A stretch of 64,000 nt of DNA, from sequence record MH051917. One strand, 5' to 3'. Source of the stretch: Enterobacteria phage vB_EcoM_IME341. The notes below the pieces were generated by a model. It had not been told where the DNA came from, made no database searches, and saw nothing but the letters and a program-made list of their open reading frames with translations. Positions 1-64,000 of the stretch are shown piece by piece (the first letter of the stretch is position 1; every line of letters begins with the position of its first letter). The translations under genes were made by a program, and so were the position numbers.

Positions 1-375
1 GGAATACGAATATTCTTTTCATTAAGGGCCTGAGTACACGTAAGCATTACGGTAGTTTTTGCCGCTGATTTAGAACTAGGAAGATATCCGTTATCCTGTG
101 CAGCCTGGACAACCGAAGAACGAAGGTTTGCAGTTCCTATAAAAGATTCGTATAAAGCTGTGTTAGCAAATTGTTGCATATAAAGGGTATTATAAGCAAG
201 CATATCAATAAGGATATTCATTCGAGAACCAACGAAATCATAATCCTTAAATTCGTCCTGGCTAGAAAGCCAGTCTATAATATTCTTTTTAATTTCTTCA
301 AACGTAGCTCCCACAAATACTTTTGGGATAGCGTTAACGGTTCTTGTTAATTGGTAATTCGTAGGAGTAGCCATT
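1..375 (-). CDS. 6: baseplate wedge subunit gp6, N-terminal part (CDS runs off the window start)
   Basis: Reverse-strand ATG at 375; translation MATPTNYQLTRTVNAIPKVFVG... resembles T4 gp6 N-terminus; follows gp5.4 as in T4. Confidence 0.8.
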
Positions 376-382
376 TTAATTC

Positions 383-676
383 CTATTTTATGAATACTTT
401 GGATGAGGCTTGTGCGACTGTATCTCCGCATGAAATAGGGTCCGCCATCTGGACAGCCTTTTTGCCTGTAACATATACCTTTGATGTTCTAGGTTGGGTT
501 ACCCCACCGTGGGTTTCATATGGTTTTTTAATTTCTGTGTGTTCTGTAATAGGGTCCCCTGCAACTAATACAGGAATACCACCCGTAAATACTTTACCTT
601 GGGTGGCATTTATTACTGTAGGAGGCCACGCTTCATGACCTGCCGTTACGCATTGGTTGTAACTTAAGCCTGACAT
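383..676 (-). CDS. 5.4: gp5.4 PAAR-repeat baseplate spike tip protein
   Basis: 97 aa, same size and position as T4 gp5.4, immediately downstream of gp5/gp5.1. Confidence 0.8.
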
Positions 677-1234
677 TTACGGCCTCGCATATACGTATTC
701 TCTTAATTGGTGAGCCCATTTGCTCCAATTACCCACTATAACCTTGGTATAAACCTTAGTAAGGGTTTTTCTTACTGGTGCTGGAGGAGGGTCTGTTTCG
801 TTACCAGCTCTAGAATTACTCCCTCCTGAGCTCCCTGTATCACCTCCTGACGTCTCTTCCTGAAAGTCATAGATTAATGTGACAGTATAAGAAAAAGTCT
901 TCTGGAGATTGCTAGGGGCTTTCCAGAGGTATAATTGAGTGCTCTCGTCCTCTGGTAAATCTTTCCATGAACCAGCAGTTTTAAATTCATCGTTTAATCG
1001 GTATTTTAATGCATCCTCGGAGAATCCAAATACTGATTCGTAGGTTCCATATAAACGGGCCCCATCGACAATAATGCCTTCTGTAGGCTCATATTCTGTT
1101 ATATTTATTTCAACTAATGTTTCGTTTGTTTCTAATTGAGCAGTAAACGTAACATCGATTGAGGCTCCTTCCATGGAGTCTCCTAAATCTGTGCTCATAG
1201 GTAAAATATTAGCCAATGTCAATCCTCGAACCAT
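677..1234 (-). CDS. 5.1: gp5.1-like protein (position-based)
   Basis: ORF between gp5 and gp5.4 as in T4; start ambiguous (TTG 1237 / ATG 1234), overlaps gp5 3' end. Confidence 0.5.
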   Translation of the reverse strand: MVRGLTLANILPMSTDLGDSMEGASIDVTFTAQLETNETLVEINITEYEPTEGIIVDGARLYGTYESVFGFSEDALKYRLNDEFKTAGSWKDLPEDESTQLYLWKAPSNLQKTFSYTVTLIYDFQEETSGGDTGSSGGSNSRAGNETDPPPAPVRKTLTKVYTKVIVGNWSKWAHQLREYVYARP

Positions 1235-2951
1235 CAATAGTGTATTGACCTGATGCTATAGAACTCATGGTCGACATAGTTTCAGACCAATTACCGGCAA
1301 CAGTCATATCAACGTTTCCGTTTACAGACCATTTAACGTTTCCATTTACTGTGTAATCATGGTTGCCTTCAACTAATGTTTTTGCATCACCTTTAACAGT
1401 TATATCGGCATTGCCTTCAACAATAACCGTAACGTTCCCTTTAACAATAAGGGTCCCATCACCTTCTACAGTTTTGGTTTCATTACCGCGAATATGGATG
1501 CTTTCGGACCCATCAGTTTGACGGCGCACGTTTGCCATATTATAATAGGTTTCATCACCACCTATATTGACTTTATTATTACCACCAACATAAGTATTTG
1601 AATCACCTTGGGTCATATAATACCCATCAGCTACAGTCTTAGAAGTTTTACGTCCGTCGGGAGCAACTTCTTCATAACTACCAGTTGGGTGGATTAAACG
1701 ATAACGTTCTTGCCCTGGGGTGTTATCGAATTCTTGAATATGTCCACCTTCAGTTTGCATGGTTTGGACATATGGGTATTCGCCTTTATAACTAGAATCA
1801 GGCTCTTTAAAAAGAATCCTTGTGTCTTCTGGAGTCCACGGATCGGCCGGGTCTGAATTTGTAGGAGCAGCAAAAGTTTGAATCATCCTATACGAACGCC
1901 CTTTAAATTCTCGTTCTTTAGGAGCCATTATGCCGTATGATTCCATATTACCGGTAAGGATAATCATTGATACCCTTGATGCACGCCCTTTAGTTTGGTT
2001 AAACCATACCGAATTTCTAGCTTCTTCAAATGCCTTTTTATAATCGCCTACTAACATTGCACCGAGCATACCACGGAATTTAGCCAACCCACCTAATCCC
2101 ATTTGGAAAGCCATGTTTTCAAGGGCCATTTGTCTTGAACGGTTTTCTTTATTGTAAACAGGACCTACAACACTGTGCCTACCTATATCATTTTGAACTT
2201 TTTTAAGGTCCTCTTGGAATAATTTAGAAGCCTCGTCCATTGATATTGCACCAGGGTTACCTTTAACTTCACGGCCTATTTGATTAGATAATATTTTGTT
2301 TATCTGATTCATATCTCTAATAGGTTGTGGTGTAATAAGGTGGCCTATACCTATAGTAGGATACCCTTCGGTGTCCCAATATACTTTAAGACGAAGACCC
2401 TCATCACGATGAAGCATGTTTTCTATTGTGAAATTAGGATTATCGTCAGGCTTGACTTGACTTAAATCTAAACCATCAGGATTAATACCTACATCAGTGT
2501 TTGCATCTTGTATTACGTTAGAAGTCGCATCATATCCAACTTCACCACCTCGGTTTAGTGCAGCAGCATCATTACCTAAATAAAGTGGGTATTGGCCTGT
2601 TGGGTCACTAAAACCTTCATTAGGGTTTGCTTTTTGTTTTGAAGCGGAACCGTATGTACCAAGGACAAGCCCGTTTAATTTCCACTTATCAAGAAAGTGG
2701 CCATAAACTTGTGTACCCGGGACCATACCTGTCATAGCGGTTTGGATACCAGAAACAGAGGCTGAAGATGTAGGCATTAATACTGACATCCATGGTAAAT
2801 CTTCTGTACGAAGGCCTTTTACAGGGCCCTGTACCTTTTCATAGGGATGCATACCCCATACGCGTACACGCACGCGACCTTGTTTGAGAGGGTCCATTCG
2901 GTCTTCAACCACACCGACGAACCAACTTACATTATCAGACATGTTAATCAT
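1209..2951 (-). CDS. 5: gp5 baseplate hub subunit and tail lysozyme
   Basis: 580 aa; N-terminal MINMSDNVSWFVGVVEDRMDPLKQGRVRVRV, lysozyme core YWDTEGYPTIGIGHLI, C-terminal VxGNxxV beta-helix repeats; T4 gp5 architecture. Confidence 0.95.
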   Translation of the reverse strand: MINMSDNVSWFVGVVEDRMDPLKQGRVRVRVWGMHPYEKVQGPVKGLRTEDLPWMSVLMPTSSASVSGIQTAMTGMVPGTQVYGHFLDKWKLNGLVLGTYGSASKQKANPNEGFSDPTGQYPLYLGNDAAALNRGGEVGYDATSNVIQDANTDVGINPDGLDLSQVKPDDNPNFTIENMLHRDEGLRLKVYWDTEGYPTIGIGHLITPQPIRDMNQINKILSNQIGREVKGNPGAISMDEASKLFQEDLKKVQNDIGRHSVVGPVYNKENRSRQMALENMAFQMGLGGLAKFRGMLGAMLVGDYKKAFEEARNSVWFNQTKGRASRVSMIILTGNMESYGIMAPKEREFKGRSYRMIQTFAAPTNSDPADPWTPEDTRILFKEPDSSYKGEYPYVQTMQTEGGHIQEFDNTPGQERYRLIHPTGSYEEVAPDGRKTSKTVADGYYMTQGDSNTYVGGNNKVNIGGDETYYNMANVRRQTDGSESIHIRGNETKTVEGDGTLIVKGNVTVIVEGNADITVKGDAKTLVEGNHDYTVNGNVKWSVNGNVDMTVAGNWSETMSTMSSIASGQYTIDGSRIDIG

Positions 2952-3553
2952 TAGAGGGCTTTCTCCATTTCGCGAATAAGGGCAGAAATAAAGGACTCAA
3001 TATCATTAGGGTCTACAATCTTTATTTCGCGCTTATATTCATTTTTACGAATAGCATCCTCGTAAATATCTACTGCGGCCAAAGGGCCCTCATATTGAGG
3101 ATAACGTTTTTCTGTATCGCCTTTATCATACCAAGTGTACGGGTTTTCTGGAGTGTTAACAAGATTCCAGAATTTCTCACCCTTTTCATTAACATGATAA
3201 AGAACTTGATTACCACCTGCAGTAGAATATCTTTGGATAGCTGCTTGATAGGCCGCTTCTTGACCTGTAATCCAGCCGTAATAGGGGTCGTATATATTAT
3301 TGCACATCAATAAAACCCAGTATAATTGAACATTGCCATAAAGTTGATGGGCCAATTCTTCCGGACGAGGAGCCCCATTGATATAATAAGTTTTTAGTGT
3401 ATAATTTTTAGCCACTTTATCAAAATATTCTTTATAATTTCTAAATATATCAGTCATCGGCACGCTCAATACATCGGCATTGGTTAATGAGCCCGAATCC
3501 GGCTTGACTGTTTTTGATTCGTAATCGATAGGATCGAAAAATGAGAAGAGCAT
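2951..3553 (-). CDS. 53: gp53 baseplate wedge subunit
   Basis: 200 aa ORF directly upstream of gp5 on the same strand, divergent from gene 4 as in T4; SD GGAGG upstream. Confidence 0.8.
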   Translation of the reverse strand: MLFSFFDPIDYESKTVKPDSGSLTNADVLSVPMTDIFRNYKEYFDKVAKNYTLKTYYINGAPRPEELAHQLYGNVQLYWVLLMCNNIYDPYYGWITGQEAAYQAAIQRYSTAGGNQVLYHVNEKGEKFWNLVNTPENPYTWYDKGDTEKRYPQYEGPLAAVDIYEDAIRKNEYKREIKIVDPNDIESFISALIREMEKAL

Positions 3554-3564
3554 AGGGCCTCCGA

Positions 3565-3572
3565 GTATAAAT
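3565..3572 (+). promoter_or_regulatory. T4-type late promoter TATAAATA for gene 4
   Basis: Exact TATAAATA about 27 nt upstream of gene 4 ATG, followed by SD AAGGAGG. Confidence 0.6.
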
Positions 3573-3579
3573 AATATTA

Positions 3580-3587
3580 ATATTTAT
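3580..3587 (-). promoter_or_regulatory. T4-type late promoter TATAAATA (minus strand) for gene 53
   Basis: Plus-strand TATTTATA = minus-strand TATAAATA about 27 nt upstream of gp53 start. Confidence 0.6.
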
Positions 3588-3599
3588 AAGGAGGCGACT

Positions 3600-4049
3600 A
3601 TGGCTTACTCAGGGAAATTTAAACCTACAAACTTACAAAAATATAAAGGTGACTGGAAGAAAATCCAATATCGTTCCTCTTGGGAAGCATGGTTTATGCG
3701 TTGGCTTGACAACCATCCTAATGTAGTCCAGTGGAATTCAGAAGAGGTGGTTATCCCATACTTTTGCAATGCTGAAGGAAAGAAAAGACGTTATTTTATG
3801 GACTTCTGGGTTAAATTTGATACAGGTCAACAATTCTTTTTTGAAGTCAAACCTTTTAAAGAAACCCATGCTCCTGCGGTGCCTGTTAAAATGACTACGG
3901 CCGCTAAAAAGAGATATATCAACGAACACTATACTTGGTCTGTTAATACCGATAAGTGGAAAGCAGCTAAAGCTACAGCAGATAAAATGGGTATCACCTT
4001 TAGATTGATTACCGAACATTCACTGAAAAAATTAGGATGGAAAGGATGA
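3600..4049 (+). CDS. 4: gp4 head completion protein
   Basis: 149 aa, [22 protein letters not shown]... matches T4 gp4 N-terminus; synteny 4-2-3-1. Confidence 0.9.
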
Positions 4050-4873
4050 GTATATTTTCCTACATCAATGAGGCTACTGAAACCACAAAAGGTTCTAAGC
4101 CTACCCGTTCAGAACAACAATGGATAGCTTTAGGTGTTGAATATGCCAAAGCTAAGGCTAAAGGTGTCTCGGCTAAGAAATTCGCTGAAGATAAAGGCAT
4201 TAAGTATTCTAGCTTTACATCTGCGATGTCTCGATACTCGAGTCGAATTAAAACCGCTGTACAGGTTGAAAAGCTTCAGAAGAAACCTGGCAATAAATTA
4301 ACCAAAGCCGAACGTCAATTAATTTTGGTAAACAGTTTTAGAAAGAGTATTCGTGATAAGATTGCTAACGAAGGCGCTGCTGTAAACAATAAATCCGCTA
4401 AATGGTTTACAGAAACATTAAAGAAAGGAATTCGTGGACACCAGGTATCTAAACCACAACCTGGAAAGCTTTATGCTTATATCTATGACGCTAAACACAA
4501 GGATACCCTACCGTACTGGGACAAATATCCTTTAATCATTTATCTTGGGTTAGGTAAGCATAATTTAATGTATGGTCTGAACTTACACTATATCCCACCT
4601 AAAGCACGCCAACAATTTCTAGAAGAATTGCTGAAGCAATACGCGAGTACGCCTACCATTACCAACTCGACTAAATTAAAAATCGATTGGAGTAAGGTAA
4701 AAGGATTCGCTGGTGCAGACGTTATGATTAAGGCTTATATCCCTGGAAATATTAAAGGACCTTTAGTAGAGATAAAACCATCTGATTGGGCTAATGTGGT
4801 CATGATGCCTCTCCAACAGTTCATGTCTAAAGGCAAGCGTTATTCAGCTCAGAAAGTATGGAAGAACTCATAA
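4037..4873 (+). CDS. 2: gp2 DNA end protector protein
   Basis: 278 aa (T4 gp2 about 274 aa), position between genes 4 and 3. Confidence 0.85.
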
Positions 4874-4958
4874 TAATCTATTATCCCAGCCAGTTATTGA
4901 ATGGAACAGACCTAGGACCATTATACACTGTCTGGGACTTAAGCAATATAGGAACCCT

Positions 4959-5549
4959 ATGAACGGTTTATTTAACCAAACTAACACCACCAACTTTATC
5001 TTAGAGGTTAGTGACTCAGGAATGACCCAGTCATTCAAATTGAACGTACAAGATGTAACACTACCTGGTATCCATATTCCGATCTCAGACGTCCCAGGAT
5101 CGACCCAGGGTATACATCGTGCTAAGCTGCCAGGTTCTACAGTAGAATTCGACCCATTGGTCGTGAACTTTCTTGTAGACCGTGAATTGAAATCATGGCT
5201 TGATGTTTATAAGTGGATGTTGTCATTAAACAACTACGTAACCCACGAATCCGAAGCTTGGCATCCTAAAGGCTTACCTGAAGCAATTACGCTCCATATT
5301 CTTGATAATAACAAACAGAAAATCGTAATGAGCATTCATTACTACGGTGGTTGGCCATCCGACCTATCCGAAATCCAGTACTCATATAAAGAGGATTCCG
5401 ACCCTGCGATAATCGCTACAGCAACATTCAACTTCAAATCGTTTGCTGTAGAAATAGATGGTACAATAGTTACAGGTCGTCCACAAATTGATTCGTATGC
5501 CGAACAACGTGTGGCTCGTATGTCTATGCATCCATCTATGAGAAAATAA
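4959..5549 (+). CDS. 3: gp3 tail completion / sheath stabilizer protein
   Basis: 196 aa ORF between gene 2 and gene 1 as in T4. Confidence 0.7.
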   Translation: MNGLFNQTNTTNFILEVSDSGMTQSFKLNVQDVTLPGIHIPISDVPGSTQGIHRAKLPGSTVEFDPLVVNFLVDRELKSWLDVYKWMLSLNNYVTHESEAWHPKGLPEAITLHILDNNKQKIVMSIHYYGGWPSDLSEIQYSYKEDSDPAIIATATFNFKSFAVEIDGTIVTGRPQIDSYAEQRVARMSMHPSMRK

Positions 5550-6302
5550 TGAAACTAATATCAATTGTAGGAATCAAACGTAGCGGTAAGGATACCGTTG
5601 CTAACTATGTAATCGAAAATATGGATTCGGTAAAATTTCAGCTCGCGGGTCCTATTAAAAAGTATCTGGCTGAAGCCTATGAATACATCTCTGATGACCC
5701 TGTATTCGACCGTAGTTATATGCCTAAACTCGATTTTAACTGTTTTGAAGGTATCGGTTACGACCGCGAAGAAATCCTTCCTTTAAAACCATATGATGTG
5801 ATTGATATCTTTGAAAATGCTATTGTCAAACTGAATAATATCCTTCCTATTCCGGGAATTGATGTTCTTACCGCATATCATTATGGTCTTACCCCAGTCC
5901 AGTATCTGTCTGAAGAAACAAAAGACCAACTGTTTGAAGTAATAAATAAAAATAACAATTGGTCAGTACGTCGTCTCATGCAGACCCTTGGGACCGATAT
6001 TATTGTTAACCAATTTGATAAGATGTATTGGGTTAAGTTGTTCGCTTTAGACTATTTTGATAAAATATACTCTGATGCGAAATACTATGTCGTACCTGAT
6101 GTTCGTCAAACACACGAAATTGATTCGCTCAGAGCGATGGGTGCTACGATTATTCATGTAGTTCGCGCTGAAACCGGTCAAGTACAAGACTCGCACATCA
6201 CTGAAGCGGGTCTACCAATTTTACCTGGTGACGTTGTTGTTGAAAATAACGGCACTCTTTCTGAACTATACACTACTATTGATAAATTATTAGGAAATAA
6301 AA

Positions 6303-6310
<8 letters not shown>
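5549..6310 (+). CDS. 1: gp1 deoxynucleoside monophosphate kinase
   Basis: 253 aa, P-loop IVGIKRSGKDT near N-terminus; T4 gene 1 position upstream of 57A. Confidence 0.85.
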
Positions 6311-7194
<884 letters not shown>

Positions 7195-7205
7195 TTTAAA
7201 AAAGG

Positions 7206-7234
7206 TGTTTACAAGGTCTATAGGCATGATACTA
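7206..7234 (+). promoter_or_regulatory. early promoter cassette (GTTTAC -35, 17-bp spacer, TACTAT -10)
   Basis: gtttacaaggtctataggcatgatactatagacctatcaa; spacer contains inverted repeat aggtctatag/ctatagacct. Confidence 0.6.
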
Positions 7235-7272
7235 TAGACCTATCAAAACAAACTAACCAAACGGAAATCAAA

Positions 7273-7497
7273 ATGAAAACTTATCAAGAATTTATTACCG
7301 AAGCTAAAAAACACGAAGACCAACTGCCGGTTGTTACAAAAACCTTTGACGGTTCATTGGCTGATTTTAAAAAAGTCCCTAGTGATAAGCTCGCTAAATT
7401 GACCGGGAGCATCGGCGAAAAAGACGGCAAGGTCACATTTTCTGCTCAAGGCACCGCTAATCTTAAAAAACTTTTGAAAGCCGCTGGCGCTGAATAA
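7273..7497 (+). CDS. internal protein (IP) with capsid-targeting sequence
   Basis: N-terminus MKTYQEFITEAKK; 74 aa. Confidence 0.7.
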   Translation: MKTYQEFITEAKKHEDQLPVVTKTFDGSLADFKKVPSDKLAKLTGSIGEKDGKVTFSAQGTANLKKLLKAAGAE

Positions 7498-7499
7498 AA

Positions 7500-7772
7500 A
7501 TGAAAACATATCAAGAATTTATCGCTGAATCTATTCTTAATGAAGAAGTAAAAATTAACAAATCTGTTAAGACTATGATTGATAATATAAATCATCTCTA
7601 TAACATCGATTTGACTAATCATGTAACTTTAGGCAATAAGCGAAACTTTTTTGTATTTGATACTTCAGAACTCGACCAGAATCAAATTAACAATATTGAA
7701 CGTTTTGCTAATGAAAAAGGGCTGCGTCACGAAACGGCTGGTTATAAAAAGTATGCAATTTATTTAAAATAA
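7500..7772 (+). CDS. internal protein (IP) with capsid-targeting sequence
   Basis: N-terminus MKTYQEFIAESIL; 90 aa; tandem to previous IP. Confidence 0.7.
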   Translation: MKTYQEFIAESILNEEVKINKSVKTMIDNINHLYNIDLTNHVTLGNKRNFFVFDTSELDQNQINNIERFANEKGLRHETAGYKKYAIYLK

Positions 7773-7774
7773 TT

Positions 7775-7804
7775 GTTTACAACGGGCTCTAGTGATGGTA
7801 CTAT
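7775..7804 (+). promoter_or_regulatory. early promoter cassette
   Basis: gtttacaacgggctctagtgatggtactatagccctatcaa. Confidence 0.55.
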
Positions 7805-7840
7805 AGCCCTATCAAAACAAATGAGTGATTGGAGAATAAA

Positions 7841-8026
7841 ATGAAACGTTGTGAATTAATTAGAAATGTTACTGCACTGGCAGCCGTTACTGCTTTTGGC
7901 TTTAGTATGTTTGCAGGATTCATGCTCGATATGCTTTCAACTTCCGAGAATATAATCTCTTTAGTAGTGGCATTTTTAATTGGTTCAATCTCTTTCGTAA
8001 TGGATAAAATCTCTAAAGGTGAATAA
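7841..8026 (+). CDS. small membrane protein
   Basis: 61 aa from ATG after SD GGAG in the cassette 3' end; hydrophobic; ORF-track start 7829 is a TTG inside the shared leader. Confidence 0.55.
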   Translation: MKRCELIRNVTALAAVTAFGFSMFAGFMLDMLSTSENIISLVVAFLIGSISFVMDKISKGE

Positions 8027-8427
8027 TGAACGTTGAATATTATGTATATGCGGATTATGAAAATAACCCGTCTAAAGATGAAGATAACCGTTTAGGTGTT
8101 GATGCTTTTGACTCTCCTGCTGCAGCTTGGCAATGGGTTGAAAGTACTGATATCCCTTATCGTTATATTGAAGTGGTAGACCATGCAGGAAACAAGTATC
8201 CTAAGGAAGCATATATTCCTTCTGGAAAGGTAAATTTCCTTTTGTTCGCCGGTGACAACTATTATCCACGTGGTGGATACACTGACTTAATCGCAAAAGC
8301 TGCTACTGAAGATGAACTACGTAATATCATTAAAGATAACGAGAATAAGCCTTGTTACGGTTCTAATCGTTTTGACTGGTGGCAGATTGTTAATGCCAAT
8401 ACCCACACAATTGTAGACGAGGGTTAA
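8026..8427 (+). CDS. hypothetical protein
   Basis: 133 aa ORF, ATGA overlap with upstream gene. Confidence 0.5.
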   Translation: MNVEYYVYADYENNPSKDEDNRLGVDAFDSPAAAWQWVESTDIPYRYIEVVDHAGNKYPKEAYIPSGKVNFLLFAGDNYYPRGGYTDLIAKAATEDELRNIIKDNENKPCYGSNRFDWWQIVNANTHTIVDEG

Positions 8428-8712
8428 ATGCTATACGTTAAGGTTACTAATCCAGAGAATGGCTATAAATCCGATCAGGTTGCAGCTGAGTTGTTGATTC
8501 GCAATTATGGCAAAGATGCTGTTCTTGATGTTCAACAGGTTAATATAGGACGTAGTTCAAGCGATGTTAAGCTCAAAGTTAACAGCCATCGTTATAATTC
8601 TGTTAACTTTACTTTTTATACCGCAACTGAAAATGGATTGGTCGAATACGACATCTTTAAAAATCCTTTGAAGATTGCTTCTATTAAACTTGATTACATT
8701 AATATGCTTTAA
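8428..8712 (+). CDS. hypothetical protein
   Basis: 94 aa ORF directly abutting previous stop. Confidence 0.5.
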   Translation: MLYVKVTNPENGYKSDQVAAELLIRNYGKDAVLDVQQVNIGRSSSDVKLKVNSHRYNSVNFTFYTATENGLVEYDIFKNPLKIASIKLDYINML

Positions 8713-8815
8713 GAATTATGTGATATTATTACTCTATCATTAATACCCTCTATTACCAAAGGTTCTTCCCTCAAAGAATCTTTCATAATAGAATTAATCA
8801 ACTAATGAGGAAAAT

Positions 8816-9235
8816 ATGATTACTCCAATTCTTATCGATTTTAACAGCGAAACCTGGGAAAATCCAGAAATCGCTACAGAAGTATTTTATAACTGCCAAC
8901 CATCTGAAATTAACTATAATTGTTTTGACGGGAATTTAATCCGTATTTGGTTAAAATCTAAAGAACACTCGGCCCATATTGTGGCTACAGTCTGTGATGA
9001 CGAGTTATATGAAATGTGTTCCGGCGTAACAGAATTTGATGCCGATTTAATTGCTGGATGGTTATTCACTGTTTTATTTGAAGATGTTTGGTCACCAGGC
9101 GGTGAACAATTCTGTTTCAGCGAGTTTGGTAAAAAGTTAGGTGTTTTTTCTTCGGATGACACCAATTTTAATATTTCGCCTGATATTTGTGTACACTATG
9201 ATGGCCCTTCCGAAGGTTGGAATTGGTCTAGTTAA
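8816..9235 (+). CDS. hypothetical protein
   Basis: 139 aa ORF with SD GAGGAA upstream. Confidence 0.5.
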   Translation: MITPILIDFNSETWENPEIATEVFYNCQPSEINYNCFDGNLIRIWLKSKEHSAHIVATVCDDELYEMCSGVTEFDADLIAGWLFTVLFEDVWSPGGEQFCFSEFGKKLGVFSSDDTNFNISPDICVHYDGPSEGWNWSS

Positions 9236-9242
9236 GAATTAA

Positions 9243-9319
9243 GGCCCTGTAGCTCAATGGTTAGCAGCAGTCCCCTCATAAGGGAAAGGTTACCAGTTCA
9301 AATCTGGTCTGGGTCACCA
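9243..9319 (+). tRNA. tRNA with CAU anticodon (Met, or Ile2 lysidine-type)
   Basis: GGCCCTG acceptor, D-arm GCTCAATGGTTAGC, anticodon loop CTCATAA, T-arm ACCAG-TTCAAAT-CTGGT, 3' CCA; one acceptor mismatch. Confidence 0.7.
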
Positions 9320-9387
9320 ACTTTGATTAGGTAGAGCAGTCAACTTCTCCATGAATAAATATCTATATAAAATTCATGGAGAAAATT

Positions 9388-10047
9388 ATGCTTTGCCAAT
9401 ATTGTTCTAAAGAATGTAAAAACTTAAATTCACTAAAGCAACATGAAAAACGGTGCAAATCTAACCCAAATGGATTAGATATGAGCGGCCCTAATAACCC
9501 TCGTTTCGGTCTTAAAGGTGTCAATCAATTTACAAAAGCCAAAGAACTAGGTAAAGAAATAAAGGTTTCTGATAAAACCAGAGAAAAACTTAGAAAAGCC
9601 AATACAGGATATGTATGGTCTAATGAACGCAAAGAAGCACATTCTAAAAGAATGCGGCAAGCTGTTCTTGATAATCCTGATTCATATTCTGCTTCTAATG
9701 TTTCTGGTCGAGTAAAAACATATGAGTTTGACGGATTTAAATTTAAAGGGACTTGGGAATTAAAAGTTGCTAAGTTTTTAAAAGAACACAATATCAAATA
9801 TACTAATGAAATAAAGCCAATTCCTTACGAATGGGAAGGTTCAGAACATCTCTATTTTCCTGATTTTTATTTACCCACTTATGATTTTTATATAGAAGTC
9901 AAAGGATATAAAAGAGATAGAGACCTTTGTAAATGGAAAGCTTTAGAAAATTTGATAGTTTTAGAAAAAGATGAGATTTCCGATTTGTCTTGTCTTTTAA
10001 ATAAATTACGTCCCGCTGGTGTAATGGATAGCATACGATCCTTCTAA
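9388..10047 (+). CDS. putative freestanding homing-endonuclease-like protein
   Basis: N-terminal Cys cluster CQYCSKEC...HEKRC, NUMOD-like basic repeats, C-terminal PD-(D/E)xK-like FPDF...YIEVKG; inserted between tRNAs like seg genes in T4; ORF-track start 9376 lies inside a hairpin. Confidence 0.5.
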   Translation: MLCQYCSKECKNLNSLKQHEKRCKSNPNGLDMSGPNNPRFGLKGVNQFTKAKELGKEIKVSDKTREKLRKANTGYVWSNERKEAHSKRMRQAVLDNPDSYSASNVSGRVKTYEFDGFKFKGTWELKVAKFLKEHNIKYTNEIKPIPYEWEGSEHLYFPDFYLPTYDFYIEVKGYKRDRDLCKWKALENLIVLEKDEISDLSCLLNKLRPAGVMDSIRSF

Positions 10048-10084
10048 GTTTGCGGTCCTGGTTCGATCCCAGGGCGGGATACCA
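10010..10084 (+). tRNA. tRNA-Arg (anticodon UCU)
   Basis: Acceptor GTCCCGC/GCGGGAT, T-arm CCTGG-TTCGATC-CCAGG, anticodon loop with TCT, 3' CCA; first ~38 nt overlap the endonuclease ORF 3' end. Confidence 0.75.
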
Positions 10085-10342
10085 AATGAAGACTATTATA
10101 TAGTCAAGCCGTCGTATGAAGACTGATTGCCAGCATTCACCGGCGCAACAAACAAGAAACCGGGTCGCTACCGGTAAGTCGTCGGACTGAAGTTCTCTGG
10201 AGTATAGTTCCTCCCACAGTTGTACTGTGTTCTGGTTCTTTACTATCACAGCTGAAACGGCGCACCGAACACTTGCCTAGCAGGTGGAACCCCGACAAGG
10301 TTGCCGCAAGGCATAGCCCCTTCCGAAAGGTTGGGGCTTTTT
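10085..10342 (+). ncRNA. candidate structured small RNA(s) downstream of tRNAs
   Basis: About 260 nt without ORF, GC-richer than surroundings, ends in strong terminator; T4 encodes stable RNAs C/D of unknown function in its tRNA cluster. Confidence 0.3.
10315..10342 (+). terminator. intrinsic terminator
   Basis: agcccc-ttccgaaaggtt-ggggct followed by TTTTT. Confidence 0.65.
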
Positions 10343-10383
10343 GGCATAATAAATAGATAAGTTAATTAACTTAGGAAATAATA

Positions 10384-10848
10384 ATGAAAACTTACAATGA
10401 ATTTTTGACTGAACAATCTAGTTCAGATGTAAAAGCCGCTGCGATTGCAGCAATTCAAGCAGGTAAATATTCTTACAAAGACGCCTCTGATGAAGAACGT
10501 TTCCGTTTTATTAAAGATTTTAAAGCCGAAGGTTTTACTAATGCTAATACTGTTAGCCGAGTTTTTAAAAGCCTAGCTGCATCAGGTGAATTGTTCCAGA
10601 AAGCTACAGGTAAAGCACCTGCGCCAAAAGCGGACCCTAAAGCCGCTCAAGAAAAAAATATCGCCAAAGGAATTATTTCTAAGTATGAAGCAATTCTTAA
10701 AGAGCTTTTAGTAATCAAAACAGAAGGCCAGAAACTGGCACGGGCACATAGCTTCAAAGATAATCCGCATGCTCACGACTTAGAGTATGTTGAAGATATT
10801 CAGAAAATCATCAAAGACCGTATCTGGTCTGCTAAACAAATCAAATAA
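10384..10848 (+). CDS. internal-protein-like protein with capsid-targeting sequence
   Basis: N-terminus [11 protein letters not shown]; 154 aa; flanked by two near-identical terminators. Confidence 0.65.
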   Translation: MKTYNEFLTEQSSSDVKAAAIAAIQAGKYSYKDASDEERFRFIKDFKAEGFTNANTVSRVFKSLAASGELFQKATGKAPAPKADPKAAQEKNIAKGIISKYEAILKELLVIKTEGQKLARAHSFKDNPHAHDLEYVEDIQKIIKDRIWSAKQIK

Positions 10849-10852
10849 CGAA

Positions 10853-10872
10853 AGCCCCGTCTGGGGTTTTTT
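10853..10872 (+). terminator. weak intrinsic terminator
   Basis: cccc-gtct-gggg followed by TTTTTT. Confidence 0.4.
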
Positions 10873-10962
10873 GGTTAACTTAGAGAAATATATGAAACTT
10901 TTAAAATAAAGCTATGTTAGCCTTCCACATAAACCCATTCCGGTTCTACAAGAACTGATTCT

Positions 10963-10991
10963 AGGCCCTTCCGAAAGGTTGGGCCTTTTTT
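10963..10991 (+). terminator. intrinsic terminator (duplicate of the 10315 module)
   Basis: aggccc-ttccgaaaggtt-gggcct + TTTTTT; loop identical to 10315 terminator. Confidence 0.65.
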
Positions 10992-11014
10992 GTTTCTAAA
11001 AGTTTAAAAAAGTT

Positions 11015-11043
11015 GTTTACACCTCCTTTAAACATGATACTAT
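11015..11043 (+). promoter_or_regulatory. early promoter cassette
   Basis: gtttacacctcctttaaacatgatactatagacctatcaaaacaa. Confidence 0.6.
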
Positions 11044-11078
11044 AGACCTATCAAAACAACAGAGTGAAGGAGAGTAAA

Positions 11079-11342
11079 ATGGATAATTATGGTGAATTGT
11101 TTAATTTCTTTATGAAATGCGTTCCTGAAGAATTTGGTGCTACTGTTAACGATATTAAGGTTATAGGTGACGACCATCCTATATTTGAAACGTATGCAGT
11201 AATGGGTAATGATGATGGCCAGTGGTATACCGTAAAGGTTGTGGTTAATATGTTTGCCGCCGAAGGTTATGTTAAATTGTCTACCAAAGTTTATCATGAT
11301 AACGATTTTGATGCGGAAGAGTATTTCAATAATATGAAATAA
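11079..11342 (+). CDS. hypothetical protein
   Basis: 87 aa from ATG after SD GGAG; ORF-track start 11064 is GTG in the leader. Confidence 0.5.
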   Translation: MDNYGELFNFFMKCVPEEFGATVNDIKVIGDDHPIFETYAVMGNDDGQWYTVKVVVNMFAAEGYVKLSTKVYHDNDFDAEEYFNNMK

Positions 11343-11344
11343 TT

Positions 11345-11374
11345 GTTTACATGGGCTCATGATTAAGATATTAT
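11345..11374 (+). promoter_or_regulatory. early promoter (GTTTAC / TATTAT) with flanking inverted repeat
   Basis: gtttacatgggctcatgattaagatattatgagcccat; arms atgggctcat / atgagcccat. Confidence 0.5.
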
Positions 11375-11399
11375 GAGCCCATAATTTGAGGAGAACATA

Positions 11400-11798
11400 A
11401 TGAATATCGAAGATAAAGAAATGCAAGAGTTGTACAATTCATTAACGCCTGAACAACAAAAAGCTGCCAAAGAATTAGAGAAAGCTCTTACTTTCAACTT
11501 GGCAAAAACTGATTGGGCTGCCATGTATGAAGAAAAAACTAGATTAGAACTTGAAGCGGTCGAGAGAAATGAATGGATTGTCGAAACCAAGATTTCTGAT
11601 GGTGGTTGCTCTGTTGAGGTGTCAGCTGTAGTTAAAGGTACCCATGGCGAAAAATCATGGGGCTGGCATAATGAGACAAACAAATATATTGTTCTCTCAA
11701 CGTCAAAAACTTATGGCCAAAGGGCTCCTGTATCCAAAGCTATTATTAAGCAAGCTCAATGGGAAGCCAATGAAATCTGCCTCGCAAAAATGAAATAA
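11400..11798 (+). CDS. hypothetical protein
   Basis: 132 aa, SD GAGGAG upstream. Confidence 0.5.
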   Translation: MNIEDKEMQELYNSLTPEQQKAAKELEKALTFNLAKTDWAAMYEEKTRLELEAVERNEWIVETKISDGGCSVEVSAVVKGTHGEKSWGWHNETNKYIVLSTSKTYGQRAPVSKAIIKQAQWEANEICLAKMK

Positions 11799-11801
11799 AA
11801 T

Positions 11802-11831
11802 GTTTACATCCCTCAGAGGACAGGGTATAAT
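11802..11831 (+). promoter_or_regulatory. early promoter (GTTTAC / TATAAT) with inverted repeat
   Basis: gtttacatccctcagaggacagggtataatgtcctc. Confidence 0.55.
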
Positions 11832-11873
11832 GTCCTCATGGATTATAAATCTTAACCAACTGAAGGAAATACT

Positions 11874-12467
11874 ATGAACACTTTAAAGAAAATCGTTGAA
11901 TTCATCCGTTCTAAACTGGGTACTGCAATGGCTCAGAACCTGTCAATCGAAGACCAGTATACTAAAGCTGCTTCTACCCTGATTGATAAAATCACTGAAC
12001 TCCAGACTGCTCATGTTAAGTCTGTGAATGAAGAAAAACGTATTCGGGCGTTGGCTAATGAAAAAGACCAGCTTGCTGCTTCTAAAGAACGTGAAATTCG
12101 TAAACTGATTGCCGAAGGCGCTGATGTCCAGGTACATGCTAAACTCGGCCTCCTTTATCGTCGTACGGCTACTCAGCTTCGTAAGAAAGCCGATGATTAT
12201 ATCGAAATGCGTAATGAAATTAAACTGAAGGTCAAGGAACTTGATGACTCTCGTCAGGAACTGGCTGTTAAGCTCGAGTACATCCGTGAAACTCGTAATA
12301 TGGCTGCCCTTGGTATTGCTACTGCCGATGATGTTGTTGAAATCGCTGCACTGACTAAGATTGATATTGAAGATACCCTGCTGCGTGTAGAAACGTTTAA
12401 AGGCCCACAGGTTGGAATGGATACGACTTCTGCTGATATCGACGACTACATTAATTCACTTAAGTAA
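11874..12467 (+). CDS. coiled-coil protein, tentatively PspA/IM30-like
   Basis: 197 aa, long predicted helices rich in E/K/R/A/L; family assignment not verified. Confidence 0.5.
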
Positions 12468-12478
12468 TGTTACCGGGA

Positions 12479-12500
12479 GACTTCGGTCTCCCTATTTGGA
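12479..12500 (+). terminator. stem-loop / weak terminator
   Basis: gggagac-ttcg-gtctccc followed by TATTT. Confidence 0.35.
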
Positions 12501-12515
12501 GGAGAGGAGAATATT

Positions 12516-13058
12516 ATGAGTTTATATGATGACCTGATATCAAATATTGATTGGTTTAAACATAGCGGTCTTTCCCATGAAACTAATGCAGTTCTTTATA
12601 GAATTCGCCAAGACCTAGGTTATTCCAATGATTTCTTAAGTCGAACAAGTAGCCATGGACACACTACCAAATTGCCCTTTATCTTCGCTTTAGCTGAAGA
12701 CCTTTCTTTTGCAGAAGCTTTAGAAATTATTGACGTAAATCTGGGTATTCAACGAGTGGAATTCGCTGGATTATGCTATTCAGTATACGCTTTAAATGAA
12801 CCAAGTGATTGTAAACAGCTTGTTGATGCTGACGATGATTACCATTTAGTATGCTATTTGATGTTAGAAAATGGTGACCACTTTGGTATGGTCGACCGCC
12901 GCCCGAGTTATTCGGATATTAAAAATTACGATAAAGATGAGCTTATTATTTTGGCTAATGAGTATACATCAGAGATTCGAAAACAACAACGGAAGCTTAA
13001 TCGTTTTATTGCTGAATGTCGCGAATACGCTAAAGAGGTTCAAAATGGAACGGCCTAG
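12516..13058 (+). CDS. hypothetical protein
   Basis: 180 aa, SD GGAGGAGAGG upstream. Confidence 0.5.
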   Translation: MSLYDDLISNIDWFKHSGLSHETNAVLYRIRQDLGYSNDFLSRTSSHGHTTKLPFIFALAEDLSFAEALEIIDVNLGIQRVEFAGLCYSVYALNEPSDCKQLVDADDDYHLVCYLMLENGDHFGMVDRRPSYSDIKNYDKDELIILANEYTSEIRKQQRKLNRFIAECREYAKEVQNGTA

Positions 13059-13398
13059 TCTTTCATCACATGTTTATCAATTGGCTGAATATGATATTGC
13101 TATTTCCTTATTTATGGGAATTGTCACCGGTATGCTAGGAGGTTTGGTTGGTCTGGTAATGACCACGGTTATGGCGGCAATCGAAGGAGTCACGCCTATT
13201 GAGATGGGTTTTTATATGATAATCGCTCCGGCTGTCGTGGCTTATTTTATCCCTGTTGTGTATGATATTTGCCATACAAACGCTTTGAATGCTCCCATCC
13301 GTAAGAGATATGCTTTAGAGATGGCTAATTATAATGAGCATGTAAAACAAACTAAACGTAATGACCTTGAAATCTTTATTAAGGAATGTAAATCATGA
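13045..13398 (+). CDS. small membrane protein
   Basis: 117 aa from ATG 13045 (ORF-track start 12871 is inside preceding gene); two hydrophobic helices; C-terminus FIKECKS. Confidence 0.5.
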   Translation: MERPSLSSHVYQLAEYDIAISLFMGIVTGMLGGLVGLVMTTVMAAIEGVTPIEMGFYMIIAPAVVAYFIPVVYDICHTNALNAPIRKRYALEMANYNEHVKQTKRNDLEIFIKECKS

Positions 13399-13685
13399 AT
13401 AAAATTGAAATCGAAATCCCAGAACACAACGATGAGAAATCTGCAGAAAAGGCTATCTATGCTCTTCTGAATAAAGTGAATACCATCGAACATGAATGTG
13501 AAGCTATTGCCGATAAGTATGGTATCCAATTCGGTACCGGTGATTATGGTTCAGGCCGTACATATTATCCTGTCGGTTATGAATGCTCCCAGTGGTTTAA
13601 AGATGAAATTGAAAACAACGGCGGTGAAGTTGAAAACGGCGTCGTTACAGTTGGTGCTTGGGTCTCCTCTTCAGCAATGTGCTAA
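13395..13685 (+). CDS. small acidic protein, WxSSSxxC-tail family member 1
   Basis: 96 aa, ends GAWVSSSAMC; first of five tandem paralogs. Confidence 0.55.
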   Translation: MNKIEIEIPEHNDEKSAEKAIYALLNKVNTIEHECEAIADKYGIQFGTGDYGSGRTYYPVGYECSQWFKDEIENNGGEVENGVVTVGAWVSSSAMC

Positions 13686-13694
13686 GGAAACGCT

Positions 13695-13976
13695 ATGATG
13701 AATGATAACCATAACAACCCGGAGCTTCTGGCCGCAGTAAAAGAAATCCATGAAGCTATTCGTCGTGCTGAGGAAATTGCAGACAAATATGAGACTCATT
13801 TTAATATATACCCTGCTCGCGGTATGGGCGGTGACTATTATTCTCCTGGCGCCCTGAAAGCTGACCTGGCCCACTGGGAAGAAGATGGTCATCCTGAATG
13901 GGCTATTGTTAATACTCATGACTATACAACTGACCTGGAAAATGGTGGTTGGGTGTCCTCTTCTTCTGAATGTTAA
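13695..13976 (+). CDS. small acidic protein, WxSSSxxC-tail family member 2
   Basis: 93 aa, ends GGWVSSSSEC. Confidence 0.55.
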   Translation: MMNDNHNNPELLAAVKEIHEAIRRAEEIADKYETHFNIYPARGMGGDYYSPGALKADLAHWEEDGHPEWAIVNTHDYTTDLENGGWVSSSSEC

Positions 13977-13985
13977 GGAATTATT

Positions 13986-14183
13986 ATGTCTCGTGAATTA
14001 GATTGTGCAATCCGTACTGCAGCCGCAGCTATTGAAAACGTTATCCAGATTTGTAAAGAAGAACGCGAAGAAGCCGATATCTATATCGATGGTGTTCGTG
14101 ACCTAGAACGACATATCACGCTTTATAACGGTTGTATTACTATTAGTGGTACCTCTTGGGTGTCCTCCTCTTACGAATGCTAA
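13986..14183 (+). CDS. small protein, WxSSSxxC-tail family member 3
   Basis: 65 aa, ends TSWVSSSYEC. Confidence 0.55.
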   Translation: MSRELDCAIRTAAAAIENVIQICKEEREEADIYIDGVRDLERHITLYNGCITISGTSWVSSSYEC

Positions 14184-14192
14184 GGAAATAAA

Positions 14193-14402
14193 ATGACTAT
14201 TGATGAAATTGAAAAACAAATCCGTGAATTAGTACGTAAAGGCCAGTCTGTGGCTGACGAAACAGGTCAGCACTTCCACGCTGGTGGCGAAGAATATATT
14301 CCAGCTTCTAGTCCGGAATATGATGATTACGAATGGGTCCGTGATGACTACGGTATTCCTGAAGGTGAAGGTTTCTGGTTTAGCTCCTCTATGTCTTGCT
14401 AA
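14193..14402 (+). CDS. small acidic protein, WxSSSxxC-tail family member 4
   Basis: 69 aa, ends GFWFSSSMSC. Confidence 0.55.
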   Translation: MTIDEIEKQIRELVRKGQSVADETGQHFHAGGEEYIPASSPEYDDYEWVRDDYGIPEGEGFWFSSSMSC

Positions 14403-14412
14403 GGTGATAAAA

Positions 14413-14637
14413 ATGACTGATATTAATGAATTAGAAAAAGCGGCACTTGAACTGGCTGCACTGTATAAGAAAGTAAAAGATATGGCTTCTGCTCAGGATT
14501 TTGGTGTTGAGCTCGATGATTATGACGGTGAAGTTCGTCTCGAAGATTGGCTGAATAGCTCTTGTTATGGTGAAGAAGCTGGTCGCACCTTCGTTGCTCG
14601 GTCCGATGGTAAAATCTGGTACCCAAGCTCATGCTAA
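14413..14637 (+). CDS. small acidic protein, WxSSSxxC-tail family member 5
   Basis: 74 aa from ATG 14413 (SD AAGGTGA), ends KIWYPSSC. Confidence 0.5.
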   Translation: MTDINELEKAALELAALYKKVKDMASAQDFGVELDDYDGEVRLEDWLNSSCYGEEAGRTFVARSDGKIWYPSSC

Positions 14638-14858
14638 AATTGAAAAAACGATACATTCGTAAAATAAACGGTCTTCGCGATTATGCCAAAGGTTGGCCAC
14701 TAAGTATTATTATGGCTGATAGACACCCACGTTATAATACCGAGATGACTTATTACAAAAAGTATGATTCGTATTGTCGGTCTAAAGCAGGCCGTTTAGA
14801 TGGTTCTTACGAAGACTATTTTGGTAAAAAACCTACTCGTGTTTCGTTAGGAAAATAA
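14631..14858 (+). CDS. hypothetical basic protein
   Basis: 75 aa ORF overlapping previous stop; no clear SD. Confidence 0.35.
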   Translation: MLKLKKRYIRKINGLRDYAKGWPLSIIMADRHPRYNTEMTYYKKYDSYCRSKAGRLDGSYEDYFGKKPTRVSLGK

Positions 14859-14888
14859 TTTAACCACATGGATGTGGTAGGAGGACTT

Positions 14889-15218
14889 ATGCATAAAGAT
14901 TCAGTATTCAAATATCTTTTGAAAACAGATAAAGAATTCTATATGAATGGGCAAGCCTTCTTGTTCGTTCGTGGTAAACGTGAGATGTTTTACAAATGCG
15001 ACCTCTCAATGCACCATCATATGTATCACACCCATGGCGAGCCTATACTGGGGTTCTCTGGTGACGAAACTAGACGTATAGCTATGTACTACGACCATTT
15101 TAAGCTCAATGATTGTGGTGACAACGCTCTGGTCTGGAATCCATCTTGGCGTCGTTGGGATACGGTAGACAACGATAAATTATTTTTAGAATATTGCAGA
15201 AGTGATGTACAACTCTAA
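14889..15218 (+). CDS. hypothetical His-rich protein
   Basis: 109 aa from ATG after SD AGGAGGA; alternative start 14868. Confidence 0.45.
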   Translation: MHKDSVFKYLLKTDKEFYMNGQAFLFVRGKREMFYKCDLSMHHHMYHTHGEPILGFSGDETRRIAMYYDHFKLNDCGDNALVWNPSWRRWDTVDNDKLFLEYCRSDVQL

Positions 15219-15261
15219 AAATACGTGTTACTATTACCCTACACAAACATGAGGAGAACAT

Positions 15262-15501
15262 ATGTGGTATTACGCTCCGATGTCCGATAAGTCTAATGAA
15301 CCGGTACGCATTACTCGTGCCAAGTTTAAAAAGATTTATGGCTTTGCTTATAAGAAGTCTGATTACGGTGTTCGTTTTGAAGATGCTCACTGTATCAATG
15401 ACCCTTATGCAGAAGAAATTTCTAATGAGATAATTCCTATCGTTGAGAGTAATTCCAATGATATGTGGGAATTGCATAACACTTACGTTGCCGAAATTTA
15501 A
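15262..15501 (+). CDS. hypothetical protein
   Basis: 79 aa, SD GAGGAG upstream. Confidence 0.5.
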   Translation: MWYYAPMSDKSNEPVRITRAKFKKIYGFAYKKSDYGVRFEDAHCINDPYAEEISNEIIPIVESNSNDMWELHNTYVAEI

Positions 15502-15520
15502 GTTTACTGAGGAAAATATT

Positions 15521-16480
15521 ATGATGCTAGTTATTGGTTCTCGCGCACTGCACCACGCTGGTCTGATTGAAAATAAGTATATCGAAAATTCTGATTGGGA
15601 TTTCATTGCCGACCAAGGCTCATGGAACCACTTTAAAGCTCGGATGTTCGGCGCCCATGTACACGTTGACAATCCTGATGTTCAGGCTTTCAAATGTATG
15701 CATAATGGTAAAGAAACCTATTTCGAAGCTTATATCGTCCGTGCTCTGACTAACGTACGTGAAATCACTGGTGAGCTCCAAGACGAAGATTTCACCTCAA
15801 GTTATCGTCTCCTGAAATATGCTGAAAATCGTATTAAAAAGGACCGTCTTACAGGTTTCTATTGGGCTACGCCTGATATCTGTCTGGCTATCAAAACCTC
15901 TCATCGTTTCCTGAAGAATAATCCTTTCTTCTTGAAAACTATGTCCCACATCAAATACCTTCGTAATAAAGGTATCACCCTGAATGAAGAACTCCAGGAA
16001 ATTATGCTGCAGCGTCAAAAAGAAACGTTGAGCTATTCCCACCCTAAATTGGATGTAAACAAATCATCGTTCTTTAACGATACCATTTATACGCTAGACC
16101 ACGACTCTATCCATGAAGCCGTGGCATTGGCAGGGCGCCCGGCATATACCTTTTATATGAAGGAAGGTTCTGAAGTCATGACCTCTCGTGAGAAGTTCGA
16201 GGCTTTGCCTGAAGCTATTAAACTGGCTGGTGTATATGAAGAAACTTGTGTCCTGGCACTAGAACGTTCACAGGTTCCTAATGACTTCAATATTTCACCA
16301 TCATTAAGTTTCTATATGGCTCTTGAGAAAGTGTGTACCTCAATCACTTCAGGTTGGTTCCGTGAGTACGCCTGGGAAAACTACCAAGCTGTGGTTAATA
16401 TGTACAAGACTTTAGGTGAAAACGACTACATCAAACGATTCCAAGATAACCATCATTTAATTCGTCCTTTCGAAAAATAA
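15521..16480 (+). CDS. hypothetical protein, possible nucleotidyltransferase-fold N-terminus
   Basis: 320 aa from ATG 15521 (SD GAGGAA); N-terminal GS...DWD resembles a loose Pol-beta NTase motif. Confidence 0.5.
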   Translation: MMLVIGSRALHHAGLIENKYIENSDWDFIADQGSWNHFKARMFGAHVHVDNPDVQAFKCMHNGKETYFEAYIVRALTNVREITGELQDEDFTSSYRLLKYAENRIKKDRLTGFYWATPDICLAIKTSHRFLKNNPFFLKTMSHIKYLRNKGITLNEELQEIMLQRQKETLSYSHPKLDVNKSSFFNDTIYTLDHDSIHEAVALAGRPAYTFYMKEGSEVMTSREKFEALPEAIKLAGVYEETCVLALERSQVPNDFNISPSLSFYMALEKVCTSITSGWFREYAWENYQAVVNMYKTLGENDYIKRFQDNHHLIRPFEK

Positions 16481-16492
16481 TTGCATAAAATT

Positions 16493-16521
16493 GTTTACAA
16501 GGTCTATAGGCATGATACTAT
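16493..16521 (+). promoter_or_regulatory. early promoter cassette
   Basis: gtttacaaggtctataggcatgatactatagacctatcaaaacaa, identical to the 7206 copy. Confidence 0.6.
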
Positions 16522-16558
16522 AGACCTATCAAAACAACAGAGTGAAATGGAGAATAAA

Positions 16559-16771
16559 ATGAAACTTTCTAACCAAGCAATCAACATGTTAAACGAAGTT
16601 CGTGCAGCTGGTGCTAAATGCCTGATGGTTAACACTCGTGACGGTGACCTTCGTCAAGCATTCGGTGAATTGAAATCTGCTGACCTGGTTAAATGTTCAG
16701 TTGGTATCGGTAACGCACTTCGTGTATCCTTATCCCCTAAAGGTAAAATGTACTTTTTCAACAAAAAGTAA
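16559..16771 (+). CDS. hypothetical protein
   Basis: 70 aa from ATG after cassette SD GGAG; ORF-track start 16481 is a TTG inside the promoter. Confidence 0.5.
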   Translation: MKLSNQAINMLNEVRAAGAKCLMVNTRDGDLRQAFGELKSADLVKCSVGIGNALRVSLSPKGKMYFFNKK

Positions 16772-16785
16772 GTGAGGAAAATATT

Positions 16786-17472
16786 ATGAACGGTCCAAAA
16801 ACTTTTAATTCTAAAGCTCGTGCAGTAGGTGGTTTCGCTGGTAAAATTTCTAATGATAAAATCAAAAACGAACCTATGTTCTTCAACAGCTCGTTGGCCT
16901 TCGCTTTTGATAATGGTGGCCCTATTACTCGCAGCTTCATCATGAACCTACCGGATGATTGGAACACTGACCGGGTTGTATTTGATTCTCGTGTTCATAT
17001 GCTGATGCCTGGCTGGTACCCTGCTATCCCAGGTTATCACCATGATGATGTACCACGTCCGGATATTCCGGTTGGCCAACACTTTATTACCGCAGGGCAG
17101 CCTGATTATGATAATCCTCGTTACCATTCTGAACATATTCTTGGTCTTGTTAACGCTGATGTGTGTCCTACCCATTTTGCAACCGGAACTGCGCAATTTA
17201 GCCAGATTCCTGAAGGCGAACTTATCTATCGCCAGTGGCATAAAGAAGTTCTGGAAAAAATTGAGTCCAATGAATTAACCAAGTGGGATGCTCCTGACCG
17301 CACGTTGCTCCAATTTGATTGGCAGACATGGCATACAGGTTCTCGTGCAGTAAGTAACGGTTGGCGCTGGTTTGGTCGTGTCTCTCGTAATACCGACCGT
17401 GTTAAAAAGATTACTAATGAAATCCGTGTTAATGCTCAAGTTTATCTGGAATTCCCTATGGAGGGCTGGTAA
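16786..17472 (+). CDS. hypothetical protein
   Basis: 228 aa, SD GAGGAA upstream. Confidence 0.55.
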   Translation: MNGPKTFNSKARAVGGFAGKISNDKIKNEPMFFNSSLAFAFDNGGPITRSFIMNLPDDWNTDRVVFDSRVHMLMPGWYPAIPGYHHDDVPRPDIPVGQHFITAGQPDYDNPRYHSEHILGLVNADVCPTHFATGTAQFSQIPEGELIYRQWHKEVLEKIESNELTKWDAPDRTLLQFDWQTWHTGSRAVSNGWRWFGRVSRNTDRVKKITNEIRVNAQVYLEFPMEGW

Positions 17473-18059
17473 TGGCCCTTTATGAACCCGGGTGTATGGG
17501 CATTGATGTAAACTTCATCCGTCGGTCGGAAAATGCCGGAATTATTATCCCAAGAGGTGAGAATATGATTATTAAAAAGTCCTGGCGAAATCTCGATGAC
17601 GGTGATGAAGGAATTTCAGCCAGTACAATAGATTGGTCAGGTTGTACTGCTGAAATGAAACAGCTTTTAATTGAGGAATATAAAATGGGTTATATCGTAA
17701 ACGGTTGGCAACCTGAACCACATAAAGAGCAGACTCCGGACCCGTTGATTTGTTATAGTAAAAAATACGGCTTTCGCGCATGGAGTGACGAATATGACAA
17801 ATTAGTGAGTTCTAGGTTCTATGTTTGGATGGGAATATTATTTTTTCCACTCCTTTGGTTTTTCCTGACAACAGATAATGACCTGCCTATTTGTGTATTC
17901 GCTTCAGCGATGTCTGCGGCTATCTCGGGTCTTATTGCGTCATTTTTATGGACCTCGGTTATCGAAGTACCTTTTCGTATTTCTAAAGTTAAAAAGGTAT
18001 ATGATGATATCTCCAAGAAAAATACATTAAACTCTTTTATTGAGGAATGCCGTAAATGA
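17472..18059 (+). CDS. membrane protein
   Basis: TAATG overlap with previous gene; alternative start about 17565 after SD AGAGGTGA; hydrophobic segments; C-terminus FIEECRK. Confidence 0.5.
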   Translation: MALYEPGCMGIDVNFIRRSENAGIIIPRGENMIIKKSWRNLDDGDEGISASTIDWSGCTAEMKQLLIEEYKMGYIVNGWQPEPHKEQTPDPLICYSKKYGFRAWSDEYDKLVSSRFYVWMGILFFPLLWFFLTTDNDLPICVFASAMSAAISGLIASFLWTSVIEVPFRISKVKKVYDDISKKNTLNSFIEECRK

Positions 18060-18292
18060 GTATTGCAATTTATATTAAATCTGAGTCATGTGATTCTTAT
18101 CTGTATTCCTATGATACCGGAACGTCAGAAGAAAAAATCAAAGAAGATTTAGAAAGCGACTTGGATATGTTCCGACCTATTTCTGATTATATGGTCCAAA
18201 TATCTGATAGTGAAAGTCCGTCAACAGAAACGTGTGTTGAAATTATTATACGAGATATCTTTAAACAATCATGGGACCGAGACAATGAGTAA
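18056..18292 (+). CDS. small acidic protein
   Basis: 78 aa, ATGA overlap with upstream gene. Confidence 0.45.
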   Translation: MSIAIYIKSESCDSYLYSYDTGTSEEKIKEDLESDLDMFRPISDYMVQISDSESPSTETCVEIIIRDIFKQSWDRDNE

Positions 18293-18734
18293 GAAAGCTA
18301 AGGAATTATCGGCAGGTATTTTGTTCATGACTGTTGATAAAGAACTGGTCATGGGGCGTGTAACAGGCTCTCGTAATCCAGAGAATATGCGTCATAAATG
18401 GGACATTCCTAAAGGTCATGTCGAACCAGGCGAAGAGCCTATTCAAGCGGCAATGCGTGAAACCGAAGAAGAGATTGGATTCACAGCATACGATCCTGCG
18501 TTCCTGAAAGACCTAGGTGAGTTCAAATATTCAAGCAATAAGAATCTACATCTGTTCTTATATACGGTGCCTGTGGAACACGAGCAGTTCAAGAATTGCA
18601 AATGTACGGCTTACCATACGTTCCCTGACGGTCGCACGATTCCTGAATTCGATGCGTTTGCCTTGATTAAACGTCCACAATGGGAATATGTCATGGGTAA
18701 GTCGATGTTTAAGGTTTTAGATTCGCTCTTTTGA
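18285..18734 (+). CDS. nudE: Nudix hydrolase (T4 NudE / e.1-like)
   Basis: Nudix box GHVEPGEEPIQAAMRETEEEIG; immediately upstream of lysozyme gene e as T4 e.1. Confidence 0.8.
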   Translation: MSKKAKELSAGILFMTVDKELVMGRVTGSRNPENMRHKWDIPKGHVEPGEEPIQAAMRETEEEIGFTAYDPAFLKDLGEFKYSSNKNLHLFLYTVPVEHEQFKNCKCTAYHTFPDGRTIPEFDAFALIKRPQWEYVMGKSMFKVLDSLF

Positions 18735-18742
18735 TATAAATA
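18735..18742 (+). promoter_or_regulatory. T4-type late promoter TATAAATA for gene e
   Basis: Exact TATAAATA 23 nt upstream of e start, overlapping the 5' arm of an RBS hairpin. Confidence 0.6.
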
Positions 18743-18764
18743 CCTCCTATACTCAGGAGGTATT

Positions 18765-19259
18765 ATGGATATTTTTGATATGTTACGTCAAGACGAAGGT
18801 CTTGATTTAAATCTTTATAAAGACACCGAAGGTTATTGGACTATTGGGATTGGCCAGTTGATTACCAAAAACCCTTCAAAAGATGTTGCTCGTGCCGAAC
18901 TTGATAAGCTTATGGGCCGGGTTTGCAACGGTCGTATTACTATGGCTGAAGCTGAACAACTCTTTAACCGATCGGTTGAAAATGCTCGTAGAGCTATTCT
19001 GCGTAATCCTAAATTGAAACCTGTTTATGATGTACTGGACGAAGTTCGTCGTTGTGCTTTAATTAACATGGTCTTCCAGATGGGTGAAGCAGGTGTAGCT
19101 GGGTTCACTAACTCTTTACGTATGCTCCAACAGAAACGTTGGGACGATGCGGCAGTTAACCTGGCTCAATCCCGTTGGTATAAACAAACTCCTAATCGTG
19201 CTAAGCGCGTGATTTCAACATTTAAAACAGGTACTTGGAAAGCATATGAAAACTTATAA
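18765..19259 (+). CDS. e: endolysin (T4 lysozyme, gene e)
   Basis: 164 aa; [54 protein letters not shown]; highly similar to T4 lysozyme. Confidence 0.95.
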
Positions 19260-19548
19260 TGAATTTATCACTGAAGCCCGCGTAACCGCAGGTAAATTAG
19301 AAGCCGCTGTAAATAAAAAGGCCCATTCATTTCATGATTTGCCAGATAAAGACCGTAAGAAACTTGTAAGCCTTTATATTGACAAAGAGCGTATTCTCGC
19401 TCTCCCGGGCGCTAATGAAGGTAAACAGGCCAAGCCTTTGAATTCTGTCGAAAAGAAAATTGATAACTTTGCTTCTAAGTTTGGTATGTCTATGGATGAC
19501 CTTCAGCAAGCGGCTACCGAAGCAGCTAAAGCAATTAAAGGTAAATAA
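19246..19548 (+). CDS. internal protein (ipII/ipIII-like) with capsid-targeting sequence
   Basis: N-terminus [13 protein letters not shown]; 100 aa; between e and denV where T4 has ipIII/ipII. Confidence 0.7.
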
Positions 19549-19551
19549 CAG

Positions 19552-19580
19552 TTTACTTTTACAATAGCTGTGATATAGTG
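19552..19580 (+). promoter_or_regulatory. early promoter (GTTTAC / TATAGT)
   Basis: gtttacttttacaatagctgtgatatagt; downstream inverted repeat gtgttctc/gagaacac covers the denV SD. Confidence 0.45.
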
Positions 19581-19608
19581 TTCTCACACAAACATGGAGA
19601 ACACTAAA

Positions 19609-20025
19609 ATGACTCGTATTAACCTTACCTTAGTATCTGAATTGGCCGACCAACACTTAATGGCTGAATATCGCGAATTACCACGTGTTTTCGGTGCAGT
19701 TCGTAAGCATGTTGCTAATGGTAAACGTGTTCGTGATTTTAAAATTAGCTCTACTTTTATCCTTGGTACCGGCCATGTTACTTTCTTTTATGATAAGCTT
19801 GAATTTTTACGTAAACGTCAAATCGAGCTTATAGCCGAATGTTTAAAACGTGGTTTTAATATCAAGGACACTACGGTCCAAGACATTAGTGATATTCCTC
19901 AGGAATTCCGTGGTGACTATACTCCACACGAAGCTTCTATTGCTATATCTCAGGCCCGTTTGGACGAAAAAATTGCACAGCGTCCTACCTGGTACAAACA
20001 TTATGGCAAGGCTATTTACGCTTAA
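19609..20025 (+). CDS. denV: endonuclease V, pyrimidine dimer DNA glycosylase
   Basis: [35 protein letters not shown]... nearly identical to T4 endo V; ORF-track start 19594 is an upstream in-frame ATG. Confidence 0.95.
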
Positions 20026-20067
20026 TTAAATCCGTGATAGAATACTTCTATCAACTTAAGGAATAAT

Positions 20068-20367
20068 ATGAAAACTTATCAAGAATTTATTACAGAAGCC
20101 AAAGCTCCTAAAGCATTTCAAATTGGAGTTCAAGGCAATTTAGACCAAGAATATGTTGATGCTATTGTAGCAAGCCTCGGTAAACAGGGTGTACAAGTGG
20201 ATTTTGTTGATTTTACCAAAGGTAATACTTTTAATATTGTTACATCTAAAGGTTCTTTAGCTAAAGTTAAAAAGGCCTTTGGCGTAGCACAAGCATATGA
20301 AATCGACCACTCCGAATTGGAAAATAAAGGTCGCCAGAACACAATTAAAGGTTCTGGTTCTTTCTAA
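20068..20367 (+). CDS. internal-protein-like protein with capsid-targeting sequence
   Basis: N-terminus MKTYQEFITEAKAP; 99 aa. Confidence 0.65.
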   Translation: MKTYQEFITEAKAPKAFQIGVQGNLDQEYVDAIVASLGKQGVQVDFVDFTKGNTFNIVTSKGSLAKVKKAFGVAQAYEIDHSELENKGRQNTIKGSGSF

Positions 20368-20463
20368 TAAAGGCAAGCCGGCCCTCTCCTCATGAACGTC
20401 GCGTCCTCTGAGTGATGGACCTTTCCCTACCTGTAATAAGGTCGAGCCCAAGTGCGGTAAAGG

Positions 20464-20492
20464 GTTTACATACGGATACATGGACGAATTAT
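20464..20492 (+). promoter_or_regulatory. possible early promoter (GTTTAC, weak -10)
   Basis: gtttacatacggatacatggacgaattat. Confidence 0.3.
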
Positions 20493-20527
20493 GTGCCAAG
20501 GAACGGCCCCACCACTAAGAGACTACT

Positions 20528-21055
20528 ATGAAATTTTTAACTCCCATTTATCTAACCTTAATGCACGCCTTCGCTGAACGCGCCATTGAACGTTTAGACT
20601 CAGACCAATATACCTGGTATGAACCTGCTTCAAGAATGCAAGAGTTTGGTACTCTTCGACTTGATGGCGGACGCCAAACAGGTAAAACAAGTGCCCTTGC
20701 TCAGTTCGCAGCTGATTGGGTTTCCAAGGGTAATGATGTGATTGTTATGTCAAGTTCTTCGCATCGCTCGCGGGAAATCTGTAATATAATAAAGCGGGTT
20801 TCTAAGGCACAACCGCATCTTAATGTTGACCAACCCGGTTTTATCGTCTACGATACTGTTCGTTCATTTTTAGATGAAGATCATTTCCATAAGTACCGTG
20901 GGCTATCTGTTACCCGATTATTGATTATTATTGAAGAGCCGATGCGCCTTCCGGCAATGGATAAGTTCTATGAAGCTTATCAGGTAATGATTAATAAATT
21001 TATGTGCCAAGGCGACAAACCTTTACCTCTGTTCTTTGTGATAGGAATGCAATGA
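20528..21055 (+). CDS. P-loop NTPase of unknown function
   Basis: Walker A GGRQTGKTS; 175 aa. Confidence 0.55.
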   Translation: MKFLTPIYLTLMHAFAERAIERLDSDQYTWYEPASRMQEFGTLRLDGGRQTGKTSALAQFAADWVSKGNDVIVMSSSSHRSREICNIIKRVSKAQPHLNVDQPGFIVYDTVRSFLDEDHFHKYRGLSVTRLLIIIEEPMRLPAMDKFYEAYQVMINKFMCQGDKPLPLFFVIGMQ

Positions 21056-21348
21056 TGACTGATGAAGAACTTTTTGAGTTCTGTTATTTCTCACGTAAGG
21101 TTCGAAGAGAGGACCTTACCGCGAATTTTGAATATGCTTATTTTTACCCACTAGAATACGTGTTCATGACAGGGCCCTTTAAGGGCTCTCGTTTTAGATG
21201 TCATGCCCCAAGCATCCGATTAATGAAACAGGTTCCTTACTTTACCCTCGAGTTCATCTCAGGGCCTTGTAAGGGTATTATTACTCGCAGTCTCTTAACT
21301 TATGACCAAGAGATTCATATGATTTCTGACTGGAAGAAATATGTCTAA
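21052..21348 (+). CDS. hypothetical protein
   Basis: 98 aa from ATG overlapping previous stop. Confidence 0.45.
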   Translation: MMTDEELFEFCYFSRKVRREDLTANFEYAYFYPLEYVFMTGPFKGSRFRCHAPSIRLMKQVPYFTLEFISGPCKGIITRSLLTYDQEIHMISDWKKYV

Positions 21349-21559
21349 ATTGACAATTGAAGGCTCTGATGAAGCTCTGAAGATGTTTGTTGACTGGTTC
21401 CACGGACAGGGCGAACAAGGCTTTTTGGAATGTTGGGATGGCGGACGCTGGAATGGTAAAGAAACCGTTTATCCTAGCACATATATCTCTGTTCGTGGTG
21501 GATATGACGGGATTCATTTAGTTGAATACGATATTGCATCTGATGAGGAAGTGAAATGA
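21341..21559 (+). CDS. hypothetical protein
   Basis: 72 aa, overlaps previous gene end. Confidence 0.45.
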   Translation: MSKLTIEGSDEALKMFVDWFHGQGEQGFLECWDGGRWNGKETVYPSTYISVRGGYDGIHLVEYDIASDEEVK

Positions 21560-21834
21560 TTGAAGATATTAAGGGTTACAAACCACATACCGACGACAAA
21601 ATCAGTAAAGTGAACGCGATTAAAGATGCTGAAGTTCGATTAGGGTTAATCTTTAAAGCCTTGGAAGAAGAATATGTTGAAGCCTTTACATGCTCGGGTG
21701 TTGACAAAATGAGTGATGAAGAATTCAACCTCACCCATGAACGCCTAGCCCAGATTCGTACGGCAATCGAACGCTTGAAAGAAGCAAGCATGTGGGCGTG
21801 TCGTTCCGTTTTCCAGCCCGAGGAAAAATACTGA
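21556..21834 (+). CDS. hypothetical protein
   Basis: 92 aa, ATGA overlap. Confidence 0.45.
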   Translation: MIEDIKGYKPHTDDKISKVNAIKDAEVRLGLIFKALEEEYVEAFTCSGVDKMSDEEFNLTHERLAQIRTAIERLKEASMWACRSVFQPEEKY

Positions 21835-22043
21835 TGAAAATTGAAAGTTTACAAGATTTCCAGCGTATCATTGGTGAAGCCTGTACCGGCTACCACAAAT
21901 ACTTGCTTGACGACCAAATGGCTTGTCTCGAAGAAGGTGAAGTACAGTATGCAGCCCAACGCCTTGAACAAGTGAAAGAGTTTTATCCTGTATTGGTAGA
22001 AATTTGTTCAGCTGCTGGAAAACTTACCCCATTCCAAGAATAA
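21834..22043 (+). CDS. hypothetical protein
   Basis: 69 aa from ATG overlapping previous TGA. Confidence 0.45.
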   Translation: MKIESLQDFQRIIGEACTGYHKYLLDDQMACLEEGEVQYAAQRLEQVKEFYPVLVEICSAAGKLTPFQE

Positions 22044-22047
22044 AGCA

Positions 22048-22076
22048 GTTTACATCTCCTGTAGACATGATACTAT
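22048..22076 (+). promoter_or_regulatory. early promoter cassette with RBS-sequestering inverted repeat
   Basis: gtttacatctcctgtagacatgatactataaacctatcaactacaggag; arms ctcctgtag / ctacaggag (SD in 3' arm). Confidence 0.6.
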
Positions 22077-22104
22077 AAACCTATCAACTACAGGAGATTA
22101 CAAA

Positions 22105-22563
22105 ATGTCAGAAATTAATTCAGAAGTATTCATCCGCCGCAACAAATTACGTCGTCAGTTCGAAACCGAATTCCGTGAACTGAATGCGTCCATCAAAAAA
22201 GCCGCCATTAAGAGCGGTGTCCCAGCCTTCTTTATTAAGTACTCTAATCACTTGTTGGACCGTGCTATCCAACGTGAAATCGACGAAAAATACGTTTTTG
22301 CTTTATTCAAGCAACTCCATAACCATGTTAAAGAAATCCACGAATTCTTAATCCAGGAACCTCTGCCTGATGTAGAATCCGAAATTGTCCCTGGTAAAGT
22401 GTATCGTCCATTGCGTCTCGAAATTACCGATAAAACCTTATGGCTAGGTATGACAGTAGACCGTAAACATCCTGATAAAGGATATTCCCTTAAATGTCGT
22501 ATGGCATTTGTTAACTCTAAACGTTTAGAAGGTAAAACCAGCACTAAAGTAATCTATCTTTAA
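22105..22563 (+). CDS. hypothetical protein
   Basis: 152 aa after cassette. Confidence 0.5.
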   Translation: MSEINSEVFIRRNKLRRQFETEFRELNASIKKAAIKSGVPAFFIKYSNHLLDRAIQREIDEKYVFALFKQLHNHVKEIHEFLIQEPLPDVESEIVPGKVYRPLRLEITDKTLWLGMTVDRKHPDKGYSLKCRMAFVNSKRLEGKTSTKVIYL

Positions 22564-22575
22564 TAATGAGGTCTC

Positions 22576-23115
22576 ATGAAAAAAGTATTAGCCACTTTAC
22601 TATTGACAGTTAGTATGTCTGCCCATAGCGTAGAGCCTACTTTCAGTAATGAACAACTCGATAATTTACATTACGCGTATGCTTTCGGTGAACAATACCA
22701 AAAGTCGGGAAAGTTCAAAGAAAACCCTAATCAAAAAGGATTAGGATATATCATGGCCGGATTACTATGGCAGGAATCATCCGCCGGAATTAATCAAGGT
22801 TTAAATAAAGATAAGCACCATGCTTATGGCATGTTCCAAAATTACTTGCCTACGTTAAGAAGTCGTGTTCAACAGGTAGGTTGGAAGATGTCAGACAAAG
22901 AAATAATTCGTATGGTCCAAAAACGACAGAACAGTGCCTCTTGGGCCTACATTGAGCTGTCTTATTGGATTGATGTTCACAAAGGTGACCTGAGAAAAGC
23001 GATTGCTTCTTATAATGCGGGCTGGAACGTCAAAGCAGGCAGTAAGTATGCTTCTGAAGTTCTAGAAAAGGCCAATTACCTAAAATCTAAAAAGATGTTT
23101 GAGGCGGTATATTAA
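22576..23115 (+). CDS. secreted lytic transglycosylase-like protein (SLT domain)
   Basis: Signal peptide MKKVLATLLLTVSMSAHS; SLT motifs ES (WQESSAG), YGMFQ, ASYNAG. Confidence 0.65.
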   Translation: MKKVLATLLLTVSMSAHSVEPTFSNEQLDNLHYAYAFGEQYQKSGKFKENPNQKGLGYIMAGLLWQESSAGINQGLNKDKHHAYGMFQNYLPTLRSRVQQVGWKMSDKEIIRMVQKRQNSASWAYIELSYWIDVHKGDLRKAIASYNAGWNVKAGSKYASEVLEKANYLKSKKMFEAVY

Positions 23116-23472
23116 ATGATTAAGCAGATGACTATAGCGCTTATGTTGATCGCTCCGGGAGTATTAGCGTCACAAGTTGATGATAGCAATAATTCAATTG
23201 TTGAGTATGCTACCCGCACAGCAAAAGATTATTGTCATCCAAGTAATACTGAATGCGTTATCGAATTCAGTTCAAAAATCACAGCGGCTTTTAAAGATGG
23301 ACAGAACGACGTAGAGCATCGCAGAATGAAAGAGAAAACTCTTTCTAAAAGGTACGAGCAACGTCTAAACGTTACTGAATGTGTTCCATCTGATAAAAAG
23401 TACAAAGAAATGTGTGCGTCTATGGTAGACAGACTCGTTGACTCATACAACCGAGGATTAAACTCTAAATGA
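23116..23472 (+). CDS. secreted protein of unknown function
   Basis: 118 aa with N-terminal signal peptide MIKQMTIALMLIAPGVLAS, four Cys. Confidence 0.5.
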   Translation: MIKQMTIALMLIAPGVLASQVDDSNNSIVEYATRTAKDYCHPSNTECVIEFSSKITAAFKDGQNDVEHRRMKEKTLSKRYEQRLNVTECVPSDKKYKEMCASMVDRLVDSYNRGLNSK

Positions 23473-23936
23473 TTATTGATTATATTAAGGGCGATATAGT
23501 CGCCCTGTTTCTTCAAGGTAATAATGTTGCACACGGGTGCAATTGTTTCCATACAATGGGTTCAGGTGTAGCCGGACAATTGGCTAAGGCTTATCCGCCT
23601 ATTCTCGCTATCGATAAAACCACTTATTTAGGTGGGGTAGAAAAACTTGGCACGTTTACCCAAGCCACAGGTAATAATGGCCAAATTTGCTATAATCTTT
23701 ATACGCAATACGAACCTGGCCCTAATCTTGATTATGGTGCTTTAGTAAACTGTATGATAGAATTAAACCGTACCGCAAAGGGTCTTTTGTTTAAACCCAG
23801 AATTTATATTCCTCGCATCGGTTGTGGTATTGCTGGTGGTGATTGGGACAAGGTTTATCAATTGATTAATTTGTTTACTCCTGATATTAATTTAGTGGTG
23901 GTAGATTATGAAAGCCCATTACCCACATCCGTTTGA
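23469..23936 (+). CDS. macro domain (ADP-ribose-binding/processing) protein
   Basis: 155 aa; N-terminal glycine-rich loop NVAHGCNC...MGSGVAGQ and C-terminal GCGIAGGDW as in macro domains. Confidence 0.55.
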   Translation: MIIDYIKGDIVALFLQGNNVAHGCNCFHTMGSGVAGQLAKAYPPILAIDKTTYLGGVEKLGTFTQATGNNGQICYNLYTQYEPGPNLDYGALVNCMIELNRTAKGLLFKPRIYIPRIGCGIAGGDWDKVYQLINLFTPDINLVVVDYESPLPTSV

Positions 23937-24120
23937 CCCTAAAAACAAAGCGGAAATTATTCGACGCTGGACCGAAACCCGAGTAACCAAATGTCCTATA
24001 AAAAGTCAACACAACACCGATAAATGGTATATCGGTGAATACGTTGAATATACTTTTATAGATAAAAATAAACGTAAACATCATGTAGAAGAATATTGCT
24101 TAAAGGTGCAATGGCTATGA
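23908..24120 (+). CDS. hypothetical basic protein
   Basis: 70 aa ORF overlapping previous gene 3' end. Confidence 0.35.
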   Translation: MKAHYPHPFDPKNKAEIIRRWTETRVTKCPIKSQHNTDKWYIGEYVEYTFIDKNKRKHHVEEYCLKVQWL

Positions 24121-24302
24121 GTCTGAGTAAAGAACAGAAAGATAAATTGTTTGAGCTTATCCATGAGCTTTTGGATGAGCATACAGAAGCAAACGCCTTT
24201 TATGATGAATACGGTCCAATAGATGCCGAACATCAGGAAGAATTTGCCAATCGATTTGATGAGAAAGAAAATGAATTAATAGCTTATGTAAATAGTCTTT
24301 AA
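24117..24302 (+). CDS. small acidic protein
   Basis: 61 aa from ATG overlapping previous TGA. Confidence 0.4.
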   Translation: MSLSKEQKDKLFELIHELLDEHTEANAFYDEYGPIDAEHQEEFANRFDEKENELIAYVNSL

Positions 24303-24311
24303 GAAGGTAAT

Positions 24312-24884
24312 ATGGCCCAACTTTATTTTCACTACGCAGCAATGAATTCCGGGAAGACCGCTTCATTGCTAACAGCCGCTCATAACTACAAAGAACGTGG
24401 TATGGGCGTACTTCTTTTAAAGCCTGCGATAGACAATAGAGAATCAAGCCATAGCATTTCGTCTCGTATAGGGATTAGCCAAGAGGCTAATGCAGTGACT
24501 CCAGATATGGACCTATACGAGTTCTATCGTTGGGCTGAATCTCAAAAAGATATCCACTGCGTGTTTGTGGATGAAGCACAGTTCTTAGAACCAATACAGA
24601 TAAAACAACTGGCAAAGATAGTAGACAATTATAATGTTCCAGTTATGTGCTATGGGCTAAGAACTGATTTTCAGGGTAAACTGTTTCCTGGTTCTGCTGA
24701 ATTACTCGCTACAGCAGATAAACTCGTTGAGTACAAAGGTGTGTGCCATTGTGGACGTAAAGCTACTATGACGGCTCGTATCCAAGATGGTATCGCAATT
24801 AAGGACGGTGACCAAGTTTCTATAGGTGGCAACGATTCTTACGTGTCATTGTGCAGGAAGCACTGGATAGAAATAACGAGTTGA
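24312..24884 (+). CDS. tk: thymidine kinase
   Basis: 190 aa; P-loop MNSGKT, VDEAQF, C-terminal Zn ribbon CHCGRKA...CRKH; resembles E. coli Tdk and T4 tk. Confidence 0.9.
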   Translation: MAQLYFHYAAMNSGKTASLLTAAHNYKERGMGVLLLKPAIDNRESSHSISSRIGISQEANAVTPDMDLYEFYRWAESQKDIHCVFVDEAQFLEPIQIKQLAKIVDNYNVPVMCYGLRTDFQGKLFPGSAELLATADKLVEYKGVCHCGRKATMTARIQDGIAIKDGDQVSIGGNDSYVSLCRKHWIEITS

Positions 24885-24891
24885 GGGTACT

Positions 24892-25170
24892 ATGGACCTA
24901 AATTCAAAGATTTTAATTCTAGCGTTCGCTGTGGCTATTTCTTATATTGTTCTTTCGCCTATCATGGATGATGTGGCTTACAAAAGAGAGATAGAGGTTG
25001 TAGCAGCGACGTATAATGCTAATAATAAAGAATGCCCTAATAAAAATGGGATGGATTTAATTAAAGCGCATTATATGCTTTCCATTACCTCGCCTATACA
25101 GAGGAATTGGGTTGAATATAATTTTAACGACGTGTTCTATTCTTATTGTCGTAAGCTTAAAAAGCTATAA
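24892..25170 (+). CDS. small membrane protein
   Basis: 92 aa, N-terminal hydrophobic helix. Confidence 0.45.
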   Translation: MDLNSKILILAFAVAISYIVLSPIMDDVAYKREIEVVAATYNANNKECPNKNGMDLIKAHYMLSITSPIQRNWVEYNFNDVFYSYCRKLKKL

Positions 25171-25262
25171 ATAATAATACTAACCGTAGAGCTTTAGCTT
25201 TTGGTAATCGCTATCGGTTAAGGCCGAAAGGCAAATAGTATAAAACAACAAAGGACATTTGT

Positions 25263-25556
25263 ATGGATATTTTCCGTACAGCGGCTTGTATCCTTATGGC
25301 GGGATGTTTAGGCCCTTCAGTTTCACTAGCAAATGATACCAATGATAAATTGATGGACGCGTTTGCTAGTAGTGCGATGCCTGTTTATGCGCAAATGAGT
25401 AGACCCAGCGTAAAAGCCTCCGAAGATTATTGGGCCTATGTTACGGCTTCCTGGAAGAATTCAAGTTGTCGGACTATAGAAGCGTGCTCAATTGAAGGTC
25501 GTGCCATCGGAGAGCGTTATGCAAAACTAATGAAGGTAGAAGATGAAATTCAATGA
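25263..25556 (+). CDS. predicted lipoprotein
   Basis: Signal peptide with lipobox LMAGC. Confidence 0.5.
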   Translation: MDIFRTAACILMAGCLGPSVSLANDTNDKLMDAFASSAMPVYAQMSRPSVKASEDYWAYVTASWKNSSCRTIEACSIEGRAIGERYAKLMKVEDEIQ

Positions 25557-25926
25557 TTTCGTACCCGGTCGAGGGTCTGAAGTGGATTCTTATATTGGTT
25601 GGCTACTGGTTTCTTTAGCCTATTTTAAGTCAGCCCATTTAGAAACCAAAAGCTATGCAAGACACAAAGCGTATGACTTCTATTATGTAGAAGTTCAAGG
25701 ACCTCTGGACCAATTTAGTGAGCAATATCTTGGATTCAGTGGCAAAGAATATAAAGCATCATTACCGTCTGCTTCAGACTTGCCTAAGGACCCTGTAGAT
25801 TTCCTTGATGAGCTTCTTAAAGCAACTGATAAAATCTATGGCACTCTTCCTAAGGCCATCCAGTCGACTTTGGACGATATCACTGGCGTCTTTTACCAGA
25901 CTAAGTATTTGCTGACGTTAGAATAA
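25543..25926 (+). CDS. hypothetical protein
   Basis: 127 aa, followed by strong terminator. Confidence 0.5.
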   Translation: MKFNDFVPGRGSEVDSYIGWLLVSLAYFKSAHLETKSYARHKAYDFYYVEVQGPLDQFSEQYLGFSGKEYKASLPSASDLPKDPVDFLDELLKATDKIYGTLPKAIQSTLDDITGVFYQTKYLLTLE

Positions 25927-25930
25927 TCAA

Positions 25931-25957
25931 AGGTCTCACTTCGGTGGGACCTTTTTT
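25931..25957 (+). terminator. intrinsic terminator
   Basis: aggtctcac-ttcg-gtgggacct + TTTTTT. Confidence 0.7.
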
Positions 25958-25966
25958 CGTTTAGGT

Positions 25967-25995
25967 GTTTACATCCTCTAGGAACATGATACTAT
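25967..25995 (+). promoter_or_regulatory. early promoter cassette
   Basis: gtttacatcctctaggaacatgatactatagacctatcaactaatgagg. Confidence 0.6.
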
Positions 25996-26023
25996 AGACC
26001 TATCAACTAATGAGGAAAACAGT

Positions 26024-26260
26024 ATGAAACTTACAAGTACTACGGTTTCATTAGAATATGAAATCAACGGTCGTATCCTTGAGATTAAGATATTCGACGA
26101 CCGAAGTATCTTTGCCGATTATCGAGGATACAGAATTCGTCTGGAAAAGGACGAGCTCAAGGAACCGTGGCTCCTTAAAGACACATTAAAGGGTTGTGGG
26201 TGTAAACTGAAAACCACCCAAGCCCAAGAATTAATTTCTACTATCAACAAATACTGGTGA
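26024..26260 (+). CDS. hypothetical protein
   Basis: 78 aa. Confidence 0.5.
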   Translation: MKLTSTTVSLEYEINGRILEIKIFDDRSIFADYRGYRIRLEKDELKEPWLLKDTLKGCGCKLKTTQAQELISTINKYW

Positions 26261-26264
26261 TATT

Positions 26265-26447
26265 ATGTTAACTACTGAACAGTGTGCAAAAATTCTTAAA
26301 TTGGCTATTGAAATTGAAAGAGATTCTAACGACCTTGCGGTTGAGATGTGTGAAGGTTATTCATATTCCGGAATAGAACGGTGTAAACGAGATTTGGCTA
26401 AATCAAAACAGGCTTTGGTTGATTATTTAGAAGAATTGAAAGCATAA
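26265..26447 (+). CDS. hypothetical protein
   Basis: 60 aa. Confidence 0.45.
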   Translation: MLTTEQCAKILKLAIEIERDSNDLAVEMCEGYSYSGIERCKRDLAKSKQALVDYLEELKA

Positions 26448-26471
26448 TGGCTGGTGGCATAGGAGCATGAT

Positions 26472-26567
26472 ATGATTTACTATCTTGAACCTTGGGCTTG
26501 GCTAACAATGGCTGTAGGGCCTGTTTTAATTGGTTTATTCTTTTCATGGTTAGCGAGGAAACTGTAA
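26472..26567 (+). CDS. possible 31-aa hydrophobic peptide
   Basis: MIYYLEPWAWLTMAVGPVLIGLFFSWLARKL after SD AGGAG; TAATG overlap with next ORF; below ORF-track size cutoff. Confidence 0.3.
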   Translation: MIYYLEPWAWLTMAVGPVLIGLFFSWLARKL

Positions 26568-26764
26568 TGTTATACGATCCGAGTGGTTGTTCTGAAGATG
26601 GTATTATTGTTCTTTTGGCAGATGTTGAAGAATCTGACGATGATATCTTTGTTAAAGATTGGGAAGAAAAAGGTGGAATTACGCTCCAACAAGAAAATGA
26701 TATGATTTGTCTGAACGCAAGCCAAGTCGAAGAGCTTTATAGTATTTTAAAACACAACCGGTGA
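26567..26764 (+). CDS. small acidic protein
   Basis: 65 aa from ATG after SD GAGGAA (ORF-track start 26492 is TTG). Confidence 0.45.
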   Translation: MLYDPSGCSEDGIIVLLADVEESDDDIFVKDWEEKGGITLQQENDMICLNASQVEELYSILKHNR

Positions 26765-26767
26765 TTT

Positions 26768-26950
26768 ATGAAAACCGAAGAAAAGCACTTAAAGCTTGAA
26801 GAGCTTATCGAGATATATTCTGGAGCAGTGGCCAGATTTGAAACTGCGTTTTGCAACGATTACCCAGCTAGTGAATGCAGCAGGCTTTCTAAAGAAGAAG
26901 ATGAAGCTCTTAAAGAGTTGTTAAATTTTATTAAACAAAATGTGAAATGA
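26768..26950 (+). CDS. hypothetical protein
   Basis: 60 aa. Confidence 0.45.
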   Translation: MKTEEKHLKLEELIEIYSGAVARFETAFCNDYPASECSRLSKEEDEALKELLNFIKQNVK

Positions 26951-26960
26951 GGAACGGAAA

Positions 26961-27521
26961 ATGATTATTGAAACATCTGGGTTGTTTGGTGACCTGACCG
27001 CTGAAGTAGTTGATAATGCAATTGTGCTTTCACAAGAAGACGATAAAATCGTACTGACTATCCAAGATATCAAACCACTTTACGATTTAAAGGTTTTGGA
27101 CAAACACCAATATCTTAATGGTAGTTTTAGAGGTGTATTTAATATTAACGATGATATGTGGGCCCAGATTTATAACCATGACAACGGGTTTAATTTGGAA
27201 ACGGATAGGGAATGTCTAAGCATTAGTGATTCTGCTAATTTCTTTAAATGTATTTTTAAACTGTTCCAGGAAGAATGTAAGCCAGAAGTCGAATGGAAAG
27301 TCCCTGGCCAAGATGCGGTGATTCGTTCTAGTGAAACCTTTGAGGGTGACGAAGAAGAACTGGATTATGACACCGAATTGTCCGTGTATCAACACCAGGG
27401 TCGTGATTTGCTATCCTTGACCCAAAGACATGACGGTGAAAATGAAGTGGTATTTACTAAGGACGAGCTCAAGGCTTTAGTCTCTTATCTGAACTCTGTT
27501 ATCCCAACTATGAACTCTTAA
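26961..27521 (+). CDS. hypothetical acidic protein
   Basis: 186 aa, SD GAGGAA. Confidence 0.5.
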   Translation: MIIETSGLFGDLTAEVVDNAIVLSQEDDKIVLTIQDIKPLYDLKVLDKHQYLNGSFRGVFNINDDMWAQIYNHDNGFNLETDRECLSISDSANFFKCIFKLFQEECKPEVEWKVPGQDAVIRSSETFEGDEEELDYDTELSVYQHQGRDLLSLTQRHDGENEVVFTKDELKALVSYLNSVIPTMNS

Positions 27522-27530
27522 GGAAATATT

Positions 27531-27983
27531 ATGATTATCAATACAAACTCTTGGCACGTTAAATTACACGACCGTTTTTATGACCGTCATTCTCGACCGC
27601 ACTCTTTATGTGCTTACTTCTGGAAAATGGTTTGGGCCTGTTTTGCTTGTGCTGTTGTTGCAGGTAGTACGCTTTTTGGATTAACTGTTGCAGGCGCTGG
27701 TGTATTAGAGCATTTCTTTGTATTAAGTACCCCTGTTCTGTTGAGTCTAGGGTTTGTTTTAGGGTTGATTACGATAGCTCTTATTATTGCGCTATCCATT
27801 GGTTTGGCATTCGGTGCGATGAATTTACACGCATGGTATGATGCCCGTAGAGAAGAAAAGGAATGGCAACGTATTCAAGCTGAGCGTGAAGGCCGAGAAA
27901 CTAAAGAAAACGTTGTCATCCAATATATTAAAGCTCGTAAATCTAAGGTCTGCCCTGTAATCCACTTCGAGAACAAAGAATGA
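27531..27983 (+). CDS. membrane protein
   Basis: 150 aa, two long hydrophobic segments. Confidence 0.5.
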   Translation: MIINTNSWHVKLHDRFYDRHSRPHSLCAYFWKMVWACFACAVVAGSTLFGLTVAGAGVLEHFFVLSTPVLLSLGFVLGLITIALIIALSIGLAFGAMNLHAWYDARREEKEWQRIQAEREGRETKENVVIQYIKARKSKVCPVIHFENKE

Positions 27984-28990
27984 GAACAGTTATGAAAGGC
28001 TACTTCGGTAGCCACCTTTATGGAACAAGTACTCCGGAATCTGATGTCGATTTTAAAGAAATCTTTGTTCCACATCCGCGTGATATTCTGTTAGGTACGG
28101 CTATGAACCATACCAACCTGAATACGAATAACACCGCTTCCAAAAACACTAAAGATGATGTTGACCACGAGCTTTATAGCCTGAAATATTTCTTTAAACT
28201 AGCGGCTGAAGGCGAAACCGTTGCTCTGGACATGATTCATACTCCACCTGAACTGGTGGTTAAATCTGATTTACCTGATGTATGGAAATTTATCCAGGAT
28301 AACCGTTCACGGTTCTATACAACCAACATGAAAGCCTATTTAGGGTACGTCCGTAAGCAAGCTTCTAAATATGGTGTTAAAGGTTCTCGTCTGGCTGCTC
28401 TGCGTGGTGTACTGGCTATTGTTAACCAGATTCCTGAACAGTGGGTCGATTATCAAGAAGATGGTTCGACTAAGCAACGTCGCTCTAAGGTGGAAGATAT
28501 CAAACATCGGCTCCCTGAAAACGAATTCTGTGAATGGGTATTCCATAACCATGAGAAAACAGGTCCTCAAACGTTTTATACTGTTCTCGGACGTAAATAC
28601 CAAACCACTCTGTCATTAATCGAGCTCAAGCAATCTCTGAATAAGCTCGATGCGGAATATGGTGAACGTGCTCGTAAGGCTGAAGCCAATGAAGGTATTG
28701 ACTGGAAAGCTCTGAGCCATGCTTATCGTGCTGGTTATCAGTTGAAGGAAATCTATCAAACAGGTGACCTGGTTTATCCGCTTAAAAATGCTTCTATTAT
28801 TAAAGCAATAAAAGCAGGTGATATGCCTTTTAAAGTGGTCCAAGGGCTGTTGGAAAATATTGTTGATGAAGTCGAAGTCCTGGCTATCCAGGCTCATAAG
28901 AACGGTATGCCTGAGAAGGTAGATATGAAGTTCTGGGACAAGTTCGTTGAAGAGGTGTACCTTGACAACCACAACGCTTATTACCGCTAA
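27980..28990 (+). CDS. Pol-beta superfamily nucleotidyltransferase, unknown substrate
   Basis: N-terminal GSHLYGTSTPESDVDF (hG[GS]x9-13DxD) plus downstream ALDMIH acidic motif; 336 aa. Confidence 0.55.
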   Translation: MRTVMKGYFGSHLYGTSTPESDVDFKEIFVPHPRDILLGTAMNHTNLNTNNTASKNTKDDVDHELYSLKYFFKLAAEGETVALDMIHTPPELVVKSDLPDVWKFIQDNRSRFYTTNMKAYLGYVRKQASKYGVKGSRLAALRGVLAIVNQIPEQWVDYQEDGSTKQRRSKVEDIKHRLPENEFCEWVFHNHEKTGPQTFYTVLGRKYQTTLSLIELKQSLNKLDAEYGERARKAEANEGIDWKALSHAYRAGYQLKEIYQTGDLVYPLKNASIIKAIKAGDMPFKVVQGLLENIVDEVEVLAIQAHKNGMPEKVDMKFWDKFVEEVYLDNHNAYYR

Positions 28991-29186
28991 AGAAGAAATT
29001 AACGTCTTTCTATCGTATGGAAGACCTCATAAAACTCGACGTTGGTATCTTGAAGCCGTCTGTAAAGAAACCGGACGTCGAGTCAATATCAAGTACGCAT
29101 GCAAACCTACGCCTAAACAGACAAGACGATTTGTTAACTGGGCTATAAATGATATCCGCTTCTATAATTTTTGGAGCGCAATTTAG
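28947..29186 (+). CDS. possible small basic protein
   Basis: ORF-track ORF with TTG start overlapping NTase 3' end; ends at terminator. Confidence 0.25.
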   Translation: MKRCTLTTTTLITAKEEINVFLSYGRPHKTRRWYLEAVCKETGRRVNIKYACKPTPKQTRRFVNWAINDIRFYNFWSAI

Positions 29187-29207
29187 GAACCTTCGGGTTC
29201 CTTTTTT
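29185..29207 (+). terminator. intrinsic terminator
   Basis: aggaacc-ttcg-ggttcct + TTTTTT. Confidence 0.7.
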
Positions 29208-29226
29208 GGGTTTAGTGCAAAAAGGT

Positions 29227-29255
29227 GTTTACAACCTCGTAGAGCATGATACTAT
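29227..29255 (+). promoter_or_regulatory. early promoter cassette
   Basis: gtttacaacctcgtagagcatgatactatagacctatcaaataa. Confidence 0.6.
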
Positions 29256-29303
29256 AGACCTATCAAATAAATGAACTGAAACAACTTAAAACGGAGATAC
29301 AAA

Positions 29304-29558
29304 ATGAATATTAAAGCACCTTTCGCCGGTAATGTTATTCGTGAAGATTCAATCGAAATCAACGGTGTGGTAGTTAAAGCGGTTTTAACTGATATCAAAA
29401 CCCTGGTTAAAGTTGATTACTTAACCTTTAATTTCGAAAACATTGAAGGTTATATTAATTTCCCACCAAGCATTAAAATGCATGTACGCCATGAAACTTG
29501 GTCTAAAGCAGATCAGCAAAAAGCAGTAGATTTTATTATTGAGTTCTTCTCAAAATAA
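29304..29558 (+). CDS. hypothetical protein
   Basis: 84 aa. Confidence 0.5.
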   Translation: MNIKAPFAGNVIREDSIEINGVVVKAVLTDIKTLVKVDYLTFNFENIEGYINFPPSIKMHVRHETWSKADQQKAVDFIIEFFSK

Positions 29559-29560
29559 GT

Positions 29561-29589
29561 GTGTACATATGCTTTAAACGTGTTATTAT
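29561..29589 (+). promoter_or_regulatory. degenerate early promoter cassette (GTGTAC / TATTAT)
   Basis: gtgtacatatgctttaaacgtgttattatagacctatcaa. Confidence 0.4.
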
Positions 29590-29626
29590 AGACCTATCAA
29601 ATCTACTGAGTGAAATGGAGAATATA

Positions 29627-30607
29627 ATGTTAACTATCAAAATCAACAAAGGTATCTATCGCGGTAATGAAATCTCTGGTACGTTCATGAGTTCAGGTAA
29701 AACCTGGTTCCCTAATAAAATTCATGAATCCGAAGCTCACCTCGGTGATGGCAAGGTATTCGTACAGATTGATGGTGTTGAACGTGGTGTATGGGTGTTC
29801 AAATGTGACGTTGAAATGGAAGGTGCTGAAGCTCCTGTAGTGGTTACTGAATCCGCTGAAGAAATGAAACATCGCATCAACAAACGTTTTAAAGTAATGA
29901 ACATGATGACTAACGGAATCATCGATGGTAAAATTCGTTCCCTTATCATCTCTGGTGCCGCAGGTATTGGTAAAACGTATTCTTTGGATAAAGCATTACA
30001 GAATGCCCATGAAAATGAAACTATCGAATATAAATCAATCAACGGAAAGATTAGTGGAATCGGTCTTTACGAGCAGCTTTGGAATAACCGCGGCCCTAAT
30101 AGTGTTCTTCTTATCGATGATGTTGATGTATTCTCTGATATGGATATCCTGAACCTGTTAAAAGCAGCATTGGATACCGGTGAAAAACGTAAGGTGTGCT
30201 GGAGCACTTCAAGTTCTTACCTCGATGATAAAAATATCGATAAAGAATTCGAATACGAAGGCACCATCGTGTTCATCACCAACGTTGATATTGACCGTGA
30301 ATTAGAACGTGGAACTAAACTTGCTCCACACCTCCAGGCTTTAGTATCTCGTTCAGTTTACTTAGACCTCGGAGTTCACTCTAACGAAGAGATTATGGTT
30401 CGTGTTGAAGACGTTATCCTGTCCACTGATATGATGCAAAACCGAGGTCTGTCTGATGCTGAGACCTATCAAGCTTTAGCATGGATGAAGGCTAATGTAT
30501 CTCGTCTTCGTAACGTATCATTACGTACAGCTCTTTATCTAGCGGACTTCATTGCCACCGATAAAAATGACTGGAACGAAATCGCTGAAGTTACCCTTCT
30601 GAAATAA
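29627..30607 (+). CDS. P-loop AAA-type ATPase of unknown function
   Basis: Walker A SGAAGIGKT, Walker B VLLIDDVD; 327 aa from ATG after cassette SD. Confidence 0.55.
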   Translation: MLTIKINKGIYRGNEISGTFMSSGKTWFPNKIHESEAHLGDGKVFVQIDGVERGVWVFKCDVEMEGAEAPVVVTESAEEMKHRINKRFKVMNMMTNGIIDGKIRSLIISGAAGIGKTYSLDKALQNAHENETIEYKSINGKISGIGLYEQLWNNRGPNSVLLIDDVDVFSDMDILNLLKAALDTGEKRKVCWSTSSSYLDDKNIDKEFEYEGTIVFITNVDIDRELERGTKLAPHLQALVSRSVYLDLGVHSNEEIMVRVEDVILSTDMMQNRGLSDAETYQALAWMKANVSRLRNVSLRTALYLADFIATDKNDWNEIAEVTLLK

Positions 30608-30617
30608 AGGTGAAATT

Positions 30618-30959
30618 ATGTTCGAACAATTTAGTTACGACCTTATAAAAGCAGAGTTGAAGTACTCTAATGCCATGAAACAGTCCGTCGAGGACTACGA
30701 TAATGAATTTAAATACAAATTCGCCGAAAAGGTTTATAAAACCGATTGTGAAGAAGGAGACTACAAGAGACTGGCCTTGGCCGCTAAGACTCAGGCCTTA
30801 ATAAATCTAGACCGTAAGCAGGTAAAGTTGGCAGGCGACTTCCGAGGTGAACTCTGCGCCATCAGGAATGAATACCTTATTCGTATTAAACACCAACGGA
30901 AAGAGAACAACCAATCCGCTTGGTTTAGTGGTCAATCAGGTGAAAAAAGTTTCTATTAG
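30618..30959 (+). CDS. hypothetical protein
   Basis: 113 aa. Confidence 0.5.
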   Translation: MFEQFSYDLIKAELKYSNAMKQSVEDYDNEFKYKFAEKVYKTDCEEGDYKRLALAAKTQALINLDRKQVKLAGDFRGELCAIRNEYLIRIKHQRKENNQSAWFSGQSGEKSFY

Positions 30960-30961
30960 TT

Positions 30962-30990
30962 GTTTACATCTCCAGTAGAAATGATACTAT
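30962..30990 (+). promoter_or_regulatory. early promoter cassette with RBS-sequestering inverted repeat
   Basis: gtttacatctccagtagaaatgatactatagacctatcaactactggag; arms ctccagtag / ctactggag. Confidence 0.6.
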
Positions 30991-31016
30991 AGACCTATCA
31001 ACTACTGGAGGTTATC

Positions 31017-31541
31017 ATGAACGCTAAAGATATTTTTTCACTGATTAATTTCAACAACGGTAATTTCAAATCTGAAAAACAAAGCAAGTTCTTTAACGAC
31101 GTTGCTTGTGGTAATGAGATTACCGTATCTGGAGGAGAGATTTACAAAAGCCGTTGGAACTGGATTGCTATCATCGATTCAGTTGGTATTGTAGAGCTCT
31201 ATAAAAACACTAACAAAAAACGTATTCTTTACTGGAGTCGTGAAAACAATCAAGCTTATCAAGCTGAACGTAACAAACGTTTAATGCCTACTGAATCTGA
31301 CCTGGCAAACGTTAAATCTGATATCGCTTATTTCGATAATCTGATTGCCGAACAACAAGCAGTTATTGATAAGTTTGACGAAATCAAAGCTTGTAAAGAG
31401 ATTCCTGAATTCATGCGGGAATCAGTAAACGAACAGTACGCCCTCACTTCAGGTCGTATCGAGCAGTACAAATCACAACGAGCTGAACGCCAAGCTCTGC
31501 TTCAGAAATTTGAAGAGCGTTTAAAGACGGTTCTCGCATAA
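31017..31541 (+). CDS. hypothetical protein with C-terminal coiled coil
   Basis: 174 aa. Confidence 0.5.
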   Translation: MNAKDIFSLINFNNGNFKSEKQSKFFNDVACGNEITVSGGEIYKSRWNWIAIIDSVGIVELYKNTNKKRILYWSRENNQAYQAERNKRLMPTESDLANVKSDIAYFDNLIAEQQAVIDKFDEIKACKEIPEFMRESVNEQYALTSGRIEQYKSQRAERQALLQKFEERLKTVLA

Positions 31542-31542
31542 A

Positions 31543-31567
31543 CGCTTTATACCAAGGATGGTATAAT
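31543..31567 (+). promoter_or_regulatory. possible T4-type middle promoter (MotA box + -10)
   Basis: cGCTTTA, 12 bp, TATAAT; palindrome tacca/tggta across the -10. Confidence 0.35.
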
Positions 31568-31604
31568 GGTTCTAGGTTCTTAATTACTTACTGAGGAAAT
31601 TATT

Positions 31605-32447
31605 ATGTCACAGGCAATTAATCAAATTCGTTCTGAAGTTAAAAAAGTTATTAAATTTGGTCGTATTCCACTGAATAAAGAAGTGGTTGAAAAGGTTTTG
31701 GCCATGATGTGGGAAAAGTTTGAAGTTTGTATTTCTGTAGATGAATTCACTAAAATCTTTGACAAGACTAAAGGTTTGTTTACGTTAGAAGACAGAGTCA
31801 TGAAATCTCTTCACAGGGCCGGTATGTTGACTCGTGCTAACGCCAGAATTATTCTTAGAAATTATAACAAAGGCTACGACCTCTATGGTCGTTTAATCCC
31901 GGCGATGTCATTTGATGAAGTTGTTAAAGATCTTCGTACTAACCAACGTCGTTTACTAGCACTGGGTGCTCGTCTGGCTTTAGGTAAAGATAAGCAAATG
32001 CCATTTAAGACTAATGGTTCGGGCGATTGGATTATCTTTAATATTGTCAACCAACCAGGTAACGAAAACGAGTATCTTACTTCAACTTTTAGTGGTTGTC
32101 AATATGACAATTGGAAATTCCATCTTCGATTAGCTTTGTCCGAACTCGAACGTAGCGGTATTCTTACCTTCGATAATGTTAATACCAGTACAGGCTGGCG
32201 TATTAAACTTGTTAAGCCCGGTAATGAAGTTAAAAGTCATTCAGAAGCTCCTAAACCAGAACCTGTGCCAGTGCGCAGCAATGAGAAGCATCAAGCCCAG
32301 ATTGAGTATTTTAGCAATTTGCTTACTTGCTTGAATGTTACAATCCAACAACAAGATGATGAGATTTTCCGACTCTCTGGTCTGAATGCTAAAGCTAAGG
32401 CTGAACGTCAAAAATATATCGATATCCTAAATCTTCTTAAGGATTAA
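31605..32447 (+). CDS. hypothetical protein with C-terminal coiled coil
   Basis: 280 aa. Confidence 0.5.
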   Translation: MSQAINQIRSEVKKVIKFGRIPLNKEVVEKVLAMMWEKFEVCISVDEFTKIFDKTKGLFTLEDRVMKSLHRAGMLTRANARIILRNYNKGYDLYGRLIPAMSFDEVVKDLRTNQRRLLALGARLALGKDKQMPFKTNGSGDWIIFNIVNQPGNENEYLTSTFSGCQYDNWKFHLRLALSELERSGILTFDNVNTSTGWRIKLVKPGNEVKSHSEAPKPEPVPVRSNEKHQAQIEYFSNLLTCLNVTIQQQDDEIFRLSGLNAKAKAERQKYIDILNLLKD

Positions 32448-32448
32448 T

Positions 32449-32652
32449 ATGGCTATAATTATCAGTTTTATTTTTGGATACCTTGTGATAGGATTCATTA
32501 CTGTCCTTATTGGTCGTAATCATATGGAAATTAACTCAGGTGGTGAAGCAGTATTCGCTACCTTTATTTGGCCTGTGCTTGTTTTATTTGGAATAGTTTC
32601 TATTGTGACTTGGCCTTTAGCTAAACTCTATGAAAAATTATTTGGACTTTAA
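32449..32652 (+). CDS. small membrane protein
   Basis: 67 aa, two hydrophobic helices. Confidence 0.45.
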   Translation: MAIIISFIFGYLVIGFITVLIGRNHMEINSGGEAVFATFIWPVLVLFGIVSIVTWPLAKLYEKLFGL

Positions 32653-32653
32653 T

Positions 32654-33523
32654 ATGAACATTAAAACACGTAAAGAATATTCCCGATATGATTTTGATAC
32701 CACACGTCGTATCGCTATCGATCGGCTGGCCGACTTCGGCCATATTTGTAATGGTAATTATACTTATGGTGTAGGACGTAAAGGGACTTATATTAGTTCT
32801 TTGAACGATTATTGCCGTTGCCCAGCCCATCTGTTTGGAGCAACATTGCGAGCTAATATCAAAGACCTCTTGGCTACTGCAGGACGTATTTCTACGGTTC
32901 CTGTCAATATCAAGAATATTAATTTTACGGCTCGTAACCTAGTCATTAATATTCTGTCTGACGGTATCCAAGTTCGTTTCCGTCCTACCTCAAAAGGTAA
33001 TAAGGCCCTTCGTGAAGCATTCGAAACCTTATTCAGAGAAGCAATGACTCGTATTAAGGCAGTAGAATCATATAAAGTTACAACCGATGAATATGCTGAT
33101 TGTTCCGGACGGCCTGATGCAGTGTATTTTAATGTTAAACTAACTCGTGAATATCTTTTGTCTTATGCCCCTTATCAATCCCAACAAAAGGACCCACAAA
33201 TGGAACGTCGTATCTCTGCAGTATCATGTGACAGTGTAGGCCAGTATGCAGCCTATGACAAATTCAAAACCACAGCCGTGCCTAGTCCATTCAATTCTGA
33301 ACCGTATCATTGGAAAATTAAACCCGAGAATTCTTTGGTTGTTACTAACCCTACGATGAAACCTATCGAGAAGTATCATGAGGACCACCTCCAGGAATCA
33401 ATCCACCGTTTAAACGGTCAGATCGAAGATGAGAAAAAGAGTATTCAAGACGTACTGATTCGCATCAAGAACATGGAACTCCAGCGTGACAAGCTCCGCT
33501 CGGCAGTATTAGCTCTAAAATAA
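32654..33523 (+). CDS. hypothetical protein with C-terminal coiled coil
   Basis: About 290 aa; start ambiguous (32630 or 32654). Confidence 0.45.
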   Translation: MNIKTRKEYSRYDFDTTRRIAIDRLADFGHICNGNYTYGVGRKGTYISSLNDYCRCPAHLFGATLRANIKDLLATAGRISTVPVNIKNINFTARNLVINILSDGIQVRFRPTSKGNKALREAFETLFREAMTRIKAVESYKVTTDEYADCSGRPDAVYFNVKLTREYLLSYAPYQSQQKDPQMERRISAVSCDSVGQYAAYDKFKTTAVPSPFNSEPYHWKIKPENSLVVTNPTMKPIEKYHEDHLQESIHRLNGQIEDEKKSIQDVLIRIKNMELQRDKLRSAVLALK

Positions 33524-33524
33524 T

Positions 33525-33554
33525 GTTTACATCCAAGGACGGATGGAGTATAAT
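33525..33554 (+). promoter_or_regulatory. early promoter (GTTTAC / TATAAT)
   Basis: gtttacatccaaggacggatggagtataat. Confidence 0.55.
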
Positions 33555-33580
33555 CTTTCTATCAACTTGAGGAGAATATC

Positions 33581-34591
33581 ATGACTCGTACTGAATACAT
33601 TAATGCCTTTACTACTTATATCACTGCCAATACCCCTCCATTAACCCCATATGTGGTAATAGTTTCTAATATCAATAAATGGGTCGACCAAATTGATGAT
33701 GCATTATCGCGCTGTTTCAAAGCTGAAATCGAAAAGATTGCAGGCCGTTTGTGCATTCATGATATCATTAAAACATTTAAAGGTTCTCGACTGCTTTCGC
33801 GACTGGTCAATAAGGACATCCTTTCAGAGTTTGGCAAAGAGAAACATCCGGGTTCTAGCCATGCTGTTAGCTACAAATGGTTTGGTGATACCATAAAAAG
33901 TTATATCAAAATTAAAGGTATGGACCCTAGTAGTTTATTTCCGCAACGTTGGGTTACCGAATTCAAGGCTAACTCTGCATTAATTCTCAAAGCGGCCTCT
34001 AAAACTATAGTTTCCGGTGATTGTCGTACTATTCACCCGATGGCTAATTGCATGATTAAAACAAATAGTTATAAAGGAAAAGCTATTATTTCTGTTATTT
34101 GGTCACCTAATAGGAAACCTAAAGATGATGCGGAAGTTGTAAAGTATCAAGATATTGCTTACGATACCTTGAATACTATCGAACAAGCTTTAGCTCTGAT
34201 GGATACCGTAGAGAAATATGAGACCCAAGAAGTTAAACACCACTTAGGCTGGAAAGGATATGAAGTCTTAGTAACAGTTCGCGAAATCAAATGTACTGTT
34301 CCAAAAACTGATGCTGAAATTTACCAAGAAAAATGTGAGGAAATTGTGAATACTGATAAAGAGCCTGCAACATTAGAAGACTTGATTAACGACTTGAACA
34401 GCCCTATCATGGCCCCTACACCAATTACTAAATCCAAGTTACCAGAAATCGTTGCCTTAGAAAAAGCGTATAAAGATGCCCTGGCTATCAACAAAAAACT
34501 GACCGGACAATATACTGCTGCCAAGAAACTTTGGGAAGAGTCTACCAATCGTTTAGACCGTCTTGAACAGGCTCTGGAGCTGCTGAAATGA
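33581..34591 (+). CDS. hypothetical protein with C-terminal coiled coil
   Basis: 336 aa. Confidence 0.5.
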   Translation: MTRTEYINAFTTYITANTPPLTPYVVIVSNINKWVDQIDDALSRCFKAEIEKIAGRLCIHDIIKTFKGSRLLSRLVNKDILSEFGKEKHPGSSHAVSYKWFGDTIKSYIKIKGMDPSSLFPQRWVTEFKANSALILKAASKTIVSGDCRTIHPMANCMIKTNSYKGKAIISVIWSPNRKPKDDAEVVKYQDIAYDTLNTIEQALALMDTVEKYETQEVKHHLGWKGYEVLVTVREIKCTVPKTDAEIYQEKCEEIVNTDKEPATLEDLINDLNSPIMAPTPITKSKLPEIVALEKAYKDALAINKKLTGQYTAAKKLWEESTNRLDRLEQALELLK

Positions 34592-34899
34592 AACAACGTT
34601 TAGCTGAAGATATTGCTTCAACAACCAATACCGGTTTATTGAAATTTATTAAAGCCGAGGATGTTGAAGTTGAATTGGTTGGTAAAATTCATGGCTGTGA
34701 TGAATATAGTGATGCTGTTAATTGGGATGCTGTAATGGCTATGGTCGCACGCCGCGAGCAAGCTTCTAAGAATGTACCAAACTGTCCTGAGTGTGGTACA
34801 GAACAGGTCCAATTGGTCCATTGGCAGACTAGTAATCTTCGTTACAAATGCCGTCATTGTAAACACAAATTTGAGCGAGACGAAAATGGCAAAGCGTAA
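34588..34899 (+). CDS. zinc-ribbon protein
   Basis: 103 aa; CPEC...CRHC four-Cys motif. Confidence 0.5.
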
Positions 34900-35122
34900 A
34901 GAATATGTAGAGGCTGCCGATAAGGCAGTCCGCGAACTTACTCTAGCTTATTATAAAGAGCATGGTAAATTCCCAGACAGTTATTCAGTATTGAAATCTG
35001 CTTTAACTCGCTCGTATAATAATATACTATCTGATGTATATGATTTAAAATATGAGCACATGGAAAAATATGGAACAGAACTCGACCGTTCTGAAGCATT
35101 CAAACAAATATTAGGAATTTAA
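34886..35122 (+). CDS. hypothetical protein
   Basis: 78 aa from ATG overlapping previous gene end. Confidence 0.45.
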
Positions 35123-35124
35123 AA

Positions 35125-35388
35125 ATGTTTAAAGTTTATGGTTACGATTCAAATATTCACCGCTGTGTTTTCTGTGATAATGCCAAACGTCTGCTTGATG
35201 TTAAGAAACAACCTTACGAATTCATTAACGTGATGCCTGAAAAAGGCGTATTTGATGATGAGAAGATTGCTGAACTCTTGACTGCTCTTGGTCGCGAATC
35301 TCAGGTAGGTTTGACTATGCCTCAGGTATTTGCTCCGGACGGAACTTCTATTGGTGGCTTTGACCAACTGCGAGCTTATTTCAAATGA
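35125..35388 (+). CDS. nrdC: glutaredoxin/thioredoxin NrdC
   Basis: MFKVYGYDSNIHRCVFCDNAKRLL...; CxxC active site; highly similar to T4 NrdC. Confidence 0.9.
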   Translation: MFKVYGYDSNIHRCVFCDNAKRLLDVKKQPYEFINVMPEKGVFDDEKIAELLTALGRESQVGLTMPQVFAPDGTSIGGFDQLRAYFK

Positions 35389-35546
35389 TTGAATTAATGT
35401 TGGTTGTTTTATATCTTATCATCGGTATTGGTTATGCTAAGACCCTAGCTAAATTAGATGATTCCGGTGATTTTTGTTGGTGGCTGACGTCTATGATTTG
35501 TTGGCCTTTATTTCTGGTTGGTGCTTCATTCTGGAACTTCAAATGA
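35385..35546 (+). CDS. possible 53-aa membrane peptide
   Basis: MIELMLVVLYLIIGIGYAK...; ATGA overlaps on both sides; below ORF-track cutoff. Confidence 0.35.
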   Translation: MIELMLVVLYLIIGIGYAKTLAKLDDSGDFCWWLTSMICWPLFLVGASFWNFK

Positions 35547-35719
35547 CTGAATTTGATATAGCTTATGAAACCTGCGCAAGTGAGTTTGATACTCCTGCGC
35601 CTAGTAAAGAAACCGTATTGGCAAATCTCCCGGATTGGTTAAAAGAAGAAGCCAACGAATGGGGTTGGACTGATACCTGTGTACGTGACCAGCTATTTGA
35701 ATTTATGGTGGAGTTATGA
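35543..35719 (+). CDS. small acidic protein
   Basis: 58 aa from ATG 35543. Confidence 0.4.
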   Translation: MTEFDIAYETCASEFDTPAPSKETVLANLPDWLKEEANEWGWTDTCVRDQLFEFMVEL

Positions 35720-36024
35720 TTGAATTAAACGAACAAACCATTTTTCTAGGTGATGGCACCGAAGATGACCTGGAATATAAACTATACGAATATATGGTTT
35801 GGTTGGCTAAAGCAGAAGGTATAGACTTTGCTGTAGCTCACCCATATGGCGAGAACACTGTTGTAATCGGTGGCACTGCTTATGAAGTCCAATGGCAATA
35901 CGTTGGGCTTGAATCTGAAGAATTTGAAGAAGATGAACATGGCGATTGGCATCCAGTCGGCCCTTGGTACTGGGAACACGGTGAACCTGATTTTGAAGTA
36001 AGTAGTTGGTGGTGGGACCGTTAA
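35716..36024 (+). CDS. hypothetical acidic Trp-rich protein
   Basis: 102 aa. Confidence 0.45.
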   Translation: MIELNEQTIFLGDGTEDDLEYKLYEYMVWLAKAEGIDFAVAHPYGENTVVIGGTAYEVQWQYVGLESEEFEEDEHGDWHPVGPWYWEHGEPDFEVSSWWWDR

Positions 36025-36070
36025 GCCATGGTATACCGCTCGATGGGAAACTGTCGAGCCAGAGGAACCT

Positions 36071-36100
36071 GTTTACAACGATTCCGAAATAGAGTATAAT
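36071..36100 (+). promoter_or_regulatory. early promoter (GTTTAC / TATAAT)
   Basis: gtttacaacgattccgaaatagagtataat. Confidence 0.5.
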
Positions 36101-36140
36101 GAACCTTCAAACAATGATTTAATCGATATGGAGTTTGGAT

Positions 36141-36314
36141 ATGAGTACCAAAATTGAAGTTGGCCGTCATAAAGGCCGTCTGATTGAACATTCGCTTTAC
36201 GAGTTGTCGGATTCAGGTTCTTTACCTGACCTAGAATCCGATTTGATTAAAGCTGCGGCCGATTATATTCATTGGCTTGAAGCTCAACTTCGCTTTTCCG
36301 ATGAGGCCTTCTGA
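36141..36314 (+). CDS. small protein
   Basis: 57 aa after SD GGAG; not in ORF track (below cutoff). Confidence 0.4.
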   Translation: MSTKIEVGRHKGRLIEHSLYELSDSGSLPDLESDLIKAAADYIHWLEAQLRFSDEAF

Positions 36315-36616
36315 TGAATTTATTTGAATTTGAAGGTAAAACTGTTCGTATTACTGAAGAAGATGTCGACCATTATGTTGACTGGCCTGAATTAAATGGT
36401 AATCGTGGTTTTGAGTCAGGTGAGCTCTGTGAAGGCGCCGAAGTTAAAATCCTTAAGGTGGAAATGTCTCCATGGGGCGACCCTGAAATCATCGGCGTAA
36501 CTGCTATCGAATTCAATGGTAAGGTATACGAATACACTAAAGAAATGTTTGAAGATACTAAAGCTTCATTCTGGTGTTTTTGGACCAACGATGATAATGA
36601 ATTTGAGGTCGCATGA
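36314..36616 (+). CDS. hypothetical acidic protein
   Basis: 100 aa. Confidence 0.5.
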   Translation: MNLFEFEGKTVRITEEDVDHYVDWPELNGNRGFESGELCEGAEVKILKVEMSPWGDPEIIGVTAIEFNGKVYEYTKEMFEDTKASFWCFWTNDDNEFEVA

Positions 36617-36789
36617 AAACTGTATTAGTCTATACCGAAAAGTTGAATGGTGGTAAGGTCTGGAAACTTCTTATCAAAGGAAGCCCTACCGACCAGTTTA
36701 TGGCCACCTGTATAGGATTATATACCCGTCCTACTAAAAAGATGATTCGACAATTTAAACGTTTGCATCGTTCGTTCTATGGGGTCTGA
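36613..36789 (+). CDS. small basic protein
   Basis: 58 aa, ATGA overlap. Confidence 0.4.
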   Translation: MKTVLVYTEKLNGGKVWKLLIKGSPTDQFMATCIGLYTRPTKKMIRQFKRLHRSFYGV

Positions 36790-36790
36790 T

Positions 36791-36883
36791 ATGGATGCTC
36801 TTATTACGGTATTTTGGGTAGGAGTTGTTTTATTCGGATTGTTGTTAGTGCTAAGTTGCACTGCTAAACTATTAGGATATTAA
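36791..36883 (+). CDS. possible 30-aa hydrophobic peptide
   Basis: MDALITVFWVGVVLFGLLLVLSCTAKLLGY. Confidence 0.25.
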   Translation: MDALITVFWVGVVLFGLLLVLSCTAKLLGY

Positions 36884-36888
36884 TAAAT

Positions 36889-36913
36889 ACCCTTATCTAA
36901 TAATGGTAAGGGT
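36889..36913 (+). promoter_or_regulatory. stem-loop upstream of gene 49
   Basis: accctta - 11-nt loop - taagggt ending 5 nt before the gene 49 ATG. Confidence 0.45.
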
Positions 36914-36918
36914 TTATT

Positions 36919-37392
36919 ATGTTGTTGACCGGCAAATTATACAAAGAAGAAAAACAAAAACTTTATGATGCACAATGTGGTAAGTGTTTGATTTGTAAAC
37001 GTGAATTAAACCCTGATGTTCAAAGTAACCACCTTGACCACGACCACGAGTTAAACGGGCCAAAAGCCGGTAAGGTTCGTGGTTTACTATGTAACCTGTG
37101 CAATGCTGCAGAAGGACAAATGAAGCATAAGTTCAACCGTTCTGGTCTTAAAGGTCAAAACGTTGACTACCTCGAATGGTTAGAGAATTTGCTGGTCTAT
37201 CTGAAAGCTGATTATACTGAAAACAATATTCATCCTAATTTCGTTCCTGATAAAACCAAAGAGTTCAGCAGGTTGGGTAAGGAAGAAATGATTGCTGAAA
37301 TGCTTTCACATGGAATGACTTATAATGAATCTGCTACTAAGAAACAAATGGTCGATTCGTTTAAAAAACAACTGAGGAAATCGCTTAAATGA
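36919..37392 (+). CDS. 49: endonuclease VII (Holliday junction resolvase)
   Basis: MLLTGKLYKEEKQKLYDAQCGKCLICKRELNPDVQSNHLDHDHELNGPKAGKVRGLLCNLCNAAEG; highly similar to T4 gp49. Confidence 0.95.
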   Translation: MLLTGKLYKEEKQKLYDAQCGKCLICKRELNPDVQSNHLDHDHELNGPKAGKVRGLLCNLCNAAEGQMKHKFNRSGLKGQNVDYLEWLENLLVYLKADYTENNIHPNFVPDKTKEFSRLGKEEMIAEMLSHGMTYNESATKKQMVDSFKKQLRKSLK

Positions 37393-37513
37393 TTAATTTT
37401 TATGGCTACACATTTTATGCTTTAGCCGAATCTCTGAACGATGCAGTGCGTATTATGGGTGTTGAGTATCCTGCTCAATGGTTATTTGTTGTAACTAACA
37501 TGTGGGTTCTTTA

Positions 37514-37729
37514 ATGAACAAATTTCGTAATGCTGTTTCCGATATCCTGGCCAATATTACATTTGCCCTGTTTATCGTGTGCCTTTTAATCCTGGTCATC
37601 CCGTTTGGATTACTGTTTGTTATTATCGGTGCCCTGAGTACTGAAAAAGGTCTTGAAGGGTCTGAGTTCGAAAAACGAATCCAGTCTGTTCATGGTGTTA
37701 TTTCTAAAATGATGAAGGTGAAAGAATGA
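37514..37729 (+). CDS. small membrane protein
   Basis: 71 aa from ATG 37514; one TM helix. Confidence 0.45.
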   Translation: MNKFRNAVSDILANITFALFIVCLLILVIPFGLLFVIIGALSTEKGLEGSEFEKRIQSVHGVISKMMKVKE

Positions 37730-38022
37730 AACGTTTTGAAGAATATGTAGCTACTAATTGGACCGCATGGGACAAGTTCGGTGATGATTGGTACTTCCAT
37801 GACTGTGACCTGAACCCGGAATTCTTTGTCGGTAAGGAAGAAGACCTCAAGGACATCTATACTCTTTCAGAGATTCATGGTATCAAACCTACTGTCTACT
37901 TCTCTTTTGATGATACCGGGTTCCTTATCAAGATTTACGTCCCGTATGGAACTAATGAGGACGAAGTTCTAAAAACCTGGGACTACCAAGGAGTTATTTC
38001 CTGTGGACCAAAAGTTAACTAA
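37726..38022 (+). CDS. hypothetical protein
   Basis: 98 aa. Confidence 0.5.
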   Translation: MKRFEEYVATNWTAWDKFGDDWYFHDCDLNPEFFVGKEEDLKDIYTLSEIHGIKPTVYFSFDDTGFLIKIYVPYGTNEDEVLKTWDYQGVISCGPKVN

Positions 38023-38320
38023 AATCGAAATCTACGGCATTCCTGAGACAGTTATGCGCTGTCCAGGGTGCATTGCAGTTCTATCGCTCCTAAATTCCCT
38101 TTCTATCCCACATACTTTCTATCCTGTGATTAACCAGACGCCGTCAGGCGCGGTATATGACAAGCCTCTTATAGTATCATTGGCTAAACGCGCCGGCTTC
38201 AAGAGCTTAGCGATACGCTATCCTGTCATCTTTGTCGATAATAAGAAAATAGAAAATATTCCTGCCTTCAAATCACTTTTGATTGAACTTGGTTATGACC
38301 AAGATTTAATTGAAGATTAG
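38003..38320 (+). CDS. glutaredoxin/thioredoxin-like protein (CPGC)
   Basis: KIEIYG...CPGC resembles NrdC/NrdH N-terminus; GTG start after SD AGGAG. Confidence 0.45.
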   Translation: MDQKLTKIEIYGIPETVMRCPGCIAVLSLLNSLSIPHTFYPVINQTPSGAVYDKPLIVSLAKRAGFKSLAIRYPVIFVDNKKIENIPAFKSLLIELGYDQDLIED

Positions 38321-38321
38321 T

Positions 38322-38350
38322 GTTTACTTCCTCTCCTCACGTGTTATAGT
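38322..38350 (+). promoter_or_regulatory. early promoter with RBS-sequestering inverted repeat
   Basis: gtttacttcctctcctcacgtgttatagt...aacacatgaggag; arms ctcctcacgtgtt / aacacatgaggag. Confidence 0.5.
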
Positions 38351-38379
38351 CTATCCTATCAACACATGAGGAGAACATT

Positions 38380-38562
38380 ATGACTATCCAAGATAAAGAA
38401 ATTAAAGCCGACCAGTATTATTTGGTAAATGGGCGTGCGGTTCGTGTAATTGCTGCTAGCGATTCAGACGTATGGTATCGTGTACTGGACCATAGAAATA
38501 TTCCATTGATGGTATGTGACCGTAGTTTGTTTTGTTCGATAGCTAAGGAAATTAAATTATGA
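38380..38562 (+). CDS. hypothetical protein
   Basis: 60 aa. Confidence 0.45.
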   Translation: MTIQDKEIKADQYYLVNGRAVRVIAASDSDVWYRVLDHRNIPLMVCDRSLFCSIAKEIKL

Positions 38563-38813
38563 GCCTGAAATTACACTCAATGGAAAATATCATTACCCTT
38601 AATCTGGATGATGAGCGCCTGATTTTTCTCACCATCACTGATAAAAATATTGAAATCGCTAACGGCCCGAAAACTTATTGCTGTCCTGTTAAGAATTGGA
38701 AACGCGTAACATTTCTTACTCTGGCCGAACGCCTGAAAGATATTAAGTTAGATTTGGATGTCAAAGATGTCCAATACATTAAAAATCTTATTGGATACAA
38801 ACTGCTGAGGTAA
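38559..38813 (+). CDS. hypothetical protein
   Basis: 84 aa. Confidence 0.45.
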   Translation: MSLKLHSMENIITLNLDDERLIFLTITDKNIEIANGPKTYCCPVKNWKRVTFLTLAERLKDIKLDLDVKDVQYIKNLIGYKLLR

Positions 38814-38815
38814 CT

Positions 38816-39109
38816 ATGGGTAAAACTATCCGTCGTAAAGAATTGTCTGTAAAAGATTTTTATTATTCCGGACGCCGTAAAGCACCGGACGGCGTAAGTC
38901 AGGATTTGGTTGAAGAAAATATCTTCCGTTCTGACAAGTGGAAACGTATGCGCGGTGTTGATTCCGAAGTTAAGAATGAAATGAATCGCCAGCTTCGTAA
39001 AGAAGTGAGAAAGCTGAAAAAAGATGTTTACAACGATGATGAACCTGATTACAATACTTCTCATCAAGTTGCAAAACGTAAATCAAACGAATGTTATCGT
39101 TACAGCTGA
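38816..39109 (+). CDS. hypothetical basic protein
   Basis: 97 aa, K/R-rich. Confidence 0.45.
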   Translation: MGKTIRRKELSVKDFYYSGRRKAPDGVSQDLVEENIFRSDKWKRMRGVDSEVKNEMNRQLRKEVRKLKKDVYNDDEPDYNTSHQVAKRKSNECYRYS

Positions 39110-39248
39110 GGAAAATATGAATATCAAACGAATGCTTTTTAAGCAAGGGTTATATACCTTAAATGTTGCTCCAAAAGGCGATACAACCAAGTGGTCAGTA
39201 AATGACTGGGTTAAATTCATTGATGAAAATGGCAATTGGAAAATTTAA

Positions 39249-39449
39249 ATGAATCCTGAATCTAAATTATCACAGCAAATTTCTGAAGCCCGTCGTCAGT
39301 TCTTTGAAAATATGATAGCCCAAGGTATTGATGACGAAGTTTTTCTGAACTGGTTTTGGAACCACAAATATTCAGCTTGTTCAGGCGCTTTGTTAATTTC
39401 CGCAGCAATGATGTTCGAAGGTTGGAAAGGCGCTAAAGCACAAAAATAG
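39249..39449 (+). CDS. hypothetical protein
   Basis: 66 aa. Confidence 0.45.
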   Translation: MNPESKLSQQISEARRQFFENMIAQGIDDEVFLNWFWNHKYSACSGALLISAAMMFEGWKGAKAQK

Positions 39450-39478
39450 TTTACAAACTCTTGGGACCAGAGTATAAT
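39449..39478 (+). promoter_or_regulatory. early promoter (GTTTAC / TATAAT) with inverted repeat
   Basis: gtttacaaactcttgggaccagagtataatggtcc. Confidence 0.5.
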
Positions 39479-39517
39479 GGTCCTACGGATTATAACTTTA
39501 AAACTGAGGAAATTATT

Positions 39518-39847
39518 ATGTCACAAGCTATTAAAAACGTACTGAACTCTTTCGCTTTCGATAAAGTAAACGAACTGATGAAAACAGGTTTTGTAACTCC
39601 TCAGGTTCTTGACCAATGGGTTGCCGAACTGTTACCAATCATGCACTCCAAAGACCAGAAAATTGGTAAGAATGGTATTCGTGAAATCCTGGTCCAATAT
39701 ATCCTCGATGAATTCGATGTCGCTGCCTTTGGTGTTGAATCTAAAGCTTGGGCCCCTGGTGAAATCTCGGATAAAACTATCCGTCGTATGAAAAACCAAC
39801 GTAAGAAAAAATTCGTTGACCTTAAAATTGTTAAGGCGGCGAAATGA
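39518..39847 (+). CDS. hypothetical protein
   Basis: 109 aa from ATG after SD GAGGAA. Confidence 0.5.
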   Translation: MSQAIKNVLNSFAFDKVNELMKTGFVTPQVLDQWVAELLPIMHSKDQKIGKNGIREILVQYILDEFDVAAFGVESKAWAPGEISDKTIRRMKNQRKKKFVDLKIVKAAK

Positions 39848-40092
39848 GTAATTTGCCTGAAGATGTATCGGTTATAATAGTTCTTAAAGCTTTAGCCGGT
39901 TTCCAACGTACACCCATGATGGATAATATTGAAACTATTATAAAAGCGGTTAAGAGGCTAAGTGTAATCCATCGTGATTTCAGGATATTTCCTATAAGCT
40001 CTGAGACCACTTATATGAAAATGCCTAATCCTAAAACAGCTTGGGATGAAGGCATGACATTAAATGAATTTGAGGATTATTTAAATGATTAA
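39844..40092 (+). CDS. hypothetical protein
   Basis: 82 aa. Confidence 0.45.
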   Translation: MSNLPEDVSVIIVLKALAGFQRTPMMDNIETIIKAVKRLSVIHRDFRIFPISSETTYMKMPNPKTAWDEGMTLNEFEDYLND

Positions 40093-40351
40093 AATAAAAC
40101 TCTCTAATTACGATAAAAACTTGGAAATGATTACTATGAAAGAAGAACTCCTGAATGATGTCCGCTTTACCGGTTATGCAGTTCAATTTAATGGCGATGG
40201 GACTCTTCAAATTGAAGGCGACCACTTTATTATTGAATATGAATTCCACCAGTATTGGTTGTATGCGAAGGACGAAGTTGGCGGTGTTGATTACGTCGAT
40301 GAGTTTGATAATCTTGATGACGCACTAGAAGGAGCTCGATTCCTACAATGA
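40085..40351 (+). CDS. hypothetical acidic protein
   Basis: 88 aa. Confidence 0.45.
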   Translation: MIKIKLSNYDKNLEMITMKEELLNDVRFTGYAVQFNGDGTLQIEGDHFIIEYEFHQYWLYAKDEVGGVDYVDEFDNLDDALEGARFLQ

Positions 40352-40611
40352 CCCCTGTATCCACTACCCTCGCCTACGAAGGACTAGGGATTTTCTTAAT
40401 AGATAGTTATATGAATGTTGAGTTTATTTGTGGAGAGACTTCTGAAGTGTGGAAGTCTCATATTTCCAAATATAACCAATCAGAATATTTGGTCCTTTAC
40501 CAACAATTCTGTCTTTACATTCAAAGCCAAGGGTTTGAAGGAGCTCCTTCCTTTGAAGAGTTCAAAAAAATCCTTGAAACAGTATTTCAGGCTTATTGCT
40601 TACTCCGTTGA
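40348..40611 (+). CDS. hypothetical protein
   Basis: 87 aa. Confidence 0.45.
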   Translation: MTPVSTTLAYEGLGIFLIDSYMNVEFICGETSEVWKSHISKYNQSEYLVLYQQFCLYIQSQGFEGAPSFEEFKKILETVFQAYCLLR

Positions 40612-40677
40612 TGCTTTAAACGGGTCTTCAAATACTATGATATAATAGACCTATGATTTGAGTTATCTGAGGTAACA

Positions 40678-41235
40678 ATGACCGAAATTAAACTGACTAA
40701 AAATAACTATGTAAATAATAAGGAGCTTCTGAAAGCTATTACCCAATGGAAAACAGAGCTCAGAGAAAATACCGATCCTAATAAAATAGTTCGTCAGAAC
40801 GACGTTATCGGCTTGGCTATTATGCTCATTGCTGAAGGACTAAGTAAACGTTTCAACTTCTCAGGATATACCCAATCTTGGAAGCAAGAAATGATTGCTG
40901 ATGGAATCGAAGCTTCGATTAAAGGTCTTCACAACTTCGACGAAACAAAATACGACAACCCACATGCATATATCACTATGGCTTGTTTTAATGCCTTCGT
41001 TCAGCGTATCAAAAAAGAACGTAAAGAAATGGCAAAGAAATATAGCTACTTCGTCCATAACGTCTATGACAGTAATGATGACGACATGGTAGGTATTGCA
41101 GATGAAACCTTTATCCAAGATATCTACGACAAAATGACTCAGTATGAAACCTCTTTAACTAAAGCACCAGGGTCTGATAAGAGTGCCGAACCTAAAGTTG
41201 GTGAACTGGATTTTTTATATGGAACATCAGATTAA
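40678..41235 (+). CDS. 55: gp55 late-transcription sigma factor
   Basis: 185 aa; [71 protein letters not shown]; highly similar to T4 gp55. Confidence 0.9.
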
Positions 41236-41449
41236 TATCACTCCACTTTTGGATGGAATGGAAGACTTTGAAGCACTCCCTTATTTTATTAAATTGATAT
41301 TACGGGATGTTAAAGGCCTTCCTATTGATATTGACCCACTTAACGTCAGGAATATTGAATTCACTTCTCCTGACAATAACGTAGATTATCGTTATCATGT
41401 TGAGAACGCTAATTTCTACTTCACTATTGAATTGACTCCAAAGGATTAA
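41219..41449 (+). CDS. hypothetical protein
   Basis: 76 aa from ATG overlapping gp55 end. Confidence 0.4.
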
Positions 41450-41450
41450 T

Positions 41451-41762
41451 ATGCAAAGCCATGACATTTCTCAATTGACTGATGAGCAAATTGAAGAAGC
41501 CCAGCAACGTTTAGAAGAGCACAATATTAAAGAAGCTAATTCTCAAGCGGCTAAGATTCTTAAGAAGAATGCTCGTGAAATCCGTCGTTTAAATCTCCAT
41601 GCCCAAGGCGCTGTACTTGAAAACAACTTTGAAGCATATAAGTACGCTTTAATTAAATTACGTGGTATTTACCGTCAACCTGTTACTGATGAACTTGTTC
41701 AATTGATGTGGGAATCTACTCGCAAACAAATTTGGGAAATCGTCAATGGCTCTAGTAAATAA
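41451..41762 (+). CDS. hypothetical protein
   Basis: 103 aa. Confidence 0.5.
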   Translation: MQSHDISQLTDEQIEEAQQRLEEHNIKEANSQAAKILKKNAREIRRLNLHAQGAVLENNFEAYKYALIKLRGIYRQPVTDELVQLMWESTRKQIWEIVNGSSK

Positions 41763-41946
41763 ACCCTTTAAACGGCTTCTTATTGGAGCCGCCTTTAGAC
41801 TTCGCTCATACGGTAATATCTGTATTAAGCAGTCCGAAACCGAATATAAAATGATGGGCCAATATTCTGATGGTATTTTTCAGATTGAGCCCGTAGCCAA
41901 GGTTTGGGTAGATTCTCATCAACTTAAGAAGTGGTGGCAGAGATGA
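41746..41946 (+). CDS. hypothetical protein
   Basis: 66 aa. Confidence 0.4.
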   Translation: MALVNKPFKRLLIGAAFRLRSYGNICIKQSETEYKMMGQYSDGIFQIEPVAKVWVDSHQLKKWWQR

Positions 41947-42168
41947 TAACATGGACTGCAGGCTAATGAAAGACGAATACGAAAAAGTTTAAGAGGCTGT
42001 ATGAATGACGAATTCGATGGATTTTGATAAGATTAAATCTGACAAAAATGAGATGTTGCTTCAATTTGAAGCCGCTCGTATTAAAGCAGAAAATGAAGGT
42101 ACTATTACCTATAAGCCTATCAAGTTCAGGTCTAATCACGAACCTCTGTACGGTGTATTAGTTGGTAA

Positions 42169-42189
42169 AGGAGCTTAGGCTCCTTTTTT
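42169..42189 (+). terminator. intrinsic terminator
   Basis: aggagc-ttag-gctcct + TTTTT. Confidence 0.6.
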
Positions 42190-42213
42190 GCTTTATGCAT
42201 ATCGGAGTACAAT
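42188..42213 (+). promoter_or_regulatory. possible T4-type middle promoter (MotA box TGCTTTA + TACAAT)
   Basis: tTGCTTtA, 12 bp, TACAAT upstream of small ORF and gene 47. Confidence 0.35.
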
Positions 42214-42374
42214 AGTCTAAACTGAGGAGAACATATGGAATTATTTTTAGGATATGTCGTGCTATTAATGGCATTCTATACATTCACACGAGCTTGTTGG
42301 ATAGGATTCTTTTCCACTCCTGACGGGTTCATTTCAATAATTTTATTTTGCACTGCGATAACGGCGCTTGGCTT

Positions 42375-43397
42375 ATGAAAATACTAAACACAGGTGACTG
42401 GCACCTTGGAGTTAAGAACGATGATGTGTGGGTACAGAATATCCAACGTCAAGGTATCCAAGACGCTATTGATTATTCTAAAGCAAATGGTATTACTGTC
42501 TGGATTCAGTACGGTGATATCTTTGACGTTCGTAAAGCAATTACCCACAAGTGCATGGAATTCGCTCGCGAAATTTCCGATTTGCTTAAAGCCAACGGCA
42601 TTACCATGTATACTATCGTTGGCAACCATGATATGCACTACAAAAATACCTTGACTCCGAACGCAGCTTCAGAAGTTCTGGGTAAATATGACCATATCAA
42701 GGTTATTGAGAAACCTACTACGGTTAACTTTGATGGCACCGAAATTGATTTGATTCCATGGATGTGTGAAGAAAACACGACCGATATCATGGACCATATC
42801 AAAAATACCACAGCAGATTTCTGTATAGGTCACTGGGAATTAAATGGTTTCTATTTCTATAAAGGAATGAAATCTCATGGTTTAGAACCTGATTTCCTTA
42901 AGAAGTATAAGCAAGTTTGGTCAGGCCATTTCCACACTATTTCTGATGCAGCAAACGTTAAGTATATTGGTACGCCATGGACCCTGACTGCTGGAGATGA
43001 GAACGACCCTCGCGGCTTTTGGATTTTCGATACAGAAACCCATAAGATGGATTTCATCATTAATGAAACCTGTTGGCACCGTAAGATTCATTATCCAAAT
43101 GCGACTATCGATTACAAAGATTTTACAAATATCGCAGTTCGTGTTATAGTCGATAAAATTGATGACGGTCTTACTAAGTTCGAATCAGAGCTTGAAAAGG
43201 TTGTCCATTCTTTACGTATCGTGTCTAAGGTAGATAACAGTGTTGATATCGATGATTCTGAAGAGGAAGATGAAGTTAAGTCCCTCTTGGATATGATGTA
43301 TGATTATATCGATGCCCTTCCTGATGGCCACACTGAAGACGATGTTAAAGCCCTTAAGACTATGGCTGCACAACTTTATAATGAGGTTACACGATGA
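42375..43397 (+). CDS. 47: gp47 recombination endonuclease subunit (Mre11-like)
   Basis: MKILNTGDWHLGVK..., phosphoesterase motifs GDIFD, GNHD; ORF-track start 42348 is upstream non-ATG. Confidence 0.9.
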   Translation: MKILNTGDWHLGVKNDDVWVQNIQRQGIQDAIDYSKANGITVWIQYGDIFDVRKAITHKCMEFAREISDLLKANGITMYTIVGNHDMHYKNTLTPNAASEVLGKYDHIKVIEKPTTVNFDGTEIDLIPWMCEENTTDIMDHIKNTTADFCIGHWELNGFYFYKGMKSHGLEPDFLKKYKQVWSGHFHTISDAANVKYIGTPWTLTAGDENDPRGFWIFDTETHKMDFIINETCWHRKIHYPNATIDYKDFTNIAVRVIVDKIDDGLTKFESELEKVVHSLRIVSKVDNSVDIDDSEEEDEVKSLLDMMYDYIDALPDGHTEDDVKALKTMAAQLYNEVTR

Positions 43398-43657
43398 CTT
43401 TAGATGAATTCAAAAAATCAGGCCTTGAACTAGAACACGACTGTATCGTTATTGATGACGATAACCAAACGAGCATCATTAAGTTCTGGTTTGAAGCCGT
43501 GAGCACTCGTGATACCAACGAGCTTATTAAAGTTTATGTTGCTACTGATTGGGCTGTGGAATTTAGCTTTAATGTAATGGTAGATGATACTCCAGAAACA
43601 TTAATTCATATGGCTGAATCATGCATCAAGGATGCTTATAACGATGAAGACTTTTAA
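43394..43657 (+). CDS. hypothetical protein between genes 47 and 46
   Basis: 87 aa. Confidence 0.45.
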   Translation: MTLDEFKKSGLELEHDCIVIDDDNQTSIIKFWFEAVSTRDTNELIKVYVATDWAVEFSFNVMVDDTPETLIHMAESCIKDAYNDEDF

Positions 43658-45326
43658 GTTAAAGAAAGTAACGTATAAAAATATTATGTCGGTAGGCCAG
43701 CAACCTATTACAATCCAACTTGACAAGGTCCAAAAGACCTTAGTCACCGGTAAAAATGGCGCTGGTAAATCTACGTTCCTTGAAGCCGTTACATTTGCTC
43801 TGTTCGGTAAGCCTTTTCGTGATGTTAAGAAAGGGCAGTTGATTAACTCAAGTAATAAGAAAGACCTTTTGGTCGAACTGTGGATGGAATATGATGGCAA
43901 AGAATACTATATCAAGCGCGGGCAAAAACCCAATATTTTTGAAATCTCTTGTGGCGGTGAACGTCTTGATGAATCTGCCAGCAGTAAAGACTTCCAAGCA
44001 GAATTTGAACAGCTTATCGGAATGTCATATGCCAGTTTCAAACAGATTGTCGTACTTGGTACAGCAGGGTATACCCCTTTCATGGGTTTGTCGACCCCTG
44101 CGCGCCGAAAGCTTGTGGAAGACCTCTTAGAGGTTTCTGTATTGGCGGATATGGACAAGTTGAACAAATCTTTGATTCGTGAGACTAATAGCCAAATCCA
44201 GGTAATCGACGTTAAACAGGATTCTATTACCCAGCAAATTAAAATTTATAATGACAACGAAGAACGTCAGCGTAAATTATCCGGCGAGAATGCAGCACGT
44301 CTACAAACAATGTACGATGAGCTCGTGAAGGAAGCCAGGACTGCGAAGGGCAATATAGAAAAACTGACTGATGAATTACTCAATGTCATCGTCGATGATG
44401 ACCCTAGCAACTCTATGAGTGACCTGAGCAATAAAGGATTTGCAATCAAGAATGATATGGCAACCTTTACTAAGGTTGTGAAATTATACGAAACCGGTGG
44501 TAGTTGTCCTACATGTATGCAAGGATTGGAAGAGCATGGAAATATCCTTACTAAAATTAAGGATAAGAACTTTGAGCTTCAAAAATCTTTGGATAAGATT
44601 AATGAGCAGTACCAAGAACTCAAGCTCATTAAGGACCAAGTAACCGAACAACGTAATAAAGCACTGGCTATTAAATCTCAGATAGCTACTCATAAGCAAC
44701 AAGCCATTACTGCTGTAGAGAAAGCTAAAAAGGTTAAAGTATTAATTGACCAAGCTGCGGCAGAGTTCGTAAGTAATGCCGAAGAGATTGCCACGCTTCA
44801 AGCAGAGCTTGATAAAATCGTCTCTACCAAATCGTCCTTAGTAATGGAAAAATATCATCGTGGAATTCTGACAGAAATGTTGAAGGATACCGGTATTAAA
44901 GGTTCCATTATTAAGAAATACATTCCTATCTTTAATAAGCAGATAAATTCTTATTTGAAGATTATGGAAGCCGACTACGTCTTTACACTGGACGAAGAGT
45001 TCAATGAGACGATTAAATCACGTGGACGTGAAGACTTTAGCTATGCTTCATTTTCACAGGGTGAGAAAGCACGTATTGATATCGCACTACTTTTTACATG
45101 GCGCGATATTGCTTCTAAGGTATCAGGTGTTAATATCAGCACGTTAATTCTTGATGAGGTATTTGACAGTGCTACTGACGCTGAAGGCGTTAAGACCATT
45201 GCAACCATCTTGAATAGCCTTGAGGATACGAACGTGTTCATTATCTCTCACCGAGACCATGACCCACAAGCTTATGGCCAACATCTTCAAATGAAGAAAG
45301 TTGGACGATTTACGGTGATGGAATGA
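43644..45326 (+). CDS. 46: gp46 recombination endonuclease subunit (Rad50/SbcC-like)
   Basis: Walker A GKNGAGKST, long coiled coil, CPTC zinc hook, signature/Walker B LILDEVFD. Confidence 0.9.
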   Translation: MKTFKLKKVTYKNIMSVGQQPITIQLDKVQKTLVTGKNGAGKSTFLEAVTFALFGKPFRDVKKGQLINSSNKKDLLVELWMEYDGKEYYIKRGQKPNIFEISCGGERLDESASSKDFQAEFEQLIGMSYASFKQIVVLGTAGYTPFMGLSTPARRKLVEDLLEVSVLADMDKLNKSLIRETNSQIQVIDVKQDSITQQIKIYNDNEERQRKLSGENAARLQTMYDELVKEARTAKGNIEKLTDELLNVIVDDDPSNSMSDLSNKGFAIKNDMATFTKVVKLYETGGSCPTCMQGLEEHGNILTKIKDKNFELQKSLDKINEQYQELKLIKDQVTEQRNKALAIKSQIATHKQQAITAVEKAKKVKVLIDQAAAEFVSNAEEIATLQAELDKIVSTKSSLVMEKYHRGILTEMLKDTGIKGSIIKKYIPIFNKQINSYLKIMEADYVFTLDEEFNETIKSRGREDFSYASFSQGEKARIDIALLFTWRDIASKVSGVNISTLILDEVFDSATDAEGVKTIATILNSLEDTNVFIISHRDHDPQAYGQHLQMKKVGRFTVME

Positions 45327-45514
45327 GTGATTTTATAACAGGCCAGCATTTGTTGGCCGTTCCTGAACTAAAGCGATACGTTTTAGTTAACAACTTCTCT
45401 GGTGACGAACACCTTGTTACTGAAGATTATCTCCGAAATGCTTTTAAGTCAGAGTATGATAGAATCATGTCGAACAGGAACCCTGCCTGGTTCGTTTATG
45501 AATACTTTGATTAA
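45323..45514 (+). CDS. hypothetical protein (45.2 position)
   Basis: 63 aa. Confidence 0.45.
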   Translation: MSDFITGQHLLAVPELKRYVLVNNFSGDEHLVTEDYLRNAFKSEYDRIMSNRNPAWFVYEYFD

Positions 45515-45574
45515 ATTAAGTGCTTTAAAATATTGATTTATAATACATCTACCAACCAAATGAGAGAAAATATT

Positions 45575-45988
45575 ATGTTTGCTAACGCTATTACTGTTAA
45601 AGATATCCAAGTTAAAACCATTCGTACTGACTCTAACCCACACAATCAAAACCGTATTCGTAAATCATGGGTACTGAATATTGATACCAACTCTGCACGT
45701 CGTCTGCAGTCTCTTCCACAAGAAACTAAGTTCATGCTCTATGGTATCATTGATAACGACGTATCCGATAAGTGGGTAGAAATTATGCGTCGTCATTATA
45801 ATGATTCTCTGGCCGCAGGTGCTAAACTGGTTATCGACCGTGATGGTTCTGAACGTCTCGAAGATGATTATTGCGTAGATTTTGACGAACAACTGCTTGA
45901 AGCCGGTGCTATTGTTGCTTCCCAGATTCCAGAGTATATTGAATCTCTGCCTGAATCCATTCGTAAACAAATGATCGTTATTGCTTAA
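45575..45988 (+). CDS. putative RNA polymerase-binding protein RpbA (position-based)
   Basis: 137 aa between 45.2 and gene 45 as T4 rpbA. Confidence 0.45.
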   Translation: MFANAITVKDIQVKTIRTDSNPHNQNRIRKSWVLNIDTNSARRLQSLPQETKFMLYGIIDNDVSDKWVEIMRRHYNDSLAAGAKLVIDRDGSERLEDDYCVDFDEQLLEAGAIVASQIPEYIESLPESIRKQMIVIA

Positions 45989-46016
45989 TTAATTTTTGAC
46001 TTGATAAGGAAACATT

Positions 46017-46715
46017 ATGAAATTCTCTAAAGAAACTCTGAACATTCTGAAAAACTTCTCCGGTATTAACCCAGGTATCATGCTTAAACCTGGTAACACT
46101 ATTCTAACTCGTTCAGTAACGGGTGCCAGTTATGGTGAAGCTACTGTAAATGACACCTTTGATATCGAAGCCGCAATTTATGATTTGAATGGCTTCTTAA
46201 GTATTCTGTCATTGGTATCCGATAGTGCTGAAGTTTCGGTAAGTGAAGACCAAACCACCTTAATTATTAAAGACCAACGTTCAACTATTAAGTGGCCTAT
46301 TGCCGACCCAAGTACAATTGCATTCCCAAGCAAAGCTATTCCGTTCCCGGTGGCTGAAGTTATTTTTGACCTTAAAGCCGAAGATTACCAACAGTTGATG
46401 CGTGTGTCCTCTGGACTGAGTATTGATACATTTGCTATCACTGTAGACAATGGTAAAATTGTAATCAACGGTTACAAACAAGTTGATGATAAGGACCTGG
46501 CACGTCCATTGTATTCCTTAGTGGTTGCGGACCATGATGGCCCTGAATTCAAATTCATTATTAACAAAACTAATATGAAAATGATGCCGGCTGATTACCA
46601 TGTATTGCTATGGGCTCGTGGTGAAGGTCAAGACGCTCGTTTCGCAGCCAAGTTTGAAGGTTCACAAGCTTCTTACGTATTAGCTATGGAAGCAGGCTCA
46701 AGCCACTCGTTCTAA
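46017..46715 (+). CDS. 45: gp45 sliding clamp
   Basis: 232 aa; NPGIMLKPGNTILTRSV, DPSTIAFPSKAIPFPVAEV; resembles T4 gp45. Confidence 0.9.
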   Translation: MKFSKETLNILKNFSGINPGIMLKPGNTILTRSVTGASYGEATVNDTFDIEAAIYDLNGFLSILSLVSDSAEVSVSEDQTTLIIKDQRSTIKWPIADPSTIAFPSKAIPFPVAEVIFDLKAEDYQQLMRVSSGLSIDTFAITVDNGKIVINGYKQVDDKDLARPLYSLVVADHDGPEFKFIINKTNMKMMPADYHVLLWARGEGQDARFAAKFEGSQASYVLAMEAGSSHSF

Positions 46716-46740
46716 AGCATGGGGAGGAGATTCCTCCCTT
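46712..46740 (+). promoter_or_regulatory. stem-loop followed by TTGGAGTATAATG upstream of gene 44
   Basis: gggagga-gat-tcctccc then ttggagtataatg. Confidence 0.35.
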
Positions 46741-46776
46741 GGAGTATAATGTAAAAACAAACCTGAGGAAATTAAT

Positions 46777-47736
46777 ATGCTTACAGTAAATAATAATGAA
46801 TTCATGTGGGAACAGAAATATCGTCCGGGTACTTTATCTGAATGTATTCTGCCTGCACATGATAAAGAAACTCTCCAAGCCATTGTTAATAAGGGCCTAA
46901 TCCCTAACATTATCCTAGTCTCTGCTTCACCAGGCACAGGCAAAACTACCGTAGCTAAAGCATTGTGTGCTGATACAAATTCAGATATGCTGTTTGTTAA
47001 CGGTTCTGACTGTCGTATTGATTTCGTTCGTAATGAACTTACTCGTTTTGCATCTTCCAAATCTATCGAAGGTAAGCGTAAGGTAATTGTTATCGACGAA
47101 TTCGACCGTGCTGGTGTTGCTGAAGCTCAACGTCACCTTCGTTCGTTCTTAGAAGCCTATTCCTCAAACTGTTCTGTAATTATTACAGCAAACAATATTG
47201 ATGGTATTATTGGCCCACTTCAATCCCGTTGTCGCGTTATTAAATTTGGTGAAGCCACTCCGGCTGACCAAACATCCATGATGAAAGAAATGATTCATCG
47301 TGCTGTAGCAATCTGTAAAAACGAAAATATCGAAGTCGAAGACCTTAAAGTTATTGCTGCTTTAGTTAAGCAAAACTTTCCTGACTTCCGAAAAACAGTT
47401 AACCAACTAGACCGTTACTCATCCAGTGGTAAAATCGATACAGGCATTTTGAGTATTGTAATGAATACCAATTCGCCTATAGATGAAGTAGTGGCTGCAC
47501 TGAAAGATAAAAACTTTAAAGAACTCCGTGCATTAGCTCCACGCCACGTCAATGACTATTCCAACTTTATTATGACACTGGCTAACGAACTCTATGGTAA
47601 ATTGCCTGGGCCAAGCATTGTTAGAATGTACGAAATTGTCGGTGAAAATAACCAATACCACGGTATTGCGGCTAACCCAGAAATTCACATGACTTATCTG
47701 TTCATCCAACTTGCTCTGGAGCTCCAATGGCTATAA
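46777..47736 (+). CDS. 44: gp44 clamp loader large subunit
   Basis: AAA+ Walker A SPGTGKTT, Walker B VIVIDEFD. Confidence 0.9.
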   Translation: MLTVNNNEFMWEQKYRPGTLSECILPAHDKETLQAIVNKGLIPNIILVSASPGTGKTTVAKALCADTNSDMLFVNGSDCRIDFVRNELTRFASSKSIEGKRKVIVIDEFDRAGVAEAQRHLRSFLEAYSSNCSVIITANNIDGIIGPLQSRCRVIKFGEATPADQTSMMKEMIHRAVAICKNENIEVEDLKVIAALVKQNFPDFRKTVNQLDRYSSSGKIDTGILSIVMNTNSPIDEVVAALKDKNFKELRALAPRHVNDYSNFIMTLANELYGKLPGPSIVRMYEIVGENNQYHGIAANPEIHMTYLFIQLALELQWL

Positions 47737-48299
47737 GTCTTTTTGATGATGACGTTGAACTGAACGAACATGAAGTTGCTTGGAAACAACGTAACGATGC
47801 TGCTATTCAAGCCTTGGCCGATTCATTTAAAGAAAAGGCTGAAAACGAACTGTTCGCTATTATGAACGATATCACATATGGTAAGAACCAACGTAACCTA
47901 GCTCAATCGGAAAACTATAATCAATTTTGGCTCGATAATAGTTTGAGCCAACATGTGGATTGCATTATGCAAGCTGCAATGGTTAACTGTTTGAAACTTG
48001 ATGACCAAAGTCATTTTAACTATCTTTTACACGCCGTTCCTAAGGGTAAGAGATTTGGTAAATGGGCTAAGGCCCATGATGATGAAGTTAGTGTAGTTTT
48101 TATTACTCGTTTATTGATGAAATACCATTCAATTAATAATGATGACGCTTATCGTTATCTCGAGACTTATAAAATTAAAGGCCATCTTCCGGCAGTGCTT
48201 AAGAAGATGAAAGGGTTGGTTACGGACGAATTCCTGAAATCCGTAACTAAAAATGTTAAAGAACAAAAAGACTTGAAAAAGAAAGCATTGGAATGGTAA
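47727..48299 (+). CDS. 62: gp62 clamp loader small subunit
   Basis: 190 aa immediately after gp44. Confidence 0.8.
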   Translation: MAISLFDDDVELNEHEVAWKQRNDAAIQALADSFKEKAENELFAIMNDITYGKNQRNLAQSENYNQFWLDNSLSQHVDCIMQAAMVNCLKLDDQSHFNYLLHAVPKGKRFGKWAKAHDDEVSVVFITRLLMKYHSINNDDAYRYLETYKIKGHLPAVLKKMKGLVTDEFLKSVTKNVKEQKDLKKKALEW

Positions 48300-48305
48300 A
48301 TTAAA

Positions 48306-48668
48306 ATGATTGAAATTACTCTGAAACAACCTGAAGACTTCTTGAAAGTGAAAGAGACCCTAACTCGTATGGGTATTGCTAATAATAAAGAAAAGAAACT
48401 ATATCAATCCTGCCACATTCTGCAAAAGCAAGGGCTATATTATATCGTCCACTTTAAAGAGATGTTGCGTATGGATGGCCGCCAAGTTGATATTGATGGT
48501 GAAGACTACCAACGTCGGGATTCTATTGCCCAGCTTCTTAAGGAGTGGGGACTGATTGATATTGTAGATGAATCTGAACTGTTTGAAATCACCAATAACT
48601 TCCGTGTCATTTCCTTTAAGCAGAAAAATGACTGGGAACTATTGTCCAAATACACAATCGGTAATTAA
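48306..48668 (+). CDS. regA: RegA translational repressor
   Basis: MIEITLKQPEDFLKVKETLTRMGIANNKEK...; highly similar to T4 RegA. Confidence 0.9.
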   Translation: MIEITLKQPEDFLKVKETLTRMGIANNKEKKLYQSCHILQKQGLYYIVHFKEMLRMDGRQVDIDGEDYQRRDSIAQLLKEWGLIDIVDESELFEITNNFRVISFKQKNDWELLSKYTIGN

Positions 48669-48669
48669 T

Positions 48670-48885
48670 ATGATTCATGAAATTGAAACGTGTGAACGAC
48701 TTAAAGAGGTGTACGGGCTTTCCACAACTCAAACTGTTTTTGACCTTTCCGAAGAGCTCCAAATAGAATTTCAAAAGGACCTCCAAAAGTTACTACATCC
48801 TGGCCAGCAAGTCTTCCAGGCTATGATTAAAACTAAAGACGAAGATGGTAATTCAACTATTAAACGTCAGACAATAGAAATTTAA
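48670..48885 (+). CDS. hypothetical protein
   Basis: 71 aa between regA and gene 43. Confidence 0.45.
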   Translation: MIHEIETCERLKEVYGLSTTQTVFDLSEELQIEFQKDLQKLLHPGQQVFQAMIKTKDEDGNSTIKRQTIEI

Positions 48886-48888
48886 GCA

Positions 48889-48908
48889 AAGGGACTTCGG
48901 TCCCTTTT
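48889..48908 (+). terminator. stem-loop / terminator followed by TTGGAGTATAATG
   Basis: aagggac-ttcg-gtccctt + TTTT. Confidence 0.45.
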
Positions 48909-48966
48909 GGAGTATAATGATTCATCAACAAACAAAAGACAATCACTCGTCTATAAAGGAAATGAA

Positions 48967-51678
48967 ATGCAAGAATTCTATTTGACAGTCGAACAAATCG
49001 GTGATAATATTCTCGAACGTTACATCGATAAAAATGGTAACGAACGTAGTCGTGAAGTTCCTTACAAGCCCACAATGTTTATGCATGCCAATCCAGAGCA
49101 AGCCGTAAAATACATTGATATCTATGGTAAGGGTTGTGTTAAGAAAGAATTCGACTCTATGCGCGATGCATCCCAATGGATGAAACGTATGGACGATATG
49201 GGTCTCGAAGCCCTGGGTATGGACGACTATAAATTAGCCTATTTGTCTGATACCTATCGTAAAGAAATCAGGTATGATTCTTCTAAGATTCGTATTGCTA
49301 ACTTCGACATCGAGGTAACATCTCCTGATGGATTCCCTGAACCAGCTCAGGCTAAACATCCTATCGATGCCATTACCCACTACGACTCGATTGACGATAA
49401 ATTCTATGTATTCGACCTTTTAGTTTCGCCTTATGGTACCGTCGAAGAGTGGTCGATTAAAATCGCTGAGAAACTCCAAGAAGAAGGTGGTGACGAAGTT
49501 CCACAAGAAATCATTGACAAAATCGTTTATCTTCCGTTTAATTCCGAAGAAGAAATGATGCTTGAGTATCTGAATTTCTGGCAACAGAAAACTCCTGTGA
49601 TTTTGACTGGATGGAACGTTGAGTCGTTTGACGTACCATACGTTTATAACCGTCTGAAAAATCTGTTTGGTGAGAACACTGCTAAGCGATTAAGCCCGCA
49701 TCGTAAGACTCGTGTTAAAGTTATCGAGAACATGTACGGTGCTCGTGAAATTATTACATTGTTCGGTATCTCTGTTCTAGATTATATCGACCTGTATAAA
49801 AAATTCAGCTTTACCAACCAGCCTTCTTATTCTCTGGATTATGTTTCTGAATATGAATTGAAAGTAGGTAAGTTGAAATATGATGGTCCAATCTCCAAGT
49901 TACGTGAGACTAACCACCAACGATATATTTCCTATAACATTATCGACGTATATCGTGTAGTGCAGATTGATATGAAACGCCAGTTCATTCTTTTGAGTTT
50001 GGACATGGGTTATTATGCTAAGATGCAGATTCAGTCGGTGTTCAGTCCAATTAAGACTTGGGATGCTATTATCTTTAATAGCCTTAAAGAACAAGGCAAG
50101 GTCATTCCGCAGGGTCGTTCACACGTGGTCCAACCTTATCCTGGTGCTTTCGTTAAGGAACCTATTCCTAACGCTTACAAATATGTAATGAGTTTCGACC
50201 TTACATCTCTGTACCCGAGTATCATTCGACAAGTGAATATAAGCCCAGAGACCATCGCAGGGACATTCGCTAACGCACCTATACATGAATATATTGCCGG
50301 AACAGCTCCGCGTCCTAGCGACACCTACAGTTGCTCTCCTAACGGCATGATGTACTATAAAGACCGTGAAGGTGTGATTCCGACAGAAATCACTAAGGTG
50401 TTCTTACAACGTAAAGAACATAAAGGTTATATGCTTGCAGCCCAACGTAATGGTGAGTTAATTAAAGAAGCATTAGAAAATCCTAATCTCTCGGTTGATA
50501 GTCCACTGGATATCGATTATCGTTTTGACTTCTCTGACGAAATCAAAGCCCAGATTAAAGCACTGTCAGCGCCTTCTTTAAGAGAAATGTTGAAGAAAGC
50601 CGAGCTCACTGAAGTTGCAGGTAATACGGCTCAGATTAACCGTAAGTTGCTTATCAACTCCCTTTATGGTGCACTTGGTAACGTATGGTTCCGTTACTAC
50701 GACCTCAGGAACGCAACTGCAATCACACTGTTTGGTCAAATGGCCCTCCAATGGATTGAACGTAAGGTTAACGAATATCTGAATAGCGTGTGTAAGACTG
50801 AAAACCAGAAGTTCGTGCTCTATGGTGATACTGACTCCATTTATGTTAAGGCAGATGCAATCATCAATAAAGTAGGTGAAGATAAATTCCGTGACACTAA
50901 CCACTGGGTCGACTTCTTAGATAAATTTGCACGTGAACGTATGGAACCGGCTATTGATGCAGGCTTCCGTGAGATGTGCGAGTACATGAACAACAAACAA
51001 CACTTGATGTTCATGGACCGAGAAGCTATCGCAGGTCCTCCACTTGGTTCTAAAGGTCTTGGTGGATTCTGGACAGGCAAGAAACGTTATGCACTGAACG
51101 TTTGGGACATGGAAGGTACTCGTTATGCCGAACCACACTTGAAAATCATGGGCCTTGAAACTCAGAAATCAAGTACGCCTAAAGCGGTTCAGAAAGCTCT
51201 GAAAGAATGTATCCGTCGTATGCTTCAGGAAGGCGAGGCCTCTTTGCAAGAATATTTCAAACAGTTTAATAAGGAATTTAACGAACTAAACTATGTAAGC
51301 ATTGCAGCAGTATCCAGTGCTAACAACATTGAGAAATATAACGAAGGCGGATTCCCTGGTTCTAAATGCCCGTACCATATCAAAGGTTGCTTAGCTTACA
51401 TGCGTGCTTCTGCAGGTGATTTGACTATGCCTCGTATCGTTGATGGTGAAAAGGTATATGTACTGCCACTTAAAGAAGGCAACCCGTTTGGTGAAGCCTG
51501 TATGGCATGGCCGTCAGGTATTGAACTTCCAGTTCAGATTCGTGACCAAGTCCTCCGTTGGATGGACTACAACGTACTGTTCCAAAAGACCTTTATCAAG
51601 CCTCTGACTGGTTTTACTGAGTCCGCTAAAATCGACTACGAGAAAAAAGCAACATTATTTGATATGTTCGACTTTTAA
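48967..51678 (+). CDS. 43: gp43 DNA polymerase (family B)
   Basis: 903 aa; MQEFYLTVEQIGDNILERYID..., exo and pol motifs (FDIE, YGDTDS); ORF-track start 48907 is upstream. Confidence 0.95.
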   Translation: MQEFYLTVEQIGDNILERYIDKNGNERSREVPYKPTMFMHANPEQAVKYIDIYGKGCVKKEFDSMRDASQWMKRMDDMGLEALGMDDYKLAYLSDTYRKEIRYDSSKIRIANFDIEVTSPDGFPEPAQAKHPIDAITHYDSIDDKFYVFDLLVSPYGTVEEWSIKIAEKLQEEGGDEVPQEIIDKIVYLPFNSEEEMMLEYLNFWQQKTPVILTGWNVESFDVPYVYNRLKNLFGENTAKRLSPHRKTRVKVIENMYGAREIITLFGISVLDYIDLYKKFSFTNQPSYSLDYVSEYELKVGKLKYDGPISKLRETNHQRYISYNIIDVYRVVQIDMKRQFILLSLDMGYYAKMQIQSVFSPIKTWDAIIFNSLKEQGKVIPQGRSHVVQPYPGAFVKEPIPNAYKYVMSFDLTSLYPSIIRQVNISPETIAGTFANAPIHEYIAGTAPRPSDTYSCSPNGMMYYKDREGVIPTEITKVFLQRKEHKGYMLAAQRNGELIKEALENPNLSVDSPLDIDYRFDFSDEIKAQIKALSAPSLREMLKKAELTEVAGNTAQINRKLLINSLYGALGNVWFRYYDLRNATAITLFGQMALQWIERKVNEYLNSVCKTENQKFVLYGDTDSIYVKADAIINKVGEDKFRDTNHWVDFLDKFARERMEPAIDAGFREMCEYMNNKQHLMFMDREAIAGPPLGSKGLGGFWTGKKRYALNVWDMEGTRYAEPHLKIMGLETQKSSTPKAVQKALKECIRRMLQEGEASLQEYFKQFNKEFNELNYVSIAAVSSANNIEKYNEGGFPGSKCPYHIKGCLAYMRASAGDLTMPRIVDGEKVYVLPLKEGNPFGEACMAWPSGIELPVQIRDQVLRWMDYNVLFQKTFIKPLTGFTESAKIDYEKKATLFDMFDF

Positions 51679-51680
51679 GT

Positions 51681-51710
51681 GTTTACATACCACAAGGAAC
51701 GTGGTAGTAT
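51681..51710 (+). promoter_or_regulatory. early promoter (GTTTAC / TAGTAT) with inverted repeat
   Basis: gtttacataccacaaggaacgtggtagtat. Confidence 0.5.
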
Positions 51711-51741
51711 CCTTCCTATCAACTACTTAGAGGAAATTACA

Positions 51742-51978
51742 ATGGAAGCTTTAATCGTTAGTGCTGGTGTTTTAGGATTTGGTTCTCTGGTTATTATGTT
51801 CATCGGTTACTTTTTACCATGGATTTTAGCTCTTCTGCGAGGCACTCGTAGTAATGTAGGAATTTTCTTCCTTAATCTCCTGTTGGGTTGGACGATGATT
51901 GGTTGGGTAGTGGCTTTAATCTGGGCTATCGTCGCTGAACGTAAATCAAACGCACAAATCATTATCGTTAAGCAATGA
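51742..51978 (+). CDS. superinfection immunity (Imm)-like membrane protein
   Basis: 78 aa, two TM helices; directly after gene 43 where T4 has imm. Confidence 0.55.
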   Translation: MEALIVSAGVLGFGSLVIMFIGYFLPWILALLRGTRSNVGIFFLNLLLGWTMIGWVVALIWAIVAERKSNAQIIIVKQ

Positions 51979-52112
51979 AAATAATTATTTTATTTCTTAT
52001 AATGGCTGCCTTTACCGTTTATTGGGCAGTGGCAATTCCGCCAATGATTCCGACACTAATCATCGGATGGATTATTCTTATAGCACAAATTAAGTATAAC
52101 TGTTTTAATTGA
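51975..52112 (+). CDS. possible 45-aa membrane peptide
   Basis: MKIIILFLIMAAFTVYWAVAIPPMIP... Confidence 0.35.
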   Translation: MKIIILFLIMAAFTVYWAVAIPPMIPTLIIGWIILIAQIKYNCFN

Positions 52113-52119
52113 GGATATT

Positions 52120-52620
52120 ATGAAAAAGTTAATTATCGCAATGAGTATACTCCTATCAGGTTGCGCGGCCCAATATGGTGATGCAGTTTCAGCCGATGAA
52201 GTTGGTAAAGCTCGTATCGCAGCTGAACAGAAACAATTCGATGGCGAAATGAAATTCCGTGCAGGTTCTGGACTTGTGTATACCCGAGCTAATAATCAAT
52301 GCGGTAATAACTGTGCAAAATATGCTCAAAGGGAAATCGAATTCCAACGTGAACAAGAGTCTAAGCGTGAAGCGGTACTAGCCAAACACCAGGCAGAAAT
52401 GAAGCGCCAAGATGATTTGTACAAAAAGCAGAAACTGTATGCGATGTGCGTAAACCATATCAATCTACAGATTTCTATCCATGAGGCTCGTTATTACGAA
52501 ATGCTCGAAACCGAGAGCTTCGATAAAGCCCGTGATTATAAGAAACAAATCAATAAGCTCAAGACCAAAGTACCGGCGGCAATAGAACAGTGTATTGAAA
52601 TCGGTAAAGATAAGATTTAA
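52120..52620 (+). CDS. predicted lipoprotein
   Basis: Signal peptide with lipobox LLSGC; coiled-coil rest. Confidence 0.55.
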   Translation: MKKLIIAMSILLSGCAAQYGDAVSADEVGKARIAAEQKQFDGEMKFRAGSGLVYTRANNQCGNNCAKYAQREIEFQREQESKREAVLAKHQAEMKRQDDLYKKQKLYAMCVNHINLQISIHEARYYEMLETESFDKARDYKKQINKLKTKVPAAIEQCIEIGKDKI

Positions 52621-52680
52621 GCAATACCAATTTATTAAAAATAGTGTATAATGTACCTACATTCACTTGAGGAACAGATA

Positions 52681-54354
52681 ATGAAAAAGGTTGTTATTTT
52701 AGGCGCAGGTCTTGGCTCACGGTTGTATCCAATTACTAACGAAATCCCGAAGGTATTGGTTAACTACAAACAACATACTGTATTAAAACATTTGTATGAT
52801 TTGTATAGTAACCAATCGGATGAAATTATTCTGGTTATTCACAGCAAATTTAACGACCTCGTTAAAGGCTATATTAAATCCATTAACATGATTAATAGTG
52901 ATAAGCCTAAATTCACTATTCGTAACGTAGATGTGGCTAATGGTTCAGCTCATGCTATTGATTGCATTGCCGAAGATATCATCGGGCACAATGTCTTGTT
53001 TAACTGGTGTGATATTATTCCTGAAGGTTATAAAGTTGAGTGGGATAACGACTATTGCTATACCTACGGGACTGACTGTCGTTTTACATTTGAAGAACCG
53101 TACTTGCGTGAAATTGGTACCGGTGGTGGCGTAGTTGGCTTGTATCAGGTGGCTAATTGGACAGGTTTTAACGGTCTGTATTATGGCGAAGACCTGGCCG
53201 ACAACCTGGATTCAATGGTCCATTTGACCGAACGTAAGCTAGACTTTGTAGTTGATGTCGGTGACAAACTGAAACTGGCTAAGGCCCATGAAGAATCTGA
53301 AATTAACCGTGAATTTAATAAATTAGAGTTCACTGAGAATCTGGCTATTAAAGTACCTACCAACGAATTAGGTAAAGAAATCCAATCTAAAGAAATCAAT
53401 TGGTATAATTCTATTGATTCTGAATTTGTTCCGAGCATTGTAGACTTTGCTCCAGGTGAATTCATTAAAATGGAACGTATCTTTGGTCGTACTATGGCAG
53501 ATGCCTATCGGTTTATGTCTAAAGAAACTAAAGTCCTCATGGTTTATAAGGTCATTAGTGCATTACGTTCATTCGGTGGAACTATCGATAATCCATCCGA
53601 TGAGCAATGGTATTCCGATGTTAAGAAAGAAGTATTGGACAAGGTCCTTATTCGTAATGCTTCTATTGCCGGATTGATTGAAGGCTTTGCTCCACAGGGC
53701 ATTACCCATGTCAATGACTTTAAGGTAGGCGACCCTGAAAAACTTCTTCGCCATGCACTAGAAATTCTGTCTGAACATAAAGAACCGTACCAACTTATTC
53801 ATGGCGACCCGCACTACAGTAATATTATGTTGTCGGACGAAGGTGATATTAAAATCATCGACCCACGTGGTTATTTTGGTAATAGTTCTAAAGGCCCTGC
53901 GATTTATGACGAAGCTAAAGTGCTTTATTCTATCGATGGTTATGACAAATTTAACTCTGACCCTCTATGGGGCGGCTTAACTCGTAACGGAACTCGTGTA
54001 TTCGTTGATATTGAAAAGGTTATGCCTTTAGACGATATTCCGATGTGTACATTTAAGCACAAGCTCTGGATTGCTGTTATCTGGATGGCATTGGCAGGTT
54101 ACTTTAAAAATAACCCTCTGAAAGCTCTGGGTGCTTATTACAACGGGTTGTACCAACTGAGTGTGCTGCTTAAGCGGCATCCTCGTAAGCGTAAGCTTAT
54201 CACAGGTGAATTTGTCGATGAAGTTCGTGACCCTATCACGGCTCAAATTATCACTCGTTGTCCTGATAAGTGGGTTTTGCTTGACCAAGAAACTGGTGTA
54301 AAATATAAACCTACAGGTTCTACTGAACTCCACAAACAATGGAAGAAAATTTAA
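52681..54354 (+). CDS. bifunctional sugar-1-phosphate nucleotidyltransferase / APH-fold kinase
   Basis: N-terminal NTP-transferase motif ILGAGLGSRLYP; C-terminal kinase motifs LIHGDPHYSNIML and IDPRGYFG (Brenner / DFG-like); 557 aa. Confidence 0.65.
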   Translation: MKKVVILGAGLGSRLYPITNEIPKVLVNYKQHTVLKHLYDLYSNQSDEIILVIHSKFNDLVKGYIKSINMINSDKPKFTIRNVDVANGSAHAIDCIAEDIIGHNVLFNWCDIIPEGYKVEWDNDYCYTYGTDCRFTFEEPYLREIGTGGGVVGLYQVANWTGFNGLYYGEDLADNLDSMVHLTERKLDFVVDVGDKLKLAKAHEESEINREFNKLEFTENLAIKVPTNELGKEIQSKEINWYNSIDSEFVPSIVDFAPGEFIKMERIFGRTMADAYRFMSKETKVLMVYKVISALRSFGGTIDNPSDEQWYSDVKKEVLDKVLIRNASIAGLIEGFAPQGITHVNDFKVGDPEKLLRHALEILSEHKEPYQLIHGDPHYSNIMLSDEGDIKIIDPRGYFGNSSKGPAIYDEAKVLYSIDGYDKFNSDPLWGGLTRNGTRVFVDIEKVMPLDDIPMCTFKHKLWIAVIWMALAGYFKNNPLKALGAYYNGLYQLSVLLKRHPRKRKLITGEFVDEVRDPITAQIITRCPDKWVLLDQETGVKYKPTGSTELHKQWKKI

Positions 54355-54713
54355 TGCATCTGTGTTTTGATATCGATAACACAATCACGGTTTGGAACCA
54401 CGACCGTGATTATGAAAACTTTAAACCGGACACCGAAATGGTGTCCATGATTAATAAGCTTTATGACGAAGGTTATGAGATTACACTGTTCACTGCTCGT
54501 GGCATGACTTCATGTGGACCCGGTCGAATCTTGGTTGAAGTAGTTCCTGCATTGGTTAAGAACCTTGAAAAGATTGGATTGAAATATCATAATCTGCTTA
54601 CACACAAGCCGAGTTATACTTTTATCATCGATGACCGAGCAATCCGTCCTGACCACTTTAAAGAAATGGTTCGTGAAGGAACTCTTGAAACCTATAAGGC
54701 ATATCATCCGTGA
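54354..54713 (+). CDS. HAD-superfamily phosphatase
   Basis: Motif I FDIDNTIT (DxDxT), motif II TLFTARG, motif III K...IIDD; 119 aa. Confidence 0.65.
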   Translation: MHLCFDIDNTITVWNHDRDYENFKPDTEMVSMINKLYDEGYEITLFTARGMTSCGPGRILVEVVPALVKNLEKIGLKYHNLLTHKPSYTFIIDDRAIRPDHFKEMVREGTLETYKAYHP

Positions 54714-55246
54714 AACCAAAAATCATTGTTATCGACGGCCCGGATAATTCCGGGAAGTCTACTTTAATTGAATCACTTTTATCTGATAAGAAATATCGTC
54801 TTATTGATTTTCCTAAAAAGATTAATGGCAAATGCATTTCATTAGGGACTGATAATGACAAGGCTTTAGTCGAGACGTTGTATAAGTTTTTAGACCCTAA
54901 TTTCGTTTACATCCTCGACCGTGGTTATCCAAGTAATATAGTTTACTCAGGATTCCTTCGTGGTGAAATGGACCCTTATGTGGAACTAGCAGATTGGATT
55001 GATTTCAAAAAAGAATTCAATATCATTGAGATTATTTTAACCCGTAATCCGTTGGATAAAGACTTTGAAGATGACCTCATTAAACTGACTAAAGATGAGT
55101 TCAACTTAACTATTCAGAAATATGAAGACTGTTTTAAAAATGTTTTTAAAGTTTTAAACCATGACGGACATAATAACTTGCTTAACGTCGATATGGTAGA
55201 ATTAAAACGTCTGAATGAATATATTGAAAATAAGGTGAATAAATGA
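54710..55246 (+). CDS. P-loop nucleoside/nucleotide kinase-like protein
   Basis: Walker A IDGPDNSGKST in a 178-aa protein (dNK/TMK-like size). Confidence 0.55.
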   Translation: MKPKIIVIDGPDNSGKSTLIESLLSDKKYRLIDFPKKINGKCISLGTDNDKALVETLYKFLDPNFVYILDRGYPSNIVYSGFLRGEMDPYVELADWIDFKKEFNIIEIILTRNPLDKDFEDDLIKLTKDEFNLTIQKYEDCFKNVFKVLNHDGHNNLLNVDMVELKRLNEYIENKVNK

Positions 55247-55941
55247 AACACATTACCGCTGTTAGTTTTGAAAACGCGTTTAAGCAAATGAACGAAGAAA
55301 TCCTGGAAGCTCCACAGTTTGCAGTTGATTCTCGTATCGGCCGTTGTTATGAAATTGGTTCTGCTTCGGTAGAAGTACTGGATGCAAGCACTTACAAATT
55401 CACCGATCCCCGCATTAATCGTATCAACTATGATTATGCCGAATCTTTCTGGAAATTTATGATTTCTGGTGGTACTGATGCCGCCGAAGCATTTAAGGAA
55501 TATCCTAATGTTGCTAAGTTCATTGATAAGCCGAAAAGTGACGTATTGCCTGCAAACTTCAACACTTTCTATGGACCTCGAATTGTGGCCCAACTCCCAG
55601 CCCTACTTAAAGAGCTTAAAGAAAAGCCTAACTCGCGAAGAGTTGTGTTCCAGATTCTCCAAGAACAAGACCAAGCCCTCCTTGATTCTGACGAATCCTT
55701 AGAATATCCGTGTACCGATTCGGTAACATATTATATTCGTGATGGACGTCTGTATGCACACACTCATATGCGTTCACAGAACTGTGCTATCGTTATGCAG
55801 CTGGATTTCTATCTGCAGGGTAAACTGATGGCCTTTATTGCTGAACAGTGTGGTGTTGGTCTGGGTACGTATTCCCATACTATGGTTAGTGCACATGTAT
55901 TTGAACGTGATTTTGACTACGTTCGAGGATTCCTGAAATGA
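55243..55941 (+). CDS. thymidylate-synthase-superfamily pyrimidine hydroxymethylase (divergent gp42-like)
   Basis: Recalled TS/dCH motifs: NSRR, catalytic PC (EYPCTDSVTYYIRDG), HMRSQN, Asp at specificity position, HVFERDF. Confidence 0.6.
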   Translation: MKHITAVSFENAFKQMNEEILEAPQFAVDSRIGRCYEIGSASVEVLDASTYKFTDPRINRINYDYAESFWKFMISGGTDAAEAFKEYPNVAKFIDKPKSDVLPANFNTFYGPRIVAQLPALLKELKEKPNSRRVVFQILQEQDQALLDSDESLEYPCTDSVTYYIRDGRLYAHTHMRSQNCAIVMQLDFYLQGKLMAFIAEQCGVGLGTYSHTMVSAHVFERDFDYVRGFLK

Positions 55942-56831
55942 GTCTGTTTATCGTTCCTATTTTCAGTATGCGTAGTTACGAAACAGGTGAATATGCCGTC
56001 CTTAAGGACGGTAATTTTCAACTCCATTTAAACCGTGCTTGCCCAGGTGATTATCTGGCTTATCCTAGAAATTCGAGCGATATCAAAGAATGTATTGAAT
56101 TGTTTCCTGAACTGAATTTTGTACCGCTTTGGTATAAAGAAAATGCTTATGAAACCCGTAAACATTTTTGGTCTGAAAATGAGTTCGTTGTTGATTCGCT
56201 AATCGAATACTATGACTGCTCAGGATTAGTAACCGATATCACAGGTTATGATGGTGCTCAGACAGTACAATTCAACTTTAACATTACAATGGACCCTGAA
56301 GTTCCTCGTTATTATATTGATGAGTTCATTGATATCGATGTGTCTTCGGTTGAACGTTCGATTTATACTACAGTCCTTAACCAATGCCAGAAAGACGTCC
56401 TGGTGTCACGAGGTGCGTCCTCTGATAAGATTTTTGTAGACCAAAAGGTAATTAATCCTGCAATAATTGAGCGTTACTCTGAAGGTCTAGCGCCTATTAA
56501 AATTGATGGTATTTTCCATCCATTCCGTATCTCTGATAAATGCTATCAATTCGAAAGAGTTGTAGACCAAGCTGCGGCTGAAGGTTCTCGTCTTTACATC
56601 ACCGATCCGAATGATTCATTTAAGCGTGAAGACTATCGTCCTGATGTAGAGATTATTAAATTCAAACCGAGTAAGGTTGAATATTATCAGATTCTGAAAT
56701 CAAGACCTCATATCATTTATCATGAGAATCCTGGTTTAGTATTCCATCCTGGTCTAGCTGAATTCATTTATTTCGGTGCCCATATCCATTCTGAGTACGA
56801 AATGCCGAGTTATGAGGACGTAGTATGCTAG
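55938..56831 (+). CDS. hypothetical protein in the position of T4 beta-glucosyltransferase
   Basis: 297 aa; no motif recognised by eye. Confidence 0.5.
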   Translation: MSLFIVPIFSMRSYETGEYAVLKDGNFQLHLNRACPGDYLAYPRNSSDIKECIELFPELNFVPLWYKENAYETRKHFWSENEFVVDSLIEYYDCSGLVTDITGYDGAQTVQFNFNITMDPEVPRYYIDEFIDIDVSSVERSIYTTVLNQCQKDVLVSRGASSDKIFVDQKVINPAIIERYSEGLAPIKIDGIFHPFRISDKCYQFERVVDQAAAEGSRLYITDPNDSFKREDYRPDVEIIKFKPSKVEYYQILKSRPHIIYHENPGLVFHPGLAEFIYFGAHIHSEYEMPSYEDVVC

Positions 56832-56956
56832 GTCCTTTATTGCTTTTTATAGGTTTGTTATTATTCTCTTTCGGAGCCTTGTTATTATTATGCTGGCTCG
56901 AGAAACGAGAAGTCCGGAAGATAGTCGATAAGGCTATCAACCGAGGAATAAAATAA
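56825..56956 (+). CDS. possible 43-aa membrane peptide
   Basis: MLGPLLLFIGLLLFSFGALLLLCW... Confidence 0.3.
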   Translation: MLGPLLLFIGLLLFSFGALLLLCWLEKREVRKIVDKAINRGIK

Positions 56957-57033
56957 CGCTGTAAATGTGAAGTGATATAATTACCCTATCTTAAAACGTG
57001 AGTAAAATATAATGGTGCCTATGGAAAAATATA

Positions 57034-58215
57034 ATGTCCGATTTAAAATCCCGTTTGATTAAAGCTTCTACTTCTAAAATGACTGCCGACCTGACCAAAT
57101 CTAAATTGTTTAATGGTCGTGACGAAGTTCCTACTCGTATCCCTATGCTTAATATTGCATTAGGCGGTGCATTGAATGCAGGCTTACAATCAGGTTTGAC
57201 AATCTTTGCTGCTCCATCTAAACACTTTAAAACGTTGTTTGGACTTACCATGGTTGCGGCATATATGAAGAAATATCCAGACGCAATTTGTTTGTTCTAT
57301 GACTCTGAGTTTGGTGCTTCAGAATCTTATTTCCGTTCGATGGGTGTTGACCTGGAACGTGTGGTTCATACACCAATCCAGTCAGTCGAACAGCTTAAAG
57401 TTGATATGACCAACCAGTTAGAAGAAATTACTCGCGGCGAAAAGGTTATTATCTTTATCGACTCCATTGGTAACACTGCTTCTAAGAAAGAAACCGAAGA
57501 TGCTTTGAACGAGAAAGTTGTAGGTGATATGACTCGTGCTAAGTCACTGAAATCTCTGTTCCGTATCGTAACACCTTATCTGACCATCAAAGATATCCCT
57601 TGTGTAGCAATTAACCACACGGCTATGGAAATTGGTGGAATGTATCCTAAAGAGATTATGGGTGGTGGTACTGGTATTCTGTACTCTGCTTCTACCGTGT
57701 TCTTTATCTCTAAACGTCAGGTTAAAGATGGTACTGAGCTCACTGGTTATGACTTCACACTGAAGGCTGAGAAATCTCGTACGGTTAAAGAGAAGTCAAC
57801 GTTCCCTATCACCGTTAACTTTGAAGGCGGTATCGACCCGTTCAGTGGATTGCTTGAAATGGCTACTGATATCGGCTTTGTCGTGAAACCTAAAGCTGGT
57901 TGGTATAATCGTGCATTCCTTGACGAAACCACGGGTGAAATGGTTCAAGAAGAAAAAGCATGGCGTGCCAAAGCTACCGATTGTGTTGAGTTCTGGGGAC
58001 CTCTGTTTAAACATGCCCCGTTCCGTGAAGCAATCGAGAATAAGTATAAGCTTGGTGCAATTAATTCTATTAAAGAAGTTGACGATGCAGTGAACGACCT
58101 TATTAACTCTCGTGTCTCTAAGAACGTTGCTGTTAAATTAGGCGGAAATACCCAAAGCGCCGCTGACATCGAAAGCGATTTAGAAAACATGAATTTTGTG
58201 AGCGACCATGACTGA
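57034..58215 (+). CDS. uvsX: UvsX recombinase (RecA-like)
   Basis: 393 aa; RecA fold motifs incl. Walker A-like region FAAPSKHFKT and loop regions; position before gp40/gp41. Confidence 0.9.
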   Translation: MSDLKSRLIKASTSKMTADLTKSKLFNGRDEVPTRIPMLNIALGGALNAGLQSGLTIFAAPSKHFKTLFGLTMVAAYMKKYPDAICLFYDSEFGASESYFRSMGVDLERVVHTPIQSVEQLKVDMTNQLEEITRGEKVIIFIDSIGNTASKKETEDALNEKVVGDMTRAKSLKSLFRIVTPYLTIKDIPCVAINHTAMEIGGMYPKEIMGGGTGILYSASTVFFISKRQVKDGTELTGYDFTLKAEKSRTVKEKSTFPITVNFEGGIDPFSGLLEMATDIGFVVKPKAGWYNRAFLDETTGEMVQEEKAWRAKATDCVEFWGPLFKHAPFREAIENKYKLGAINSIKEVDDAVNDLINSRVSKNVAVKLGGNTQSAADIESDLENMNFVSDHD

Positions 58216-58537
58216 TTTATCTGATTTAGATAATTTTGTTAAAGATACCGAAGAGGGTCCTAGTGACCCTCGTTATTATGAGAAATCATTAGATATAATC
58301 CGTAAGTCAATGGGTTCTGTTAAGCAGGAAATTATGCTTACTTTACCCGATGGCACTGCTCACATCGTTTATGTGATGAATATTGTTATTGAGAAAGATG
58401 GAAAAGTGTCGGTTGATTTCGGAACACCTTCCGAAGACCGAAAAGAAGAGCTAGCGCTTCATGTAGAAAAATGTGTTACAATGCAAATACAAGAAGAACT
58501 GGATAAAATTAAATCTAAGAGGTGGTGGAAGTGGTAG
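58208..58537 (+). CDS. 40: gp40 head vertex assembly chaperone (position-based)
   Basis: 109 aa between uvsX and gene 41. Confidence 0.55.
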   Translation: MTDLSDLDNFVKDTEEGPSDPRYYEKSLDIIRKSMGSVKQEIMLTLPDGTAHIVYVMNIVIEKDGKVSVDFGTPSEDRKEELALHVEKCVTMQIQEELDKIKSKRWWKW

Positions 58538-59961
58538 AAACTATTTTGGCTCAACTGCTAGGCAATAGTGATTATTTCACTAAGGTCTGGCCTTATATGA
58601 ATGATTCATATTTTGACCAGGGTCCTGCAAAGACCCTTTTCAAAGAAATTAAAAAACACGTCAATGAATATAATGCAGTGCCTTCTAAGAACGCATTGAG
58701 CATTGCATTAGATAACAGTACGCTTTCAGAAGTTGAACATCAAGGCGCTAAAGAGCTTTTAAGCTCACTGAATGCTGGACCTGAAGACCAAGAATGGTTG
58801 GTTAAAGAGACGGAGAAATACGTTCAGAAAGCAGCGATGTATAATGCAACTTCAAAAATCATTGAAATCCAAACTAATGCCGACCTTCCGGTTGAGCAAC
58901 AAAATAGAAAACTTCCAGGTATTGGTGCTATTCCAGATATCATGCGTGATGCATTATCGATTTGTTTCGATTCTGAATTAGGTCATGACTGGATGGATGA
59001 CTATGAAGAACGATTCAAAAGTTATTCCGATAAAGCACGTAAGGTTCCATTCCGTCTTAATATTCTGAATAAGATTACCAAGGGCGGTGCTGAGTTTGGT
59101 ACTGAAAACGTATTGTTGGCAGGAACAAACGTAGGTAAGTCTCTTGGGCTGTGTTCATTGGCTGCTGATTACCTTCAATCCGGATACGATGTTCTTTATA
59201 TCTCCATGGAGATGGCAGAGGAAGTATGTGCTAAGCGTATCGATGCCAACCTTCTGGATGTATCACTGGATGATATCGATGATGGTCACGTCTCTTGGCC
59301 TGAATATAAAGCTAAGATGGATAAATGGCGTTCAACTGCTACTTTAGGTCGTTTAAAGATTAAACAGTATCCTACCGGTGGTGCTAATGCCGATACATTC
59401 CGAGCATTATTAAACGAATACAAGCTCAAACAAAACTTTGTCCCACAGGTCGTTATCGTCGACTACTTGGCCATCTGTGCATCATCTCGTACGAAAGTTT
59501 TCTCTGAAAACAGTTATGGATTGATTAAGATGGTAGCCGAAGAACTACGTGGACTTGCAGTAGAGAAGAAATTATTGTTGTGGACTGCAGCCCAGACTAC
59601 TCGTGGTGCGAACGTTGCCGCCGAAATCGATATGGCTGATATTGCTGAATCCTTTGGTATTGCACATACTGCCGACTTCATGTTGGGTGTGGTCGAGACA
59701 GAAGAGTTTGCCCAGATGGGTATGCAGATGGTTAAGCAGCTTAAATCTCGTTATGGCGATAAGAGCTACTACAACAAATTTAAGATTGGTGTTAAGAAAG
59801 GAAATCAACGTTGGTACGAAGTTGAAGATGATTCCAATCCGGGTCCAGTGAACACTGTTCGTGAGGCTACAGGTGAGATGAATCGTCAAGCCGAGGTCAA
59901 TCGACAGACGCGTGTTAATAGAAGTGATTTGGATGATTTAGCAGCATCTATCAAATTTTAA
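58531..59961 (+). CDS. 41: gp41 replicative DNA helicase
   Basis: DnaB-like Walker A GTNVGKSLG; likely GTG start (MVETILAQLL) after SD GAGGTGG. Confidence 0.9.
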   Translation: MVETILAQLLGNSDYFTKVWPYMNDSYFDQGPAKTLFKEIKKHVNEYNAVPSKNALSIALDNSTLSEVEHQGAKELLSSLNAGPEDQEWLVKETEKYVQKAAMYNATSKIIEIQTNADLPVEQQNRKLPGIGAIPDIMRDALSICFDSELGHDWMDDYEERFKSYSDKARKVPFRLNILNKITKGGAEFGTENVLLAGTNVGKSLGLCSLAADYLQSGYDVLYISMEMAEEVCAKRIDANLLDVSLDDIDDGHVSWPEYKAKMDKWRSTATLGRLKIKQYPTGGANADTFRALLNEYKLKQNFVPQVVIVDYLAICASSRTKVFSENSYGLIKMVAEELRGLAVEKKLLLWTAAQTTRGANVAAEIDMADIAESFGIAHTADFMLGVVETEEFAQMGMQMVKQLKSRYGDKSYYNKFKIGVKKGNQRWYEVEDDSNPGPVNTVREATGEMNRQAEVNRQTRVNRSDLDDLAASIKF

Positions 59962-59982
59962 GGAGCTTCGGCTCCTTTTTTG
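59960..59982 (+). terminator. intrinsic terminator after gene 41
   Basis: aggagc-ttcg-gctcct + TTTTTT. Confidence 0.7.
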
Positions 59983-59990
59983 TTTTAAGG

Positions 59991-60019
59991 GTTTACATCT
60001 CCTGTAGGCGTGATACTAT
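59991..60019 (+). promoter_or_regulatory. early promoter cassette
   Basis: gtttacatctcctgtaggcgtgatactatagacctatcaacttggag. Confidence 0.6.
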
Positions 60020-60043
60020 AGACCTATCAACTTGGAGAACAAA

Positions 60044-60361
60044 ATGAAAACCATCGACTGTAAAGCAGAATATAAAGTGTATTACCACGGAAGTTGTAGT
60101 GTTGCTAATATCGGTAATATGCTTTGTCCTCCTGAGGAAACAGGAGTTCTGTCTGAAACTGGTCGTAAGAAAAACCTGAATCGTGTGTTCTTTACTGAAG
60201 ATATCGGTTTGGCTAAGATTTATGCTGGACGTGCAGCTCGTTCAGTGGGAGGAGAACCTCGTCTTTATCGTGTAATTGCTCCGGTAGATGTGGTTTGTTT
60301 AAATGATACTAAAGGCGCTACGGTTTATCATGCTGAATGGGCCTTCTGTGAGGAAATCTAA
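60044..60361 (+). CDS. hypothetical protein
   Basis: 105 aa from ATG after cassette SD. Confidence 0.5.
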   Translation: MKTIDCKAEYKVYYHGSCSVANIGNMLCPPEETGVLSETGRKKNLNRVFFTEDIGLAKIYAGRAARSVGGEPRLYRVIAPVDVVCLNDTKGATVYHAEWAFCEEI

Positions 60362-60556
60362 ATGTCTGAATCAATTAAAGTAAAATTTGTCGGCCATTTC
60401 ACCAACGGCGATACCGCTACCAAAGAAGCTTCAGTGCGTGAAAACGATATCGTGTGGGTGACTACCCAATTCGCTGAAGTCAATAATATTTTGGTTAAGG
60501 CGTATGTCGACGATGTAGAAGTTTATGAACATGATGCCCGTATTGAGGAAATCTAA
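60362..60556 (+). CDS. dmd: Dmd, antitoxin against RnlA/LsoA
   Basis: 64 aa; VWVTTQFAEVNNILVKAYVDD resembles T4 Dmd (61.5); position between genes 41 and 61. Confidence 0.65.
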   Translation: MSESIKVKFVGHFTNGDTATKEASVRENDIVWVTTQFAEVNNILVKAYVDDVEVYEHDARIEEI

Positions 60557-60697
60557 ATGGAAGAATTTGAATGTGTAGTATGTGGTTGTTCGGTCTGTGA
60601 AGACCAGGCAGTATTTGATGCTTGGGACAACGCAACCTGTTTAGACTGTGACAGCGAATTCGAAGAAATTGCTCATAAACATGAAGGCGAGGAATAA
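60557..60697 (+). CDS. possible small zinc-ribbon protein
   Basis: 46 aa, CVVCGC...CLDC. Confidence 0.4.
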   Translation: MEEFECVVCGCSVCEDQAVFDAWDNATCLDCDSEFEEIAHKHEGEE

Positions 60698-60937
60698 ATG
60701 AATATCGTACTAATGAAACCAACTCCTAGCTCTTTTTGGAATAAATCTTTCGGTAAGCATAATATGTTTATCCACCGCACTGTAAGCAACTGGGAACTGG
60801 TTCTTTCAGTGGGCCACAACGATTATGAACAAGAATACGTAGAGTTCTTCGAATTTCCTGTGAAGCCTACTAAGCGTCAGATTCGTCAGACAAAACGTAA
60901 ATTCCGTAAGATTTATTTGGAAGATTCGTTAAAATAA
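60698..60937 (+). CDS. hypothetical protein
   Basis: 79 aa. Confidence 0.45.
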   Translation: MNIVLMKPTPSSFWNKSFGKHNMFIHRTVSNWELVLSVGHNDYEQEYVEFFEFPVKPTKRQIRQTKRKFRKIYLEDSLK

Positions 60938-60938
60938 A

Positions 60939-60968
60939 GTTTACAACGGTCTATGGTAGTGATACTAT
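60939..60968 (+). promoter_or_regulatory. early promoter cassette
   Basis: gtttacaacggtctatggtagtgatactatagacctatcaactaacgagg. Confidence 0.6.
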
Positions 60969-60996
60969 AGACCTATCAACTAACGAGGAGTTAAAA

Positions 60997-61290
60997 ATGA
61001 AAAAGTTATTAATCGCAGCAATCCTTACAGTAGCATCATGTGGCACGGCTCCAGTTACGGCTGGATTGGATAAAGACCTTTGTGAATGGTCTATGACTGC
61101 AGACCAAGAATCGGTTGAACATCAGATTTATGCTGATATCATGAACATCACTAAACGCGACCGCCCTGATATGGCTAAAGAAGTGTCAGACCAATTAGCT
61201 TCAGGTGGCGTTATGCAATATAACTATGTTTTGTATTGCGATGCCAATTTCGATAACAAAAATATCGTTAAAGAGGTGACAGGTGAATAA
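60997..61290 (+). CDS. sp: Spackle (Sp) periplasmic protein
   Basis: 97 aa; signal peptide/lipobox LTVASC; DKDLCEWSMTADQ and GGVMQYNYVLYCD resemble T4 Sp (61.3). Confidence 0.75.
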   Translation: MKKLLIAAILTVASCGTAPVTAGLDKDLCEWSMTADQESVEHQIYADIMNITKRDRPDMAKEVSDQLASGGVMQYNYVLYCDANFDNKNIVKEVTGE

Positions 61291-61723
61291 GATTAACAGA
61301 AATTTAGTTATCAAAAAACTTTGTTGTAAAAATCCAAATGCACAAGCATACAGGATGTTTTGGAGCGACGACCACCAATACCTAGGTTATTTTCTTGTTG
61401 ATAGTGATGATCGAATCACAATGGCTCATAAACTTCTTAACAGAGAATTAAACCATTGGCAAGAACTTATTGCGGTGAGGTCTAAATTATTTTCGTGCAA
61501 TACAATGCACCAATTGGTTTATTTTTTCGCTGAAGGTATTCCTGACAAGGTCGAGTTTGATGGATTCGAATTTAAAGATATCCTCCCGGACAACGAATTG
61601 AATGACGGCGTTAATATGGATATCCCTAGCAAGTATATCAAAAACAGTCTGTTGAAAATTCTGGAAGCTCCGGTTTATTCAATAGATGACCAAATTTTTA
61701 ATGCTTTTATGAATCGAGGTTAA
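61283..61723 (+). CDS. hypothetical protein
   Basis: 146 aa. Confidence 0.5.
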   Translation: MNKINRNLVIKKLCCKNPNAQAYRMFWSDDHQYLGYFLVDSDDRITMAHKLLNRELNHWQELIAVRSKLFSCNTMHQLVYFFAEGIPDKVEFDGFEFKDILPDNELNDGVNMDIPSKYIKNSLLKILEAPVYSIDDQIFNAFMNRG

Positions 61724-61724
61724 T

Positions 61725-61946
61725 ATGTTTGTCTTAACTCAATTCTCTAAAGCAGTGTATAGTTACTCTTGTCAGTGGGAAGTCTTTATCGATTCTCCTT
61801 CACCTAAGTACGGTGTTTTTGGACGAGTAACTACCCAATCTTATGTTGCGCGGCCAACTAAGCGCCAGCTTCGTAAACTTAAAAAGGCTCATCGCCAACT
61901 GATTAAAAGAAGGGAACAATATGAGTGCAATGTGTACGGGCTCTAA
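61725..61946 (+). CDS. hypothetical protein
   Basis: 73 aa. Confidence 0.45.
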   Translation: MFVLTQFSKAVYSYSCQWEVFIDSPSPKYGVFGRVTTQSYVARPTKRQLRKLKKAHRQLIKRREQYECNVYGL

Positions 61947-62112
61947 GATTTCTGTATTCGAATTATTCGAAGAATATGAAATAGTATCAAAAGACCAAGA
62001 AGCTATCCATATTATTGCTGGTGATGGCGTAACTTGGATTATTCCACTTTACCACGAAGATACCTATGAAGTCACTGATGCAAATGGTGATAAAGCTATT
62101 TTCGTAATATAA
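61921..62112 (+). CDS. hypothetical protein
   Basis: 63 aa. Confidence 0.4.
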   Translation: MSAMCTGSKISVFELFEEYEIVSKDQEAIHIIAGDGVTWIIPLYHEDTYEVTDANGDKAIFVI

Positions 62113-62328
62113 ATAAGGCCAGGAGCCTATGAAATCTTTTAAAGAAGTTATGAACGAAGATATGGTCGCAGGTGATGCAGGCGGAAATCCTACTGCTATT
62201 GCCTCCGGAACTACCTCAGGCGCTGTCGTCAACAAAGGGCCTGAACAAATCCCATCTAAAAAGCGTAAAGAAAAATCTGAAAACGAATGATATAATGGCT
62301 CTATTAATTTAGAGCCCAAGGAAAAATA

Positions 62329-63357
62329 ATGTCATATGTCGATAGAGAATTTGCTGTACGTGCCTTGAATTACCAACCTAAATTCAGACAAGTAACTGGT
62401 AGTGATTTTAAATTAAACTGTCGTTGCCGTGTATGTGGCGACTCCCTAAAAGATGAGAACAAAGCGCGTTTTTGGGCCTATCCGGCTAATGACGGCTCTG
62501 TAATGCTGCACTGTTTTAACTGTGATTATTCAGCAGGAATTAAGAAGTATCTATACGAATATGAGCCTGATTTATATCGCGAATATATTCTTGAGAAACA
62601 TAAAGAGCAATCGTTCGGGAGACAAGCTGCACCTAAGGTGGAGATATCTGAAAAAATTAAAGCTAAGATGCCTGTCATCGAAAAGCTTAATTTCTGTGAA
62701 CGATTAGATAGAATGCCAAAGGACCATCCTATTATCAAATATGTGACACTACGTTGCATTCCTGAAAACAAATGGAATCGGCTGTGGTTTACTAAAGAAT
62801 GGCCTGCATTAGTTAACTCTGTGAATCCAGGGACCTATTCTAAAGAAATGCCTGAGCCTCGTTTGGTTATTCCAATTTTCAATAAGAATAAACAAATTGA
62901 AAGTTTTCAGGGTCGAGCCTTACGTAAAGATGCTCCACAAAAATATATTACAATAAAAGCTCATGACCAAGCTACAAAAATATATGGAATGGATACAGTT
63001 GATGAACGTCAATTGGTGTGGGTAATGGAAGGTCCTATCGATTCATTATTCGTACCGAATGCAATAGCAATTACTGGCGGATCGTTGGACTTGGCTATGG
63101 TTCCGTGTAAAGAAACACGTGCCTGGGTAATGGACAATGAACCCCGCCATCCTGACACAATTAAGCGTATGCAACGATTAGTTGATGCCGGCGAAAGGGT
63201 TCTATTCTGGGACAAGGCTCCGTGGCCTTCTAAAGATATAAATGATATGGTTATGAAAGATAAAGCCGATATAAATGATGTACTGGCATATATGAAAGCT
63301 AATATCGCACAAGGTCTAATGGCAAAAATGAGACTTTCAAAATATTCCAAGATTTAG
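62329..63357 (+). CDS. 61: gp61 DNA primase
   Basis: 342 aa; N-terminal zinc ribbon CRCRVCGD...HCFNCD; TOPRIM-like core; same size as T4 gp61. Confidence 0.9.
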   Translation: MSYVDREFAVRALNYQPKFRQVTGSDFKLNCRCRVCGDSLKDENKARFWAYPANDGSVMLHCFNCDYSAGIKKYLYEYEPDLYREYILEKHKEQSFGRQAAPKVEISEKIKAKMPVIEKLNFCERLDRMPKDHPIIKYVTLRCIPENKWNRLWFTKEWPALVNSVNPGTYSKEMPEPRLVIPIFNKNKQIESFQGRALRKDAPQKYITIKAHDQATKIYGMDTVDERQLVWVMEGPIDSLFVPNAIAITGGSLDLAMVPCKETRAWVMDNEPRHPDTIKRMQRLVDAGERVLFWDKAPWPSKDINDMVMKDKADINDVLAYMKANIAQGLMAKMRLSKYSKI

Positions 63358-63554
63358 GCAGGAATTCCGCTAAAGAATCCAACTATGCTTAACACATGCT
63401 CCATTGTAACCGCTGGTAAAATTACACCCTGACTAGCGGCTACAGGGACTACCAGAAGATTCCAAAGGAATACGTCTAGCGCAAGAAAACCTAACATCAT
63501 TTTCTTGTCTTTCTTTTCGGCCAATTTCCAGATTTGGTAAAAAATACTACCCAT
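63354..63554 (-). CDS. small membrane protein (minus strand)
   Basis: 66 aa; strong RBS AGGAGG 5 nt upstream of ATG on minus strand; convergent with gene 61. Confidence 0.5.
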   Translation of the reverse strand: MGSIFYQIWKLAEKKDKKMMLGFLALDVFLWNLLVVPVAASQGVILPAVTMEHVLSIVGFFSGIPA

Positions 63555-63635
63555 GTTATCCTCCTGTTAAATTATTATTTATTCGCTTTAATTTAACAGT
63601 TTATAATTATCTAACTTATTAATGAATTGAAAAAG

Positions 63636-64000
63636 GAAAAATATAATGGCACACTTTAATGAATGTTCACAACTTATTGCTGGTGTTGATAAAGCTGAGA
63701 AAGCTTATTTTAATGCTCTGATTCACGAAGATAAAGACCCTCTGCAGGTTATGCTTGATATGCAGAAATCATTACAGGTCCGTTTGGCTAAAGATAAACC
63801 TGAATATAACCGTCATCCTGATGACTTGGCTACTGCAGGTGAAGTTGTTGATTGGTTGCGCAATCAGAAAGATTATATTGATGATGAATTCCGCGAACTT
63901 CTGACTTCTCTTGGTGGCATGAGCAATGGCGAAAAAGATGCGAGCGCTGTATGGAAGCCTTGGAAAGCTCAACATGCTGAACGTCGTGAAACCCTGATTA
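63636..64000 (+). CDS. 56: gp56 dCTP pyrophosphatase (MazG-like), N-terminal part; continues past window end
   Basis: MAHFNECSQLIAGVDKAEKAYF...DPLQVMLDMQ...DDEFRELLTSLG highly similar to T4 gp56. Confidence 0.85.

Follow-up and report, generated by a model that had tools for sequence, protein, structure and literature searches.

A Dhakavirus Operon Predicted to Encode an Arabinosyl-5-hydroxycytosine DNA Hypermodification Pathway

Introduction

In the replication-gene block extending from gene 43 to uvsX, at the position of T4 gene 42 and beta-gt, the 64,000-nucleotide stretch of Enterobacteria phage vB_EcoM_IME341 (MH051917) analysed here (the window) carries an operon of five enzymes, which raises the question of which base and which sugar are joined in the DNA of this phage. 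The initial annotation described the T4 slot as holding only these two genes, overlooking segA, which is also located there, and proposed a hydroxymethyl-pyrimidine decorated with something other than glucose, leaving open whether the pathway was that of arabinosyl-hydroxymethylcytosine (ara-hmC).

The operon very probably encodes the arabinosyl-5-hydroxycytosine (ara-5hoC) DNA hypermodification pathway described for RB69, HY126, and DLP3, in a Dhakavirus version that would use host arabinose-5-phosphate and lead to a mono-arabinosyl product; its predicted function is the shielding of phage DNA against restriction and CRISPR nucleases and the discrimination of phage from host DNA. The pathway is already described in the literature, the RB69/HY126 cluster ("Afh" genes; gp45–gp55 and gp3) being reported by Lee et al. 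NAR 2026, He et al. Nat Chem Biol 2026, and Mahler et al. Cell Host Microbe 2025, and the operon is a stripped-down copy of this route. Dhakaviruses are among the clades listed with a syntenic cluster by Lee et al. NAR 2026 (PMC13326640), and, outside the reports of He et al. and Mahler et al., the literature searched yielded no nucleoside analysis of any Dhakavirus virion.

Operon Organization and Genomic Setting

The host genome of the operon is that of a JS98-like coliphage of the genus Dhakavirus, with 93–97% identity to IME08, JS98, and KIT01; IME08 is colinear with the window at 97% identity. Five overlapping ORFs occupy positions 52681–56831 of the + strand in the interval from imm (PF14373, E 7.8e-18) to uvsX, each where the initial annotation had placed it (Table 1). 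The end point of 56956 given there is instead the stop codon of a 43-aa hydrophobic ORF that had gone unmentioned, and the Imm-like gene is upstream but not adjacent, since a lipoprotein gene intervenes. Each gene runs into the next, with successive overlaps of 16 nt, GTGA, ATGA, and ATGA, a pattern that points to translational coupling within one operon.

The RB69 cytosine-arabinosylation cluster contains an orthologue of each of the five proteins, with full-length identities of 37–79%, in agreement with the earlier proposal of a non-T4 DNA hypermodification cluster. Orthology and gene content are established by this analysis, while the chemistry ascribed to each enzyme is that expected from the literature on its orthologues.

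Table 1. Features of the operon, its flanks, and accessory genes in the window.
Feature	Coordinates	Strand	Length	Remarks
Lipoprotein gene	52120–52620		166 aa	Imm-to-cluster interval
Bifunctional sugar-phosphate kinase/sugar-1-phosphate nucleotidyltransferase, AfhE-like	52681..54354	+	557 aa	RB69 gp53:52 orthologue
Small HAD-superfamily phosphatase, AfhF-like	54339..54713	+	124 aa	RB69 gp51 orthologue
Thymidylate-kinase-like (Tmk-like) P-loop nucleotide kinase	54710..55246	+	178 aa	RB69 gp45 orthologue
Thymidylate-synthase-superfamily predicted 5-hydroxy-dCMP synthase (TS homologue)	55243..55941	+	232 aa	RB69 gp48 orthologue
Compact GT-B glycosyltransferase, predicted base-proximal DNA arabinosyltransferase	55938..56831	+	297 aa	RB69 gp47:46 orthologue
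Hydrophobic ORF	56825..56956	+	43 aa	Overlaps glycosyltransferase stop codon (ATGCTAG); translation MLGPLLLFIGLLLFSFGALLLLCWLEKREVRKIVDKAINRGIK
Gene 1 dNMP kinase, putative accessory (5hodCMP to 5hodCDP)	5549..6310	+		Matches IME08 gene 1 "deoxynucleoside monophosphate kinase" by colinear mapping
Gene 56 dCTPase/dUTPase	63646..64000	+	N-terminal ~117 codons	Cut by window end; translation aligns with IME08 gp56

Nature of the Modified Base

The TS homologue matches PF00303 (Thymidylat_synt) with 52.6 bits against a cut-off of 24.3 and retains the catalytic Cys146 in an invariant alignment column, as befits a member of the TS fold. It is 79% identical to RB69 gp48 and to PDB 9iqu/9iqc/9ir2 (E 1.5e-125), whereas its identity to T4 gp42 is only 25% over 159 aa and PDB 1b49 is matched at E 4.7e-6. 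In the alignment (E. coli ThyA numbering) the substitutions L143E (context SLEYPC), D169N, and N177D (context MQLDF) are found, the last being associated with dCMP specificity. Around position 169 the window and RB69 gp48 both read RSQN, E. coli ThyA RSCD, T4 gp42 RSND, and IME08 td RSVD; thus, neither the Asp169 nor the close gp42 similarity of a T4-type dCMP hydroxymethylase is present.

This active-site signature, established here, can be read through the characterized enzymes: D169N is diagnostic for 5-hydroxy-dCMP synthases, every D169N homologue tested by Lee et al. gave 5hodC, RB69 gp48 was shown to form 5hodCMP by LC-MS with an authentic standard and 18O2 labelling, and 5hodCMP formation with a flavin cofactor and in dependence on O2 was described for RB69 gp48, DLP3 gp80, and the HY126 enzyme (PMC13326640). 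On the basis of the three residues, the predicted base is 5-hydroxycytosine (5hoC), not hydroxymethylcytosine, with the sugar ether-linked straight to C5, and the TS homologue is a predicted flavin/O2-dependent 5-hydroxy-dCMP synthase. In contrast, T4 gene 42 encodes a folate hydroxymethylase, while the predicted product here has no methylene bridge.

The initial annotation had called this protein a TS-family hydroxymethylase, and a divergent dCMP (or dUMP) hydroxymethylase generating a hydroxymethyl-pyrimidine with a non-glucose sugar, such as ara-hmC, would share with T4 gp42 the TS superfamily and the pair L143D/E and N177D; moreover, the orthologue is annotated as dCMP hydroxymethylase in several GenBank records, and RB69 was reportedly first assigned ara-hmC by Thomas et al. 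2018. We consider it very improbable, because T4 gp42 keeps D169, the much closer relative RB69 gp48 is a proven 5hodCMP maker, and the RB69 assignment has since been revised by three groups. The suspected link to an arabinosyl pathway stands by orthology to RB69, with 5hoC instead of hmC as the base.

Enzymes of the Activated Sugar

The fusion protein starts at ATG 52681, with a GAGGA ribosome-binding site 7 nt upstream; an in-frame upstream ATG at 52651 would lengthen it to 567 aa. It consists of a nucleotidyltransferase domain in the N-terminal ~215 aa (Pfam NTP_transferase, aa 3–100, 34.3 bits against a cut-off of 21.2) and an APH/choline-kinase-fold kinase domain in the C-terminal ~340 aa (Pfam APH, aa 346–417, 25.9 bits against 23.2), and is matched over its full length by phrog_4098 (E 5e-268). 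The motifs GLGSRL (aa 10), HGDPHYSN (aa 374), and IIDPR are intact, in the architecture of AfhE, and the protein is colinear by tblastn with RB69 gp53 (43% identity) and gp52 (41%). The HAD protein shares 63% identity with both RB69 gp51 and PDB 9iqw (E 7.8e-54 for the latter), is orthologous to the HY126/RB69 enzyme, matches TIGR01689 (capsule-biosynthesis phosphatase, E 1e-14), and keeps HAD motifs I and IV (DIDNT and IIDD), as in AfhF. Its gene is labelled "phosphoheptose isomerase" in PHROG and GenBank. The third enzyme carries a GPDNSGKS P-loop and a DRG motif, matches phrog_761 "thymidylate kinase" (E 4e-40), and is 37% identical to RB69 gp45. The earlier recognition of a nucleotidyltransferase–kinase fusion, a HAD phosphatase, and a P-loop kinase is confirmed by these motifs and Pfam scores.

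In HY126, AfhE/AfhF are reported to phosphorylate arabinose-5-phosphate at C1, remove the 5-phosphate, and then carry out uridylylation. By analogy with AfhE activity, the fusion enzyme is predicted to be specific for D-arabinose-5-phosphate and UTP, and the HAD phosphatase is predicted to strip the 5-phosphate off arabinofuranose-1,5-bisphosphate. The logic of a kinase, a nucleotidyltransferase, and a phosphatase leading to an NDP-sugar is supported, but the route suggested by the HY126 enzymes begins with a sugar phosphate and is not the salvage of a free sugar that had been proposed. In T4 the donor, UDP-glucose, is supplied by the host; here, the phage itself would make the donor.

The best non-phage families of these proteins (TIGR01689, MurU/GlmU-type nucleotidyltransferases, and LPS/teichoic-type GT4 enzymes), together with the isomerase label of the HAD gene, would also suit an auxiliary capsule or LPS envelope module, in which the TS homologue alone acts on nucleotides and the sugar genes have no DNA link. 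Such a module is extremely improbable: translational coupling links the sugar genes to the TS homologue, and they lie within the gene 43–uvsX block, at the T4 gene 42/beta-gt position, and the HY126 orthologues make UDP-arabinose for DNA. Furthermore, the operon genes are conserved well beyond chance; the 297-aa protein was found by tblastn in 349 phage records, across which the D169N synthase accompanies the cluster.

The Glycosyltransferase and the Number of Arabinoses

No Pfam family matches the 297-aa protein, which is 65–70% identical to RB69 gp47 and gp46. Its GT-B fold is established by structural comparison, with 6kih as the top match, likewise for the RB69 enzyme; next to the matched entries, PDB 9iqz is labelled "phage HY126 glycosyltransferase". 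Its gene lies directly 3' of the TS homologue, with an adjacency that is the same in RB69 and in a Klebsiella phage. By analogy with the base-proximal arabinosyltransferases RB69 gp46:47 and DLP3 gp79, the enzyme is predicted to transfer arabinofuranose from UDP-Araf to 5hoC; the first arabosyl transfer, for which the acceptor may be either the nucleotide or DNA, was not reconstituted in vitro by Lee et al., even for DLP3/RB69 (PMC13326640).

The comparison with T4 alpha-gt and beta-gt recommended by the initial annotation gave only noise (tblastn, E >= 0.02, window and IME08), consistent with its statement that neither is recognisable in the window, and Pfam scans of nine large ORFs in the window revealed no further glycosyltransferase. 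For a gp3-type second arabinosyltransferase, the window and IME08 returned matches no stronger than E ~1, at the level of sequence searches, which a very divergent GT-B could escape, over the 64-kb window with IME08 as proxy; the rIIA.1–gene 39 slot, which lies outside the window, has no annotated gene in IME08. With one glycosyltransferase only, mono-arabinosyl-5hoC is expected.

Origin of the Pentose

With tblastn, no arabinose-5-phosphate isomerase (gp55) was recovered either from the window at E <= 0.01 or from the IME08 genome at E <= 1; the isomerase is present in 276 phage records as compared with 349 for the glycosyltransferase. E. coli and Klebsiella make arabinose-5-phosphate via KdsD/GutQ for Kdo synthesis; a phage isomerase is thus dispensable and, in a phage that lacks it, arabinose-5-phosphate would have to come from these host enzymes.

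The missing isomerase also fits a divergent fusion enzyme that activates another host pentose phosphate, e.g., ribose-5-phosphate to UDP-ribofuranose, giving a non-arabinose pentosyl-5hoC. The fusion protein (41–43%) and the Tmk-like kinase (37%) are in fact far more diverged from RB69 than the TS homologue, the phosphatase, and the glycosyltransferase (63–79%), and group at ~80% identity with the enzymes of isomerase-less Klebsiella phages in a separate lineage, so that we infer their substrate identity. Nevertheless, another pentose has only a small probability, considering the host supply, the closeness of the glycosyltransferase and the phosphatase (63%) to arabinose enzymes, and the view of Lee et al. 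that the cluster of Dhakaviruses serves arabinosylation (PMC13326640).

Proposed Pathway

In the arabinosylation pathway, gp56 dCTPase would convert dCTP to dCMP, removing the former and supplying the latter; its gene is present as annotated initially, although the window holds only the N-terminal part. The TS homologue would hydroxylate dCMP at C5 with flavin and O2, and the gp1 dNMP kinase, whose RB69 homologue phosphorylates 5hodCMP (PMC13326640), possibly with the Tmk-like kinase and followed by the host NDP kinase, would lead to 5hodCTP, which would replace dCTP during synthesis by the phage polymerase. In parallel, the fusion kinase domain would phosphorylate host-derived D-arabinose-5-phosphate at C1, the HAD phosphatase would take off the 5-phosphate, and the nucleotidyltransferase domain would produce UDP-arabinofuranose, from which the GT-B enzyme would place arabinofuranose on the 5-hydroxyl, yielding mono-arabinosyl-5hoC. 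We infer three elements of this scheme: the host origin of the arabinose-5-phosphate, the addition of a single arabinose, and the part played by the Tmk-like kinase.

Comparison with Other Phages

In RB69/HY126 (Mosigvirus) the same slot, from DNA polymerase to uvsX, contains the same five enzyme types, and D169N/L143E/N177D occur in both clusters. The Mosigvirus cluster also has the gp55 isomerase, the gp50 U32 "peptidase", gp49, and the gp3 second glycosyltransferase, whereas the window is devoid of all four; the U32-like gene is absent from the whole 172-kb IME08 genome as well. The Tmk-like gene, located here between the HAD and TS genes, adjoins uvsX in RB69, and imm and the lipoprotein gene precede the cluster, unlike in RB69. 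RB69 DNA contains mono- and di-arabinosyl 5hoC, while only the mono-arabinosyl form is predicted here.

For the fusion enzyme and the Tmk-like kinase, the sub-lineage differs from that of RB69/HY126 and is shared with Klebsiella T4-like phages (e.g., vB_KpnM_Biddle_MM4), which display the same order of fusion, HAD, Tmk-like, TS, and glycosyltransferase genes (80, 85, 81, 86, and 69% identity, respectively) and also lack the isomerase. The Klebsiella phage keeps a U32-family gene in the Tmk-like to TS interval, missing from the present operon, and has a 146-aa ORF ahead of uvsX; the literature searched yielded no chemistry for Klebsiella T4-like phages with the cluster. A single arabinosyltransferase syntenic with a D169N synthase also occurs in Shewanella phage Thanatos, which is distantly related within the Straboviridae and infects another host; its synthase was shown to make 5hodC and its DNA is mono-arabinosylated (PMC13326640).

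The 43-aa ORF is a possible member of the pathway. In KIT01/QL01-type Dhakaviruses megablast matches end at query 4222–4225 (window ~56824), just 5' of this ORF; in IME08 it is intact, with one substitution, and unannotated.

A Predicted Cytosine C5 Hydroxylase

In the DNA of phages RB69 and DLP3, arabinose is ether-linked directly to cytosine C5, as demonstrated by LC-MS, NMR, and 18O2 labelling (Lee et al. NAR 2026; PMC13326640); the resulting base is arabosylated 5-hydroxycytosine (ara-5hoC) and not arabinosyl-hydroxymethylcytosine. The same study demonstrated that RB69 gp48 and DLP3 gp80 are flavin-associated 5-hydroxy-dCMP synthases and reports as diagnostic the substitution D169N (E. coli ThyA numbering), accompanied by N177D and L143D/E; nine out of nine additional D169N homologues tested made 5hodC (PMC13326640).

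The 232-aa thymidylate synthase (TS) homologue of the window was aligned with E. coli ThyA, RB69 gp48, T4 gp42, and the td product of the related Dhakavirus IME08. Cys146 is kept, positions 143 and 177 are Glu and Asp, and position 169 is Asn (RSQN), which is Asp in T4 gp42 (RSND) and is likewise kept as Asp in ThyA and td. In a PDB sequence search, the best matches were 9iqu, 9iqc, and 9ir2 (E 1.5e-125, 79% identity), followed by MilA (E 2.5e-14) and T4 gp42 (E 4.7e-6). Since 9iqu is identical to RB69 gp48 at 228 of 231 positions and 9iqz, the entry next to it, bears the label 'phage HY126 glycosyltransferase', the 9iq* series probably stems from the study by He et al. of HY126, another ara-5hoC phage. 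Given the Asn169 signature and the match to the 9iqu group, the protein regarded in the initial annotation as a divergent TS-family hydroxymethylase is, as judged from its sequence, a cytosine C5 hydroxylase; the hydroxymethyl base proposed there is replaced by 5-hydroxycytosine, the predicted product of a D169N-type TS homologue. A T4-like hydroxymethylase was rejected on account of D169N.

Orthology with RB69 and Operon Organization

The RB69 polymerase-uvsX region was retrieved and its proteins were compared with those of the window. The alternative hypermodification pathway previously suspected at this locus is real and, by orthology of the five proteins, corresponds to that of RB69.

Cluster proteins of the window and their RB69 counterparts
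Window protein	RB69 protein	Identity
Fusion (nucleotidyltransferase + kinase)	gp53 / gp52	43% / 41%
HAD phosphatase	gp51	63%
P-loop (Tmk-like) kinase	gp45	37%
TS homologue	gp48	79%
297-aa protein	gp47 / gp46	70% / 65%

RB69 gp53/gp52 are one gene split through a sequencing error (PMC6024577), and gp47/gp46 are likewise a single gene. A full-length homologue of RB69 ORF053c, IME08 gp43, was noted earlier by Thomas et al. 2018 (PMC6024577), and Petrov et al. 2010 flagged RB69 and JS98 jointly as carrying gene 42 and 56 homologues and no glucosyltransferase.

The sequence motifs earlier named in the cluster enzymes were all found. In the 557-aa fusion, Pfam recognises an NTP_transferase domain at the N-terminus and an APH-type kinase domain at the C-terminus, both over the curated cut-offs, and in the 232-aa protein a thymidylate-synthase domain; no Pfam family matched the 297-aa protein. 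All five proteins fall in PHROGs phage families, two of which are of 'unknown function'; none of them reached the cut-off of an NCBIfam family. PDB sequence searches with the 297-aa protein, the fusion, and the Tmk-like kinase returned no close solved relative, only remote nucleotidyltransferases and YorR.

The five-enzyme operon expected in the gene 42/beta-gt slot is present as five overlapping + strand ORFs filling 52681-56831. The junction overlaps (16 nt, GTGA, ATGA, ATGA) and a GAGGA ribosome-binding site ahead of ATG 52681 indicate a single translationally coupled operon. It is preceded by gene 43, imm (PF14373), and the gene of a 166-aa lipoprotein, and followed by uvsX, gene 40, and gene 41. 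Between 51.6 and 57.2 kb, a promoter/terminator scan gave promoter-like sites at no higher frequency than shuffled sequence (20 vs 17.7) and a single weak terminator, on the wrong strand; the scan has no bearing on the operon boundaries. A chance run of ORFs was ruled out by their conservation in hundreds of phages, and operon coupling and orthology speak against a cell-envelope moron. Gene 56, cited earlier for its dCTPase product, is present, but only its first ~117 codons lie within the window.

The Sugar Branch and the Tmk-Like Kinase

According to the part of the HY126 work by He et al. that is related by Lee et al. (PMC13326640), the fusion enzyme AfhE converts D-arabinose-5-P to arabinofuranose-1,5-bisphosphate, the HAD enzyme AfhF then removes the 5-phosphate, and the nucleotidyltransferase domain of AfhE finally forms UDP-arabinofuranose. 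The HAD protein of the window is 63% identical to PDB 9iqw. On these grounds the kinase, phosphatase, and nucleotidyltransferase logic of the initial annotation is right in outline but not in step order and substrate: classic salvage starts from a free sugar, whereas this pathway would start from a host sugar phosphate. In Rhizobium phage RL38J1, which uses hexoses, a Tmk-like kinase adjoins a TS homologue and a glycosyltransferase, which suggests by analogy that the predicted Tmk-like kinase is part of the base module rather than of the sugar module.

A Predicted 297-aa Glycosyltransferase

Homologues of the 297-aa protein (n=117) are almost all unnamed; those of Serratia phage 92A1, Acj9, Acj61, AbTZA1, and Ac42 are among them. 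Its AlphaFold2 model, based on an alignment of 42 sequences, has very high confidence (pLDDT 94.8, pTM 0.90), and comparison gave scores of 17.6 for sucrose-phosphate synthase 6kih, 16.9 for BshA, 15.9 for PimA, 14.1 for HY126 glycosyltransferase 9iqz, and 13.4 for T4 alpha-GT; 6kih is likewise the reported top match of RB69 gp46:47. The protein is a candidate base-proximal DNA arabinosyltransferase.

A Probable Minimal Version of the Pathway

In tblastn searches of the window and of the whole IME08 genome, no match was found to RB69 gp55 (arabinose-5-P isomerase), gp50 (U32 family), gp49, or gp3 (second arabinosyltransferase), nor to T4 alpha-gt and beta-gt, whose absence had been noted from the outset; nine further large uncharacterised ORFs of the window, scanned with Pfam, yielded no second glycosyltransferase. 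Of the records in the phage collection, 349 contain the glycosyltransferase and only 276 the isomerase, with ~40 fewer Escherichia records in the isomerase tally; Klebsiella, with 26 glycosyltransferase records, is outside the ten most frequent organism names of that tally.

A Klebsiella phage cluster has the gene order of the window with U32 in addition (fusion, HAD, Tmk-like, U32, TS, glycosyltransferase), lacks the isomerase, and encodes proteins 69-86% identical to the window's; this likeness places the Dhakavirus fusion and Tmk-like kinase in a sub-lineage apart from that of RB69. The minimal Dhakavirus/Klebsiella-phage type has a divergent fusion and Tmk-like kinase, no isomerase, and one glycosyltransferase, Dhakaviruses also being devoid of U32. 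The U32 'peptidase'-family gene lies within the cluster in RB69 and Klebsiella phages (mutually 89% identical), in contrast to the window, and its absence here argues that it is dispensable. In E. coli RNA, the U32-family proteins RlhA and TrhP are required for 5-hydroxycytidine and 5-hydroxyuridine formation, so that a hydroxylation-related helper role for the phage protein is conceivable.

Host KdsD/GutQ are the Kdo-pathway source of arabinose-5-P and, in a cluster lacking the isomerase, would supply it to the phage. With one transferase, as in Thanatos, whose single ara-GT yields mono-arabinosylated DNA, the DNA of this phage would be mono-arabinosylated as well. That the product of the minimal lineage differs from that of RB69, being 5-hydroxycytosine with a single pentose other than D-arabinofuranose, or strictly mono-arabinosyl-5hoC made in full dependence on host KdsD/GutQ, is improbable; if true, either variant would evade defences in its own way and depend on host metabolism as RB69 does not. 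The five genes would represent the smallest natural set for the ara-5hoC pathway, to which a phage isomerase, a U32-like protein, and a second transferase would be dispensable additions.

Known Status and Database Annotation

Three groups described the ara-5hoC pathway in 2025-2026, and Lee et al. explicitly name Dhakaviruses among the clades with a syntenic cluster (PMC13326640); the finding is therefore a rediscovery of known biology. In the literature searched, which excluded He et al. 2026 and Mahler et al. 2025, statements on Dhakavirus/JS98 and Klebsiella relatives concern gene content only and no nucleoside chemistry was found.

GenBank/RefSeq records of Dhakavirus and relatives are systematically misleading for the cluster: 'phosphoheptose isomerase' is the name given to the HAD phosphatase, 'thymidylate synthase' or 'dCMP hydroxymethylase' that of the 5hodCMP synthase, and 'hypothetical' that of the glycosyltransferase. 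Some records also list 'RNA polymerase binding protein' or 'capsid and scaffold protein' among the feature names of the cluster. The assignments correct the widespread labels 'thymidylate synthase', 'dCMP hydroxymethylase', 'phosphoheptose isomerase', and 'thymidylate kinase'.

JS98-like coliphages are widely used in phage-therapy cocktails, and arabosylated 5-hydroxycytosine in place of T4-type glucosyl-hmC would have practical consequences: it would predict which restriction, type IV, and CRISPR defences are evaded or triggered and account for DNA resistance to many restriction enzymes and sequencing chemistries.

Source Genome and Neighbouring Features

By megablast, the window is a Dhakavirus sequence whose cluster is 93-97% identical to those of IME08, JS98, JS10, KIT01, and QL01. 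Its alignment with IME08 is colinear, running from position 78427 to 14892 in blocks of 84-99.6% identity, mostly at least 94%. The interval that separates gene 56 from the primase gene holds a mobE HNH homing-endonuclease gene in IME08 (compared region 15241-15922) and spans just ~50 bp in the window (63582-63634); the element is therefore absent from this phage. A 1.35-kb segment adjoining the tRNA region (8797-10149) has no IME08 counterpart; insertion of a nuclease or mobile gene is the probable explanation.

Features around the cluster, in the inserted segment, and of the U32 genes
Feature	Position	Strand	Remarks
223-aa protein	9376-10047	+	inside 8797-10149; weak Phage_endo_I match, E 2.6e-5, below cut-off
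Short ORF	52002-52109	+	between imm and lipoprotein gene; 56% identity/36 aa to RB69 gp54
Predicted lipoprotein, 166 aa	52120-52620	+	between imm and operon; signal peptide ending LSGC; phrog_1754 (unknown function)
43-aa ORF	56825-56956	+	hydrophobic N-terminus, basic C-terminus; start inside glycosyltransferase stop codon (ATGCTAG)
U32 gene, RB69 gp50	L001 6493-7662
U32 gene, Klebsiella phage	L009 5084-6244

The cluster end formerly set at 56956 is the stop codon of the extra 43-aa ORF, which overlaps the stop of the 297-aa gene and may encode a small membrane protein; this ORF is intact and unannotated in IME08, and matches to KIT01/QL01-type Dhakaviruses end just ahead of it, at ~56824 (megablast). 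The lipoprotein, whose signal peptide weakly resembles those of Cor superinfection-exclusion proteins, may be a second superinfection-exclusion factor; T4 differs in carrying imm.1 on the other side of imm. RB69 gp54 is annotated as 'similar to T4 42-imm intercistronic region', and the conserved micro-ORF that it shares with the window appears to travel with the modification locus.

Follow-up and report, generated by a model that had tools for sequence, protein, structure and literature searches.

A predicted dCMP 5-hydroxylase and arabinosylation-type cassette in the gene 42 slot of a Dhakavirus genome

The gene 42 slot and its neighbours

The window, i.e., the whole 64-kb stretch of DNA that was analysed, comes from the genome of a Dhakavirus, a T4-like coliphage of the JS98/Bp7/QL01/KIT01 type, and is 96.7% identical to KIT01. 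In the slot that gene 42 takes up in T4, with imm on one side and uvsX on the other, it carries a thymidylate synthase (TS) homolog, which is accompanied by genes with counterparts in the phages RB69, DLP3 and HY126. The features considered here are the following:

5549..6310, plus strand: gp1 dNMP kinase, 51% identical to T4 gp1 and 52% to RB69 gp159 over 250 aa
52681..54354, plus strand: bifunctional enzyme of 557 aa, sugar-1-phosphate nucleotidylyltransferase (N-terminal) and APH-type kinase (C-terminal), ortholog of RB69 gp52:53, DLP3 gp82 and HY126 AfhE
54354..54713, plus strand: HAD-family phosphatase, ortholog of RB69 gp51, DLP3 gp81 and HY126 AfhF (arabinofuranose-1,5-bisphosphate 5-phosphatase)
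54710..55246, plus strand: P-loop thymidylate-kinase (TMK)-like "nucleotide kinase" starting with a GTG that overlaps the stop codon of the preceding gene, ortholog of RB69 gp45 and DLP3 gp78
55243..55941, plus strand: predicted flavin-dependent dCMP 5-hydroxylase (5hodCMP synthase) of thymidylate-synthase fold, 232 aa, ortholog of RB69 gp48, DLP3 gp80 and the protein of PDB 9IQU/9IQC
55938..56831, plus strand: predicted DNA glycosyltransferase of 297 aa in the T4 beta-gt slot, ortholog of RB69 gp46:47 ("arabinosyltransferase 1") and DLP3 gp79

The start ATG of the TS homolog overlaps the stop codon of the preceding gene (ATGA), and a ribosome-binding site, AAGGTG, lies 7 nt ahead of it. Overlaps of 4 nt are found between the HAD phosphatase and the kinase, the kinase and the TS homolog, and the TS homolog and the glycosyltransferase. 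A scan for promoters and terminators from 51.6 to 57.1 kb gave nothing above shuffled expectation. The 557-aa enzyme features the Pfam domains NTP_transferase (residues 13-110) and APH (residues 356-427) and matches phrog_4098 (E=5e-268). Its alignment with DLP3 gp82 along the whole length gives 44% identity (E=9e-143), and RB69 p052 and p053 reach 41-43%; enzymes of the AfhE type combine an arabinose-5-phosphate 1-kinase with a UDP-arabinose pyrophosphorylase (PMC13326640). The HAD protein shares 63% identity with RB69 p051 and matches the structures 9IQW (E=4.4e-52) and 1XPJ (E=2.5e-12), with the model TIGR01689 (capsule biosynthesis phosphatase, E=1.2e-14) scoring 54 bits, which is below its cut-off of 162 bits. 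For the TMK-like kinase, identities of 37% to RB69 p045 and 39% to DLP3 gp78 (E=5e-34) were obtained, together with a match to phrog_761, thymidylate kinase (E=4e-40). The 297-aa transferase is 65-70% identical to the collinear RB69 fragments p046 and p047 and 50% identical to DLP3 gp79; it matches phrog_3891 of unknown function (E=6e-159), and neither a Pfam nor a PDB sequence match was found for it. Homologs of T4 beta-gt and alpha-gt were detected nowhere within the 64-kb window, no window ORF matches the T4 alpha-gt interval, and the homologs of gp47 and a-gt.2 lie adjacent to each other.

According to the sequence-only reading, the distance between this gene and T4 gp42 is much greater than that between the surrounding genes and their equivalents in T4, which is borne out by pairwise alignment. 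The TS homolog shares 25.2% identity with T4 gp42 over 159 aligned aa (E=1.8e-9), versus 58-77% for the flanking replication genes (gp45 58%, gp43 61%, uvsX 66%, gp41 66%, gp44 67%, regA 77%), and an identity comparable to that of gp43 and uvsX was thus not seen. Further neighbours reach 52% (gp62), 44% (gp40) and 43% (imm). For 74 window ORFs a T4 homolog exists, and identity within this set has a median of 59% (IQR 46-71), the TS homolog being the third-lowest. When a second, T4-like gene 42 was sought across the window, the TS homolog itself was the sole match. A decaying or fast-evolving gp42 was rejected because deposited proteins from several independent isolates are 100% identical to the product and because not one catalytic residue varies among 120 homologs with identities as low as 50%.

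Relatives and signature residues of the TS homolog

The closest characterized relatives of the TS homolog are not T4 gp42 but RB69 gp48 (78.8% identity over 231 aa) and DLP3 gp80 (71%), which were experimentally verified as flavin-dependent 5-hydroxy-dCMP (5hodCMP) synthases and do not produce 5hmdCMP (Lee et al., NAR 2026, PMC13326640). The homolog of Shewanella phage Thanatos is likewise 71% identical, and 81% is reached by that of Serratia phage 92A1, a phage reported to contain arabinosylated 5hodC (PMC13326640). The solved structures 9IQU/9IQC/9IR2 match the protein over its full length (E=1.5e-125), one being available at about 79% identity. The homolog of phage HY126 was reportedly described as a 5-hydroxy-dCMP synthase by He et al. 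(Nat Chem Biol 2026). With 232-238 aa, the RB69, DLP3 and HY126 proteins resemble the window protein in length, share its active-site signature (C146, E143, N169, D177 and V173 in ThyA numbering), occupy the same locus between gp43 and uvsX and have the same cassette neighbours, i.e., the bifunctional nucleotidyltransferase-kinase, the HAD phosphatase, the TMK-like kinase and the glycosyltransferase.

Compared with E. coli ThyA, the catalytic C146 is kept in the TS homolog and the exchanges L143E, D169N, G173V and N177D are present, with Glu143 and Asp177 being the same in RB69 gp48 and DLP3 gp80. The phosphate-binding residues Arg126, Arg127, Arg166 and Ser167 are conserved according to both pairwise and 125-sequence alignments. 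The folate-site residues Trp80 and Trp83 are lost (Ala at position 80), an indirect sign that may point to flavin use. RB69 gp48 and its HY126 counterpart are reported to use FMN as cofactor and O2 as oxygen source (PMC13326640). The D169N exchange was proposed to be diagnostic of hydroxylases (PMC13326640), and in a search of 5.8 billion proteins Asn169, together with the whole signature pattern, was found in all 120 best homologs. The motif around this position reads MRSQN in the window protein, MRSND in T4 gp42 and QRSCD in ThyA. Cytosine specificity, as previously suggested for the gene product, is upheld by an Asp aligned with Asn177 of ThyA: this exchange moves the preference from dUMP to dCMP according to mutagenesis work cited in PMC13326640, so that the TS homolog would act on dCMP. 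Of the motifs that had been listed as common to the protein and T4 gp42, all occur in the ORF (KPNSRR, YPC, MRSQN, HVFERDF). The final Asn of the fourth, MRSxN, is not shared by T4 gp42, and it is this residue that separates hydroxylases from hydroxymethylases. Taken from its sequence, the protein is thus very probably a 5hodCMP synthase and not a hydroxymethylase, the product being predicted from 71-79% identity to verified enzymes.

More distant systems place these features in context. T4 gp42 (e.g., PDB 1B5E) belongs to the same superfamily as the window protein and agrees with it in fold, genomic slot, catalytic Cys, the two phosphate-binding Arg residues, Asp177 and the acidic nature of residue 143, but it retains Asp169, Gly173 and Trp80 where the window protein has Asn, Val and Ala, and it adds CH2OH via methylene-THF, whereas the close relatives of the window protein add OH by means of flavin and O2. 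The next-best solved structure after 9IQU/9IQC is that of the CMP 5-hydroxymethylase MilA (5B6D/5JNH; E=2.5e-14, nearly full-length alignment), which is cytosine-specific with Asp at both positions 177 and 143 (PMC13326640), the window protein having Glu at the latter. MilA is roughly 100 residues longer, takes the ribonucleotide CMP as its substrate, depends on folate and works in antibiotic biosynthesis. On a distant branch, gp216 of Rhizobium phage RL38JI (Pootjesviridae) shares D169N, and its 5hodC production was verified experimentally (PMC13326640). Related homologs of Rhizobium and Agrobacterium phages show 33-35% identity to the window protein, and RL38JI carries galactose and glucose on the 5-OH rather than arabinose.

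Predicted pathway and competing readings

It is highly likely that the Dhakavirus TS homolog is a dCMP 5-hydroxylase, whose cassette would give rise to O-arabinosyl-5-hydroxycytosine and restriction-resistant DNA. The assignment draws on homology, signature residues, synteny and the absence of T4 glucosyltransferases, and cofactor, product, sugar identity and step order would follow those of relatives. By homology with RB69 gp48, DLP3 gp80 and the HY126 enzyme, dCMP would be bound with the help of the Asp that replaces Asn177 of ThyA, C6 would presumably be attacked by the conserved Cys, and FMN and O2, instead of methylene-tetrahydrofolate, would place a hydroxyl directly on C5. The 5hodCMP formed would be converted to the triphosphate by the gp1 dNMP kinase, which in RB69 turns 5hodCMP into 5hodCDP (PMC13326640), and by host NDP kinase, and gp43 would insert 5-hydroxy-dC triphosphate in place of dC. 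The four adjacent, translationally coupled genes would serve the synthesis of the sugar donor and the attachment of the sugar: arabinose-5-phosphate may be phosphorylated at C1 by the 557-aa enzyme, its 5-phosphate taken off by the HAD phosphatase, UDP-arabinofuranose formed by the nucleotidyltransferase domain of the 557-aa enzyme, and arabinose transferred to the 5-OH by the 297-aa glycosyltransferase. The predicted end product is DNA with O-arabinosyl-5-hydroxycytosine, resistant to restriction. The first arabinosyltransferase activity is itself a proposal even for RB69 and DLP3, and Dhakaviruses are already named among the genera with a syntenic cluster in the same study (PMC13326640), in which nine further homologs were assayed. 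Chemical analyses of Dhakavirus enzymes or virion DNA were not found in the literature consulted.

The cassette differs from those of RB69 and DLP3 in several respects, so that hydroxylation can be predicted with more confidence than the identity and number of the sugars. The TMK-like kinase gene lies upstream of the TS homolog, whereas it lies downstream of the transferase in the RB69/DLP3 systems, and no homologs of RB69 p055 (arabinose-5-phosphate isomerase), the U32-peptidase-like p050 or p049, or gp3 (second arabinosyltransferase) occur in the window. A tblastn search with p055 against 50,697 phage records matched 276 of them, with no Dhakavirus among 50 sampled across the ranking; the Escherichia/Shigella matches (151) are explained by a Mosigvirus band of at least 95% identity (152). 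Homologs of gp3 were found only in Mosigvirus (at least 95%) and Acinetobacter phages (<60%). Among about 50 Dhakavirus records, neither the phage isomerase nor the gp3-type transferase turned up. Second and third arabinosyltransferases (RB69 gp3, DLP3 gp76/77) are needed for poly-arabinosylation (PMC13326640) and mark this variant, not the cytosine arabinosylation cluster as such; Thanatos, with a single syntenic transferase, has mono-arabinosylated DNA. The chances are about even that 5hodCMP is made and then decorated otherwise than in RB69, with a single arabinose, with another sugar, or with bare 5hoC remaining if the transferase is inactive alone. Apart from the missing genes and the example of Thanatos, this is favored by the sugar-activating enzyme, just 41-44% identical to its RB69/DLP3 counterparts, and by the hexoses on 5hoC in RL38JI (PMC13326640), and it is countered by the presence of full-length orthologs for all three UDP-arabinofuranose activities and for the first transferase.

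E. coli produces arabinose-5-phosphate itself via KdsD and GutQ. For this reason the phage isomerase is probably not essential to the cluster, and its loss does not require a different sugar. The lack of isomerase and second transferase thus leads to the prediction of a host-dependent, mono-arabinosylated 5-hydroxycytosine, and the modification would in consequence depend on the LPS-precursor metabolism of the host. Arabinose is the most likely sugar attached via the cassette, and it seems improbable that the 557-aa enzyme activates a non-arabinose sugar, which would provide the virion DNA with an undescribed 5hoC glycoside. A stripped-down 5-hydroxycytosine pathway with a diverged sugar-activating enzyme may be common to Dhakaviruses and to related Klebsiella phages, in which the TS homolog is 86-87% identical to the one described here.

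The historical annotation, also given in the sequence-only reading, takes the protein for a dCMP hydroxymethylase (gp42) that has diverged strongly and forms 5-hydroxymethyl-dCMP from methylene-tetrahydrofolate. It is consistent with the gene 42 slot, the fold, the catalytic Cys, the Asp at position 177 and the acidic residue at position 143; gene 42 was credited to JS98-type phages (Petrov et al., 2010), and the homolog is named "dCMP hydroxymethylase" in several GenBank records. Nevertheless, 25% identity to T4 gp42 is opposed by 79% and 71% to the verified 5hodCMP makers, Asn replaces Asp at the reported hydroxylase-diagnostic position 169, Trp80 and Trp83 of the folate site are missing and the window is devoid of hmC glucosyltransferases, so that this label does not hold and the hydroxymethylase is very improbable. 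RefSeq and many GenBank records name the protein a thymidylate synthase, but a canonical enzyme of this kind, with dUMP as substrate, has next to no likelihood: Pfam PF00303 (Thymidylat_synt) exceeds its gathering threshold, at residues 114-229 only (E=4.8e-14), and phrog_160 "thymidylate synthase" matches (E=6e-43), but the Asp at position 177 switches preference to dCMP, the NCBIfam equivalog models all stay far under their cut-offs (63 vs 174.55 and 43 vs 327), identity to E. coli ThyA amounts to only ~20% and the folate-binding Trp residues are gone.

Annotation and regional affinity

The biology of these hydroxylases and their cassette was itself published in 2026, with Dhakaviruses listed as carriers of the cluster (PMC13326640). 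The labels "thymidylate synthase", "dCMP hydroxymethylase", "phosphoheptose isomerase" (the misnomer of the HAD protein in public records) and "thymidylate kinase" given to the cassette are misleading in dozens of deposited Dhakavirus genomes, and hydroxylases and hydroxymethylases are still not separable by Pfam, PHROGs v4 or NCBIfam (June 2026). What tells the two apart is a single residue, Asn in place of ThyA Asp169, read along with the neighbouring genes. Dhakaviruses find use as coliphages in therapy and biocontrol. Sensitivity to restriction, type IV enzymes and CRISPR is set by their base modification, which also affects DNA sequencing and cloning.

The earlier suggestion that the gene travels with a neighbouring enzyme cassette holds, and the cassette lies in a region, from gp43 to uvsX, that differs in evolutionary affinity from the remainder of the window. 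The term "non-orthologous" fits only in part: the gene is homologous to T4 gene 42 and sits in the same slot, but the predicted chemistry is different. The direction of a horizontal replacement is not readable from the present data. The TS homolog shares 86-87% identity with its counterparts in Klebsiella phages, more than the 79% seen for Mosigvirus, and for gp43 Mosigvirus alone stands out (84%), with about 65-69% in the sampled Klebsiella phages and 61% in T4-likes. An adaptation of the polymerase to 5hoC as the cause of the RB69-like gp43 and uvsX was considered and found unsupported, as the affinities of gp43 and the TS homolog differ. Ordinary mosaic recombination probably explains the RB69-like gp43 and uvsX better than polymerase co-adaptation.

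Genome setting and divergence of the thymidylate synthase homolog

Megablast of region 51600-57100 returned 50 phage records with at least 80% query coverage, led by Escherichia phage KIT01 (96.7%) and followed by QL01, WG01, MX01, Bp7, JS10 and similar phages. As QL01 is classified in RefSeq as Straboviridae, Tevenvirinae, Dhakavirus, the window can be assigned, from its nucleotide relatives, to a Dhakavirus genome. The gene order on the + strand is gp45, gp44, gp62, regA, gp43, imm, a lipoprotein-like ORF, five cassette genes, uvsX, gp40 and gp41; the thymidylate synthase (TS) homolog lies between imm and uvsX, where T4 has gene 42.

Features of the locus
5549-6310: gp1 dNMP kinase
48967-51678, +: gp43
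52120-52620, +: 166-aa ORF between imm and the cassette, with a lipobox (…LLSGC) and lipoprotein signal peptide
52681-56831, +: five tightly packed cassette genes
55243-55941, +: TS homolog, 232 aa, with AAGGTG ribosome-binding site and a start codon (ATG) overlapping the stop of the preceding gene

Neither T4 nor RB69 has an equivalent of the 166-aa ORF at this locus, and its phrog_1754 match is to a family of unknown function. Since it adjoins the superinfection-immunity gene, the ORF may act in the envelope or in exclusion.

The sequence-only reading had flagged the TS homolog as far more diverged than its neighbours, and rightly so. In BLAST comparisons of the window with T4 and RB69 sequences taken from the phage collection, it shared 25% identity with T4 gp42 (159 residues, E=1.8e-9), whereas the replication genes reached 58-77% (flanking gp43 61% and uvsX 66%; gp41 66%, regA 77%, gp44 67%, gp45 58%). 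Across the 74 ORFs of the window for which T4 has a counterpart (median identity 59%, IQR 46-71), this is the third lowest value. The excess divergence is thus confirmed and a chance fluctuation excluded. Pfam recognized PF00303 (thymidylate synthase) in the C-terminal half only (E=4.8e-14). All motifs named in that reading as shared with T4 gp42 are present, but T4 gp42 has MRSND in place of MRSQN, which is the key difference.

Assignment as a predicted 5-hydroxy-dCMP synthase

The closest relatives of the protein lie outside the gp42 type. It is 78.8% identical to RB69 ORF048 over 231 residues, and tblastn revealed 100% identity to the QL01, KIT01 and SHP1 proteins, 86% to Klebsiella phage homologs, 71% to gp80 of Acinetobacter phage DLP3 and likewise to the homolog of Shewanella phage Thanatos, and 33-35% to Rhizobium and Agrobacterium phage homologs, with gp42-type proteins from other T4-like phages reaching only ~24%. 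In RB69 and DLP3 DNA, the base that carries ether-bonded arabinose is 5-hydroxycytosine and not hydroxymethylcytosine (Lee et al., Nucleic Acids Res 2026, PMC13326640). Expression of RB69 gp48 or DLP3 gp80 together with their own dNMP kinases brings 5-hydroxy-dC into E. coli DNA, 18O2 was identified as the oxygen source, and the purified enzymes contain flavin (PMC13326640). For the homolog from phage HY126, PMC13326640 cites a structure with bound flavin (He et al., Nat Chem Biol 2026). PDB entries 9IQU, 9IQC and 9IR2 match the TS homolog over its full length (E=1.5e-125) and have a sequence almost the same as that of RB69 gp48, so they are presumably these structures.

The published signature, in E. 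coli ThyA numbering, comprises a retained Cys146, N177D (dCMP instead of dUMP), L143E and D169N, the last being diagnostic for hydroxylation (PMC13326640). In an alignment of E. coli ThyA (from MG1655), T4 gp42, RB69 gp48, DLP3 gp80 and the window protein, the latter features C146, E143, N169 and D177, matching both verified hydroxylases, whereas T4 gp42 has D169. The Asp earlier noticed at the Asn177 position was thereby recovered. A search of 5.8 billion proteins yielded 357 homologs; in the best 120 of these (identity down to 50%), C146, E143, N169, D177 and V173 were invariant (120/120), position 80 was Ala, Thr, Ser or Leu and position 83 Ile, Leu, Val or Met, neither ever being Trp. These 120 include a protein of Serratia phage 92A1, 81% identical to the window protein; this phage carries arabinosylated 5hodC (PMC13326640). 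None of the NCBIfam thymidylate-synthase equivalog models came near its cut-off (63 bits for a threshold of 174.55; 43 for 327). Because of its close relatives, the full residue signature and these low scores, the window protein, which carries all sequence-level defining features of the family, is filed as a predicted 5hodCMP synthase. The earlier label of hydroxymethylase, contradicted by N169 and the 78.8% and 71% identity to the RB69 and DLP3 enzymes, should become "5-hydroxy-dCMP synthase (predicted)".

Cassette genes and proposed pathway

All five cassette genes have orthologs in the RB69 and DLP3 clusters (p-numbers denote RB69 ORFs).

Other cassette proteins
557 aa: NTP_transferase and APH kinase domains (Pfam); 41-43% to RB69 p052:53, 44% full-length to DLP3 gp82
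119 aa: HAD protein; 63% to RB69 p051; PDB 9IQW, E=4e-52
178 aa: P-loop kinase (TMK-like); 37-39% to RB69 p045 and DLP3 gp78
297 aa: 65-70% to RB69 p046:47, 50% to DLP3 gp79

The HY126 counterpart of the 557-aa protein is AfhE, described in PMC13326640 as an arabinose-5-P 1-kinase and UDP-arabinose pyrophosphorylase; the HAD protein is, by its similarity, an AfhF-type phosphatase. RB69 p046:47 and DLP3 gp79 are the proposed first arabinosyltransferases, whose activity was reconstituted in neither phage, and the RB69 gp1-type dNMP kinase phosphorylates 5hodCMP (PMC13326640). No homolog of the T4 beta-gt and no ORF matching the T4 alpha-gt interval was found in the 64-kb window; the a-gt.2 and gp47 homologs adjoin at 41946-42375, where, as in RB69, the alpha-glucosyltransferase and mobB genes that intervene in T4 are lacking.

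Since 4-nt start/stop overlaps occur at three of the four junctions (HAD/kinase, kinase/TS, TS/transferase), the genes appear to form a single translationally coupled unit. The TMK-like kinase gene has a G+C content of 0.32-0.35, against 0.42 for the TS homolog that follows (54750-55999); such a step inside a single operon would fit an origin of its parts from different sources.

The most likely pathway, grounded in homology, signature and synteny and borrowing its chemistry from the relatives, would begin with hydroxylation of dCMP at C5 by the TS-fold flavoenzyme. Subsequently, gp1 and the host NDP kinase would produce 5hodCTP for incorporation by gp43. The 557-aa and HAD enzymes would convert arabinose-5-P via arabinofuranose-1,5-bisphosphate and arabinofuranose-1-P to UDP-Araf, from which the 297-aa transferase would place arabinose on the 5-OH.

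JS98-type phages were previously described with a "gene 42 dCMP hydroxymethylase" and without glucosyltransferases, the modification being left open (Petrov et al. 2010). The 2026 papers resolved it for RB69 and DLP3 and named Dhakaviruses among the genera with a syntenic cluster (PMC13326640). Since the cluster is covered by these papers and sequences identical to the window protein are already deposited, the divergence, though real and biologically meaningful, is already explained. Public annotation of the cassette, in the QL01 RefSeq record (4080-8230) and in GenBank, varies between names and is in part erroneous: the HAD phosphatase appears as "phosphoheptose isomerase", the hydroxylase "thymidylate synthase", "dCMP hydroxymethylase" or "deoxycytidylate 5-hydroxymethyltransferase", and the transferase "RNA polymerase binding protein" or "hypothetical".

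Reduced gene set and mosaic history

Unlike the RB69 cluster (6048-12599 of its record), the Dhakavirus cassette is devoid of p055 (arabinose-5-P isomerase), p050 (U32-peptidase-like) and p049, none of which has a homolog in the window; moreover, the TMK-like kinase lies upstream of the TS homolog, whereas it follows the transferase in RB69. A tblastn search of all phage records with p055 gave 276 matches, 151 of them from Escherichia and Shigella, in agreement with the Mosigvirus band of 152 at 95% or more; a sample spread across the ranking of these records contained no Dhakavirus homolog. Homologs of RB69 gp3, the second arabinosyltransferase, occurred only in Mosigvirus and Acinetobacter phages and were not found in Dhakavirus records. 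The E. coli host provides arabinose-5-P through KdsD and GutQ. Given the missing p055-type isomerase and gp3-type transferase, Dhakaviruses are predicted to take arabinose-5-P from these host enzymes and to stop at one arabinose. This resembles Thanatos, with a single syntenic transferase and one arabinose, although a non-homologous second transferase may lie elsewhere in the Dhakavirus genome.

Most genes of the window are as far from T4 as from RB69 (T4/RB69 identity: gp41 66/68, gp44 67/63, gp45 58/58, gp62 52/51, gp55 79/81, gp49 87/83%), whereas gp43 (61/84) and uvsX (66/90) resemble RB69 from end to end. The 80-90% identity band of gp43 comprised 169 records in the phage collection, every sampled one being Mosigvirus-type; the control gene gp41 displayed no Mosigvirus preference. 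This contrast indicates, at the level of sequence identity, a block of ~10 kb (roughly 48.3-58.2 kb, 48300-58215) that includes the cassette and has a history of its own, in common with Mosigvirus. The block is itself mosaic, as the TS homolog shares 86-87% identity with its counterparts in Klebsiella phages but 79% with Mosigvirus. The suggested horizontal replacement of gene 42 with its cassette agrees in spirit with this block, which would fit transfer in either direction. Elsewhere, at 19246-20025 (+), denV and the adjacent ipII-like ORF are 97% and 94% identical to T4; these values greatly exceed the 59% window median and suggest that T-even phages recently took part in an exchange in this segment.
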